Shown here: piece by piece, positions 1-64,000 of the stretch
Numbering within the stretch: the stretch's first letter is position 1
Layout: each line of letters opens with the position of its first letter
DNA from: Adineta vaga
Lineage: Eukaryota; Animalia; Rotifera
Reading direction: 5' to 3'
Length of the DNA stretch: 64,000 nt
Assembly: GCA_021613535.1 (NCBI GenBank)
Contig: CP075492.1
Coordinates: 186,001-250,000, forward strand
Made by a program: the position numbers and the translations under genes
Notes under the pieces: model-generated
Told to the model about the DNA's origin: nothing
The model's database searches: none
The model's input: only the letters and a program-made list of their open reading frames with translations

Positions 1-99
1 GTCATTCTTACGCTGCGGATAAAAATAAAATAAAATTTGACACATTTTCATTTGTTTTATCTGTAAAACTGAGTTTATTTTCTTTAACATCATTTTCAA

Positions 100-3000
100 A
101 TGTATAGAAATAGAGCGTATATTGAGTATGACTTTGACAATAATAGATCACCCAAATGTTGGCATGATCGTCAATTTAAGATTATTTGCATCATTATTTT
201 AATACTAATAATAATTGCTATTACATTTGGTGTTTTGTTGAAGTTTGTTATTCTTTCCCCAAATAAATCAGACAGTACCACTATTACTACTATAATATCA
301 TCAACATTAACATCTACATTGATAACTACATCTAAATCCACGACAACATCGACAACTACTACTACTGCTACTACTCAAAAATCGGGTAAGTGATTAAGCT
401 ATTTCCCAGGTCGAGCATTACGACGATCGTAAACGGCCGTATACGACCGTTTTCGATGACGTTTACGACCGTAAACGGCTAAAATACGACCGTATACGTG
501 CCGTAAATTACCGGTTTGGTATGGGCCGTATTCTTGCGGCGACGGCAGTATTCACCGCCGTTTACGATCGTATTTCTACGTAACCGACCGTTATGATTAG
601 CAGACTGTCATAAAAATTCTGATTTCTCACGAATTTCATCAGAATTACATCAGGATTACACTAGGATTACATCAGGATTACACTAGGACTACATCAGGAT
701 TACATCAGGATTACACTAGGATTACACTAGGATTACATCAGGATTACACTGAGCAATCCTAGTTGAAAGCCTAGGAGCAATCCTAGTTGAAAGCCTAGGA
801 ACAATCCTAGTTGAAAGCCTAGGAACAATCCTAGTAGAAAGCCAAAATCGCACCTATATATATAGAGTGTATTTCTGCAAAACAAATCGGTGAATGAATA
901 CCCGACCAAGATTACGAATTGCGAATTTGTAATCTTTGACTAAAAAAGCAGATGAAAGTAACTATTTTCTCGATTTATGATGATTACGAGTGATTCCCAG
1001 GATAGAAATCGGTTTACTTGTCAGTGCTGAAACCATAAGTTCTACCGAAATACGTTTATGAGAAAGAGTTTACCTTATTAAATGTTTATTATATATGTAT
1101 GCTAGAAACATATAACTTGTAATGTAAACAAAGAAACGGAGCTTTCAATAATAATCTTCAATAATTATACAATAAATTAACAATATTTGCGAACAAAATA
1201 CTTGCAACATATACTTCTTTCACAGAATTATATATCAGTTGTTTTCCGACAATACTTAGAGTTATGAAACTTCGAAAATTTAGCGTCAATTACAATTTGC
1301 AATAGGTATCCAAAAAGGAATGTCGTAATATAAAGATATCTATCGATTGCTTATGGTATATCTCATTTTTTTGGTCGAACTTTTTAATGGCTGTCGTACG
1401 GAACGACTTGAACTTCTTGTTCCTGTCCGATTATAGCTTAGTTCACGTATGTGCAGTTCATCCTATAACATCATCTTCGAATAATAAGCTTTCTTCAATA
1501 AGATCTTCAGCAAAATCATGTCGAGTTGATGTACATTGAACTAGCTGAGATCCGCTTTCACACCCTGTTTTACCAGTTTATTCAAGAGGTGATGCCAATA
1601 TAATGTTTCAGGTCTAATCTTATACAAACTTGCCCCAAGTGGAAGACTCAGCGGAATAAGTTTCAGTATTTTATTACTACATTCGTCATTTTCCATGCTT
1701 ATTACAAAATCATAGAATAATCTTCATTTGGACAAACATATTTTTAAACTGAATTTTAAATTATTGGCTTTTAGTTTCTTTTATTTGTCGATAAAAGCTT
1801 CAAAAAATGTGTATGCGAAAAGAATTTTATAAAGCAAAGGATGGTGTCGATCTCAATAGCTTTTTCGAAAATTTGTACTCTTTTTCGCAAATTTGAAAAA
1901 ATGTTCAGAAACTCAACTCTCTGCCAACGAAGTTCTGATTACACCACTAAACTTAATAAAAGTAGTCTTCATCCTGAATGACAGTTTACAGCAATCGTAT
2001 ACGACATTTTACGCTTACCGTAAATAATGATCATACACGTTCGTCGTCTACAGCTACTGTAATAATACGGTGACTGTGAACGATACTCGGATAGTACCGT
2101 AACATATCGTAAACGCCAGCTGTAAATGGTGGTCGGTTTCGGCAGCCATATACGATGTTTTACGATATGTTACGGTATTATCCGACTATCGTTCACAATC
2201 ACCGTATTATTACGGTAGCTGTAAATGGCGAACGTGTATGATCATTGTTTACGGTAAGCGTAAAATACCGTAAAACGTCGTATACGACTGTCGTAAACAC
2301 TCACTGTAAACAGCTGTCGTTTTGCGTCGTAAACTATTGGTATACGGTCGTTTACGGCCGTACGTCATCGACCTGGGTTGTCTTTACTCATTCGATTGAT
2401 ATTAAAAACTATCTTAGGATGGTCGAATACTGGTGATATGCATAGTGGACGAATCGGACACACATCATCGTTATTATTGAATGGAAAAATTCTAGTTACT
2501 GGTGGAATTTACAATAATTCGATTCTGAATGTTACTAAATTGTATGATCCATCAACAGGCTTTTGGACTCTCACTAGTTCATTGAACAACAGTCGTCATG
2601 CACATGTAGCAATTGTATTACAAAATGGAAAAGTATTAGTAGCCGGTGGATATACAGACAGGAAATTTTTAAATACTGCTGAATTATATGATCCATTCAC
2701 AGGAATGTGGACAATGACTGGTAACATGAATAATGCACGAAATTATGCTGCAGCATCTATTCTACCAAATGGAAAAGTTTTAATAAATGGAGGATATGAT
2801 GGTAATATATTTTTGAATAGTGCAGAATTGTATGATCCATCAACAGAAATTTGGACAATTACTGGTAATATGAGTCATCCACGAGATGTACATACATCAT
2901 CTTTATTACCAAATGGAAAAATATTAGTCACTGGTGGATTTATGAATCCGGCATATTTAGATACTGTTGAATTATATGATTTATCAACAGAAACTTGGAT

Positions 3001-3418
3001 AATGATTGATAGTATGCATGAAGTACGAAATAGACATACAGCAACCGTTTTATTGGACGGGAAAGTTTTAATTATTGGTGGATCTAATGGTAGTTTAATA
3101 CGAAACAGTGCTGAATTATATGATCCAACAACTGGTCATTGGAAATCTGCTGGTAATATGCATCATTCAAGATTTAACCATCAAGCAGTATTATTAAAAA
3201 ATGGCAAAGTTTTAGTTACAGGTGGATCGAATGGTTCCACAGCTTTAAATACTGTTGAATTTTATGATCCTTCAACAAAAATGTGGATATTAGGTGTTGA
3301 TATGAGTTTTAAACGAGAGTTTCATTCTGCATGTGTATTGACCGTTGGAAAAGTATTAGTTACCGGTGGATCTGACGATCATGCTCATCTACATACTTGT
3401 GAATTATATCAGCCATGA
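100..3418 (+). CDS. Type II membrane protein: TM helix, Thr/Ser-rich stalk, 7 Kelch repeats; exons 100..385 and 2418..3418
   Basis: Exon 1 encodes IICIIILILIIIAITFGVLL plus a poly-Thr stalk, with donor G|GTAAGT at 386. Acceptor CTTAG|GA at 2417 keeps phase (G+GA=Gly, WSNTGDM). Seven RxxHxxxxLxNGKVLVxGG...ELYDP repeats follow. Confidence 0.88.
637..843. repeat. 11-bp tandem array (AGGATTACACT/AGGATTACATC, ~10 copies) followed by a 24-bp array (GAGCAATCCTAGTTGAAAGCCTAG, ~4 copies)
   Basis: Tandem units directly visible at 637..750 and 751..843. Confidence 0.9.
1978..2318. repeat. Long imperfect palindrome (~150-bp arms) in the right subterminal region of the element
   Basis: atcatacacgttcg...accgtaacatatcgtaaac (~2030-2114) is the reverse complement of ttacgatatgttacggt...cgaacgtgtatgat (~2160-2242). 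Confidence 0.85.
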
Positions 3419-4079
3419 TTATAAAACAAAAATATCGGGGTATTAAGGCAAATATTCAAAATAATTTATAAAGACTAAAGATTGTATCTGATTGCACTTT
3501 TCATGACTTCTTTATATCAATCTGGAGGGTGTGGGTGTGGATGAAGATTACGAATATATTTACACTTGCACCCTCAAGATACGATATAACTCTCTAGTGA
3601 GATTTTCTATTAGAATAAATAATCATATCTCAAGATTTATGTGGATTCTGAAGAATACATTCAATTGATTGTCATTTAGTTTTATTTAGACTGAACCTTA
3701 TCATGACAATAGACCTGTGAAAGATTCTTGTCCATGATGGCGGATTGAACAAGATTCGGATAGATTTGAAGAATGTGAAATAATTGATTTTTATTGAAAA
3801 ATAATATTAAGTAATAGTAAAATCTACGCGTAATTTTTATCTTTTAGCTTCATTATCGATAATACAACAGCCGCACCTTTAGATTAGAAACTATGTGTCT
3901 AAAAAAGAATCATTGGATTAACTGGAGAATATTTATATAATAATCTTGTTCTTGTAAAATCTTTTTATCAAGTTAATAAAAATTTGACTTAAATTAATCG
4001 GGAAAGTAACTTAGATAAGATTATTTTATTGAAATAATATGACAACGAAAGCAAAAGATATTTCTTAAATATGAACATT

Positions 4080-4525
4080 TTATTCACTGTTATGGACTGG
4101 TATAACTTTATTTTGATGATTATTGAACCATTGACGAATTTTCCAAAAAAGATATAAACTATACGAAATAACAAATTGTAATCCTTCTGTTAATCCACCA
4201 TATAAACCAAGAAAAGTAGTTAATATATATAAAACACTATTTCTTTCAATATATGTATATCGACATGTTGATGGTGCACATATTGAATAATAACTTGAAT
4301 AATTACTTGTATTCTGCCATGATTCAATAAATAATTCATCAATTAATCTACCAATTGTTGTATTTGATACTGGTATAAAACGACTTTTAATCCATTGTTT
4401 CAAACGAGATGGAATATATGAACTATTAACAAACACTGCCAATTTTTTCAAGCATTTTAAATCGTAAAAACATTCTAGTTTTGATAGTTGAAGACTATAA
4501 GAACGTAAACAACCAACAACAAGAC
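4080..4525 (-). pseudogene. Orphan last exon of the Cys-rich 2-TM repeat family (same family as 36512..40514)
   Basis: After acceptor TTTCAG: GLVVGC...LECFY...YYSICAPSTCRYTY...LTTFLGLYGGLT. No upstream exons recognisable. Confidence 0.65.
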
Positions 4526-4849
4526 CTGAAAAATAAAATATTTATAAAAATGAGTTCAATTTTTTATATCAGACATTCCAATCACTTTTTAAAATAAATA
4601 TCTTACCCACACATTACAAAATACTCATATTATCATCCTTCAATTGTTTCAATCAAATATTTATAGAAAAATGAGAGAGAGAGATCATCTACTTTATATA
4701 TAAATTTGTTGATCATAAAAGATTTTTTTCATTCAATTGTCTTACGCACATATGTGGAAGAGTGTCATTTAGTACAAAAAAACAGATATATATATATATC
4801 AAAATGGGTTAAAATAAATGAATTCTAGCGATTACAGGTTGAGGTCAGA

Positions 4850-5388
4850 TGGTTTTATATTCTTAGTAATGCATTACCTTCATGGTAAGTAAAAAAAAGA
4901 AAAAGATAAATAACTCTGATCAGTGTATTTTTTTAAATTGGGTCTCTGGGAAAGATAAACTTGGAAGAAACTGGATTAGTAGAAATAAATGGTGATTTAT
5001 GGCAATCATGTCCAAAAACTAATGAAATTTGAATATGTGTCGATCCATATAAATTATGTCCATTAGCAAAAGATGAAGCAACTAGTTCATGTCATAAGAT
5101 GATAGCAGTTCGAACATTTACTACACTAGCTTGTATATTTTCAGCTATTTCTGCTTTATGTCTTATTGTATGTGCATTAGAATCGAGTAATAAAAATACA
5201 AATATATCGTTATGCTAATTAAATTTCTTATTCCAGTTATTTCCATTGTGAGGTACTATTGATATTTCTTATACTACATATACTGGTTCACTTTCTATTC
5301 AAGTATCGCTTGGTGCTGTATCAATATTAACAATTATAGCTGTTGTTATTAATTTAATTGCCACTATTTTAGCAATATTCATCCATTA
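4850..5388 (+). pseudogene. Decayed claudin/PMP22-like tetraspan gene
   Basis: Manual translation: GDLWQSC (GLW-C-like motif)...SCHKMIAVRTFTTLACIFSAISALCLIVC and terminal SLGAVSILTIIAVVINLIATILAIFIH*. Contains internal stops. Missed by the ORF track. Confidence 0.55.
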
Positions 5389-6129
5389 AAACAATATTCT
5401 GATATCATCATCATATGTTTGAAATTTTTTGTACAAATAAAATAAATTCACAAATTATGAGTCGTGTCACATATCCCGTCCAAGACTGATTATAGTTTGA
5501 ATATAATCACATCAAATTTTTATTTATACTTATTCTTATAATGTTGAACATATTTCTTCACGAAGTATCGTAATAAATAATAAACTATAATCTATATCTC
5601 AATCATTATCTTTGTTTATATTAAGTGGGAAAAAACTAATCTTATTCGTACATATTCATTTGAGGTTTCATTCTCATTTTAACGCTGATATTATTTGACT
5701 ATTGTAAGAATCTGCCACATAAATTGATGAAATGAAATATTAAAATCCTTAATCAATACATAAATAAATAAAAAAACAATTAATTAAAGTAAATTATCTT
5801 ATTAGAATTGAAATAATGTGAAAGATTTTAAACAGTATCTATATAATATTTCAATATCTTAATGAAGTTTTGCTAATTCAGGAGAGTCGATAGGAGTGTA
5901 TACAATGGTGATTGAACTTGATTTTGTTCGACATAGGTCAATGCTATCTGTGTGTAGAATTTTGTTAGGAATGAATGTTGCTGAGATAATAATAATGAAC
6001 AATGATGAAAAGTCCCATTTGATAAATTAAAATTTTTATGAACGTGTTCAAAATGATCTCGTTTACTTTCCATTATACTCATTACATAGTCAAATCATAT
6101 TGATCAATATTTAATCTTTAAACAAGAAT

Positions 6130-7780
6130 AAGATAACTAATGACTGTACTTTCATGGTATTCACTGATAATTTCGCGACACATACGAAGAGCTTCTTGAG
6201 ACTAGTTTATAAAAGTATTCATATCTCCCATATTATTACACATCATTTCCATATTATTCAATATAAAGATTATATTTGAATGTCTGGGAGCAAAGCGTTG
6301 TTGAGTATTGAGTGCTTCATCAAACTTATAATATGCTGCTGAATAATTACCCATAATATTAAATGTTGAACCTATATTAGAAACTACAGCAACTACCATC
6401 AGTGGATCACAGTAGAGCATTGATATATATATATATATATCATAGGCTTGTTGAAAATTGATCAATGTTTCATTACATTCATCTTGTCGATAATGTACAT
6501 TTCCTTGTGTTTGATTCATTGTACCCATTTCTTTACTGTCATTTTATGATTACTAATAATTTGTATATATACAAGAGATAAGTTGTTATATGTTTGTGCA
6601 ATTCAGTAATGATTCTTAGACAAATATTTTTGTCGTAGATCAAGTGCTTCTTGTAAATAATGTAGAGCAACATCATACTTACTGTTATCTTTGTACAATA
6701 TTCTTAGATTTTCATATGTATGTTAACGAAATAGATATATCAATGCTCGATCATTATATGCACATGAAAGATTCATAATTTTCAACTGATTGATTTAAAT
6801 ATTCAAGAACTTCATCAAATTTTCCCATTGTCTGACAGACATAACTAATTTGATTATAAATTACTGGACGATCAGAATCATTTTCAGATAATTCAGTCAA
6901 TAAATTGTCATTAAAAATTCGTTGAAATAAAATTGAAAATAAAGTCAATATTCAATTCTAAATATTGATAAAGTTCTTCAATCATTTTTTCATTATTATC
7001 AATTAATTTCAATTGAACTTTATATAAAAACTTCATTCTATAGAAATAAATAATTACATTGTATTTCAATTAGTGATTTCACACAAAATATGAAATTCAC
7101 TTTCATCTCTAAAATAACTGTAATTAGATAAATCTTGTCTTACAATTTATTGAATTTATAAAAGTTTCTTCAAGAATATATAATTCTTCATTTGTTTCTG
7201 TTTTCCAATTTTTTTTTGTAACAATTCTAATTCTTCTCTTGAAAATTGTTGTTCCTCGATAAATTATAAATGATTTTTGATAATTTTGTTTTTATATAAC
7301 AAAAAGTTTATCAAATCATATAAATATATCACGAATATAATTTCATTTAAATCTATGCATATGATTTTTCTAAGTCTTAGAATTTTCTTTATATAATTAA
7401 GAAAACTTTGTTGTAATAAATCATCTTTATTCATTGTATTTTAATGACATTTGTGTAAGAATTTTCATATGACATAAATTGAACATTTTATTGAATTAAT
7501 TCATCAAAATTTCTTTGAAAAAAACTTCTATCTATTGATCATTGTTGATTAAAATAAATTTCGAACTTTCGTATTTTTCCATTGATAGAAATATTTCTTA
7601 TCTAATTCATAAATATTAATAAGATAAAATAATGAAATTATTCGAATGAATTGTATAGAACAAACGAGAAACTTATTTTCGTAATTCTTGATATAGATCA
7701 GTAGAAATTATATGATCATCATTAATACCTTTGAAATTGACTGACTTCTGTTCGATTGTGAAAGACATTTGTTTTCATCC
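6130..7780 (-). pseudogene. Decayed ADP-ribosyltransferase-TPR gene
   Basis: TPR fragments (YNQISYVCQTMGKFDEVLEY; SNIGSTFNIMGNYSAAYYKFDEAL). Remnant YRG(QQ) near 7250 and YFRDESEF near 7100 resemble ART R and ExE motifs. Many frameshifts and stops. Confidence 0.6.
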
Positions 7781-8088
7781 AACACGCATTGAATGAAAAA
7801 TGAATGTTTAGAACTTTTCACGAGAAGTTTTTGTTTTCTGTCTTTCATTCAACCTGTTGATTGATGCTTATATTATAATTAAATCAATAAATTCACAATA
7901 AAATCAGAGGAAAAAAATTATTTTAAATTTTTATTCTTTTAAAACAAATCTTGTTTTTTTTCGTTATTTTTTCGCACACAAAACTTTTTTATATATGCCA
8001 TAATATTATCTATAATTGAAAAGAGACAAAAGAAAATAATAATATGTCTTTATGAATATCGTTACAGAATACTCTCTAACGAAAAAAA

Positions 8089-8330
8089 AGCGGAAACTTC
8101 GGATTTTATCCGAAAGTTATGTATACTGCAAAAAGTATATGAGATTGAAGACACAGGAAAGTCATGGAGAGATATCAGTATTTTTTCAGTACCTCAGGAA
8201 TGGTTCGTTCAGTCAAACTCACCTGAATGCGAGTGAGATATTGATGTGACAACACTCTAGAAAATTTCATAACTAGCTTAGCCTTTCCAGAGTTATCATG
8301 GAAACAGACGGATAGACGGACACATATCGA
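8089..8330 (-). mobile_element. HINE/DINE-1-like non-autonomous Helentron copy (3' part)
   Basis: gcggaaacttcggattttatccgaaagttatgtatactgcaaaaagt closely matches 17180ff. Terminal stem-loop and a (GGAC/AGAC)n tract near 8305. Confidence 0.65.
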
Positions 8331-8334
8331 TTGG

Positions 8335-8685
8335 AAGCTAGCACGACGGAGCTAGCACGACGAAATAAAGATTTAGCAAAAACTTTTGTTAGAAATAAGT
8401 CCCGTCCATAAAAACTAGTCCAACTGACTCAGAATTTAATTCTACATCGAATGGTGATACTTTTATTTACGGGACAAGCTTTGGAAAAAAATTTCCTATA
8501 ACTTTATTTTTCGTCTATGTACGAGACAAAAACCTAGATAAAAATTTTCCAAAGCTTGTCCCATAAATAAAAGTAGCACCATTCGATGCAGAATTATTTT
8601 CTGAGTCGAATGAACTAGTTTTTATAGACCGGATATATTTCTAAGAAAATGTTTTAGCTAAATCTCTGTTTTTCATGCTAGCTTC
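8335..8685. mobile_element. Fold-back MITE with ~150-bp inverted arms
   Basis: gaagctagcacg...gggacaagctttggaaaa versus ttttccaaagcttgtccc...catgctagcttc. Confidence 0.75.
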
Positions 8686-9379
8686 ACAAACATATCGGAT
8701 GGTGATACTTTTATTGATGAGAACTCATTTTTATATAAAGTTTTATATAATTTTTTGCTTCGAGATGCTAGCTCCATGGTGGTAGCATCGCATCGATTTC
8801 TAAGTAGTGCGCTCACTTTTTGCATATACTCGCATACTACAAAAAAGTTAGACGTTTTATATCTCTTGTTATTAACAAGTTGTTAAAATAACATGCTGTT
8901 GATACTTTGACTATGTTCAATGAAACCTACCATCTAAAAAAATTGTGCTTTTGAATAGATTTCTACACTTTGTACCATCTGGGGTATCGGTAATGACTTT
9001 GGTAACGTTAATCAATATAAAGATGCCTTGAGTGAAATTTACTCAGATATCTCTCTCTCTGGTCCTTGTTGGTAATAATAACATTTTGCTACGCTTTCTT
9101 TGATTCTAAACAATTACTAGGAAAACTTTGGTGATAGTATCTATTGGACGAAGCGATAACTAAGAAAAAACGTCTTGTGGGTGGGATCCACCCAGAGACC
9201 CCTAGTGACCATCTTGAGGGTGATTCTAACGTCTTATCGATATTTCTTCAGACCCAACCAACTACTATGAAAAGTTTGGTGACTGTGTTTGTTACAGAAA
9301 TTAAGTGCATAGCGAACTGATAGACAGCCCAGTAAACCTTTCTTCATTATAGACGTATAGAAAATATGGATATTTTTAC

Positions 9380-9561
9380 TAGAACTCAAGTACGGTACAA
9401 GCGATTGGGGTCATCTTCGAACTTGACCGAGATATTGATGAGACAATTGTGTGTACAAAATTTCAGCTCAATCGGATGTAATGGTGAAGAGTTATCGTGT
9501 AAACGGACGGCCTGGCGGACACACTAGCCGATTCTATAGTTTCCTCACTTTTTGAGTACAC
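9380..9561 (-). mobile_element. HINE/DINE-1-like copy (5' part)
   Basis: cttcgaact...aaatttcagctcaatcgg...gttatcgtgtaaacggacgg...ctcactttttgagtacaca matches 17298..17442. Confidence 0.65.
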
Positions 9562-9826
9562 AATTATCAATCAGAAATAAATGAAAATATATTTAGATTT
9601 GATCATTTTCAAAATTAGAAATATATAAGATTTTCTTCCAAATCAAATAATAAATCAGGAGAAGAAGACAATTGACCTTATCTTTGTCTCGTTTCATTGT
9701 CATCAACAATCATTTCACATTATGTCTATTTTCTACACTTTATTACACAATGATTATCATCATCTAATACATATCGATTCTTCATCGTTAACAAAAATTT
9801 TCATTCTTTACAAAATTGGATGAATA

Positions 9827-12800
9827 CATTGGCGGGCCGCCATTGGGCAATTGGTGGCAATTGCCACACCCAGAAAAACTTTTGATAAATTTTTTATTCA
9901 TTTATTTATTTGTTGATATAGTCAAAACAAAGTCCCAAAAAGTAGTAAAAACATCTCAGTTTAACTTGATGAAACCAGTATATTCCTACGACATCTAGTA
10001 GCGAATAATCGTTATTAGTTTAGATATAACTCTGCCAATGACTACTAAAAACTAATAAATTTTCTTTGCCGAAAAGATGAATTAGTTGATTTTCTTTATG
10101 CACATGATATGAATTAATTAGTTCTCAATATTTTCATGTTGAATATCATATTAGACTTATAAACTAATGTATTTCATTAATTTTACAACATAATAATTAT
10201 TCCTATAACTGTTGAATGATACTAATAAGGAAAGTCAGATTGAACTACATAATCTTTAACTTTCAATATGTGTTTTTGTAACATTTCAGATCTACATTTT
10301 CATACGAAAAATGTCTAAAACAAATAATCTTCTTACAAAATATTTCAGAAAAAGCAAGAAAAATATTAGTAATGAGCCGACAAGTGAACTTACAGTAACA
10401 GAAGACGAACAAGAAAATGAATCACCTTGTTCTAAACGATTGAAATTAAATGAAAGTAAAAGTTTACCAACATCTCCAATTTGTTCAAGAGTATCAGCAT
10501 CTTTAGCAATGTCAACATATTCATCAACAGCAACAACATGTTCATTACCATCATATTGTCCAGCACTGTCATCATCAATATATCCAACATCACCAACTTG
10601 TTCAAGAGCATTAGCATTGTTAACAATATCAACACCTTCACCGCCACCACCAACGCCTTCATCACCTGCAAGTTCAATATCACCAACATGTTTGACATCG
10701 TCTAATGAACGAGACCCTGCTGTGGTCCAGAAATGGCCAGAAAATTTATCTTTTTAGGACCATACCAACCTGATTCGAAATTTCCAACAGTTGATCATCG
10801 TCATTTTTGTCGACTATGGTATTCCATATATTCATGGCTAGAATATAGTACAACATGTGATCGTGCATTTTGTTTTGTTTGCCGTTTATCATATGGAACT
10901 GGAAAGAGTGATATTTCGTTTACTATGACTGGTTTTAATACATGGAAAAATGCCATAACCAGATTTGATCGTCATCAATCATCTGTTATACATAAAGAAG
11001 CTTTGCAAACATGGGAAGATATGAAAAAAAACTATAGCAACAATACCGATGTTTTAAAATTATTAGACAAACAACATATGAAACAAGCTACGGAAAATCG
11101 AGCATATCTTAGTGAAATAATAAGAACACTTGTGTTTTTAGGTAAACAAGGTATAGCATGTAAGTTGTTCCATATTATCTTCGATTTTCTTTTCATTATT
11201 TGGGTATGGTATAAAGTTTTGATCACATGCTTTTTCTTTATTATAGTTCGAGGACATCGAGAACATGAAGAATCCTCAAATAGAGGAAATTTTCTCGAGC
11301 TTCTTGAACTTAGAAGTTTAGACAATGAATTAATAAAAAATAATCTACACAAGTTGAAATTTACTGATCATAAAATCCAAAATGAAATTATTGAGTTACT
11401 TCAGCAGCAAATATTAACTGGTATTCTAAATGAATGTCGTCGAGTAAAATATTTCTCCGTGATGATTGATGAAACAAAAGATACTGCTTCTCACGAGCAA
11501 GTATCTTTAGTAATACGATATGTCGACGAAAAGTTCAATGTGTATGAAAAATTCATTGGTTTTGAACGTACAGCTAAAATGACTGGAGAAGCATTAGCTG
11601 AGCTGTTAATTCAATGGTTAAATAAGCTGGATTTGAAACTGAAATATTTGGTTGGTCAATGCTATGATGGTGCCAGCAATATGAGAGGAGAATATCAAGG
11701 TGTAGCAGCTCGTTTGAGAGAGCTAGCACCTTTAGGTAAAGCACACATATATAATGAACTTTTTTCTCCTTCAACTGAAACATATTCTTCATTTTCAATT
11801 ATCTAAGGTATTTATGTCCATTGTAATGGTCATATATTGAACTTATGTCTTATTGATGTATCAGCTCGTGTACCATCAGTTCGAAATACGTTCGGTGTTG
11901 TTTCATCTCTATACAATTTAATCGAAGGTTCAGCTAAACGTCATCAAATCTTCGAAGAGATTCAAAAAGAAGCTGGATTAAAACAACTAACAATCAAAAA
12001 GTTATCTGAAACACGTTGGACGTATCGTTTAGAATGTTTAAAAGTAATACTACTTCGTTATAATGAAATTATCATGACATTAGAGATTATGGAAGAACCT
12101 GATGCATTTCTTCTCTTAAATACAATTCGGACATTTGATCTTGTAATTCATTTATTACACATGACTGAGATTTACTTTTTGACAAACATACTTTCAAAGT
12201 TTCTACAGGGTTCAGATATTTCCTTAACAGATGCACTTGGTCAAGTAAATATAACAATTGATACTTTAAAAAGTTTACGAAATGAGACTGAATTTGAACG
12301 ATTGTATAATGAAGCATTGAAATTTTGTGATGAAAATGGCATTGAACCTTGTACAAAAGTTCGACAAAAGAAAATTCCGGCTCGTCTAGGTGGTGGAGTT
12401 GATATAAGAACTACCTTAAATGTTAAGGATTATTATCGAGTGAATAGTTACTATGTTATTTTGGATACCATCATTACTTCAATTAACAATAAATTCCATG
12501 AAAATAATATTCGAACTGTCGTTTTAATGGAAAAACTCTTTTTAAGCAAAGAATTGCTCAATGAGATTGAATTGCAAGAATTAGCACAAAATTATTCAAT
12601 TAGTTACGATGATTTAAAAGCTGAACAACGACTTTACAAGACGAAGATGATCGATCAGAACGTGAACTTATCAGAAGCAACTAAATTCATTCTGGAAAAC
12701 AATTTTCACGCAGCATTATCATCTATGAATGAACTGTTTAAAATTCTTTGGACTATACCAGTCAATTCGTGTGAATGCGAGCGAAGTTTTTCGTCATTAA

Positions 12801-13094
12801 GAAGATTAAAAACATATTTAAGAAATACGATGGGACAGGAAAGATTATCAGGTCTTGCTCTTTTGAATACTGAAAAAGATTTTGAGATTAATATGGATCA
12901 ACTAGTAACAGATTTTGTCTCAAAGAAAAAAACGAGAAAACTGGTTTTTTAAAATATGTCTTATTTTTTTTATTCACTTAATTACAATAAAGGAGAGAAA
13001 AGATTAAATTAAATAACCATCAGATAGATTTTCATGATAACTAGACACTAGAGTTTATTGCCATACCTGTATTTGAGGTGCTGGCCCGCCACTG
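9827..13094 (+). mobile_element. Full-length hAT DNA transposon
   Basis: TIR CATTGGCGGGCC / GGCCCGCCACTG with a perfect 8-bp TSD GATGAATA (9819-9826, 13095-13102). Encodes a transposase. Confidence 0.95.
10311..12952 (+). CDS. hAT transposase (TTF-type Zn finger, DUF4371, hAT dimerisation domain); introns 11160..11246 and 11736..11807; apparent frameshift near 10721
   Basis: WLEYS...AFCFVC, GFNTWK, spliced QGIAFRGH, FSVMIDETKD, QCYDGASNM, spliced YVHCNGHILNL, ETRW, CERSFSSLRRLKTYLRNTMGQERLSGLALL. Confidence 0.9.
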
Positions 13095-13525
13095 GATGAA
13101 TATTTTCATAATTCAATTCATACATTTGTTTGGTCAATATAATTGATTCTTTTACATTTAATAATAAGATTTGTTACAGAGATCGATCAATAATATAAAT
13201 ATTTTTCTTTCTATCATCAGAAAGATTCTTATAACATAATAAAGTAGATTAATTCAAACATTCTTTTCATTTTGTTTTTAAACAAAAATAAAAAATCTTT
13301 TTTTTCTCCTATAAATTTTGTCGCTTACTCATCGACAAATGAATATCTAATAAAAAAGAGAAAAGTAATATTCATCACTATATAATTACTTCAATTTAAA
13401 GCAGATAGAGTTTTAGTTTTTTCTCTTCTATAAAATAAATGACTGAAACAGTAAATATGATTAGGTGATATAATATAAGAAATTATTTTCTCTAAACTTT
13501 AGATTATTTAAAATGTAATATGAAG

Positions 13526-13920
13526 AAGGAAAATGTCGAAAAGAAAAAAGACGAGAGTATCTTGAGGATAAGAATGTAGATAAGGATGTAGGATATGAGT
13601 GTTGATGTGCACATGATCACCTGATGTCATTCATACATATCCACCGAATACTAAACTGTCAGCAACGCTAGCAGCATTTTAACATCCATTGGAAAGATTA
13701 AACAATCAGTTCAAAGATAGTGAAATCTATTCGAAACAATTATTGCCAGGATAATATTTAGTGATTAGAGCACAAGAAAAATAAGAGTGTATCGTTGCGA
13801 TTTTATTGCATTTTTTTAAATTCAACTAGAGTATTTTCATGATATTATATATATTGAATAAATAAATCGACTTTTTTCATATTTTCGACATTTTCCTTTT
13901 CGACGTTTTTCACCAAACCC
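13526..13920. mobile_element. Degenerate MITE
   Basis: aggaaaatgtcgaaaa (~13528) is inverted relative to ttttcgacattttcct (~13882). Confidence 0.45.
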
Positions 13921-14206
13921 GAATTAATATTAAAATAGCAAATGAAATTTCATTTCATTTCGCGCGACCAATTTTATGAATATTTAAGTAAAGTCTACGA
14001 TATCTATTAAAGCATAGACTATTGAAAACTATGTCAATTCTATCAACATAAATAACTCATTTTGTTCAACGTTCTATCAGAAACAGAAAGAAAAAAATGT
14101 CCTATTTATCAATTAACAGGGTTAATAAGTATTTAAATTATAAAAACAATCATATTCTAAAGATTCAATCATTGAAAATGAAGATTTTCGACATGTTTTA
14201 GATTTC

Positions 14207-14772
14207 TAATCCTTGTACGCTCTTTGTGAATCCGATGAGACCCACAACACTGTTTTTTGATATTTTCTGCACAAAGATCTATCCTGTTCGGGCCCATATT
14301 TTCTCTAATCGTTAGCTAATGATGTATAAGTACCATATTATATTTCACATATAGGTAGTACCATTGAAAAACTGAAGGGTGGGTCCACATGGACCCTCTG
14401 ACAACTTTCATGTTATATAGATGATTTTCGTCTATATTGTATCTGCCTTTTACTATGTCGAGAGTTTATTAAACATAGATATGTTAGTACAACACTGTCA
14501 AATATGAATCGTTTGGTTTTTTAATCTATTTTTGACGATCTTGTTACGTGTTTATCGAAATACTTTTAATGGCATCTCGGATCATATTTATACATCACTA
14601 TCATACTAATGTATTTGGGTTTCGATAAAAACATATTAGAAACCTTGATACATCATATCTACTGCAGAGAATACCAAAAGTGAAGCTTCCCTAACTTATT
14701 TACATGTGGATCCTTCTGGACCCACACTAATCCCCTTTGTGTGAAAAACTAAGGACAGCGTACGAGAGTTAA
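14207..14772. mobile_element. Degenerate piggyBac-type non-autonomous element
   Basis: Left ctaatccttgtacgct versus right agcgtacgagagttaa (TTAA end). Internal gggtccacatggaccc-type palindromes. Confidence 0.5.
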
Positions 14773-15983
14773 GCAAAGTCAAAAGTTTTCTTCCTATTTC
14801 ATAGAATTATAAATTATTTTAATTTAAAATTCAATTAAAAACATTTAGATTGAATTTATTTCTTTAACTTAAATAATAAAAAGATTTCCATGAAAATAAA
14901 TGAATTTGATCAAATTAAATTTCTTCTTTGTTATTGTTTTTATCGATCTTGATTTTTTAATTATACATCTTTAGTCTAAAAATAATAAAAAGTATTTATT
15001 CTAACAATCATTGTCAATGTAAAGTTATATCAATATTATCAAATTTATAAAATATTGAATTAATATAATATAATTGATTTGATAAGAAGAAGAAGAAATA
15101 CCTTCGTCTTTCGGCAACCTTTTACAGTTTTAGGAGCTCTGGTCGGCAGGCTAACCTTGATCTAGAGATCTTTCCACTTAATTACTCAATTTCTCCATAC
15201 ATATTGACTAAGAATGTAATCAGCATGTTATCGGATGGATGATTCGAGATAAATAACCATTAGTGAATTGTCTAACGTCATTCTATGGCTGATATTATCA
15301 AGGTTTGAACACGATATCTTGTAAATACGTGACGAACAACAAAACCATTCAGTGATAGCGGACATAACTGATCTGATAAAAAAGATAATTTTGAATTAAT
15401 TAATAATATATGTTTTCTTCAATAATTTATTTATGAAAGATGTTAATTAATGTTTATTGTTCATATTAAAATTATTTTAAATCCTTTTTTTTTGTTTGAA
15501 TATGTTAAAAGTGTCATTTATACTTTGAAAATTAGTCAAGAAATTTGATGACTCGATTCAATTATTTTATTTCAATTTAGAAAAAAGATTTTAAAGAGAA
15601 TTTTGTAAAATATTACAATAAAAATTAACAATAAAATAAAAGATTATCAAATATAAAAATATGTTTATGTTTGAAATTCTATGTTTTATTAAAATATTTA
15701 ATTATCTTTTCTCATTTTTAAAATTAACAAAAAACAAAACAAAACTATTTATTAAATTAATTTATCAGTAAAAGTCAATTCCTTTTTAAATAATTCTTAA
15801 AAATAATTTATTTTAAACTTTCTTTGTATTTTTTATTTATAAGAAGCAATTAATGAACATTTTATTAAATTTAAAGAAGTTTTTTTGAAATATAAATTAT
15901 TTGTAATGGAAAACAAATCTTTTTTATTTCTTTTAAAAAAAATCAAAAATATTTTCTCGAAAGATATTAATGAAAATTTACAA

Positions 15984-18008
15984 TTAAGAAATCAATTTAA
16001 ATTTTTGAACTCGATCATTTCCTCCATCAACAACATAAAGATTTCCTTCTAAATCAAATGATAAACCACTAGGATCAAACAATTGATTTGATTCGTCTCC
16101 TTCTTCATTTCCACCAACAATTATTTCACCTTCTTGACTTCCTTCATTCCAACGCATTACTCGATTAATTTCACAACTTGCAACATAAATTTGACGATTA
16201 TGATCAACAATCAATCCTCCAGGACAAAACAACTGATTAAGATTAATTCCATAACCATTTCCACCAGCGACAATAATTCCTTCATTTGCATCTTTCAACC
16301 ATTTCATTACACGACTATTCTCAGAGTCTGATACATAAAGAGATTGTTCATCATCAACAAAGATAAAAGTAGGTAAATTGAGTTGATTAAGATGATCAGC
16401 TTTACCATTTCCACCAGCCACTAATGTTCCTTCTTTTCCTTTTATTTGTCCGATTTTCCATCTTCTCACTTCATTCTTCTTCCAATCACAAACATAAATA
16501 AATCCATATTTATCCATTGTTAAACCCGAACAGTCGATGTTTTCAATAATAATGTCTTGTTTATTTTGATTCAATAACCATCGAATGACTCGCCTATTCC
16601 CACTATCAGCAATGATGACAGAACTATTTTGTTGATCAACAATCACATTTGTTGGATATGACAACTGATCCATTCTGTTTCCCTTTCCATTTCCACCTGC
16701 AATGATTTTTCCTTGTTTTGCATTATGTTTCCATTTAACAATACGATGATTGTTAGAATCAGCAATATGAATATTCTTATTTTCATCAATAAACATCCCT
16801 ATAGGATGATTAAGTTGATTTAATTGATCTCCTTGTCCATATCCTCCAGCAATAGTCAATGCATTTTGTTTCCATTTATTCAATTTAATTTCTAAACAAA
16901 AAAGAAGAAAATATTTTTTCGATTAATTTTTCATTCTAAGTCAAAAGAAGATTTTTCTCATTGTTTTCATTGAGGTTTAATTAAAAAAGAACTTTGAAAA
17001 CGGACAATTTCTGTCCTCTAAAATCGTTCCGATTTTTATTAAAGATTGACATCAACATGAATTTATCATTGATGATGAGAAATAATTCATTTATTATATT
17101 TTACATACTTTTATTTGTTGTAATTGTATTTTCATTTGAATGTTGAACTTTTATTCGAATAAAATTCAAATAAATAAATGCGGAAACTTCAGATTTTATC
17201 CGGAAGCTATGTGTACTGCAAAAAGTGTATGAGAAAACAGAGAGAAATATCAGTATTTTTCTAATAACTCAAGAATGGTTCCTCCAATCAGGTTCATCTT
17301 CGAACTCGAGCAAGATGTTAATGAGACTGAACTGTGTAGAACATTTCACCACAATCTGACTCTTCTTTCGAAAGTTATCGTGTAAACGGGCGGCCGGACA
17401 TCCAGACCGATTCTACATGTGCACTCACTTTTTGAGTACACAAAAATGAAAATGAAGAATATAAGAATTGATAAACCAATAAATAACATAAGACATTTTT
17501 TCAATAATGATTTTGTTCTCAAAGATGAATTATTTTTATTTCCACAAATATTTTCTTGTTGAATAAAACCTAATTAAAATATTAATAAAAACTAAATAAA
17601 AAATCAATATTTCTTCCTACAAGAACTTGCAGGTATTTCTTTTTCATTATCGTTTTGATTTAATACTAGTGGCATAATTAATGATAAACTTTGCATTGAT
17701 TGATTTTCATTTAAATGTTCTAAATTTCGAATAAAATGAGAGTAAATTAACTCAAAAAGTAGTTTACCTTTTAATAATTTTGATGCATCAAAACATTGAA
17801 CTTGATCAAAAGTATTGATAAGAAAAGTCAAATCTTCATTATTTATTTTATCTTGATTAAAAAGTGAATCCATATGATTAAGTGATGGATCATCTTGAAT
17901 TCTTTGTGAAATATCATTATTAAGATAAAAATGAAGACGTTTTTGATCATCATTTGAAAGACGATTTTGAAGTTTTAAAAGAATTGAACGTAAATGTAGA
18001 TCATCCAT
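15984..18008 (-). CDS. DED-like death-fold + TM + NHL-repeat beta-propeller protein; introns 17720..17767, 17570..17620, 16892..17108; TM exon interrupted by a HINE insert
   Basis: MDDLHLRSILLKLQNRLSNDDQKRLHFYL...LTFLINTFDQVQCFDASKLLK (DED-like). Exon 3 encodes CLMLFIGLSILIFFIFIF. Last exon has NHL repeats (QLxxPxGxxVD...IYxAD..NxRV). Splice phases are compatible. Confidence 0.8.
17180..17442 (-). mobile_element. Complete HINE/DINE-1-like element
   Basis: Subterminal IR tgtgtactgcaaaaagtg / cactttttgagtacaca, terminal hairpin cttcagattttatccggaag, inserted in a T-rich site. Confidence 0.75.
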
Positions 18009-18966
18009 TGATAAAATTAGAAAATAAGCCAAAGCTTTTTCTTCTTTTCACTTAACGATTTATATTTTTTATGTGAAATAAAAAAAAACAAATGTATTAT
18101 TTTATATGTAAAATACGACACGTACACTGATAAGAAGAAGAAGAAAACCTATAAATATGAAGATTAATTTGAAAAAATGTGGTATGATGTTATGTGGGAG
18201 AATGTTACTTTTATTCCATTTATTATTAATAAATCTTTTTGAACTATGATCTTTATATTGTTTTATTTATCATCAAGAAAGACAAAATTGAACTGATAGA
18301 ATTGATTTTATTTTACTTTTCATTCTTTTCTCTATTAGAAACATAAAGATATATCTATATTCATCAATTATAACAAAAGATGATATGACTAAGTGTGTGT
18401 GTATGTATCACAAAAACATAATCATATAAACAAAATTGATAATAAAAATAAAATATTCAAGATGTTATTGAAGTATAGAATGATCACAATCATTTTAGAT
18501 CAATAATTCTCTACATGCTTTAGCATTATATGAAGTCATTGAAACGGTGGATTTAGGAAATAAATAATCTGTACAACATCTAAACATAATGCTGTTATAG
18601 AAAGAATATTCAATATTATTACAATTATTTTCTTGAAATCTATATAACGATACTAACAAACAACGTAATTTTACTAAAAAATGAATATTACATATTATGA
18701 CATTGTATTATGAAAAGTGATCATTATTTTTTATTCTATTTTATTTCGATTATAATATTATATTTTGATATATACGAATTTATATGTCGAGGGTATAGAG
18801 AAATCATTACTTAAATCGAACAGAAAATAGAGGATGTAAGTATCTTATACCTATACTGACACTCACATCTACAGCCTGAAGAAGATGTTGATGTCCGGTG
18901 ACGCAGTATTATGAGATATTTTCAACGTTTGGACTCAGGTAAAGAAAACGTTTTATGTTGTTTATA

Positions 18967-19429
18967 CAGTAAAACCTCTCTATTCTGAACACTCACGGGA
19001 CTTTTGTAAATCGTTTACAAATGACGGGATGATCAGATATAGGAGAGAGTTATATAAAGAAAACTTTTTCGTTTATCGTATATTTTCATCATTTACTATT
19101 GATGAGCAGATTTCTATTCATTTCGTAATCAGTTGTGTATTTTCATTTTCTTTTTAAAAGATTTCAAACAGCTTCAATTGAAACTTAAAACTCCCTGAGA
19201 AGGTCGTTATTTTCTTTCTAACAAACTCCATGGCCAGTTACCATGTTTATTGATTTAACGATATAATATACAAATATACACGACCCACATATAATTCAAT
19301 TAATCTTTTGTATTTCTTTGTTTTTCTCTCTAATCGAACACGGAACAAACCAATGACATGCATCGTGTTAACTCAAAATGTAAGATCATTCGGCGAATCA
19401 GAGAGTGTTCAATAAGCGAGGCTTTACCG
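18967..19429. mobile_element. pogo/Tigger-like MITE
   Basis: TA|CAGTAAAACCTC...GAACACTC and GAGTGTTC...GAGGCTTTACCG|TA. Confidence 0.7.
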
Positions 19430-20883
19430 TAGTTAGTCTATAAATCACTTCATTTCGATAATAAAATTCAGAATCGATCGAACAACGTTTCTGTAGAAAT
19501 CCGTTCTTTGAATTTTTTGTATTGAGAAGGTAAAATATGTTATAACTATTGTCACAATTTTGTACTTATCAGTTGTTCTTCTATTAAATGTTAAAATATT
19601 CAATGAATACTCATTAGAACATATTTCTATACCACCTTTTCCACACCGGAAAATGATACTTTGTATTAAATGAGCTTACTGTTTTTTGTGCAGAAAACGA
19701 TTGATGGATATTTCACAATCGTAAAATCGAACACTTTCGATCTCAGAAATATGTAGAATAAGTCAAGCAATCATGATTTTTATCTAACTGAAAGATGAAT
19801 ACTTTTTTCATTCGAACCAGTTTTTTTGTAAGAAATAAGATAGAATGAATGAACTTTATGCGATAGAGAAAAGAGGATTCGGGGATCGAACATAATATCA
19901 GAAAGACTCAATGATAACTATTCTGTAAGTATATGGAAAACGGACTCCTCACCACAGTTCAACAGTAAAAAGCAAAGAATCGTAGAATAGTTTGCCGTGT
20001 GTTGTTGTTGACCTGATATATACAGCAGCACAATTTCGCTTCTTGCAAACGATTAATTTTAATGTTTCTTCTATATCTTTCCTCACCTCTCATCTCTCTC
20101 CTAGTGAACTTTTTTTTAACTGGGTGACTCGGCGAAGTACAGAAAAAAAGAAAAGATTTCATGTTTATCCAACAAGGTGCATCCGAATATATAGTGGGTG
20201 TTTGTTATAGGTGACATAAGAATTTTCGTTGGATTTGTAATCGGCGAAAAAAATCTAGAAAATAAGAGTCATGATATTAGTCGCTGAAAATGAAGTTACT
20301 GGAAAAAATGTTGCTAAATCAGCGCGTGTATTTTTGTTCTTTTGTGCATGCAGATTCGGTGATAGTGTACACAATCGAAGAAAGAAAATAATAAAAGTTA
20401 TGTTCTTCATTTTATGTATCTGTTTTATTGATAATTGAATATTACTGGAATATATTACGTAATTATTATTTCAACGAAATTCAATACATAGTTGGAGATA
20501 CACAGAGAAAGCGTAGATCAAAGACGAACAATTCCGTCGAGTAATATTAGTTGTTGCTTATTAATTTCGATAGTTATTTATTGTTTTTATATTTGATTTT
20601 GCTTTTCCAAATATTTTACCGGAGAATTTTTCATAACAATCAGTTTCGACTCATATTGATTCCAATCAAATTGAATATTTAAAGATTTTTCTCAACTTTC
20701 TATTATTTATTGAAATGAATTCAATATGATATGTCAAGACTTTGTACTTTACATTTCCAACGCACTAATAGATATATATAAAAGTGTGGTGTCTCCTATC
20801 ATTAGAAGCATCCTAATCTTCACCCTGGCATTTAAATTTTTTTTATTGGAAAATGGAAAAGATTCGTTAATAAATGACAATAT

Positions 20884-23415
20884 TTATGGATCAGAAAAGA
20901 CATCTGTTATTTCCTGAGTAGTAATATCGGTATATGTTTCTCTAAAATTATCAGGAATAGGATTGTAAGTTTCATTAGAGATGAAATTTTGTTTTTCTAA
21001 TGATTTCTGATGAAATAATGAATTTTGATCAAGAAGATCGGCGAAAACATGCTGTTTCATTTCATTGTCAATCATATTAATAAAATGAATATTATTCATT
21101 TTAACTGTATCATTGCCTGACTCAATACATAAATAAATCGTACACATAGTAATAAGAACTTTGAGTTTTTTCATCAATTGATCAATTCGACGAACTTGAC
21201 ATGATAATCTTCCATTAAAAATCAAAAGATATTTTAATTGTTCAAGGAATATGAAATCATACATATATCTTTTATAACGACGCAATGTAAGTAAAAAGTT
21301 ATTGCTTCCATCTCTTGTCGTCATTTCATCTATTGATATATATTTTCTCACCGATAAAACACAATAAAACCGATAGTCGTTTACAGACAGTCTTTGATTT
21401 TCTATTAGTGGAAGTCGAAGAATAATTCTTGAGTCAACTGTATCATACCATTCGGAAATAATTGGAAGTAATCTGTCTACCTTACGAAAAAAGTCTTCTG
21501 TTGAAAGTAGATTAGTGGTACAATCTTTGAAAGATTTGTATATAATCGATAGATGTCTTTGCATTTCATACACATGTAATGTATCTTCCCAGGAAAAATG
21601 TATTTCAGATTTCTTTTCGTTGTTCTTGGTTAATTTGAAAGAAGTTTTTAAGTTTTTGATTTCTTTTTCTATTTCGCATTTGATCTTTGCATCATTATTA
21701 GTAATTATTTGCAATATCTTTTCATAACAACTCTTTGCACGTTCTCTATCATCAATCTTTTTATACATTTCTGCAGCAGTTTTAAGCGTATTAATTATTT
21801 GGTTGGTGTTTGTTGTACAAAATTGTTCTAAATATTGTTCGTAGAAAGCTATCCATCGTACAGGTATCGTCTTATCAGAATGAGACAATTTGTATAAATT
21901 TTGAAAATTAGATCGATTTGATTTAATAATAGAAATAGTAAATAGAAGATCTTTTTGCATATCGATGGCTTCTCTTGACCAATATAAATTATTAGTAAAA
22001 CAACCATAAAATATCAAATTTAATGGTGATTTATATCTTAGACCTTGATGCCATTGATTCCTCAGATTATTCCACCATATTGTCCAATTCGTATTGTCAA
22101 ACTTTGTTTGATCGTTTGCTGTTATTTCTAACATATTTATTATATCATGATAAACTTGTCCATCTTTTAATTTTTCAAATTCGTCGATAATAGCATGAGC
22201 ACTGAAAGAGCTTTGCATCTCTTCAGATTTGGCTAATTGCAATGTAATTAACAATAAAGAATCATTTGAATTTTCAATATTTTTTATAGAAAAATGTGTA
22301 ACAAGAGAAAAGAGTACTTCTCGTTCATTCACCATATCAGACAGGAAAGAAATGTCTGCAAACACTTGTTCATGACAAAAGAAACCTTTCTCGACATAAT
22401 TATAATCATCAGTTATTACAATTTCAAATAAACAAGAAATAACACCATTTGTAGGTGGTATAAAATTCAATGCAATATCAGGATCACGTGATGTGGAACA
22501 AAATGTGGTCATAGTAAGAACAGGATGATTTGATTTCCATACTGAATAAATATGATTGACTTGTTCGACAGTTAAATATTGTCCTCGATAAATACTTCGA
22601 ATTAATCCTTGATCTTTCATTTCACCATAATATTTAGTACAAAGTTTAGATAATTGAAAATGTAAATCTCGAATAAATGGACTAAATATTCTAATTAGTC
22701 GAATATTTTGTGTACGTAAAGCATGATTAAGAATACGATAAAAGAAACTATCACGTGTATATTCCTCAATTGAATGTGTTGATTTGTAATTTTGTGACAA
22801 TCGATTGATTTGTTTGAGTATTGATTGATTATTCTTATAATATTCACGACATTCGTTGAATGTACTATCATAAGACAATTTGATAGTATCAGGTCTATAA
22901 CAAATCATTGTTAGAAATAAATGATACCATTGAGAAGTAGGTATTGATGATTTTACAAATGATTTTTCTTCAAATGGCCATCGACTACTAAATAGTTTTG
23001 CATCTTGATGTAATTGTCGAATTAAATCTGTTGGATCGGATGTTATACATCGAATTGTTTTGATTTTGTTGGCCCAATCTTTATGATAATTTTCATTCTT
23101 GCAATAAATATATACACATCTAATCTGTGTTTTATTTAGAATTTCATCATGATATTTTTTTCCTAATGTACCAGAAATAATCAAGAAAATATCGATATCA
23201 GATTGAGAATCAATAAATACAGAACTCTTTTCAATATCATCAAACGACTGTAAATAATCATATTTAACCATCATTGGAAGTTTATCGATAAAATGTTCTC
23301 TATCATCAATACCAATGATTAATACAATATAATCATCGAAATTATCAAGTATTTTAAGATTTAATGTTGATAATATATTTTCATCAATATGACGCGAATT
23401 CGTAGCTTCATCCAT
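20884..23415 (-). CDS. ARTC-type (R-S-E) mono-ADP-ribosyltransferase with N-terminal receiver-like alpha/beta region, a TPR-like helix pair and an unknown C-terminus; 843 aa, single ORF
   Basis: EYTRDSFFYRILNHALR, IYRGQ, FCSTSRD, LFEI, NEREVLF. N-terminal IFLIISG/VYIYC pattern. AAEMYKKIDDRERAKSCYEKIL. Confidence 0.88.
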   Translation of the reverse strand: MDEATNSRHIDENILSTLNLKILDNFDDYIVLIIGIDDREHFIDKLPMMVKYDYLQSFDDIEKSSVFIDSQSDIDIFLIISGTLGKKYHDEILNKTQIRCVYIYCKNENYHKDWANKIKTIRCITSDPTDLIRQLHQDAKLFSSRWPFEEKSFVKSSIPTSQWYHLFLTMICYRPDTIKLSYDSTFNECREYYKNNQSILKQINRLSQNYKSTHSIEEYTRDSFFYRILNHALRTQNIRLIRIFSPFIRDLHFQLSKLCTKYYGEMKDQGLIRSIYRGQYLTVEQVNHIYSVWKSNHPVLTMTTFCSTSRDPDIALNFIPPTNGVISCLFEIVITDDYNYVEKGFFCHEQVFADISFLSDMVNEREVLFSLVTHFSIKNIENSNDSLLLITLQLAKSEEMQSSFSAHAIIDEFEKLKDGQVYHDIINMLEITANDQTKFDNTNWTIWWNNLRNQWHQGLRYKSPLNLIFYGCFTNNLYWSREAIDMQKDLLFTISIIKSNRSNFQNLYKLSHSDKTIPVRWIAFYEQYLEQFCTTNTNQIINTLKTAAEMYKKIDDRERAKSCYEKILQIITNNDAKIKCEIEKEIKNLKTSFKLTKNNEKKSEIHFSWEDTLHVYEMQRHLSIIYKSFKDCTTNLLSTEDFFRKVDRLLPIISEWYDTVDSRIILRLPLIENQRLSVNDYRFYCVLSVRKYISIDEMTTRDGSNNFLLTLRRYKRYMYDFIFLEQLKYLLIFNGRLSCQVRRIDQLMKKLKVLITMCTIYLCIESGNDTVKMNNIHFINMIDNEMKQHVFADLLDQNSLFHQKSLEKQNFISNETYNPIPDNFRETYTDITTQEITDVFSDP

Positions 23416-23712
23416 TAGTTAATAATAAGAATAAAAGTGACTTGTGTAACACAAGAACTGAAAGAAAATGAAATGAATAAGATTCAGTCATTGATAACAC
23501 ATATTTTACAGGTTTACTTTTATTTTGATAATATATCTATATGCTGACGATAGTGAGTAAGAGAATACATTAGTATATTAAAACTCTTGTGAAGAATTTT
23601 TATGTGTGAGCTCTTTTTGTTCTATTAAAATATTACTAAATAGAAAAAGAAAAAGTTAAATTGTGAGTGAATACCTCTTCTTCTTCTTCTTCTTCTTCTC
23701 TACAGTCATATT

Positions 23713-25060
23713 TTAACATTTTGATTTTAGTTGTGTCCTATCACGTTTGATCATTTTCTCTATACGATCTTCTATATTATATATAACAAGTGTTTCTAGA
23801 TCATTTATTTTCGACCATTGACTGTGATTTGGACTCCAACGTATTCCTAATTCATATAGAAAATCTTTTTCTATATATAAATTATTAACATCTATATCAA
23901 TAGTACGATATTTTCGATGTTTTAAAACACAATCTGGTACAACTAAATCCATTGTAAATGGACTATAATCTTCATCTAATAATAATACAAAACCATTTTG
24001 TGTTTCAATTAAACTTCGACATTGAATTCTATATTTTCGTAATTCATCTCGAAATCGATAATTAATATCAAAATTTTTGTTGGGCAGATAACAATCGATA
24101 TTATTTGGTACAAATTCTTTAATTACATGAGATATTTCTTTTACATTTCGAAAGTCGTAACCTTTGCAAGTATATGTAATCCATGGAGATAATTCGTTAG
24201 TTTCAGATGGTTTCGCTGAATATCCTCCAACAATCCAATCACGCGCAAAACCACCAAAGATACGACAATTAAATTGACAAATAACAATCCATGCAGCTAT
24301 TTCCATACGTATTTCGCGACTTCATAATTTTAATCGAGGTGGAGGAATATCTAGGAAGATTCATGAATTTCATCGATGATAAATCAAATTTACTAGTATA
24401 ACTCACCATATTCATCAGTATCTTTCTTTCGTGTACGTAGTTCACCAATATACAACATGGATAATCTTCGTCTTCAACTTTAGGTATAAATTCATACTGT
24501 AAGAAAATACAAGATTATTATTAGTTTTATTTCTATTGAAATCTCGAGAAGAAAATATTAAACTTTTGTTTCCGCGTGATCATCTTCGTTTGTTTCTTCT
24601 CTGTAATAATACTGAATACGTTCAATAAGTATTTCCAAGGCTGTTGCATCACTCGTCAAGTGATTTGAGTGCATTTTCATTAAACATAATATACCTTTCT
24701 GTATCAATAATAAGAATTAGAGAACAAAATAGAAACAATCGATTAATGAACAGTTTAAAACTTACTGCATCTCTTATTGATTCCTATTTATTTTCTGCTT
24801 CCATCAAATGTTGTGCAGCACATGTTTTACATTTTGCATCATTAAATATTTAACAAACTTCTAATTCACATTTTACTCGACATTTTGAACATTTTGCTCT
24901 CTAACAATGCCGACGATATGTGTAAATATTTTTATCTAATACAAAGTGACTAGAATAACAAAAACGTTATCAATTTGAAATTTGAGTTTCGACACTTTTA
25001 CACAAAGCAGAGAAACAAAAGAAAATACAATTCATTCTGTTGATATTTTAAAAACATCTT
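23713..25060 (-). pseudogene. Decayed gene: Cys/His-rich (RING/B-box-like) N-terminus + poly(A) polymerase/CCA-type nucleotidyltransferase head
   Basis: IFGGFARDWIV...NIDC...IDIDVNNL. Upstream exons read RHC*RAKCSKC...C*...CKTCAAQH, with an in-frame stop just before SREIRMEIAAW. Confidence 0.6.
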
Positions 25061-25584
25061 CACCTATTTCTTAAAAGAAAAATTTAGAATGATCCTGATT
25101 ACTAGGCCCGAAAAGGTTTCTAAAAAAGTACTTTTTGGTAATATTGGAACGTCTTATTCAATATGTTGAAAACATGCTCTTTGTTTCTATCATATTTTTA
25201 TCAGTGAGTGTCTTCGTTCACGAAAATAGTCGCTTTTATAGGTAAGACTCAATTCAATGTCACCATCATTTCATTCTTTTCTACTTATTGTTGGAAGAAA
25301 ATGACATTTTGAAGCAGAAGAAACAATTAAAGATATTAAGAGCCAATTGCTCGAATATAAGATGAAATCTAGATTGAAACATATAGATGCATCTTCTAAT
25401 GCTGACAAAATGGATACGAATAATATTTTTATTTGAGAGATCAACAAGAAGGATAGATGTGGAATTAAAGATGGTAATCATCTAAACTTATCCACAACTT
25501 CTTTTCCGATGAAACAACGTTCAAACGGATACAACATCGAATGATACGTGCACAGTAATATCAATTTGATAATAGAGTTTTCAA

Positions 25585-25890
25585 TCATTTTCTAAACTTG
25601 AGATTGAATAGATTGTATCTTATGTATAATTGACGAAGCCGTTCACGATAAATACTCCCTGTAACAATATAGAGAAAAAATGCAGCAAAATAATCACATT
25701 CTTGTATAATAACCAAGATGTAATGTAGAGCGATCATATTCAGCGTACGTGTCGATGGATCAAATGAAACAGTAAGAATGATATGAATAAATATTTGAAG
25801 GATTAACATTCGTGTTAATTGTTCTTCTGTAAGACGTGAATGTGTTGTCGAATGATTTTGTTGTACAAGATTGGAAAAAATGTTTTTCAA
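25585..25890 (-). pseudogene. Rhodopsin-family GPCR C-terminal fragment (TM6-TM7)
   Basis: EEQLTRMLILQIF...FFLYIVTGSIYRERL. TM6 looks partly deleted and the 5' side is replaced by repeat sequence. Confidence 0.6.
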
Positions 25891-26340
25891 GGGGGGTAAC
25901 GCTATAATTTTAAATAGGAGACATGATGAATTTTACACCAAATGAAAGCCCGTGAAAAACGGGGTTTAGTAATACTAAAAAGTAGAACTTTGAAGAACTT
26001 TCATATGTCAAATTATCAAAAACAATGAAATTTTCACTAAAAAAATCACTAAAACTGATTTTTAATGAGTTTCAAGGCATTGTAAAACGAAGAGTTTTCA
26101 AAAGCAAAGCGAAAGTAGATTATCTTGAGGGTGTGGGTGTGAGTTAGGAGAAGCTGATCTACGCACTCATCTACACCGACCCACCCCTTGATGTAATAAT
26201 AAGACATTTGATGATGCATCCTGTGCACATTTAGAATAGGAAACAATCTGATTATCGATATCAGTAGAAAGTCATACCTGATACATCAGGGTACGAGTAT
26301 GGATGTGGATGCGTGGCTGAATGAACAAAAACGAGACTTA

Positions 26341-26649
26341 GATGTAACGGATGAGCCAGATTAAATGACTGCGCTGTGCATCCCATATTTTCATCGCTTA
26401 TTTCGTCTTATTAGAAAAACAAAATATACCAATAGATGCATCGTAAAAAGCTTTTTTAATTTGCACGATTACAATTTCGATCATTTTGAAAGCAAAAAGT
26501 GCAATTGTAAGAAAAAAGGTATGATGTGAATTCTAGGTTTTTTCACTCTGTATCTTTTGGCATATTTGGTTTTTTTTGATAAGACGAAATAAGTGGTGAA
26601 AATATGGAATACAAAGTGCGCCCATTTAATCTGACTCATCCGTTATATG
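26341..26649. mobile_element. MITE with ~100-bp TIRs
   Basis: taacggatgagccagattaaatg...cttatttcgtctta versus taagacgaaataag...catttaatctgactcatccgtta. Confidence 0.75.
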
Positions 26650-26803
26650 TCATATACTTCGTTATAAAGGAAGTGCATTAACAGCTGTTTCTTTTCAGAT
26701 TTGCTTTATTTAAATAAAAACATTAATTAAAACAACAATAAATTGATTCCTAACGAAAATTCTGAAGTTCATCAGACATACAGAGGTACGTCTATATTTT
26801 ATT

Positions 26804-27869
26804 TTACGCACCAAGCTTCATAGTTTCCGTCACTTTTATTTGTACGGCACTAACTTTATTCTCCAGTTGTTTGAATTCAGTTATTTGACTTGCGCTATCT
26901 TTCTCAATGGCTTGCAACTTGGCTATGATCGTCGAACGCTCATGTTCTTTGTTGAGTAAATCCATTTTGTAAATGGCAAGCTTCTGTTGGTTAGCTAATG
27001 GTGAATTCAACTCGGCACTAATGTTCGATTTTAATTCGTCCATGGAGTCTTGAATCTCTTCTGCTTCAATCTGGAGTTTTCTCGCTTCTTTTTCATTTTT
27101 CTTGAGCTTGTGAATGTGTTCAGCGAGCTCTTTGACGTGTGTTTTAAGATCATCTGCCACTGTGCTCAACATTCGAATGTCTCCCGCTACAAGTGCATTC
27201 TTGGCATTGTTTGTTGTGTTCTGAGATTTATTTTGAATTTCCGCGCTTTTTTTCTTCAAATCTTCTGCACCTCGTTCAAGTTTTTGCATGTTACTCATAA
27301 GTTCTTGGATGTTCAAATTAATATTAGCCGCACTTGTGATGATCTCCTTATCTTTTGCCATAACTGCCTGTAGATTTTGTACCAAATTGGTAATTTCTTC
27401 ATGACTTCGGGCAACTCGAATTCCAAAATTAGCAAATATTTTTTTCAGTTGTTCTACGTTTGTTCCACAAACATCATAAACAGTAACTTGATGATTACGG
27501 TTCTTGATTTGGTCGAAGCGATTCGTGAACGAAACATAGTCGTAGTTGTCTTCTCCATCTGTTAGGATGTAGACATATTTATTCGTATGCGCACTCATCC
27601 ATGCATATAATTTCTCCAGCATCAAAGTAATCGATGTCCCCGAATTACAATCAAATGCGGGTAATGATCGAACTACTCCTTTTTCTTGTACGTCGCTTCC
27701 GAAAAGCCATAATTCGTAGGAATCCGTAAATTTCGAACATGCCTATGAAGATTCTTTTTCCAGTCTTGCCTTCTTTGAAAAAAAGGAGTTCTCTTACCTC
27801 GCGGCATTTATTGTATCGATCACCTGCCATTGAGCCCGAATAATCGAAGATGACTAATGATTGTGCCAT
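26804..27869 (-). CDS. VWA domain + long coiled-coil protein, ~336 aa; intron 27743..27797
   Basis: Spliced MAQSLVIFDYSGSM...CRE|ACSKF...GTS...YILTDGEDN gives an intact MIDAS (DxSxS, T, D), followed by a heptad-rich tail. Confidence 0.85.
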
Positions 27870-27970
27870 ACCACAAATTCTCACAGTAATTGGTTGTCGT
27901 AAATGAACGTCACAATGAATTGTATAATTGTCAACTGTAGTAAAATGAAAATTTAAACATCACACTCCGG

Positions 27971-27978
27971 TTTATATA
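27971..27978 (-). promoter_or_regulatory. Candidate TATA box of the VWA gene
   Basis: CCTATATAAACC on the minus strand ~100 nt upstream of the ATG. Confidence 0.4.
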
Positions 27979-29399
27979 GGCACCGTACTGCTTTGCTATA
28001 ATAAGAATTTACCCAGATTTAGAGTCATTGGGATTTTACAATAATTTCGTCAAAATAAACCATCATTTCATCGAGTGACGAAATGTCGACGCGTAATGTA
28101 AACATAAAAACATGCTTTCTTTCATCCAAATGCAGTGAGCTTTTTCGTTCTGTGGGAACAAACTATTTTGTCAATCAGCACTTATGACAAGTGAAATGAA
28201 ATTAACCAGCGTTAAAGATGAGTGTTACATTTTTTTCTACTTCAAACAATAATAAATAAAAGTACTCTCAGACAGAAAATGACATACGAAATTGAAAAAG
28301 GATTTCGAGATCGAAGATGGTGAGAGTGTTAGATAAATGAGCATAATAACCTGTTTTATCGCCTGCGAACATTCCTATTTATATGATTGTCATGAACGAT
28401 TGAAGGATAGCAATTGATAGTTGATTAGAAATTGTATGGATTGTTAATAAAATAAAATACATTACAGACAAAAGTAATGTACAATAATTGTTATTGATCA
28501 TTTATCGGTTTTAAAGTTTGATATGAAATGTTCAAATACCAACTTGATAAAATTCATTGTAATCTAAATAAAATATCGTGAATTTGAGTTGATTTTTTAG
28601 GTTTGGATATTGTTCGTTTTGTTTATCGAGAATTGTTGTCAAAGCTGTTTCAATCCACGCGGATGTTAATAAAAGATTCTGTCTTGATTGTAGTATTCTC
28701 GAGCGTGTGGATGTGGATGAAACAAAGACACCCTCACCCTCATTGGAAATCCGAAATAGGGATAATTCTAGCTAGATTATTGAATATTAAGCCAATAGTG
28801 TATTCTCAGTCAGGTGTGTTAGAATTCGGTTATGCCAATAAGCAATATACCAGCTTGAGAGGTGAATTTAGTTGAAAAGTGTTACTTACTAATATAGATG
28901 AATTTCTAGAGTAGAAAACGGTGAATGAAATTTGCAGAGAATAAAGAGTACTCGATTTCTAGGATTTTTATTACATTTTCCCCAATAAAGAAGCAAAATG
29001 TGTTTGTAATCTGTGTTTAAAAGATTATTCGTTTCAAAGAGTCGATCCATTACAGTGCATCGTATATACAACTTTCCGATTATGTCCAGTGTGTACCAGG
29101 ATCTGGTTGAAAGCGATCAGATTCTGAAATCAGATCTGACCGGTTCTGCATATATGAATTTGACCGAAACTTGAGGGATCCGATTTACGGATATGGAGGG
29201 TAAAAAACGGGAAGGGTCGGAATTCGACAATATATAACCGACGGAACTCAATGAGTTTTATTTCAACGGATTTAGTACGCGCCCGACAGGATTCGATGTA
29301 CCCATTTCGACCTGGGAAGGCGAAAGAACCTCATGCGCATACCCTAGCTGACAAGACAGTCGAAAGAACGCGTTTAAACACTATATAACTTTATCGCGT

Positions 29400-30328
29400 T
29401 TTACGGTATCAATCGGCGTTCCCGACTGCTACCAAAAAACGGAAAAAAAGAAAAGTATTTAAACGGAAAATATTTTCTTTACAGTTGGTTATTTGACGAG
29501 TTCACATAAAAAAAACTTTGCATTCAATTTATGTCAAAAATACAGATGTGCAGACGCCTATTTTTTCTAAACGTACCTGATCTGTAATTAGGGCTTACCC
29601 GCTCTTCGCCAATAAGACTTTCGCCAATAGGACATTCGCCATTGGCGAAAGTCCACTGTAATTTCGTCAATACATCTCATGGACTTTCGACAGTTGGCGA
29701 GATTCCAGTGTATTTTCGCCAACACATCTCATAGAGTTTCGCCAGTTGGTGAGAATCCACTGTACTTTCGCCAACATATTACGGGACTTTCGCCATCAAC
29801 GAAAGTTTCTTGAACTCTCATCATCAAATACGCAGAAATAATCTTTATTAACTAGTCATATAGATGGACACGACAAAATATGTCAGGCAGCTGAAACCTT
29901 AACACATAATGATTCCCGTCCTTCTATTAGGAATGACGGTATGAACACAGTAACCCTTTTTATCAACTGGCGAATATAAAATGACTCTCGTTCATGGGCG
30001 AATGTCCACTGTAATTTCGCCAATATAACTTATGGAATTTCGTCAATTGGCGAGAGTCCATTGCACTTTCGCCAACGTATTACGTGACTTTCGTCATTGG
30101 CGAATATCCAGTTGGCGAAAGTCTTATTGGCGAAATTCGGGAATCCCGTAATTAGAAACCAAAGTATAACCGAAATTCGATCAATAAACTAAGCCGTGAA
30201 AGCGGTTATTTTTAACACCCTTGGTAGTTTTGTAAGATTACACACTGTATTATAATAAACGCGTCTCTGTATATTTTTTGGGAACTTTTTTCGGTCACAG
30301 TCGGGAACGCCGACTATGACCGTAACGC
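29400..30328. mobile_element. Outer MITE hosting a nested element
   Basis: ttacggtatcaatcggcgttcccgactg versus cagtcgggaacgccgactatgaccgtaa. Confidence 0.7.
29591..30147. mobile_element. Nested MITE with TTCGCCAA/TTGGCGAA-rich repeats and a GTAATTA(G) TSD
   Basis: gtaatta|GGGCTTACCCG...ttcgccaataagactttcgccaa versus ttggcgaaagtcttattggcgaa...CGGGAATCCC|gtaatta. Confidence 0.8.
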
Positions 30329-31064
30329 AGTTAGTAAACTAAAACGTGAAAACATGTATTATTATTATCACATAAATGCTTCGAATAATAATTATTATAG
30401 GATTTTTGCAACCTCAATCTTTAAAGGTTTTCGCCCGTATAACTGAAACTGTTTTCTCCATGTCTTACGTTAGCCGAGCACGCGGCAAAAAGTACTATTT
30501 CTTTTAGATGTAAAAACGCTATAAAGGCGTGACAATCGGGTGTGAACAAGTACACAATAAGCATGAAATTAAACGAATGTTTTTCGCATAAATCTTCTTT
30601 TTCATTCGTTTTACATGCATAACTCTTCTGATTTTTCTGTCGTTTGAATGCTCTGCACTGTAAAAAAAACAGTTTTACCGAACCAAAAAAGGATCTTTCT
30701 ACCGATAAAAGGGCTGATCGATGTATTGGTTTAGTAGAGAAAAGGTTCCATATAGAACCTCAGTAGAAAAATTCAGCACAAACGTTCCCTGCCATACCTG
30801 CCGTGCAGAACATTCAGAATCTATCTGAAAAAAGATTTCGCGCTAACCCATAGTTACGAAACCTTCTCTGCGGCGATCTTCCTTTTGGTTTAATGCGACA
30901 CATTTTTTAGCAATCATACTCCTGGCACCGTATTCAGCCAATTCAGATCATAACCTTGAAACGTTTATTTCAACGGTCCACTTACACCTTCATAAAAAAG
31001 GTTGATATTCTGGCAGTTGAGTGGGTATTGTGAATTCCAGTGAATCCATCGGCACTGGTTCTAA

Positions 31065-33282
31065 CCCTTTCACTCCCGGTGGGATATATATTTCCCACCT
31101 AGTGAGAATTTATATTTCTCAAAGAATTTCGAAATTATTCGAGGTTTTTAAGATTTAGAAGGAATATTTTCATCTTTTATTCGTAGTTAGGATATATTTT
31201 GGAAGGATTGCATAGATATTTTATGAATCTAATAACGTAGTTTGTCGTGTTTCTTTGATTTCACGCGGTTTTACTAAATATTCTATAGTTTATACATGGA
31301 AACAGTTATTCTATTCGTTGTTTTCGTGATAAAAGAATATACTATCACTATGCCATACTACAGCGACCTCTATAAATTACACTTTATGAATATCAGTAAT
31401 TGGATAATTCTATTCGCAAATAAAACCAGCGGTGTAATATCCGAGCTTTGAATATTCTCAAAAACCTAACTGTTTTCTCAAGTATAATGGATTCAGATTC
31501 TGATGAAAGATTTTCCGATGGAAATGAAAGTGAGCTTGGTTCTGAAGAGCTTGAAAATAGTAGTTCTGATGATAATGAATCATTAATCGACGAGCTCGAT
31601 CAAATTCCAGTAACAGATTGGAAATGGAAAGGTGATCACTCAAACTTTTCTACCAGTTTCAATTATTTTCATGGACATGCATTAGGAAATCAATCAATTC
31701 AACCAATAGATTCATTTTTCAAGTTTATGTCGCAAGATTTGATCAAGTTATTTGTCGACCAGACGAACATTTATGGAAAGCAACGTTGTGTTGCAAAAGG
31801 TGAAGATGAAACGAAATGGAAAGAAATTGATGAAAATGAAATACATGCATTTCTTGGCATATTATTGATTATGGGATTTCACAAGTTACCAAGAATAGAA
31901 GATTATTGGAGTAAAGATAAAAATTTGTTTACACCAGCTGTTGCTGATACAATGACAAGAGACGAATTTCAACGACTTTTTTCCAACATTCATCTTGCTG
32001 ATAATTCGAAAATGCCATCGAAAAACTCTTCTAACTATGATAAAATGTATAAAGTAAATGATTTTCTTAATATTTTGAAAAGAAATTTCCAGAGAAACTA
32101 TTCACTTGGATCATGCATTTCCATCGATGAGGCGATGATAAAGTTCAAGGGTAGATCTAGTATAAAACAGTACCAGCCAATGAAACCAACTAAGAGAGGA
32201 TATAAGGTATGGGTCTTAGCAGAATCGAGTACGGGGTATGTCTATAACTTTGAAATTTATACAGGAAAGACTACTGAACGATATTTGTCATTAGGAGAGC
32301 ATGTAGTTTTATCGTTGATAGATGGAATAGATTTGAAGAATCGTCAATTATTTTTTGATAATTATTTTACCTCTTTAGTGTTACTTTACAAGCTAAGAAA
32401 AAAAAATATATCAGCTACCGGTACAATTCGATCCAATAGAAAATATTTCCCAATTGAACTGAAAAAAAATGATACATTGGAGAGAGGAGATTTTCGGTTC
32501 CTATCAGCAAACGGAATATCTGTGATAAAATGGATGGATAAGAAAGAAGTTCTAGTCGCATCAAATTACTTTGATCCAAAAGAATCAAGTGAAGTTACTC
32601 GACGCTGTAAGGATGGTAGTAGACAAAAAATTTCTTCTCCATTAGCAATTGTTGAATACAATAAAAACATGGGAGGAGTCGATCTATCAGATCAAAAAAT
32701 AAAGTATTATACAATTGATCGAAAGTCGAAAAGAAATTGGATGAGAATATTTTTTCATTTTCTTGGTACATCAATAGTGAATTCATTTATCTATTATAAA
32801 GATCTTTGTGGTAGTAGTAATATTAGTACAGTAAATTATATATCGTGTATTAGCACTGCATTAATAGGTAACTATTGCGGTAGAAAAAGAATAGGAAGAC
32901 CTTCGGCAAGGAATAGTCAAAAGAGAATTCGCATCGAGGAAAGCAGTAGTGATTTGGAAGATTCTGAAAAAGTACGATTGTCAGGTCATTTGCCAGATGT
33001 TATTCCAACTTACCGTAGATGCGCTTATTGTAGTACAAAAGAAAAAGAAAAAAGAACGAATGTAATATGCATTTTTTGTGGTGTTTGTCTTTGTGTGAAA
33101 AAATGTTTTTCTTTGTATCATCAAAACTTTGTGTATCAACAATAAACTAAACACACGCGTACTCAAAAAAAAACACAGTTTTTGCTATAACTTCACCAGC
33201 AGTACCAGAATACTGCTGAGTCACTTACTACCATGTTTCTTCAAACATAAATCACATAAAAAAAAGTCAGGAGTCAAAGGGT
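31065..33282 (+). mobile_element. Full-length piggyBac transposon
   Basis: CTAA|CCCTTTCACTCCCG ... CAGGAGTCAAAGGG|TTAA enclosing the transposase. Confidence 0.93.
31487..33145 (+). CDS. piggyBac transposase (PGBD4-like), 552 aa, intact
   Basis: Acidic N-terminus, SIDEAMI, KPTKRGYK, FFDNYFTS, GTIRSNR, YNKNMGGVDLSDQ, C-terminal CxxC..CxxC..CLC..CF..YH. Confidence 0.95.
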   Translation: MDSDSDERFSDGNESELGSEELENSSSDDNESLIDELDQIPVTDWKWKGDHSNFSTSFNYFHGHALGNQSIQPIDSFFKFMSQDLIKLFVDQTNIYGKQRCVAKGEDETKWKEIDENEIHAFLGILLIMGFHKLPRIEDYWSKDKNLFTPAVADTMTRDEFQRLFSNIHLADNSKMPSKNSSNYDKMYKVNDFLNILKRNFQRNYSLGSCISIDEAMIKFKGRSSIKQYQPMKPTKRGYKVWVLAESSTGYVYNFEIYTGKTTERYLSLGEHVVLSLIDGIDLKNRQLFFDNYFTSLVLLYKLRKKNISATGTIRSNRKYFPIELKKNDTLERGDFRFLSANGISVIKWMDKKEVLVASNYFDPKESSEVTRRCKDGSRQKISSPLAIVEYNKNMGGVDLSDQKIKYYTIDRKSKRNWMRIFFHFLGTSIVNSFIYYKDLCGSSNISTVNYISCISTALIGNYCGRKRIGRPSARNSQKRIRIEESSSDLEDSEKVRLSGHLPDVIPTYRRCAYCSTKEKEKRTNVICIFCGVCLCVKKCFSLYHQNFVYQQ

Positions 33283-34083
33283 TAAAATGGAAGAAAAAGA
33301 TTTTTTTTCGTTTTAGTTTGAAGATCGATTTTTCACCAGCGGCACATGCGTGACATTTAGCGATTGGATGTTTTTTCTGGACAATTACGAATAGATTACA
33401 TTAAATTGTCTTCTTATTAAAGATATACAAGTGTTGATTGATCTATTCAGATGTATTAGATAGATATCTTGTTTTTCTGCTAAAGTTACATCGTGAAGGG
33501 AGCCAACGGTATGAATCGATTATTCATTAAGTTTCTCTTCGGTGAATACTCAAAGATTCTAGAAACTGAAACTAGTTTAATAAGACCTATTCGTACAAAT
33601 GTGAACCATAAAATAATCAATGGACACATACACATATAAAACCGTTCCTTAGTCGCATACAGAAAAAAACAGATTCGAACCATAGTATTGATTTCATGTA
33701 GTGTGAAACAGCACGTGTCGAGTATGACCGAGATTTGACTTCCTTAAACTCAATTCTAACCAATTCTATAGGTCTACTTTAAGATATTTCTGCGTACGAT
33801 AACTTTGACGAAGCCTTCGATTTTCCGGTACATATATATGTGACGATTTTTGATGGAAGAGATGTATGCGCTGATGGAACTACGCCTTTATTAATTTCTT
33901 CCTCGTAAATCGCATCGTTCTGATACAAAACACGCGTTTATATACTCGTCCATACACAAGAGAACGCAAGAAAATATCATATCAAAGTACATCAGAATGT
34001 ACAGAAATAAGGATAATCCATTAGATGAGAAAAACCGTATCACGCGTACAGCGCATGTCAGAGAGATTGTCACAATATACTGT

Positions 34084-34320
34084 TACCCCGCCGCACCCTC
34101 CGCACACCCTCATCTAGCTATTACCCCGCCGCACCCTCAGTACACCCTCAAGTTGCTTGAAAAGTTTCAATTGAAATTCTTTTTTCAATTGAAAATATTT
34201 TTTTCAATTGAAGATTTCAATTGAAGTAATTCTTATAGAAAATCTCATTTGAAACTTGAATTGAAAAGTTTCAATTGAAATTTTTAGTTTCAATTGAAAA
34301 TATTTTTTTCAGTTGAATCT
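34084..34320. repeat. TTTCAATTGAAA palindrome-rich repeat preceded by a duplicated ttaccccgccgcaccctc
   Basis: Multiple TTCAATTGAA units visible. Confidence 0.6.
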
Positions 34321-34574
34321 AAACTTCAAGCTCGACATGTATGTATAATAGTGCAGCATGCTTAAATATAGAAATAAGAATAACATCAATTGAAACTTAT
34401 AAAACGAGGTTTCCGATACCTTTGATGTTTTCAAAAACACATTGAGTTACTACATTATCGCGTCATCATTAAAATTGCCATTAAACTTCTAATGTGCGCG
34501 CATATAAAATCAACTATCGGTGACATTGTTATAAACGAGATATATAAGTCATATGATCAAATAAAAAATCTTCG

Positions 34575-34750
34575 ATTTACTTTACATAAGTAAATAGTAA
34601 ATAACATTATTTACTTTACAGTAGTAAATGTAAATGAATTATTTACTTTACAGTAGTAAATGTAAATGAATTATTTACTTTACAAAAGTAAATGGTAAAT
34701 ATTTTATTTACCATTTACTGGTAACGTAAAAGTAAAGTGCCACCCCTAGT
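34575..34750. repeat. 32-bp tandem repeat (ttatttactttacagtagtaaatgtaaatgaa), probably a MITE subterminal array
   Basis: Two exact and several degenerate copies, ending in gtgccacccta-like sequence. Confidence 0.65.
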
Positions 34751-34754
34751 ATTT

Positions 34755-35710
34755 ACGATGCATTCGATAAAGCAACTGCCGGAGATATCGGTGAACAATA
34801 TTTATATTTACCCGGAATATCAGCCGGTTGCTTTCCAGTCGATTCGATTCTTGTTTCGATACTTGAATGTTTCTACAATGAAACTTGTCTAAACCAACTC
34901 ATTACGTTTTTTCGTACGAACGAAACATTTCGAGTTCTCAATTCAACATTAAACACACCGAATACGACAGTTCAAACAATGATCGATAATGTGATGATTG
35001 AAGATTGGATTAGCAAGATTTCTTAGGAGAAATATTATTCGGAATGTTCACCCTCGTTGTGTACTTTTTTCGGAATGTCTCGACGAGCTTTTCTGGATGT
35101 TTTAATTAAATTGATTAGTTTATTGGTGACTTTAGTACTTATTCTTCGTTTGATATTTTCATTTCTAATTCGACGATCACTGAATACAACACCACGACTA
35201 AAACTATCTTATGAGTCGAAAAGATTTTCTTTGAAGATTTTTGTTATTCAGCATGTTTTTCAGTGTGGTCATCTACTTCGATTGGAAGCGTCATGTCACA
35301 GACTATTAAGTAAATTCAATATGTTCGAACGGAATTCGAGTACTGATCGACAAATACGAAATCAACGTTATGCAACTCAACTTTATCTCATTTTAATTTT
35401 CACTTCAATGATCACCATGGCTTTCTATCATATCACCGAAACACCAATTCAATCGAAAACTCTTCTCAATCCAGCTGAATCAGAATACATTGAACTTGAA
35501 CAACAATATTTTCATACAGTTTCATGTCCATGTTCTTCAATTTCGATGCCTTATTTAACATTTACTCAAATTCAAGTTCAATATCACCAAATATGTTCGA
35601 GTTTATGGAGCTCAATGAACTGGATTCAATATATCCGAGCAAGTGCATTCGAAGCAGTTTCTTTAGAGCCTACAGATTTCCGAATACACGATCCTAGTCA
35701 CTTCAGTTGA
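34755..35710 (+). pseudogene. Fragment of the Cys-rich 2-TM repeat family spanning the junction of two units
   Basis: LPGISAGCFPVDSILVSILECFYNETC...S*EKYYSECSPSLC, then NMFE...YATQLY...SCPCS...YHQICSS...DFR. Contains a stop and is truncated at both ends. Confidence 0.7.
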
Positions 35711-36075
35711 GGGTGAAGGTGAGGGCTGAACATAACAAATCCACATATATTCCTCAGCTCCCCAAGACACATAGACATGGGTATCGAGCTGGATACGCCA
35801 AATCAACTGCATACCGTAACGCAGGGAATTGGTTGCTTTTGGATGAATACCGGGTGTAACGAGATTATGACATCACTCTGAAGGATGACTCAGTGTAGAA
35901 ATTAATGGTATTAAAACATTATTTTGGTAAGGTGGCATATTTAGGGCCTTATCGCGCGGGGTCCCTTGTTTTCAAACCTATGAGAAAAATAAGACCCATC
36001 CTCAAAAAACATTTCCCAGGATATGTTACTGTCTTTTTTGAATGAAAATGTTCGTGGAGATTATTATGTATTGAC

Positions 36076-36175
36076 CAGAGATGGGCAACTCCGTGTACAA
36101 AGTCGAAAGGCTCACTCCAACTCCAACTCTAACTCCGACTAAAAGGAGCAACGGAGTTCGAGTTGCTCATCTCTG
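36076..36175. mobile_element. 100-bp hAT-type MITE, nested near the 3' end of a Helentron-like remnant
   Basis: TIR CAGAGATGGGCAACTC / GAGTTGCTCATCTCTG, 8-bp TSD gtattgac/gtactgac. The following aagcgagtcagcctcgacgagcgtta matches 47879ff. Confidence 0.8.
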
Positions 36176-36511
36176 GTACTGACTTGGATATTCGGCCGAT
36201 GGTCAAGCGAGTCAGCCTCGACGAGCGTTATTTTGGTATTAGAATAGCCAAAACTCAAGTAATACGTTTCTATTTTTCTTTTATTTGATATGTTGATTCT
36301 TTTATTTACCTTGACTCACATCAAACACATAGAGTGGGAAAAAAGCAAAAAGTGAGATAAAAATCGACCAGTGTAATACCATAGTAATAGAAAAGATAAG
36401 TTGTTTATCACTATATGTCAATAGATTTAAGGCAAAACGAAATATAAGCCAATGATAAGCGATACTATGTATTAAAATATATTTCTTTTGATAGAAGCTG
36501 AAAGCAAATAA

Positions 36512-39500
36512 TCAATGAATCGATAAAATGCGAACGTTACGAAAACAAAAGCGATGCTTAAAATATTGTAAGATAGTGATAAGATAAGGAACAAGAAATC
36601 GAATTACAGTTGATAAACCAGCAAATATACTCAAAAATGTCGTTAATAATTCCAGTGCATTAAATTGATAATAATACGTGTACGTACAATAATTCGAAGA
36701 ACAACTATTGTAAAATTTGTCATAAGATATATTACTTATCCATGATTCAATAAACATTTCATATGCTAACTTTTCAATTGTATCATTGACATTGAATCGT
36801 GTCAATGAATCATTTAATAATTCATTTCTCAAATGTTCAGAAGTTATTGCATCTAATGCATCTCGAACATCAGAAACACATGTTGAAGAATAGAAACATG
36901 ATAATGATGAAAGTAAAATTGTTTCTAATAAATGACAACTAAATATCAAACCTTGAACAATAGTTGATTGATCGTTTTCATCGATTATTTCGGCTGGTGT
37001 CGAACATGTTCGTAGAGTAGAACATGAACAACTTATATTTTGTTTTATATCATCATAAATAACAGATTTAGTGATAAATAAACTATTTGATTCTATATCA
37101 TCTTCAGTTTTGATTATATCCCAATTAGATGAAAATGTTCCTAATAGAGAATTTCCTTGTATAATCATACGTATAAGATCTAATGTTTGTGTAAAACTAA
37201 TTGATACTCTTTGTTGAAATTGATTTATCGTTTGATTTATTTCATTGATAAATTGTACAGAAGGCTGTAATTGATTAGTCAATAAAGTTGATGAAAGGAA
37301 ACTTTTAATGCTATTATTAATAGTATCTTTTGATAATGAGCATAGTGATGCTAAAAACTCGGTAAAGAATGGTTTCCATAACTGGAAACTTCTTCCAGTA
37401 TAAAACTCGGTAACTTTATCGTCGTCCAAATCTAAAACGGCAAAGAAGATATGTCTCACATTTTCTAATCAAAAATTTTATTACTAGAATTGAGAATTAT
37501 CCAAATTTTATCTGTTGTACAAACTTCATGAAATTTATCCACTCGTAATTCACTAATAAATTCGCTATATGGAGTGGAAATCCGTGTACAAGGACAACTA
37601 ATATCATCTGCTTGAAGATCTACCAATAACTGTTCATAATCCATCGTCGAAGATATAGGATGCATTTTAGTTATACTACGTTCAACAACAGCTGTGTAAA
37701 ACAATAAAATACTAAGGGAAGTGAAATAAAGAATTAAATAAGTTCGAGTATAGATTAGTTGTTGATGAATTGATCGCTCATCAGTTGATTCAGTTGTAAA
37801 TAAATTCAGAGTTTTTATTGATTGATAAATGTTAAGGAAAATAGAATTATCACGTCGACGATGACGTTCTTTCCACCAATTAATACAGGAAAAGAAAAGT
37901 TTACCAAACAATGGTAGAATTAATCGAAAACCTTTGTTTAAACCACCACATATGGCAATAAGTAGAAATAATGATGCTAAAAGATTTCGTCGTTGTAGTT
38001 TTAAATATGTACAAGTTATAGGTGCACATTTATTATAAAATTGTTCAAAATTAGTATCATTATTTATTGTTATTTCTGAAAACATTTCTTGAATTAAATT
38101 ATCTGTTATAACATCATTAAATCGACTGAGGATTGATGTATTAAGTGCTTTTATATTTGGTGTAGATTGAGATTTAATAGCGATTGAATAAGTTTCTTTA
38201 ATATATTGAAAATATGTAATGTTATACCACCATCCAATCTTCGATTTTCGAAAACCATCTAAGGGTGTACAACCGATTTTGATGATTTCGAAAAGTATTT
38301 TTGGTGGAAATTGACCCAAGTATGATTCATTTAAGTACAACAAAGGTATAAGATGACACTGTCCATCAGCAGATATACATGAGCACGCACCTTCAGCAGT
38401 GATTTCGTTCTCAGAAAAACTCGAATACGTTGGATATGTAGGGAATATAATATCAAGTTGGTTATCATTCGTTTCAGTAATCTCCAAAATGACATTTGCT
38501 CCATTTAAAAATTGACTGGTATGGAACATGATATTAACCCAATCAATCGTACGTGCAAAATTATCTCGTGTTGTATTGATAAATAAATCGATTATTGCTT
38601 GGGTTTTCTGAAGAAAAACTGATGGAGGAAGAACATCAGCATTGATAAATTGAGTATTAATAAAATTATGTTGTGCATCATCAATATTCATTCGAGCCAT
38701 TGAACAAAAAGTTGATAAAAGTTGAAAATAAGAAGAACCTATTATTCGAAAGTCACGAGTACCCTCAAGGTCATTGTCTATTTCTGGCATGAATTTTGAA
38801 TCTAATCTTGTCAAGTAGTTTAACCATTCAGCTGAAATTAAATCACTTGAACATACTTGATGTAAAATAAATGTTACATTAAGAAATGATTTATATGGAA
38901 TAGATATTTGTGAACAAGGACATTGTAACGTTATTGAATGATCATCATATAATTGTAAATAAATAGGAAGAGATGGATGTTCAACGATTATTAACTGATT
39001 TTCTTCACTAACAAAAATATAAAGTCCAACAGCAATCGAAGAAATAATCATAAGAAGAATAAATATTCTCGTGAATAATCGTTCACGATAGATATGATGC
39101 GGATTACGTGGTGCTGAACTTTCAAAAAGATTCAAAGATAGCACTTGTACTTTGATATATGGAGGTAAAGATCGAATACGGAGCCATACAATGCGACCTA
39201 CAAATGTATTCAGATCTTGGAATGATATGTCATTAAGAGAATGAAATACAACATACCTCGAGTCTGACGTTGTGGTTCTATTTGTGATGCGATCGTAGTA
39301 GGTAAGACATGATTTTTTCTACGTAAGATAATTACTGCAATTAAAGGTGCTAATAATTTGGTTCCAAATGATAAACCACCAAAAACACCAATTATTGTTG
39401 TAAAAACAAAAATAATATGAAAACGACGTGTATATGAATATGAACAATGTTTCGGATTACATTGAGAATAATATAAATCAAAGTAAGTATTAATAATCAG

Positions 39501-40514
39501 TTCTTCAATCATTAATTCATTTAAAAGCATTTTAATTGTTGAATTTAATGAAAAATATTTGAATGACGTGTTTGATAATAGTTGAATATTTCTCGGTAAT
39601 GATGAATGTAAGAGAGAAAAACATGTTTGATTATAATAACATTCAAGTGTTGAAGAAAGTGTTGCATCAATTATTAAACAATCGATGATCATTCCAGGTA
39701 TTGCAATCGAATCATCATCATCATTAATAAATGTAGCAGAACGTGGACAACCTTCGATATTTAAACAAGAACAATTGTCAAATATTCGAGGTGCTGTTTG
39801 AACAGAACCAGATGGATGAGAAAAAAAATAATAATTTGTTTGTAAACCAGAAAGAATTTGATTTCCACTTATCATTCGATGAATAATAAGTAAATTACGA
39901 TTCATTGTCATTTGCGATAATTCTTTTTGATTTTTAAGAGTTGTTTGAACGTGAAATTGAAGAGTTTCTTCATTAAATGCAGTTGAACTAAGAATACGTG
40001 ATGCATTAAAATTTGCGAGAGTATCATCCCAACTTTTTCGACTTGCATTACATAATCCTGCGATTGTTTGCCAAAAAAAGATTAAAGTAACACGAAAATC
40101 ATCGATTGAATGAATTGAAATGTTTGTATTTGTAAATATCATATCAAACCAATTTTGTTCAATAAATTGACTTGAACAAACTTCATGAAATCGAACTTGT
40201 GTTGTCACAAATGTTTGATAATTTATGGCATATTTTGAACATGGACAATTCAAAGTATTTGAATATGCATTGGCTAATTGTAAAAATCTTGTATGGGAAG
40301 GTTTGCTTTCAGTTTGCTCGATCGTTCGGAACATAAATAAGGTAATAGTTGTGATTGATATTAAAGATATTATTAATGAATATACGTAAATACGAGTTGC
40401 AATTTGTTCTTTCAAAAGTGTTCCATCGGTACTTAAAGAATTTTTAAAAAGGTTTAATTGAAGAAATGATTGCCAAAACTTTTTGACTAAGTTGGATACC
40501 GTTTGAAATGCCAT
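36512..40514 (-). CDS. ~1296-aa membrane protein of three tandem TM-(Cys-rich ectodomain)-TM units; introns 39198..39256 and 37432..37484
   Basis: Three ORFs join in frame through GT-AG introns of 59 and 53 nt. Each unit reads LNLF...TR-TM...CPC...H(E/Q)VC...CSC...C...Y..C....C(S/T)Y-TM with (G/A)GL. Confidence 0.85.
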
Positions 40515-41493
40515 AGACTTTTCGTGGAGATTTTCTTTAATACCTGTGTATATTTTTATAAGAAAACAGATTTTTCATCACCACTTACATCGTATAAGAA
40601 TGATGAATTAATGAAAAGCTGATTACGTTTTTTACTAATGCTTATGAACAGAATTATTTAATCCTCGTAATGCATCTTTCAAGATAAATTATACCAACTG
40701 TTCAGTTATTTTATTCTCTTATTTTATCAATGGATCAACTTTCTTGTGAAAGAAACATAATGCAATCTAAAAAAAACATTGCTGACGTGTAGAATAACAA
40801 GAATAATAATGGTTACCATTTGCTACCTAAATATTATTGGAACTTTATCAATAAAGATTTTTGTTTCTGTATATTTTCCTCTGATATCGGGAATGAAACA
40901 AATACTTCCTGTTTTATCACAGAAGAGAGAGCCTGTGAATGTTGATATCATCGTTAATGTTTAATTTCAATATCACCCACAACCTCAATATACCCGAGCA
41001 GACAAGAATCGTTAAAAACGCGTGAAAACTCTATAAAAATTTTCGCCGTGTTTCTCTATCAATCGCGGTCCTCGATTGTTAGCTAGAAACGTCAGAAATA
41101 AAAGTCCGAGAAAACGCAAAAAAAAAAGTTACTGAAATATTTTTCTCTGAATATTCCATGACTTTTTCGCAGCATAATATCTCTCATTTTTCTTGCCGTG
41201 TGTTTCTATCAGTCGGGGACCGCATTTGCCATCCATACCCGAAGTATAAATAGAAGCGTTCAAACTCCGTTTTTATACATAAGTGTATCTGTCAACATTT
41301 TTTTTCCAAAACGATTTTCGAAATGCTCTGTAGATATTCCCTGCAACAAAATTTTCTCGTATACTTTACCAACTGTTCTCACCGTCAAAAACGTTAGAAA
41401 TATTTTATGCAGAATGTAAATAAACCAAATCACCTGCGTAGTTCAACCATTCGATACACCATACCTAAATACATAAATTCAACTCACAAAGGT

Positions 41494-44400
41494 CCCTCGA
41501 CTGTAAGGAGGGTCATATGAAAAAAAATAGTTTGTCTGTCTGTCTGTTTGTGTCAGGGCCAAAGGTCAAAAAAACATTTGAATCTAAAATCATTCCACAC
41601 TTTGAAAACTTCTAATATAGTGGAGCTAGAACGAGTGGGGATGAAGGGTGGTGAAGCTGGGTGTGGGTGTGGGGTGAAGCCATTGGTGGGTGTATAGGCG
41701 TGGGTGGCGATGTTGGGCGAAGCGATTGGTGGGTATAGGTGTGGGCGAATGGAAACGATGATCGGCGGCTCTAGTCCCTGAGTTTCAGGATTTTAGTTAA
41801 ATTTCGTTTTAGTTGGTGTTGAGTTGTTTGTAATGGAATATGAAGTTGATGTGGGGTTCGGATGGCTAGGAGTGGCGTTAGAACGCAGTTGGAGTGGCTA
41901 GGATGTTCCAACTTTGATTCAACTGTAGCTGATCTTAGGAGCAATAGAAGAACTACAAATAATTTATGTATTGCCGTAGCTAAATGCAGTGTAAGCGGAA
42001 AATAGAGATGTCAAGGAATACATTAGCTAAATTTACTTGGGTCAAATGTAATCCTAATCCATTTAGTTAAACGTATTAAATCTATTGGAAATTTTGCAAA
42101 GACAAAGAAATAGAACGTCGGCAAGTAGCATATGATTATTATTGGTGCTCGTAGTGGAGTAAATTTAGGTTAATGTTAAAAATATTCTTTCGAAGTTGAG
42201 TGTTTACTCCAGTTGGATTGATAAATCGGAGTTGGAGTGGAGTTGCTTGCTCGGGAGTGGCCTATTTGTGGATGGAATAAGGAGTGGTCTCGTCGTAGTG
42301 AAGTTGATGGGTTGAATTATGTAGATTTGGGTGTTGGTGTCGGGAAAAAGATACTGGCCGAGAGGATACTGAGATTGGTGAGTGACGTTGTATAATACAG
42401 AAGCAAATAGTGCATTAAATAAACTTTTACAACATATTAAAACTGTCGGTGGTCGAGTTATGGCATCAGCATATTCTAGAACGGCCTTACGTACTCGTAT
42501 ACATGCACTTATTTTTAATCAAGGTTTACCGAGTATATTTCTTACCATAAATCCAGCCGACATTCATAGTCCTGTAGCATTGTATTTTGCTGGTGTTCAA
42601 CTCAATCTTGATCAAATTAAAGATGAAAAGCTTATGGATACTTATCAAAGAGCCGAAATTATAGCATCTCATCCTGTTGCTACTGTCAAATTTTTCCACT
42701 TATTGATTACCAATATCTTAGATACTATGATAATGGGTGGAGTTCTTGGACCAATAAAGGCTTATTTTGGTACAGTCGAAAGTCAAGGCCGAGGTTCACT
42801 TCACTTACATCTTCTTATTTGGCTTGATCATGATATGAAACCAGCTGATATGAAAGAAAAAATTCAAGATGCTACTTTTCGTAACAAGTTAATAGCATAT
42901 TTAGAAGATATCAACAAAGAAGATTTAGAAGATATCAACAAAGAAGATTTAGATGATTTCAAAGAGAAATAAGTCATCGAATCTTCTGACGGTATGAAAT
43001 ATATTTATTTTATTGAATTGTTCATCTTTCTTTATTTATAGTAGAACTACAACCATCGCAAAATAATATTTATAATGCTTTACGTACTATTGATTTGACA
43101 GGTGCTGTAGAAAATACACATCGGTCGCCTCTTTTTTCAACACCAACTAAGCAGCATTTACCTTCACCATCAATTCCATATAGATCTCCAGTAGCAAGTT
43201 CATTGCCACGAACACCAACACATGATCGATCTGCAATTGGTACGTTACAATAAAATTTTATAAAAATAAAATATTTATTAGTATTTTCAGATACGAATGT
43301 GTCATCTAATCAATCGAAATTACCGCCAGCCTGTTTACCCACTCCAAATCCATCGTCGCCTAATTTTCGATCAAAATTTCGTGCACATGTAGCACAAGTT
43401 GCTGAATCTAGCAATACTCATAAGCACTATGACGCATGCTATAAATACTGCAAGGATGGTAAGAGGATTTGTCGATCAATTATGCCACGAAAAAAGGTAC
43501 CAGTATCAACAATCGATCCAGAAACTGGTGGTATTTCGATGAAACGATCGGATCCATGGATGAATAATTTCAATGACTATATTATCTCAGCTTGTCGATC
43601 CAATATGGATATTAAATTTATTTGGACTGGAAATGATACCAAAGCTTTAGTCTATTATATTACTGATTATGTCACAAAAATGAGTCTCTCATTTCATGAT
43701 ACATTTTCTCTTGTTCAAAAAAGTATTACATCATTACAAAATCCAAACAACCCAACCGACACGGAAAATGTCATTGAGAAATCACGTAAACTCGTTTTAC
43801 GTTGTTATAATGCATTTGCTTCACAACAAGAATTATCTGGTGTGCAAGTTGCTTCTTATCTCATGAATTGGGACGACCATTATACAACACATAAGTTTCA
43901 AGGTCTTTATTTGATTCAAACCGAACGATTTTTACAAAGTGAATTAAATGAAATGCGTGCTAAACAAAATCTTCAATCAACATCGCAGGGTAAGTCTAAT
44001 TAATTCCTTTTATATGTTTATTATTTAATTGACTCTCATACCGTGACAATCTTTTTTTTCTATATGTTAGGCGTGAGAGACGCATAGAGAGAGAGAGAGG
44101 AGAGGAAGAGAGAAGAGAGAAGGAGAAAAAGAAAGAAGGAAGCGAAAAAGAAAAAGAGATAGCGATAGGCTCAAATTGAACATAAGGAAAGTTGACCAAT
44201 AACAATTGATTAGCCGCACACGCATATGTTAAGACAGAAAGGAAAGAGGAATGATAGGAAGAAGGATAACGTTCAATATACAAACAATCAATCTGTGAAA
44301 AATTAAAGGAAAAAGAAAAGGAAACAAGCAGCTTAATACATATTTGAAGCGAAGTCATCAATAAGTCATGTTCGATGAGAAGGTGTTAATGTGATCTCAG

Positions 44401-47400
44401 TACTGTTTCTATAGATAAATATCGAAAAGCAAGTTGAATTATACGAAGATGATTACTTATTGATATATAAAATGATGAAGCAATTCATTTGTGATAATTA
44501 AAAAATGCATGTTTTTTTCATATATAGATGCGATTGATGATGAAGATGTGTTTGATAATGGAGCAATTAACGATGAAAACAACGATGAAGAACATTTTCA
44601 AGTTCAACCGGCGGAAGATAAAAACAATTTTATTCTTGTTAACACACGCATTGATTATCAATACCGTTCAGACATTCTCAACAGCACATGTTTATACGAT
44701 TTTGTCAGTACACTTTACAAGAAAAAAATCAATGAAGCTGATTTAAAATATTTATCGAAGTCTTCCACAACAGAAAAATGACAGGATAATCAAAGAGGTC
44801 GACCATCAAATGAACGTTTTTCTTTTCAAAAAGATCATCCTCAAGCAACAACACATATTCTAATGAAATACAGTCAACTCCATGTACCTGTTCTTTATGG
44901 TCCGCATATTCCTCGGCAAGACCGTGATGATACTCGAGAACGATACAATCGAGCACTTCTCACACTTTTTGTACCATGGCGCAATGCATTTGATCTCTGT
45001 GACGTCAATGAAACGTGGGAAGATGCTTTTGAATATCGAAAAAATCTTATTTCTGCTCATTCGTGGAAGATTATAGAAAATATTCAACTTTTACATGAAT
45101 ATAAAAAAGATTGTGATGAACATCTACTTCAAGTTATTGCTGAAGCACAAACCGAGAATGATTTAATTGATCCTGTATTGTTACCATCAAATCAAGGTGC
45201 TGATGGTGAATACGAAGTAGATGACATCGACGACTTAATTCAATTAATAGGCAATGTAGACGAGTTTACAACTGCTGCAATTAATGCCACGAAAAAATCA
45301 ACAGAAAATGTCTATCTTCGAGAGACTGCTGAAGCTGTCGAAAAGGTTGGACGTTTCGATCGTATGATTCGTAAGTGTTAATTGTTTTATGAATCATATC
45401 ATTCAAACAAAAATATAAATTGTTTTAGAGCAAGATCAACATGTTTCAAATACGGGTATTGATCGACAAATTGTATCGTTTATTTCGCAACGTCTAATCT
45501 AATTAAACTTAATTCAAAATGGCAAGATCAGTTGAAGATTGAAAAAGAACGAATTAGACGCAGTTTGATTTCGGGCAAAGATAACAATGATGATGATACA
45601 TTAAATTTTGATGATGTAACCAACGCCGTTGTAACCGTAGTCAATCCATGTGATAATCGAACTGATTTCGAAAAAAATACATCAATTCCTCCAGTACTTG
45701 TAGTTAGAAACAATTACTCAACTCAAAGCAGCATCATTGATGAATTTACATTGAACAAAGAGCAAAAAGCTGCATTCTTGATAATAACAAGTCATCTCGA
45801 CGGTGATAGTCAATGTCGTACAGGTATTTCCATGAAATAAATCATTACTTCTTTGATTCAATAATCTATTTTAGGTGACAATAATGGTCAACTCATTATG
45901 TGTGTACCTGGATGTGGTGGAACGGGCAAATCACAATTGATTCGTGCTCTTACAAAATATTTTCTTGTTACAAAAAGAATGCAAATGATGCGAAAACTTG
46001 CACCTACCGGAATTGCAGCTGCTGAAATTGATGGCATGACAATTCATTCATTTTTAGGTGAACAACGTAATTCAGGAAAGCCACGTACCATCAAACCAGG
46101 TGATTCCAAACTTGAAAACGAATGGAGACCTGTTGAATACCTTTTAATTGATGAAATGAGTATGGTTGGCTTAACATTATTAGGAAAACTCAATAGAATC
46201 ATTTGCTCTGCCAAACATGTTGATGTTCAAGTTTCATTTGGTGGTGTGAACGTAATCTTCTTTGGTGATTATTTACAATATCGACCTGTTTATGATTCAC
46301 CATTGCATACTGATTTTTCTTTACCATCAAGAGAGAAACAAGGCAAAGTACTATCTGAAAAAGAAATACAACAACGCGTTGCACGCTCTTGCGTTCTCCA
46401 AATGAATTGTGTTGTCAAACTTAGTCAACAGATGCGAACAGAAGATTTACGATATCTTCAATTACTCGATCGGCTTCGTCAAGGTCAATGCAATTATGAC
46501 GATTACGAATTATTGCAAGCACGAGTTGTCGGACAACCATCAATAGAATCTCTACATGATTCACCATGGAACAAAGTAAACCAACTTTTTCATATAAAGA
46601 AAGAACTATTTTCATCTTTTTCAGGCGCCTATTCTCGTGTTTCGAAATGAAGTTCGCACACAATTAAACAACAAAGCTGCAATTCACAATGCAACACAAA
46701 CAGGACATCCACCGATGGTATGCGTCGCTCAAGACACATGTAAAGGCAAAGCAATCAAAGATCCAATGTTGCTTAAGAAATTATTAGAACTATCTGACAG
46801 CAAGACAGAGCATTTACCTGGTCTATTACCTTTTGTACCAGGTATGCCTGTCATTTTAACGCAAAATATTGCTACTGAATTAGGTCTTATCAATGGTATT
46901 AACGGAATATTTCGACAATTGGTATATCATGAAGATTCGGTATCAACAGGAAATCTATCGGAGGTGTTTCCGAATACTACATAATATATTTGTCGACCAA
47001 TATATGCTTTAATTGAGATTGTTAAATCGAAGATTGAATGCAAACTTCAAGATCTTCAAACAAAACTTATATCAATTCCACTTGTAGAACAAACATTTCA
47101 GGTTGACGTTGCTGGTCTTATTCCAAAAGATAAGAAACCAAAATCAAATCAAAAGACAATTCTATCAATTAAACGATCTGCATTACCACTTGTACCTGCT
47201 TATTGTATTACAACACATAAAAGTCAAGGTCAAACATTGAGCAAAGTGGTTATTGATTTAAAATTACCAAATGAAACGGATGATATTGCAGCAGTCTACG
47301 TGCCATTATCTCGCGTAAAACGTTTGGTCGATTTAGCTATTCTACGGCCATTTGATTATAAAGTTTTGCTGATGAAACCATCTTTTAATAAATCTCAAGT

Positions 47401-47908
47401 TAACGAAATGGAAAGACTCGATCAGCTGTTTTTGAAAACACGATCACGTTTTCCGGAATGGTTTCAATAAATCATACATTTAATAAGAGAGCTCTTACTG
47501 ATTTTATCAATTTTTACAATAGACAATTTGTATTTTCCATAAATTTCATTATCTTTCATTAAATTAGGAAATTTGTACATTTGAATGTTCTTTAAAACCG
47601 AGACGATTTTACTTTCTGAATATGTTGTGTATATTTACACAGTTATTGATTTTTTTCTGCTCATTTTGCTTTGTTTCTATCAAATATAAAATAAATTTTT
47701 GTTATACAGTTGATTACGAAAATTCTGGAACAAATGTTTTCAAGCGTAATTTGAATTAGACTTCCAAGATCATAAACTAAAAAAAGGACTATGACAAGTA
47801 CATAATAGTCAAATTCAAATTATTATGAATAACTTCAGCAAGAGAAAACGTTTACTGTTAGTCATTCAGTCGAGGGTTAAGCGAGTCTGCTTCGACGAGC
47901 GTTACTAG
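41494..47908 (+). mobile_element. Helentron/Helitron2-type rolling-circle transposon, decayed
   Basis: Subterminal IR CCCTCGACTG (41494) / CAGTCGAGGG (47867-47876), (GTCT)n near the 5' end, 3' stem-loop, encloses RepHel. Confidence 0.8.
42382..47470 (+). pseudogene. Rep/PIF1-helicase (RepHel), spliced, with stops and frameshifts
   Basis: FLTINP, VESQGRGSLHLHLL (HUH), YITDYVTK, GCGGTGKS, APTGIAA, LIDEMSMV, FGDYLQ, QQMR, AYCITTHKSQG, YVPLSRV. In-frame stops at ~42970 and ~46982. Confidence 0.9.
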
Positions 47909-49237
47909 TTATTTGACATGTAGATAGACTTTAATATGGATATATAGAGTAATCTAAAAGTCTTGATACCTCTTAGAAATTCAATTCTCTTCACTGTTAT
48001 AATAAATGAAGAGAAGCTGAAAATTGGACTGATAATCTATTAGTCAGTGATTGATTATAGATTTTTTTTCTACTTTATATATTTGGTTTATAATAAACGA
48101 TGTTTTAATTCTAATTTTCTATTTTAATTTTTGTTTTCTAGTGACTACTGAGAAAATAAATATTGAGATAAACATTATTAAACTATTATTTCTTTTAGAC
48201 TATATTTATTTATTACATTAAACTTTTTATCATTAGTTTGACATAGAATACTAGAACGTTTTCATATCCATATACATAATCGATCAAAGGTAAAATTGTA
48301 TCTATTAGAAGGTATATAATGCTTCTTATATATCTGAAAAAAAACGCCTGATTTTCATCCTAACTTCGAAGTAAATTCCGCCTGACAAACACCGTTTTTT
48401 TTCTCCAAAATCTCTGATGTTTGAAATTTGGATTTACTAAACTTGGTAGCGAATAACCACTAGTGACGGATCGAAGAGCGCAGAGAACCGATTGTAAAGT
48501 CAATGATTCGATATAAATATATACGAAGATACTTTGAGGAAACATAGGAGTGATGCTGAGAGTTAAGAAGATCAACTCGACAAGTATTATTTATTAATAT
48601 ATTTTACAAAGCTGTGCAATATCAATAAAATCGATTGATTTCCAAGAATTTCTTTATTCATAATATTTCATATTTTTATGAGATATTTTTTATATAATTG
48701 TTCATATAGCTTCTTCAAATAATATTCAGTGTTATCATTAATAATTTTATTAATATCGACATCTCCATAATTCATAGATTGTAATTCATTGATATTTCTA
48801 TAGCTATTTGTGACGATTAATTGTGTTAAGATATACGAAATGAAGAGATAATCTGTGTATCCTTTTATTTCATCTAAAAATATCGCATCTATACCGTATT
48901 TCCCACATCCTTATATAGTACTTGGAAGACACAGTATCACTCTACAAAAAACAATAGTCTCCACAGTTAAATTATAAAGACGAGGTGTTGAAATATGACG
49001 TACAAGCAGAGAAGAGAAAGTGAAATATGAAATAGATAACATGGTGTGTAAGAATAGATCATTATATGTGTTTGAAGGAAGAAAAGAAGAAGAAAAAGAA
49101 ATGTATAAGTGATTTGAGATAAAAATCAACATTTGTATACATGCACATGTCTTAGAATATATGAGGAGAAAAAGCAAAAAAAAATTTATAATCGTTTATA
49201 TCGTCACATTATTTGCAACCCATTAATTTCACACCCA

Positions 49238-52200
49238 TTATTCATCAATATCATCATCACTTGGCAAACGATTAAGTGCATTATCATGAACAATTGTTGT
49301 CGGTTGTGATGATGATTTATTTGGCACAAAGAGCCCTACGAGGAAAAAATAAAAATTAACAAGATGAAAGAAAAAAGATATTATTTCAATTATAAATAAA
49401 TTTAATTGTGCATTGATAAGTGACTTACGTGCAGGAAGGCCCTTCCATTGAGTATTCGATGGTAATACGTCGTTTTTCATAACCAATGTGCCTGGATAGA
49501 GTCGATTATTATCCATTACTTTACAGCCTGCCATTACAAGTGAACCACTCATAAATATACACGAGTTACCAACTGAAACCGGTGCTAGTTTTAGAACACG
49601 CTGCTCAAAACTATGACACTAAAGCAATTATAGAGAAAAAATATTTAAATGCAAATAATAAAATGATCATATTTTACTTGGATCTGAACATGTTTATGAA
49701 GTCGAACATTATTTTCAATAGTTATTAGATGATAGTCAGTAAGACAAGAAACATCAGGTACAACGACATTTTCCCCAATATGTGCGCCACATAGACGGAA
49801 GAAACGAATTAACCACTGTGTGTTACCAAGAAATGGACAAACGAATTCTGTATAATCTTGTATCAATCCTCCTGCTATTTCTTCTACTATTTGATAATTT
49901 ATATACGAATTATATCGAGTGAGAGTACAAATAAGTATGGTATGAATGACTAATCCGCCAATGAAACCACTTAATGAATAAATAGTTATTATAATACATT
50001 TAATAATGAAATAAATGAAACATGTACGCCCAATTGGAATAATTTCAATTTGATCTGTTGTCGTCGGATGTAGAGGCATTTCAAATGGCATGCAGTGACC
50101 AGGAACACCAATGAAAACATTTCCTTCTGTACTATGTGTTTCTCGAGAGATACGTGTGAGATTACCAATCATTGTTTGAGATGCAAGATGACTACCAGGT
50201 AAAATTGAACATCCATTAGCAAGATTTGCATGGGATCCAAGTGTTATACGATCGACACAATAATCACCAGATAGTGTTAGTTCAGCAGGAACTAATAATA
50301 CTCCACCAAAAGTAGTAACTCCTGTTTTAATTGTCAAAAGATTCGTTGGATAAGATAAGAAAGTATTTATTTGAGCAAGTTTAACGTTATCTTCAATGTG
50401 ACCACCTAACCAACGAAGTATCGAAGAATAAAAATGATTATATCCGGATGGTAATAACCAAGCATGTTGAAAACTAGATACAATTAATTGGCGAACCCAT
50501 AATTTATGTAAAAATGGCCATGAAGCAATTGCAAACGTTTCACCTGCGGTACAAGTACCAACTATGAACTTAAGTAGAATAAGAGAAACCAAACAACCAA
50601 GAATTGACCATAATGTCCAACAAAATGCAATACTTATAGTCAATGACATCGGTATAATTGTATACACTTTAAAGACAATAATTAAAAGTATATAATGAAT
50701 CAAACTTATTAGTAAAAGTAGAATAGTTTGGAAAAGTTTATGCCATATTGAAAATGTTCTATTATTATGTTTATTTATATCATTTGATAAAGAAGATTTA
50801 TATTGTTCGCCATCAATAATTGTTTGAGATCTAACAAAGCCAGTAACTGATGACATTGGTTGAACAATAATATTATTTTGCATATTAACTTCATTAAATA
50901 GAACTGATCTTGAACCAACTGAACAATTAGAACCAATTTTGATGGGATATAATATAAAAGTATTATTGTCATTATAATATAAACAATTGAGAATTGTATG
51001 ATCACCAATCCATGTTTCATCGTTAATGTCTAATGACCATGGAGCATCCATAGCTGTAGTATAAATATGTGTATTTCGGCCAATACGTGCACCACAAAGA
51101 CGAAGATAATAATTGTAAAATGATGTTCCAGTTATATGTTGTAACCAAAATCTATTATTCTCCCATAATCTATCTAAAAACCACCATCGATAATAATTCG
51201 CAGAAAATGCTATATAATTTTTCTTGTTTTCAAATGCGAGTATACGTGAACAAATAACATAGAACAGAAGATGAATTGTTGGCATAAATAAAAACACATG
51301 TGGATACCATCGAAAACTCAGCATAAATGGCCATAACCATAGACATATGAGAAGTACAATGCCTATAGATTCTACAAAAAATGAAGGTCGATAGCATATA
51401 TATGCCATACGATCTCGTTCTTCTGTAACAATTGCTTCTTGTAATTCACTTGACTGATTCAATAAAGGCTCTATTGCTTTAGCTAATTCTCGAATAGATG
51501 GATTAGAAAATAACAAAACTATATCAATGCTTCCACATATTTTTTGACGAATTAAAGTCAGTGCGAACATAGCATTCAATGATGTTCCACCCAGTTGACC
51601 GAAAGGAACCATGATGGAAGGGGATTCAATATGAAAAGCTTCGCAATAAATATCTTGCAACTGATGTTCCAAAGTTGATAGGGGGACTCTATCATCATAC
51701 TCACTGACGGATGATGAAAAATCAGGTGAGGGTAAATGTTTTCGATCAATTTTTCCATTTGGATTGAGAGGTAATTTATCAAGAATAATGAAATAAGATG
51801 GAATCATATGCGGTGGAAGATGTGATTGACAATATTCATGTAATTCTTTTTCACTAACGACTGAACTTTGAACATAAGCAACTAAATGATCTTCACCCCA
51901 TTTCACCACAACACAAGTAGATATCGATGTAATACTAAGTAGGCATCGTTCAATTTCACCAAGTTCAATTCTTTGTCCATGTAGTTTGACTTGGAAATCT
52001 TTCCTTCCTTGATAGATTAAGTTACCGTTGAAATCCATTTTAACCATATCACCTGTACGATAATTAATATCGCCATCGATTTCGATAAGTGCTTGTGCTG
52101 TCAGATCATCACGGTCAAGATAACCAGCAAAGATACCAACTCCGCGAATTATAACTTCACCTTCTTGGCCAGTTAATATAGGTTGACCAAAGCAGTCGAT

Positions 52201-55200
52201 AACTGTGAAATTGTAGTTGGGCAACGGCCTGCCAAGAGGAATGTTTTCGATATCTGTTCCTAAGTCAATTCGATGGAATAAAGATTGTAGGGTTGTCTCA
52301 GCTGGACCACATAAATTCCACAGCGCATACTGCTGGGCAATATTAATATCTATTAACTTGACCAGATTGATCGAACAACGTTCACCTAATATATGAAAAA
52401 AAAATACGATGACTATCAATCGAAACACTAATACAATTACCCCCTGTGCACAATGATCGCAAATATTTAGTAGCATAAGATTTTTTACTCCTTGCGATAA
52501 AATTGAAAAGATATTGAAGTAACGTCGGCACAGTATATAAAAAAGTAATTTCTTTTCTTTCCATCGTCGTGGACAGATATTCGAAATCTAGATTTCCTCT
52601 CGGATGTAACATCACTAGAGTTGCTCCAATCACCAAACTTCCAAGTATTTCCTGAAGATGAATATCGAATGAACATCGTGCAATTTGAATAATAGTATCG
52701 TTTCTGTTGAATAAATCAATATGTACTAAAGAATGTACAGATTGAGTAAAATTTCTGTGCCAAACTTGAGCCTACGTATACCAAAAATATTTACTATACT
52801 TCATAGTAATTCTTACGCTATCACTCACTGCTTTCGGTAATCCAGTTGATCCACTAGTATAAATGATGTATGCGACACTATTCGCTGCTATAAAAACACT
52901 GGACAAGCCATTTAAATAAACATCAATATTTCCACCCCCATAAGCAACTACTACATTCTCAATACTACATAGAATAATATTACAATCGAAAAAGTTTGCT
53001 GTTAAGTAATGAGCAAAAACAAGATGACTGTGAGTTTGTTCTACGAGTGCATGTAGACGATGTGGTGGATCTCGTGGAGATAACGGGCAATATACACCAC
53101 CTGCCATTAGAATTCCCATTATACCAATTACCTAAAACACGAGAAACTTCCTGATTATAAACATCACAAAATTATCCAACGCAACCTACCATTGATATAC
53201 TTCTCTCCACACATTGACAAATAATATCACCAACATTTACACGATATTCATTCAATAGAGTCAAAGACAATACTTGAACATAATATAACAGTTCACAATA
53301 TGTCAACGACTGTTCATCTAATTCTACAGCTAACTTTTGTGAATAGATCATCGCTTTAGAAACAAACTCATGATGAATGCATTTGACAGATGGATATGAT
53401 ATTTGTGTATTATTCATTGATTGTACAAGTAATTGTTCAGTTGGTAGTGTTAATGATAATTCATACAGTGGTTTCTTCGATTGACTATCAATAATAGATG
53501 CACATAGATCATACAACAGTGAATGAAATTGTTGTGAAATCTTATTCACAGTTTCCACGTGAAACAAATCCAATGATGCATCGATTGTACATGAAAGTTC
53601 ATTAGGATCCAAAGTATGATGAAAAGTGAGAATAAAATCAAATTTACTCATCACTTCATCTTCACTAATCTCAATCGAATATGGTGCTAAAATAAGTTCA
53701 TTATCACCAAGATTTACTTTGTCTTGATCGTCATTTGTCATCGATGTTATAAACTGGAATGATGTATCAAGAAATGCAGGATTTGATAGATGAGGATGTT
53801 GTGCAAGAATACGTTGAAGTGGAAAATATGAATATTTCATAGTATTTGTCATCAAGACTCGCATTTGTTGAGTGAATTGATGAAACGAAGAATGAGGATC
53901 AAGTTGACATCGAAGAGGAATAGCATTGACAAACATTCCAATTAGAGATCTAAATTCATCTCGATAACGTCCATCTGTATTTATTCCAATACAAAGATCT
54001 TGTTCTCCATTAGTTAATTTGAATAAAAGAATAAAATAAATTGTGAGTGCCAAATACTCAAGTGAAATGTTATTTGTCGATGCATATGTAAGAAAGTAAT
54101 GTGAAAGATCTTGTCCAAAATCAAACGAAATAGATGTTCCACGACCAGTTCGATGTTCATTTGCAAGACGATATCGATCATATGGTAATGAAAGAGATTG
54201 ATCAAGTTTACAGTCATGGAGAGTATCAAGCCAAAACATTTCTGCACCAGTCATTGACATTCCTCGTTCGATAGCAGCATCTACATAGAAGAACAACGAT
54301 GAATGACATATGAGAAAGAAAAAGTGCGATGTTGAAGATGTATACTTACAATCAAGATATCGAATATTCATTTCATCATCATTGTTGTTGTTATTGCTAA
54401 GTAATTCACCTGTTGTATATACTTGATTAAGATCATGAAGAAAGATATGCATTGATGGAAAATCAAATGCTGCATGATGAAAATTGAAGATGATTATATC
54501 TTTATGATGAAGTAGATGATCGGAAGAGATGTGTTTGTAATAGACAAGATGACATCGAAAGACAAGACCTTGAGTAAGATTGAAGAGTTGAGGATTTCGT
54601 TTTTCTTCATGTATGATATTGTTGAGTTGTTGTTGTGTTTCATAAGTACTCTCAATAAATGTAAATAATGTCTTTTGATCTGTGGTAATGTCTATGATTC
54701 GTTGCATCAATATATTTTTATCTTTGTCGAAAATGAATGCTGTATGAAGTGCAAGATGTTTGCTGATAGTGAGATCGAGTGCATGTTGAAGTTGTTTGAC
54801 TGATATAGTATTGTTTGTAGAAAGGTGATAAATGAAAGGCATGTTATAGATTGCTATTTGTGGATGATCAGGATCGAATCGTATTTGTTCGTCAAGCCAA
54901 ATGCGAGCTTGTGCATATGATGCTGGTGCTAGAATAATTGTGGTTTGTTTTGTGCATGTAACAATAAAAGCACGAATGATGTGAAGGATATGATAGAACA
55001 TTCTCTCTACTTGTCATGGTATTCTGCCATGAGTCGTATATATAAGTTCATGATGCTTGAGTCATTTGTATATGATGAAACTTCGTGAGCCATATACGTG
55101 TGACTAGGATTAGTGTATGAAGGAGAGTGTGTATGTTTAGTTGGGACATCATCGCTTATTTTTCATCAATAATAGAGGTAGATAAGCTCAGGGTCATGAA

Positions 55201-58200
55201 CCGAATTCAAATGAACTAAAGAACTGATGAGATAGCTCATTTGAGCGAACTAAACTGTACAAACAGTTCTTTTCAACAAACTGAACTTTTCAACTAGTTC
55301 AGTTCATATGAAATCAGCTCTATCATGTCCTACACTAGAGATACCCTAGGATCCTCTAGTCCTATACCAGGCGGTTTCCTCAATTTCGAACTGAGGGCAT
55401 CCATCTGATATAGCATACACGGACTCAAGGGTATCGCCCTAATATAGCATATGGGGGATTTAAGATTGTCTCTCTGATATAGGACATGATACAGTTGAGC
55501 TCATGTGAACTGTTAGAATAGTTCAGTCGCAAGCTGAGCTGTTTGAAAAGGTGGAAGGTTGTGAGCTAAATTCGAACTTTGCCTATCCCTAATCAATAAG
55601 CTTATGTCTCATAACGTTCTCTTACACGCAGACTCAGTATTTGTGCAAGTGGTAGCTTACTACTGTATTCAAAGATTAGTTGTGGATAAAGAACAGAAAA
55701 ATGGAAGTATTCTAGATAACTGCAAAGTTACACAAAAAACACTTTCTAGAAGTCTGCAATATATGTAATACTTAATGCAATTTTTTCTTGAATACTGTCA
55801 TAAAAGTACAAATTGAATTCTATGACGAGTAGTGATCAGTTTAGTTTCAATTTCTTTGGAGAAAATATTTTATCATACCTCTGTTGCTACTGTGAGTTCC
55901 ACTTATCTCTTCATACCCTTAACTTAGATAGTGAATAAATTAAAAATGCTCTAATGAAAAACAGAAGAAAAGAATTTGTTCTCTATCAAAAATAAGAAAA
56001 TTAGATAACATTTCTTTTTTGGAAACTCGTCAATTAATCAACAGAATGACGACTATATAGCTTTTATAGTTGCGGTGGCTAACTCTCGATGCAACTCGAC
56101 ATATATTGTTAAGAAAGTATATTCAAACGACACTGTCATCATTTATGGAATAAATCTCAGTGGATTACGAACACCAAACGTGTGTCGAATAAGCCACTTC
56201 TAATGATTCTCACGTCATCCTATCGCCCACAATGCAAGCCAAGATATTCGCAAAATGAATGAAGATGACGCCGTCTTTAAAAGGCAAAAAGACTGCAGAA
56301 ACCAATTGCATATGGAAATCATTAAAATCAAAGTTAACACATACCTAAGATAAATGTATAGGTCATTATTAGTAATATGGGTCATCAACAACAAGAAAAT
56401 TTTAATCAGAACAAGACAGAAGCCTACCTTCACTTGTGATATTTGATTGTCGATCAAATATAACATCATCGATTTCCTTAGCTTCCTTCGCCAATATAAG
56501 ATCAAGTTTCGATACAGCTGTCCCACACATGTTCACTTCATCCACTATTCCATTCGATACAAACAATTGTTCAATACAATATGAAAATCGTCCACCTATA
56601 TCTGTAACAGTTCCATCATCAAATAAATCATGAGAACATATCAAATGCAATGATAATCGATTATTTTCTAATGTTGGATCATAAATAAATGTTAGCATAA
56701 AATCAAATTTAGCTGCTTCATTCGATTGCTCTAACATTACTGGCTCTAATTTTGTATCATTCATCGATAAGTAACTCTCACTTTCAGATAATGTGATAAA
56801 ATTAAACATTATTTCCAAAAAGTTAAGATTCGATTGGTTGGCATGAAAGTCATTAAGAATATGTTGAAGTGGATAATGAGAATGTTTAAGTATTGATAAA
56901 CACATTTCTCTTACAGAATGAACAACTTCATCAAATGACCAATCTCCATTGAGTTGAATACGATATGGTAATGTTGCTACAAACATTCCTATCATATTAT
57001 ACAATTCAGATCGATATCGATTGGCATTTATACTACCAACACATAAATCAGTTTGATTGTGAGATAATTTAAATAGAAATACATAAAATATCGATAGTCC
57101 AAGTTGAAAAAATGTAAGATGATGTGATGATGCATAGTTTAGAAATGATGTACATGTAACATCATTTAGTATTATTTGAGTTGTAGCACCTAAGCCAGAT
57201 CGATGATGAATTGATGAACGAGATCGATCATATGGTAATGATAATGAATGTTGAAGATCACATCCTTGAAGTTGAGAATACCAAAACTCACGAGATAAGG
57301 TCATATCCATGACATGTTCATGAACAGAATAATCAACATATTGAAATGAATTGTCATCTAGAGATAGCGAACTATGATCTTGATAAGCAAGAGAAAGATC
57401 ACGAATAAAGATTGATGTTGATGCACCATCAAAGAAAGCATGATGAACAGTAAATAATATTAAATCATCTCTATTCAACATATCATCTTCTTCATTTGAA
57501 CTGTGTGTGTGAGAACGAAGAATATGACAATTAATGACATGTCCTTTTGATAAATCAAATAAATCACATTTATTCAAGATTCTCTTCACAATTTCATTCA
57601 TATCGCCATCTTCTCTGGAAACATTCACTATTGAAAAACCAAATGTTTCACTATTATTGCTTAAAGTATTCATATCTCGACAATCTTGTACAATAATACC
57701 ATTTTGATCAAGATAAAGTGCTGTTCTCAGAATCTGATGTTTTCTAATGATACATTGATATGCATGATATAATCGTGAAATTGATATATGATGGTCATTT
57801 ATCGATGATAGACGATATATTAATGGAATAACATACATATTTGTATTGTTATCTGTCGAAGAAGAAGAAGAAGAAGAAAATCGAATATTTTCATCTAAGA
57901 AAATGCGTTCTTGAGCAAAGGATGCTTTCGCTAAAGTGAGAAATAGAATGTGGTTATTAGAGTATTTTTGAGATTATATTTGTTACCTGTAAGGATATTT
58001 AATGAATGCCAAGAATGATCATCTTTACTCAATTCGGTATTGAGAATCTGATGAATAAGTTTTGCATGATCAATGATAGTTGGATGTTGAAATAGATCAG
58101 TAATAGCAATGGAATTTATTTCTAATCGAAATTCTACTTTATAGTGATGTAGAAGTTGCATAATAATTAATGAATGGCCACCAATAGAGAATATGTTTGT

Positions 58201-61200
58201 ATTAGTAGAGATTTGTTTTTGTTTCAATAGATCACACCATATATGATGAATAATAGATTCAATTTTATTTGTTGGTTCTACTAAATCGTTAGTATTGTTG
58301 AGTTTAGTTGAAGAGAGAACAAGGGAATCAGGTGAGGGCAATCGTTTTCGATCAATTTTTCCATTTGGATTGAGAGGTAATTTATCAAGAATAATGAAAT
58401 AAGATGGAATCATATGCGGTGGAAGATGTGATTGACAATATTCATGTAATTCTTTTTCACTAACGACTGAACTTTGAACATAAGCAACTAAATGATCTTC
58501 ACCCCATTTCACCACAACACAAGTAGATATCGATGTAATACTAAGTAGGCATCGTTCAATTTCACCAAGTTCAATTCTTTGTCCATGTAGTTTGACTTGG
58601 AAATCTTTTCTTCCCTCATAATAGACAAGACCATTACGATCTAATTTGACAACATCGCCAGTTTGATAAAACTTTTGTTCATCGATTTCAAGAATAACTT
58701 TTGTGGTCAGATCGTTACGATAAAGATAGCCAGCGAATACACCGCCACCACCAATAAATAGCTCACCTTGTTGGCCAACGGGCACGTGTTGAAAATACAT
58801 ATCCAATACTTTATGATGTTCGTTAGGTAGTAATCTTCCAAGAGCGATAATTGATTCACTGGATCTGGAACTTATACGATGATAGAAGGAAACAACTGTG
58901 GTCTCAGCTGGCGCGTATATATTGTACAGAGTACAGTTGTTGTCAATGTGGCTTTGTAAGCGATGAACAAGTCGTTTCGATATAGGTTCTCCTAGAAAGC
59001 TTAGATGTGTTTTCAACGTACTTTTCATAGTTTACTTACCTCCAAAGCACAGTGATCGTAGCGTTGACAAAGAATCGCAGTGTAGACGTTCAATAGCATC
59101 ACATAAATGATCTAGGAAGGTTGGAACTGGTGCAATACATGTAATTTTTTTAGTTTCGCATATGTTCATAAAATACAAAAAGTCCATGTTTCCATATGGA
59201 TGTAAAAGCACAAGAGATGAAGACAAAAATAAACTACCAATGATCTCCATGGTATGCACATCATATGTAGGAGCACATATTTGCGCCATAACATCATTTT
59301 TCAACAGTATTCCACTATGTTGTAAACTTCGTATAAAATTTGAGAAATTCCGGTGCCTAGTTTGAATCTGGAAAAAAGCAACAAACTGAGGGTGACCCAA
59401 TACAAAGTGTTAACAACATACTGCTTTTGGTACACCTGTCGAACCACTTGTGAAAATGATGTAAGCTATATTATCAGATGATACCGTTATCTTTGAAAGT
59501 TTCTGTGACTCGATATCGCCACTGAAATCTGTATCAGTCAGCAATATATCAATATCCAATAAATTCTGAAGGTCAGAGATCTTTGCTACAGTTGGCTGAT
59601 GAACAATAACAACGTGAGACATCGTTTGTTGTACAAGAGCATGTAACCGATCTTCTGGATCTCGAGGAGATAACGGACAATATACACCACCTGCCATTAG
59701 AATTCCCATTATACCAATTACCTAAAACACGAGAAACTTCCTGATTATAAACATCACAAAATTATCCAACGCAACCTACCATTGATATACTTCTCTCCAC
59801 ACATTGACAAATAATATCACCAACATTTACACGATATTCATTCAATAGAGTCAAAGACAATACTTGAACATAATATAACAGTTCACAATATGTCAAAGAC
59901 TGTTCATCTAATTCTACAGCTAACTTTTGTGAATAGATCATCGCTTTAGAAACAAACTCATGATGAATGCATTTGACAGATGGATATGATATTTGTGTAT
60001 TATTCATTGATTGTACAAGTAATTGTTCAGTTGGTAGTGTTAATGATAATTCATACAGTGGTTTCTTCGATTGACTATCAATAATAGATGCACATAGATC
60101 ATACAACAGTGAATGAAATTGTTGTGAAATCTTATTCACAGTTTCCACGTGAAACAAATCCAATGATGCATCGATTGTACATGAAAGTTCATTAGGATCC
60201 AAAGTATGATGAAAAGTGAGAATAAAATCAAATTTACTCATCACTTCATCTTCACTAATCTCAATCGAATATGGTGCTAAAATAAGTTCACTATCACCAA
60301 GATTTACTTTGTCTTGATCGTCATTTGTCATCGATGTTATAAACTGGAATGATGTATCAAGAAATGCAGGATTTGATAGATGAGGATGTTGTGCAAGAAT
60401 ACGTTGAAGTGGAAAATATGAATATTTCATAGTATTTGTCATCAAGACTCGCATTTGTTGAGTGAATTGATGAAACGAAGAATGAGGATCAAGTTGACAT
60501 CGAAGAGGAATAGCATTGACAAACATTCCAATTAGAGATCTAAATTCATCTCGATAACGTCCATCTGTATTTATTCCAATACAAAGATCTTGTTCTCCAT
60601 TAGTTAATTTGAATAAAAGAATAAAATAAATTGTGAGTGCCAAATACTCAAGTGAAATGTTATTTGTCGATGCATATGTAAGAAAGTAATGTGAAAGATC
60701 TTGTCCAAAATCAAACGAAATAGATGTTCCACGACCAGTTCGATGTTCATTTGCAAGACGATATCGATCATATGGTAATGAAAGAGATTGATCAAGTTTA
60801 CAGTCATGGAGAGTATCAAGCCAAAACATTTCTGCACCAGTCATTGACATTCCTCGTTCGATAGCAGCATCTACATAGAAGAACAACGATGAATGACATA
60901 TGAGAAAGAAAAAGTGCGATGTTGAAGATGTATACTTACAATCAAGATATCGAATATTCATTTCATCATCATTGTTGTTGTTATTGCTAAGTAATTCACC
61001 TGTTGTATATACTTGATTAAGATCATGAAGAAAGATATGCATTGATGGAAAATCAAATGCTGCATGATGAAAATTGAAGATGATTATATCTTTATGATGA
61101 AGTAGATGATCGGAAGAGATGTGTTTGTAATAGACAAGATGACATCGAAAGACAAGACCTTGAGTAAGATTGAAGAGTTGAGGATTTCGTTTTTCTTCAT

Positions 61201-64000
61201 GTATGATATTGTTGAGTTGTTGTTGTGTTTCATAAGTACTCTCAATAAATGTAAATAATGTCTTTTGATCTGTGGTAATGTCTATGATTCGTTGCATCAA
61301 TATATTTTTATCTTTGTCGAAAATGAATGCTGTATGAAGTGCAAGATGTTTGCTGATAGTGAGATCGAGTGCATGTTGAAGTTGTTTGACTGATATAGTA
61401 TTGTTTGTAGAAAGGTGATAAATGAAAGGCATGTTATAGATTGCTATTTGTGGATGATCAGGATCGAATCGTATTTGTTCGTCAAGCCAAATGCGAGCTT
61501 GTGCATATGATGCTGGTGCTAGAATAATTGTGGTTTGTTTTGTGCATGTAACAATAAAAGCACGAATGATGTGAAGGATATGATAGAACATTCTCTCTAC
61601 TTGTCATGGTATTCTGCCATGAGTCGTATATATAAGTTCATGATGCTTGAGTCATTTGTATATGATGAAACTTCGTGAGCCATATACGTGTGACTAGGAT
61701 TAGTGTATGAAGGAGAGTGTGTATGTTTAGTTGGGACATCATCGCTTATTTTTCATCAATAATAGAGGTAGATAAGCTCAGGGTCATGAACCGAATTCAA
61801 ATGAACTAAAGAACTGATGAGATAGCTCATTTGAGCGAACTAAACTGTACAAACAGTTCTTTTCAACAAACTGAACTTTTCAACTAGTTCAGTTCATATG
61901 AAATCAGCTCTATCATGTCCTACACTAGGGAGATACCCTAGGATCCTCTAGTCCTATACCAGGCGGTTTCCTCAATTTCGAACTGAGGGCATCCATCTGA
62001 TATAGCATACACGGACTCAAGGGTATCGCCCTAATATAGCATATGGGGGATTTAAGATTGTCTCTCTGATATAGGACATGATACAGTTGAGCTCATGTGA
62101 ACTGTTAGAATAGTTCAGTCGCAAGCTGAGCTGTTTGAAAAGGTGGAAGGTTGTGAGCTAAATTCGAACTTTGCCTATCCCTAATCAATAAGCTTATGTC
62201 TCATAACGTTCTCTTACACGCAGACTCAGTATTTGTGCAAGTGGTAGCTTACTACTGTATTCAAAGATTAGTTGTGGATAAAGAACAGAAAAATGGAAGT
62301 ATTCTAGATAACTGCAAAGTTACACAAAAAACACTTTCTAGAAGTCTGCAATATATGTAATACTTAATGCAATTTTTTCTTGAATACTGTCATAAAAGTA
62401 CAAATTGAATTCTATGACGAGTAGTGATCAGTTTAGTTTCAATTTCTTTGGAGAAAATATTTTATCATACCTCTGTTGCTACTGTGAGTTCCACTTATCT
62501 CTTCATACCCTTAACTTAGATAGTGAATAAATTAAAAATGCTCTAATGAAAAACAGAAGAAAAGAATTTGTTCTCTATCAAAAATAAGAAAATTAGATAA
62601 CATTTCTTTTTTGGAAACTCGTCAATTAATCAACAGAATGACGACTATATAGCTTTTATAGTTGCGGTGGCTAACTCTCGATGCAACTCGACATATATTG
62701 TTAAGAAAGTATATTCAAACGACACTGTCATCATTTATGGAATAAATCTCAGTGGATTACGAACACCAAACGTGTGTCGAATAAGCCACTTCTAATGATT
62801 CTCACGTCATCCTATCGCCCACAATGCAAGCCAAGATATTCGCAAAAATGAATGAAGATGACGCCGTCTTTAAAAGGCAAAAAGACTGCAGAAACCAATT
62901 GCATATGGAAATCATTAAAATCAAAGTTAACACATACCTAAGATAAATGTATAGGTCATTATTAGTAATATGGGTCATCAACAACAAGAAAATTTTAATC
63001 AGAACAAGACAGAAGCCTACCTTCACTTGTGATATTTGATTGTCGATCAAATATAACATCATCGATTTCCTTAGCTTCCTTCGCCAATATAAGATCAAGT
63101 TTCGATACAGCTGTCCCACACATGTTCACTTCATCCACTATTCCATTCGATACAAACAATTGTTCAATACAATATGAAAATCGTCCACCTATATCTGTAA
63201 CAGTTCCATCATCAAATAAATCATGAGAACATATCAAATGCAATGATAATCGATTATTTTCTAATGTTGGATCATAAATAAATGTTAGCATAAAATCAAA
63301 TTTAGCTGCTTCATTCGATTGCTCTAACATTACTGGCTCTAATTTTGTATCATTCATCGATAAGTAACTCTCACTTTCAGATAATGTGATAAAATTAAAC
63401 ATTATTTCCAAAAAGTTAAGATTCGATTGGTTGGCATGAAAGTCATTAAGAATATGTTGAAGTGGATAATGAGAATGTTTAAGTATTGATAAACACATTT
63501 CTCTTACAGAATGAACAACTTCATCAAATGACCAATCTCCATTGAGTTGAATACGATATGGTAATGTTGCTACAAACATTCCTATCATATTATACAATTC
63601 AGATCGATATCGATTGGCATTTATACTACCAACACATAAATCAGTTTGATTGTGAGATAATTTAAATAGAAATACATAAAATATCGATAGTCCAAGTTGA
63701 AAAAATGTAAGATGATGTGATGATGCATAGTTTAGAAATGATGTACATGTAACATCATTTAGTATTATTTGAGTTGTAGCACCTAAGCCAGATCGATGAT
63801 GAATTGATGAACGAGATCGATCATATGGTAATGATAATGAATGTTGAAGATCACATCCTTGAAGTTGAGAATACCAAAACTCACGAGATAAGGTCATATC
63901 CATGACATGTTCATGAACAGAATAATCAACATATTGAAATGAATTGTCATCTAGAGATAGCGAACTATGATCTTGATAAGCAAGAGAAAGATCACGAATA
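49238..64000 (-). CDS. Intron-containing NRPS, 3' portion: (C)-C-A-T-C-C-A-T-Pls/PosA-like terminal domain; 5' end lies outside the window
   Basis: C motifs HHAFFDG and HHAAFDF. A motifs YII(F/Y)TSGSTGxPK, PAETT, YxTGD, GRKDFQVK, NGKIDR. T motifs GGHSL and GGTSL. Terminal LCGARIG/LCGAHIG, QCHSFEQRVLK...TLVMKND..P..TQWKGLPA. Phase-compatible introns: 61519..63020, 60871..60939, 59722..59779, 59368..59421, 58992..59039, 57931..57986, 54929..56427, 54281..54349, 53132..53189, 52772..52828, 52386..52440, 49619..49677, 49336..49428. Confidence 0.93.
53088..57407. repeat. Copy 1 of a near-identical intragenic duplication (copy 2 = 59678..64000, offset ~6590)
   Basis: Only about four differences noticed by eye over ~4.3 kb, introns included. 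Confidence 0.92.
55173..55591. mobile_element. hAT-type MITE in an NRPS intron
   Basis: 8-bp TSD ATCAATAA, ends TAGAGGTAGA / GCCTATCCCTA, internal inverted repeat tatcatgtccta/taggacatgata. Confidence 0.75.
59678..64000. repeat. Copy 2 of the intragenic NRPS duplication (runs off the window)
   Basis: The 609-aa ORFs are identical except N/S in VNLGD[N/S]EL. Confidence 0.92.
61763..62183. mobile_element. Same hAT-type MITE in the duplicated NRPS intron
   Basis: Same TSD and site as 55173..55591, with a 2-bp indel. Confidence 0.75.

What the first reader, a model, noticed from the sequence alone, without database searches (positions are those of the whole stretch)
49238..52385. Spliced animal-type NRPS ending in a Pls/PosA-like membrane polymerase domain instead of TE/R
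Seen: after the last A-T module the protein continues for ~670 aa as three blocks, each with hydrophobic segments and an LxxxGxxIG/E hexapeptide (LbH-like) repeat. It ends in QCHSFEQRVLK...TLVMKNDVLPSNTQWKGLPA. Known: this resembles the C-terminus of epsilon-poly-L-lysine synthetase Pls and related single-module bacterial A-T-terminal-domain enzymes (TIGR02353), which polymerise amino acids at the membrane. Bdelloids are known to carry horizontally acquired NRPS genes. Inference: this terminal domain is fused to a multimodular C-C-A-T line, so the enzyme may build a short peptide unit and polymerise or export it, giving an undescribed, possibly antimicrobial, poly-amino-acid or peptide polymer.
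Basis: partly seen in the sequence, partly recalled or inferred. Interest (0 to 1): 0.9.

Follow-up and report, generated by a model that had tools for sequence, protein, structure and literature searches.

The report
Rotifer NRPS ending in Pls-type membrane domain
The last module of a giant, spliced and transcribed peptide-synthesis gene of the rotifer Adineta vaga ends in the membrane-embedded domain otherwise known from bacterial polylysine synthetases, which points to an unstudied way of releasing the finished peptide; a published supplement already lists the domain for this locus without comment.

Summary
On the minus strand, exons 49678-52385 and 49429-49618 encode an A-domain end, a T domain, and three units of two membrane helices plus a left-handed beta-helix. 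The pieces match TIGR02353 (Pls/PosA) at E 6e-31 and 1e-4, far below the curated cut-off. An AlphaFold model (pLDDT 90) superposes on bacterial Pls/PosA models at TM 0.86-0.88 over about 550 residues. RNA contigs show five GT-AG introns and one open frame from the C domain through A and T to the stop at 49238.

Conserved splice signals argue that the upstream modules belong to the same gene. The locus spans about 106 kb: a reducing PKS module, 11 NRPS modules, then this domain.

The domain belongs to a clade I found named only in bdelloids, about 20% identical to canonical Pls. It keeps an H-x-x-E-x-R motif but has lost six acidic positions that canonical enzymes conserve. I read it as an amide-forming chain-release domain. 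Polymerisation of peptide units is not supported.

Nowell et al. 2024 (Supplementary Data 9) already list 'NRPS_term' for this cluster, with no discussion. This scan also noted the same architecture at paralogous loci (s1-505189, s1-494303).

The parts
53190..54280 (-). Exon with most of the last condensation domain (Cb). A further exon lies upstream of the 69-nt intron 54281-54349 and reaches the conserved acceptor near 54929.
   Evidence: Pfam Condensation on ORF 53172-55001. RNA joints at 53132-53189 and 54281-54349. Frame continuity.
52829..53131 (-). Exon with the N-terminal part of the last adenylation domain.
   Evidence: Pfam AMP-binding, profile positions 64-180. GT..AG introns on both sides seen in RNA contigs.
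52441..52771 (-). Exon with the middle of the last adenylation domain, including the FD motif of core A4.
   Evidence: tblastn to A_mid. RNA joints at 52772-52828 and 52386-52440. Open frame.
49678..52385 (-). The 2708-nt exon: A-domain end, A C-terminal subdomain, T domain, and the terminal domain as far as the start of beta-helix block C3.
   Evidence: Pfam and NCBIfam hits. An RNA contig runs unbroken over 49678-51767 and overlapping contigs reach 53128. 902 codons with no stop.
51472..51663 (-). Thiolation (PP-binding) domain. The attachment serine in LGGTS lies at about 51580-51582.
   Evidence: Pfam PF00550 at ORF aa 272-335. Motif position.
51232..51390 (-). First pair of membrane helices (TM1-TM2).
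   Evidence: Hydropathy, exon aa 332-384. Helices 2-20 and 22-43 in the model.
50749..51102 (-). Beta-helix block C1, opening with YLRLCGARIG.
   Evidence: Motif. Pfam Hexapep. Beta-strand ladder in the model.
50539..50742 (-). Second pair of membrane helices (TM3-TM4).
   Evidence: Hydropathy, exon aa 548-615. Model helices 207-237 and 242-269.
50059..50415 (-). Beta-helix block C2, opening with ILRWLGGHIE.
   Evidence: Alignment to Pls-like proteins.
49918..50049 (-). Third pair of membrane helices (TM5-TM6).
   Evidence: Hydropathy, exon aa 779-822. Model helices 445-484 and 492-508.
49678..49797 (-). Beta-helix block C3, first part, opening with FFRLCGAHIG.
49619..49677 (-). 59-nt GT..AG intron inside block C3. 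An intron falls at about the same TIGR02353 profile position (~631) in paralogous loci.
   Evidence: RNA joint in X1, X2, X5 and X6. GTAAAA..CTTTAG. Paralog matches break at profile positions 631-637.
49429..49618 (-). Exon with the rest of block C3: CHSFEQRVLK...WKGLPA. The conserved His is at 49613-49615.
   Evidence: TIGR02353 profile positions 657-695. Alignment to canonical QTHLFEDRVMK...W.G.PA. H, E and R conserved in both classes.
49336..49428 (-). 93-nt GT..AG intron, in frame. This is why the unspliced ORF also reads through.
   Evidence: RNA joint in X1, X2 and X6. GTAAGT..TCGTAG.
49238..49335 (-). Last coding exon part: about 32 residues and the stop at 49238-49240. The 3' UTR continues to about 48841-48862.
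   Evidence: RNA contigs run unbroken over 48862-49334 and 48841-49334. Frame.
48670..48814 (-). Decayed remnant of a C-terminal methyltransferase domain. Gene models of the A. steineri orthologs carry this domain after the terminal domain.
   Evidence: tblastn with the tails of P0012 and P0003, 28% over 72 aa, E 1e-5 to 2e-6, interrupted by a stop. It lies beyond the ends of the RNA contigs.

Best explanation
This is the 3' end of a PKS-NRPS megasynthase gene of Adineta vaga, at Av20 Chrom_3 roughly 235.2-341.3 kb, in a subtelomere. The last module, C-A-T, is fused to a divergent Pls/PosA-type domain. Its end and nearly all of that domain share one exon and the same transcript. The domain has six membrane helices in three pairs and three left-handed beta-helix blocks that pack as a pseudo-trimer.

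I infer that it is the chain-release catalyst of the line. The T domain presents the finished thioester, probably an N-acylated 11-residue peptide, at the cytosolic face of a membrane. The conserved His-x-x-Glu-x-Arg motif of block C3 activates an incoming amine, or possibly a hydroxyl. The acyl chain is then transferred to that nucleophile and leaves the enzyme at the membrane.

The nucleophile is unknown. It could be a small free amine, a side-chain amine of the peptide itself (giving a macrolactam), or a membrane-bound acceptor.

Shown here: the anatomy, the splicing, the transcription, the homology and the predicted fold. Inferred: the catalysis, the nature of the acceptor, and that all 11 modules lie in one mRNA.
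For: Sequence: TIGR02353 hits at E 6e-31 and 1e-4. An HMMER scan of 1.8 billion proteins finds canonical ~1300-aa Pls-like proteins at E 1e-33 to 1e-16.

Fold: AlphaFold2 gives pLDDT 90.4 and pTM 0.89. The ESM Atlas search gives TM 0.86-0.88 over 548-552 residues to Actinomycetota clusters, one of them named 'Pls/PosA family NRPS', and TM 0.81 to an Ascomycota cluster. PDB hits are hexapeptide acyltransferases, one beta-helix block at a time.

Topology: three units of two membrane helices plus a beta-helix. This is how PMC10522769 describes the family.

Transcript: five GT..AG introns in RNA contigs from at least three studies. One 2625-nt contig joins the 3' UTR, the terminal domain, T and the A subdomain. 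The frame is open from the C domain to the stop.

Likely activity: H, E and R of the C3 motif, the Arg that opens each block, and N384, S172 and T516 are conserved in rotifer and canonical classes alike. The clade is conserved at full length across Adineta, Rotaria and Didymodactylos.

Multimodular context: every Ca exon ends in GAAG|GTAGG or GAAG|GTATG. Every Cb exon begins after tatAG|CACCAGCA, with matching phase 1. In 3 of 11 Cb frames there is no ATG between the upstream stop and the conserved exon start. A. steineri gene models splice at the same place. Nowell et al. rate the cluster 'intact' at 20,965 aa.
Against: The summed score is far below the TIGR02353 cut-off (about 128-142 against 423 bits). 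Identity to canonical Pls-like domains is only 18-23%. No member of the divergent clade has been studied biochemically, and no structure of the family has been solved. No catalytic residue has been mapped for Pls in any paper I could read, so calling the His catalytic is an analogy with other hexapeptide acyltransferases. Six acidic positions conserved in canonical enzymes are lost, so the acceptor, and perhaps the chemistry, may differ. No RNA contig was laid across a Ca-to-Cb junction, because read laying is capped at one call. Two upstream Ca copies are split over two frames, which may be extra introns or frameshifts.
Confidence: 0.6

Rival explanations
1. One reading: the domain is a true polymerase. 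It joins successive copies of the peptide made by the line, or of the last residue, into a poly-amino-acid or poly-peptide, as Pls does with lysine.
For: Homology and shared fold with iterative polymerases. In Pls the acceptor is the free, growing chain, by established knowledge of the family as summarised in PMC10522769. The same site could therefore accept an earlier product.
Against: There are 11 modules, not a short unit. A reducing PKS module and a C domain sit at the start, so the N-terminus is probably acylated and cannot serve as nucleophile. Six acidic positions conserved in enzymes that make polycations are lost, including one Glu changed to Lys/Arg. The last A-T is 55% identical to the neighbouring module's A-T but only 30-32% to Pls-type A-T.
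Confidence: 0.15
2. The domain no longer catalyses anything. It only anchors the megasynthase to a membrane, and release happens by hydrolysis or through one of the tandem C domains.
For: It is very divergent from canonical members and scores below the cut-off. Many positions conserved in canonical enzymes are changed. The line has a surplus C domain in every module.
Against: The His-x-x-Glu-x-Arg motif and the Arg-x-x-Gly-Ala-x-Ile-Gly openings are kept in all three blocks across three bdelloid genera. All three beta-helix blocks are kept at full length rather than the helices alone. No TE, R or terminal C domain follows the last T domain.
Confidence: 0.12
3. The C-A-T-terminal unit is a gene of its own, starting at the ATG at 55001. 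It works in trans with separately encoded C-A-T-C proteins, or alone.
For: Each Ca frame ends in a stop within 7 codons of the conserved end. A 0.8-5.5 kb non-coding spacer follows. This copy of Cb has an in-frame ATG. Metagenomic relatives such as P0087 are single C-A-T-terminal ORFs. Introns of this size are unusual beside the 55-93-nt introns seen here.
Against: Conservation stops exactly at a GT donor and starts exactly at an AG acceptor of matching phase, in all copies. In 3 of 11 Cb frames there is no ATG between the upstream stop and the conserved exon start. A. steineri and A. vaga gene models bridge the junction. One RNA contig, X1 record 4, runs on for 1000 nt beyond 54700, which is more than an mRNA starting just upstream of 55001 would allow.
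Confidence: 0.13

Closest known systems
Epsilon-poly-L-lysine synthetase Pls (Streptomyces albulus), delta-poly-L-ornithine synthetase PosA (Acinetobacter baumannii) and relatives (TIGR02353)
   Same: A T domain is followed directly by a C-terminal domain with six membrane helices in three pairs and three beta-helix segments of about 180 residues. This domain is about 630 residues; the canonical one is about 700. The predicted pseudo-trimeric fold is the same (TM 0.86-0.88). The C3 motif H-x-x-E-x-R and the closing W-x-G-x-P are shared.
   Different: Those enzymes are single A-T modules of about 1300 aa that polymerise one diamino acid. Here the domain closes an 11-module line that starts with a PKS module. 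Identity is 18-23% and the score is below the family cut-off. Six conserved acidic positions are lost. The gene has introns and sits in an animal genome.
The two canonical Pls-like genes of A. vaga itself (C1:880858-882927, listed as region1.2 at 1330 aa by Nowell et al., and C1:11882475-11884550)
   Same: Same genome and same domain family.
   Different: They score 508-513 bits on TIGR02353, and the match has no intron and no internal stop. Region1.2 is listed with no C domain. In the tree they sit inside the canonical class and are not sister to the clade of this gene. This terminal domain is therefore not a recent copy of them.
Fungal epsilon-poly-lysine synthetase (Epichloe festucae, PMC7179176)
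   Same: A eukaryotic member of the Pls family. An Ascomycota cluster matches the model at TM 0.81.
   Different: By my recollection it is a single-module homopolymer synthetase.
Uncharacterised multimodular proteins with the same end piece: P0143 (formyltransferase-A-T-C-A-T-terminal, 3171 aa, in the eukaryotic assembly GCA_017884045.1) and P0186 (6612 aa, Siphonaria sp. JEL0065, flagged as possible contaminant)
   Same: A Pls-type domain ends a line of more than one module. Both lie on the branch between the rotifer clade and the canonical class.
   Different: They have other module sets and no introns in the called genes. Their branches are very long (2.07), so their placement is unsure. 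Nothing is known of their products.
Ordinary NRPS release domains: thioesterase, terminal reductase, fungal terminal C domain
   Same: Same position after the last T domain, and the same presumed task of taking the chain off the carrier.
   Different: The folds are unrelated. None of them is an integral membrane domain.

Membership tests
TIGR02353 / Pls-PosA family NRPS terminal domain | Score at or above the curated NCBIfam cut-off of 423.1 bits | tested here: not met
   107.5 + 20.5 bits for the two exon pieces, or 94.7 + 47.6 bits in the genome scan. Two other loci of the same genome do pass, at 512.7 and 508.4 bits.
TIGR02353 / Pls-PosA family NRPS terminal domain | Six membrane helices in three pairs, each pair followed by a soluble segment of about 180 residues (PMC10522769) | tested here: met
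   Hydropathy and block motifs. Helix pairs and beta ladders in the model.
TIGR02353 / Pls-PosA family NRPS terminal domain | Three left-handed beta-helices packed with approximate three-fold symmetry on a helical bundle (a predicted fold; no solved structure) | tested here: met
   TM 0.86-0.88, rmsd 3.1-3.5 A, over 548-552 of 563 residues to Atlas clusters of Pls/PosA proteins. Hexapeptide acyltransferases are the best PDB matches. The last 63 residues of block C3 lie in the next exon and were not in the model.
TIGR02353 / Pls-PosA family NRPS terminal domain | The domain directly follows an A-T pair in the same polypeptide | tested here: met
   Same exon and same RNA contig.
Cationic homo-poly-amino-acid synthetases (Pls, PosA and relatives) | Single-module architecture: A-T-terminal only, with no C domain | tested here: not met
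   A C domain precedes the A domain in the same transcript. Ten more modules and a PKS module lie upstream.
Cationic homo-poly-amino-acid synthetases (Pls, PosA and relatives) | The A domain is specific for a diamino acid, and the product is an isopeptide-linked homopolymer | not tested
   The specificity code was not extracted, because the A domain is split over three exons and I had no reference alignment. The last A-T is 30-32% identical to Pls-type A-T and 55% to the neighbouring module. The product needs chemistry.
Bdelloid-specific NRPS/PKS clade (Nowell et al. 2024) | The locus is one of the roughly 40 Av20 clusters, subtelomeric and carrying introns | tested here: met
   The supplement row reads region3.1, Chrom_3:225210..345004. 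Its CDS Chrom_3_273 at 235645..238476 equals window 49645-52476.

The most novel reading that the evidence does not exclude
Pls-type membrane beta-helix domains are a general and so far unrecognised kind of NRPS termination domain. In bdelloids, and in a few other eukaryotes, they would release long, N-acylated peptides by transfer to an amine or hydroxyl acceptor at a membrane, perhaps a lipid or a polyamine, so that release is coupled to membrane insertion or export. The subfamily would have changed its acceptor pocket (acidic residues lost) while keeping the His-Glu-Arg core.
Probability: 0.35. Interest if true: 0.8.

Novelty: new variant of a known kind. Interest (0 to 1): 0.58.

Why it matters
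Known NRPS lines end in a thioesterase, a reductase or a terminal C domain. A membrane-embedded Pls-type domain at the end of an 11-module PKS-NRPS line would be a further release logic. It would decide what the product looks like: a linear amide, a side-chain macrolactam, or a conjugate. Published product predictions for bdelloid clusters (SeMPI, in Nowell et al. 2024) do not discuss this domain. At least 15 loci in A. vaga carry it, and the clade occurs in three bdelloid genera, so this one domain may govern a sizeable share of the animals' horizontally acquired chemistry. It also offers a natural test of what the Pls domain needs for catalysis, since a divergent subfamily keeps only part of the conserved residues.

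Tried and rejected
1. Ca as an epimerisation domain (a C-A-T-E module). Rejected: its best PDB matches are condensation domains (Txo2, TycC, AB3403), not E domains.

2. Spacers as intergenic regions. Considered because of the stops, the ATG at 55001 and their size. Made less likely by the conserved donor and acceptor and by Cb frames that have no ATG between the upstream stop and the conserved exon start.

3. Direct RNA proof of Ca-to-Cb splicing. Not obtained. Read laying allows one call of at most 6000 letters, and I used it on 48800-54700. A search for assembled proteins that bridge the junction returned only gene-model proteins, and the best 120 listed held no Logan-derived protein.

4. 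Sequence search of the PDB for a solved relative: nothing better than E 0.03.

5. Organism names for the canonical ~1300-aa relatives: the clusters carry none, so the tree has no donor taxa.

6. A methyltransferase domain after the terminal domain, as in A. steineri gene models: only a decayed remnant here.

7. A cryo-EM paper on Pls: none found in the library.

8. The A-domain specificity code was not extracted.

9. Exons were searched, aligned and folded separately by reference, and only frame bookkeeping was done across exons. The structure model therefore lacks the last 63 residues of block C3.
Full report
**Where this is.** The window is G000:C3:186001-250000 of a 100.8-Mb assembly in six contigs. 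Two things identify it as Adineta vaga Av20, Chrom_3. NCBI proteins labelled Adineta vaga sit on a contig of exactly C3's length, 20,354,754 bases. And Supplementary Data 9 of Nowell et al. 2024 lists a CDS at Chrom_3:235645..238476, which is window 49645-52476. The locus lies about 235 kb from a chromosome end.

**The observation.** The gene runs on the minus strand.
- ORF 49645-52476 carries the end of an AMP-binding domain, AMP-binding_C, PP-binding and Hexapep.
- It hits NCBIfam TIGR02353, 'Pls/PosA family non-ribosomal peptide synthetase', at E 6.1e-31 over profile positions 48-456. The next piece hits positions 657-695 at E 1.3e-4. Both scores are far below the curated cut-off of 423 bits.
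- After the T domain (LGGTS) come three hydrophobic pairs, at exon aa 332-384, 548-615 and 779-822. Each is followed by a block that opens YLRLCGARIG, ILRWLGGHIE or FFRLCGAHIG.
- The third block continues in the next exon as CHSFEQRVLK...WKGLPA. This aligns with canonical QTHLFEDRVMK...W.G.PA.

**Transcription and splicing.** Contigs of four runs were laid on 48800-54700. The run type is only guessed, but the contigs lack the introns.
- They show GT..AG introns on the minus strand at 49336-49428, 49619-49677, 52386-52440, 52772-52828 and 53132-53189 (boundaries checked).
- One contig of 2625 nt joins the 3' UTR, the whole terminal domain, the T domain and the A subdomain. Overlapping contigs carry on into the A and C domains.
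- With these exons the frame stays open from 54280 to the stop at 49238-49240.

Every exon was handled by reference.

**Fold.** I folded the 563 residues encoded by 49678-51366, using 44 homologues as the alignment.
- The model has pLDDT 90.4 and pTM 0.89, with three helix pairs and three beta-ladder regions.
- Against the ESM Atlas it superposes at TM 0.86-0.88 (rmsd 3.1-3.5 A, 548-552 residues) on Actinomycetota clusters, one named 'putative Pls/PosA family non-ribosomal peptide synthetase'. It superposes at TM 0.81 on an Ascomycota cluster.
- Against the PDB only hexapeptide acyltransferases match, one block at a time. No solved relative exists by sequence.
- This agrees with the published description of the family: about 730 residues, six membrane helices in three pairs, and three beta-helices with approximate three-fold symmetry (PMC10522769).

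**Relatives.**
- The genome holds at least 15 loci with this domain. Two are canonical, at 513 and 508 bits. There the match runs without intron or internal stop.
- About 14 are divergent, at 90-134 bits, and this one is among them. An intron recurs near profile position 631.
- Outside the genome, the named members of the divergent class come only from bdelloids (Adineta, Rotaria, Didymodactylos). The unnamed ones are metagenomic, and the one contig I inspected looks eukaryotic.
- Canonical proteins of about 1300 aa are 18-23% identical.
- In a maximum-likelihood tree the rotifer class is one side of a branch (SH-aLRT 99). The two canonical A. vaga genes nest inside the canonical class. Two other multimodular eukaryotic proteins, P0143 and P0186, fall between the classes, on very long branches.
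- The last A-T is 55% identical to the neighbouring module's A-T and 30-32% to Pls-type A-T. A Pls-type end piece therefore sits on an ordinary module of this line.

**Upstream architecture.** I fetched C3 up to 350 kb. Coordinates above 64000 below continue the window numbering beyond its end.
- The minus strand carries 11 repeats of Cb-A-T-Ca, up to coordinate 143,343. Beyond them lie a further C domain and a reducing PKS module with KS, AT, DH, ER, KR and ACP. The PKS starts at an ATG near 155,259.
- Each Ca frame ends in a stop and is followed by 0.8-5.5 kb without coding capacity.
- Sequence conservation ends exactly at GAAG|GTAGG or GAAG|GTATG, and resumes exactly after tatAG|CACCAGCATCATATGCACAA, in all 11 copies. 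The phases match, leaving one base before the intron and two after.
- In 3 of 11 Cb frames there is no ATG between the upstream stop and the conserved exon start.
- A. steineri gene models splice at the same place, over 1.1-2.4 kb.

I conclude that the spacers are long introns and that the line is one gene. This is an inference and was not shown by RNA here. Whether the PKS part belongs to the same gene is open: its spacer has only 27% G+C, and the following C frame has an early ATG. Nowell et al. rate the cluster 'intact' and estimate 20,965 aa.

**What the domain probably does.** In Pls-type enzymes the terminal domain takes the T-bound aminoacyl thioester and joins it to the amine of a free acceptor (family knowledge, summarised in PMC10522769).
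- Kept here: the His, Glu and Arg of the C3 motif, the Arg that opens each block, and several other positions conserved in both classes.
- Lost here: six acidic positions that at least 82% of canonical sequences keep. In alignment columns these are D191 to W, E216 to N/Q, E468 to K/R, D494 to G, D783 to H/Y/Q, and D806 to Q/H.
- Only block C3 carries the His, in both classes.

I read this as the same acyl-transfer chemistry acting on a different acceptor, one that is not polycationic. Because a PKS module and a C domain start the line, the peptide is probably N-acylated. My best explanation is release of the finished chain by transfer to an amine or hydroxyl at a membrane. The rivals, ranked in the report sections, are true polymerisation, a mere membrane anchor, and a stand-alone last module.

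**Prior knowledge.**
- Neither the main text of Nowell et al. 2024 nor Nonribosomal Peptide Synthetases in Animals (PMC10531068) mentions Pls, polylysine or transmembrane domains. 'Hexapeptide' is likewise absent from both.
- Supplementary Data 9 of Nowell et al., sheet 'nrps in Av20', does list 'NRPS_term' under additional domains. It does so for region3.1 (this locus), region1.2, region1.7 and region2.4.
- The domain call is therefore public. Its interpretation is not.
- This scan has also reported the same architecture at other loci of this genome (s1-505189, s1-494303). The earlier follow-up found no paper, and I add the supplement.

**Verdict.** This is a new variant of a known kind: a Pls/PosA-type membrane domain used as the end piece of a long PKS-NRPS line in an animal. 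It is transcribed and conserved, and it has not been characterised biochemically.

Noticed in passing
window 42382-46984 (+): Fragmented Helitron-like element just downstream of the gene's 3' end: Helitron_like_N (E 3e-26) and a PIF1-like helicase (E 8e-21) in separate ORFs.
   Followed up: partly
window 48670-48814 (-): Remnant of a methyltransferase domain. A. steineri gene models carry this domain after the terminal domain, reached there over 0.8-kb 'introns'. Here a stop interrupts it, and it lies beyond the ends of the RNA contigs.
   Followed up: partly
window 53172-55001 and 59762-61591 (-); also 56402-57838 and C3:249000 onward: Neighbouring modules are 99.8-100% identical over their C domains, with a period of 6590 nt. 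This is either a very recent tandem duplication or homogenisation. RNA contigs break at these repeats.
   Followed up: partly
window 56405-57838 (-) and its copies: Every module carries two condensation-type domains in a row (Ca then Cb, about 34% identical). The best solved matches of Ca are C domains, not epimerases. Even the first module, behind the PKS ACP, has a C-C pair.
   Followed up: partly
C3:332.5-341.3 kb (L020, L025), minus strand: A reducing PKS module (KS, AT, DH, ER, KR, ACP) heads the locus. The ORF with KR and ACP has a tail of about 160 aa that contains 'QPLGPY'. By eye this resembles the start of a thioesterase, but it lacks GxSxG.
   Followed up: partly
C3:267.4-274.4 kb and C3:299.9-304.0 kb: Gaps of 7 kb and 4 kb split two modules between the middle and the C-terminal exons of the A domain. 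They probably mark insertions into introns. Two Ca copies, at C3:318.2-319.8 kb and 324.2-325.8 kb, are split over two reading frames.
   Followed up: no
G000:C1:880858-882927 (L005) and C1:11882475-11884550 (L004): Two canonical Pls-like matches, with no intron or stop inside the match (508 and 513 bits on TIGR02353). In the tree they nest among ~1300-aa Pls-like proteins. The animal may also make a true homo-poly-amino acid.
   Followed up: partly
L027 (GCA_017884045.1, JABBYD010000051.1), 10001-19516: A 3171-aa ORF without introns in a eukaryotic contig (neighbours include a histone, DWNN and a 7tm_3 receptor). Its architecture is formyltransferase-A-T-C-A-T followed by a Pls-type domain. 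In the tree it is sister to the rotifer clade. The organism is not identified.
   Followed up: partly
window 36512-40514 (-): Two of the three large ORFs here (37465-39144 and 39210-40514) have no Pfam match at E 0.001.
   Followed up: no
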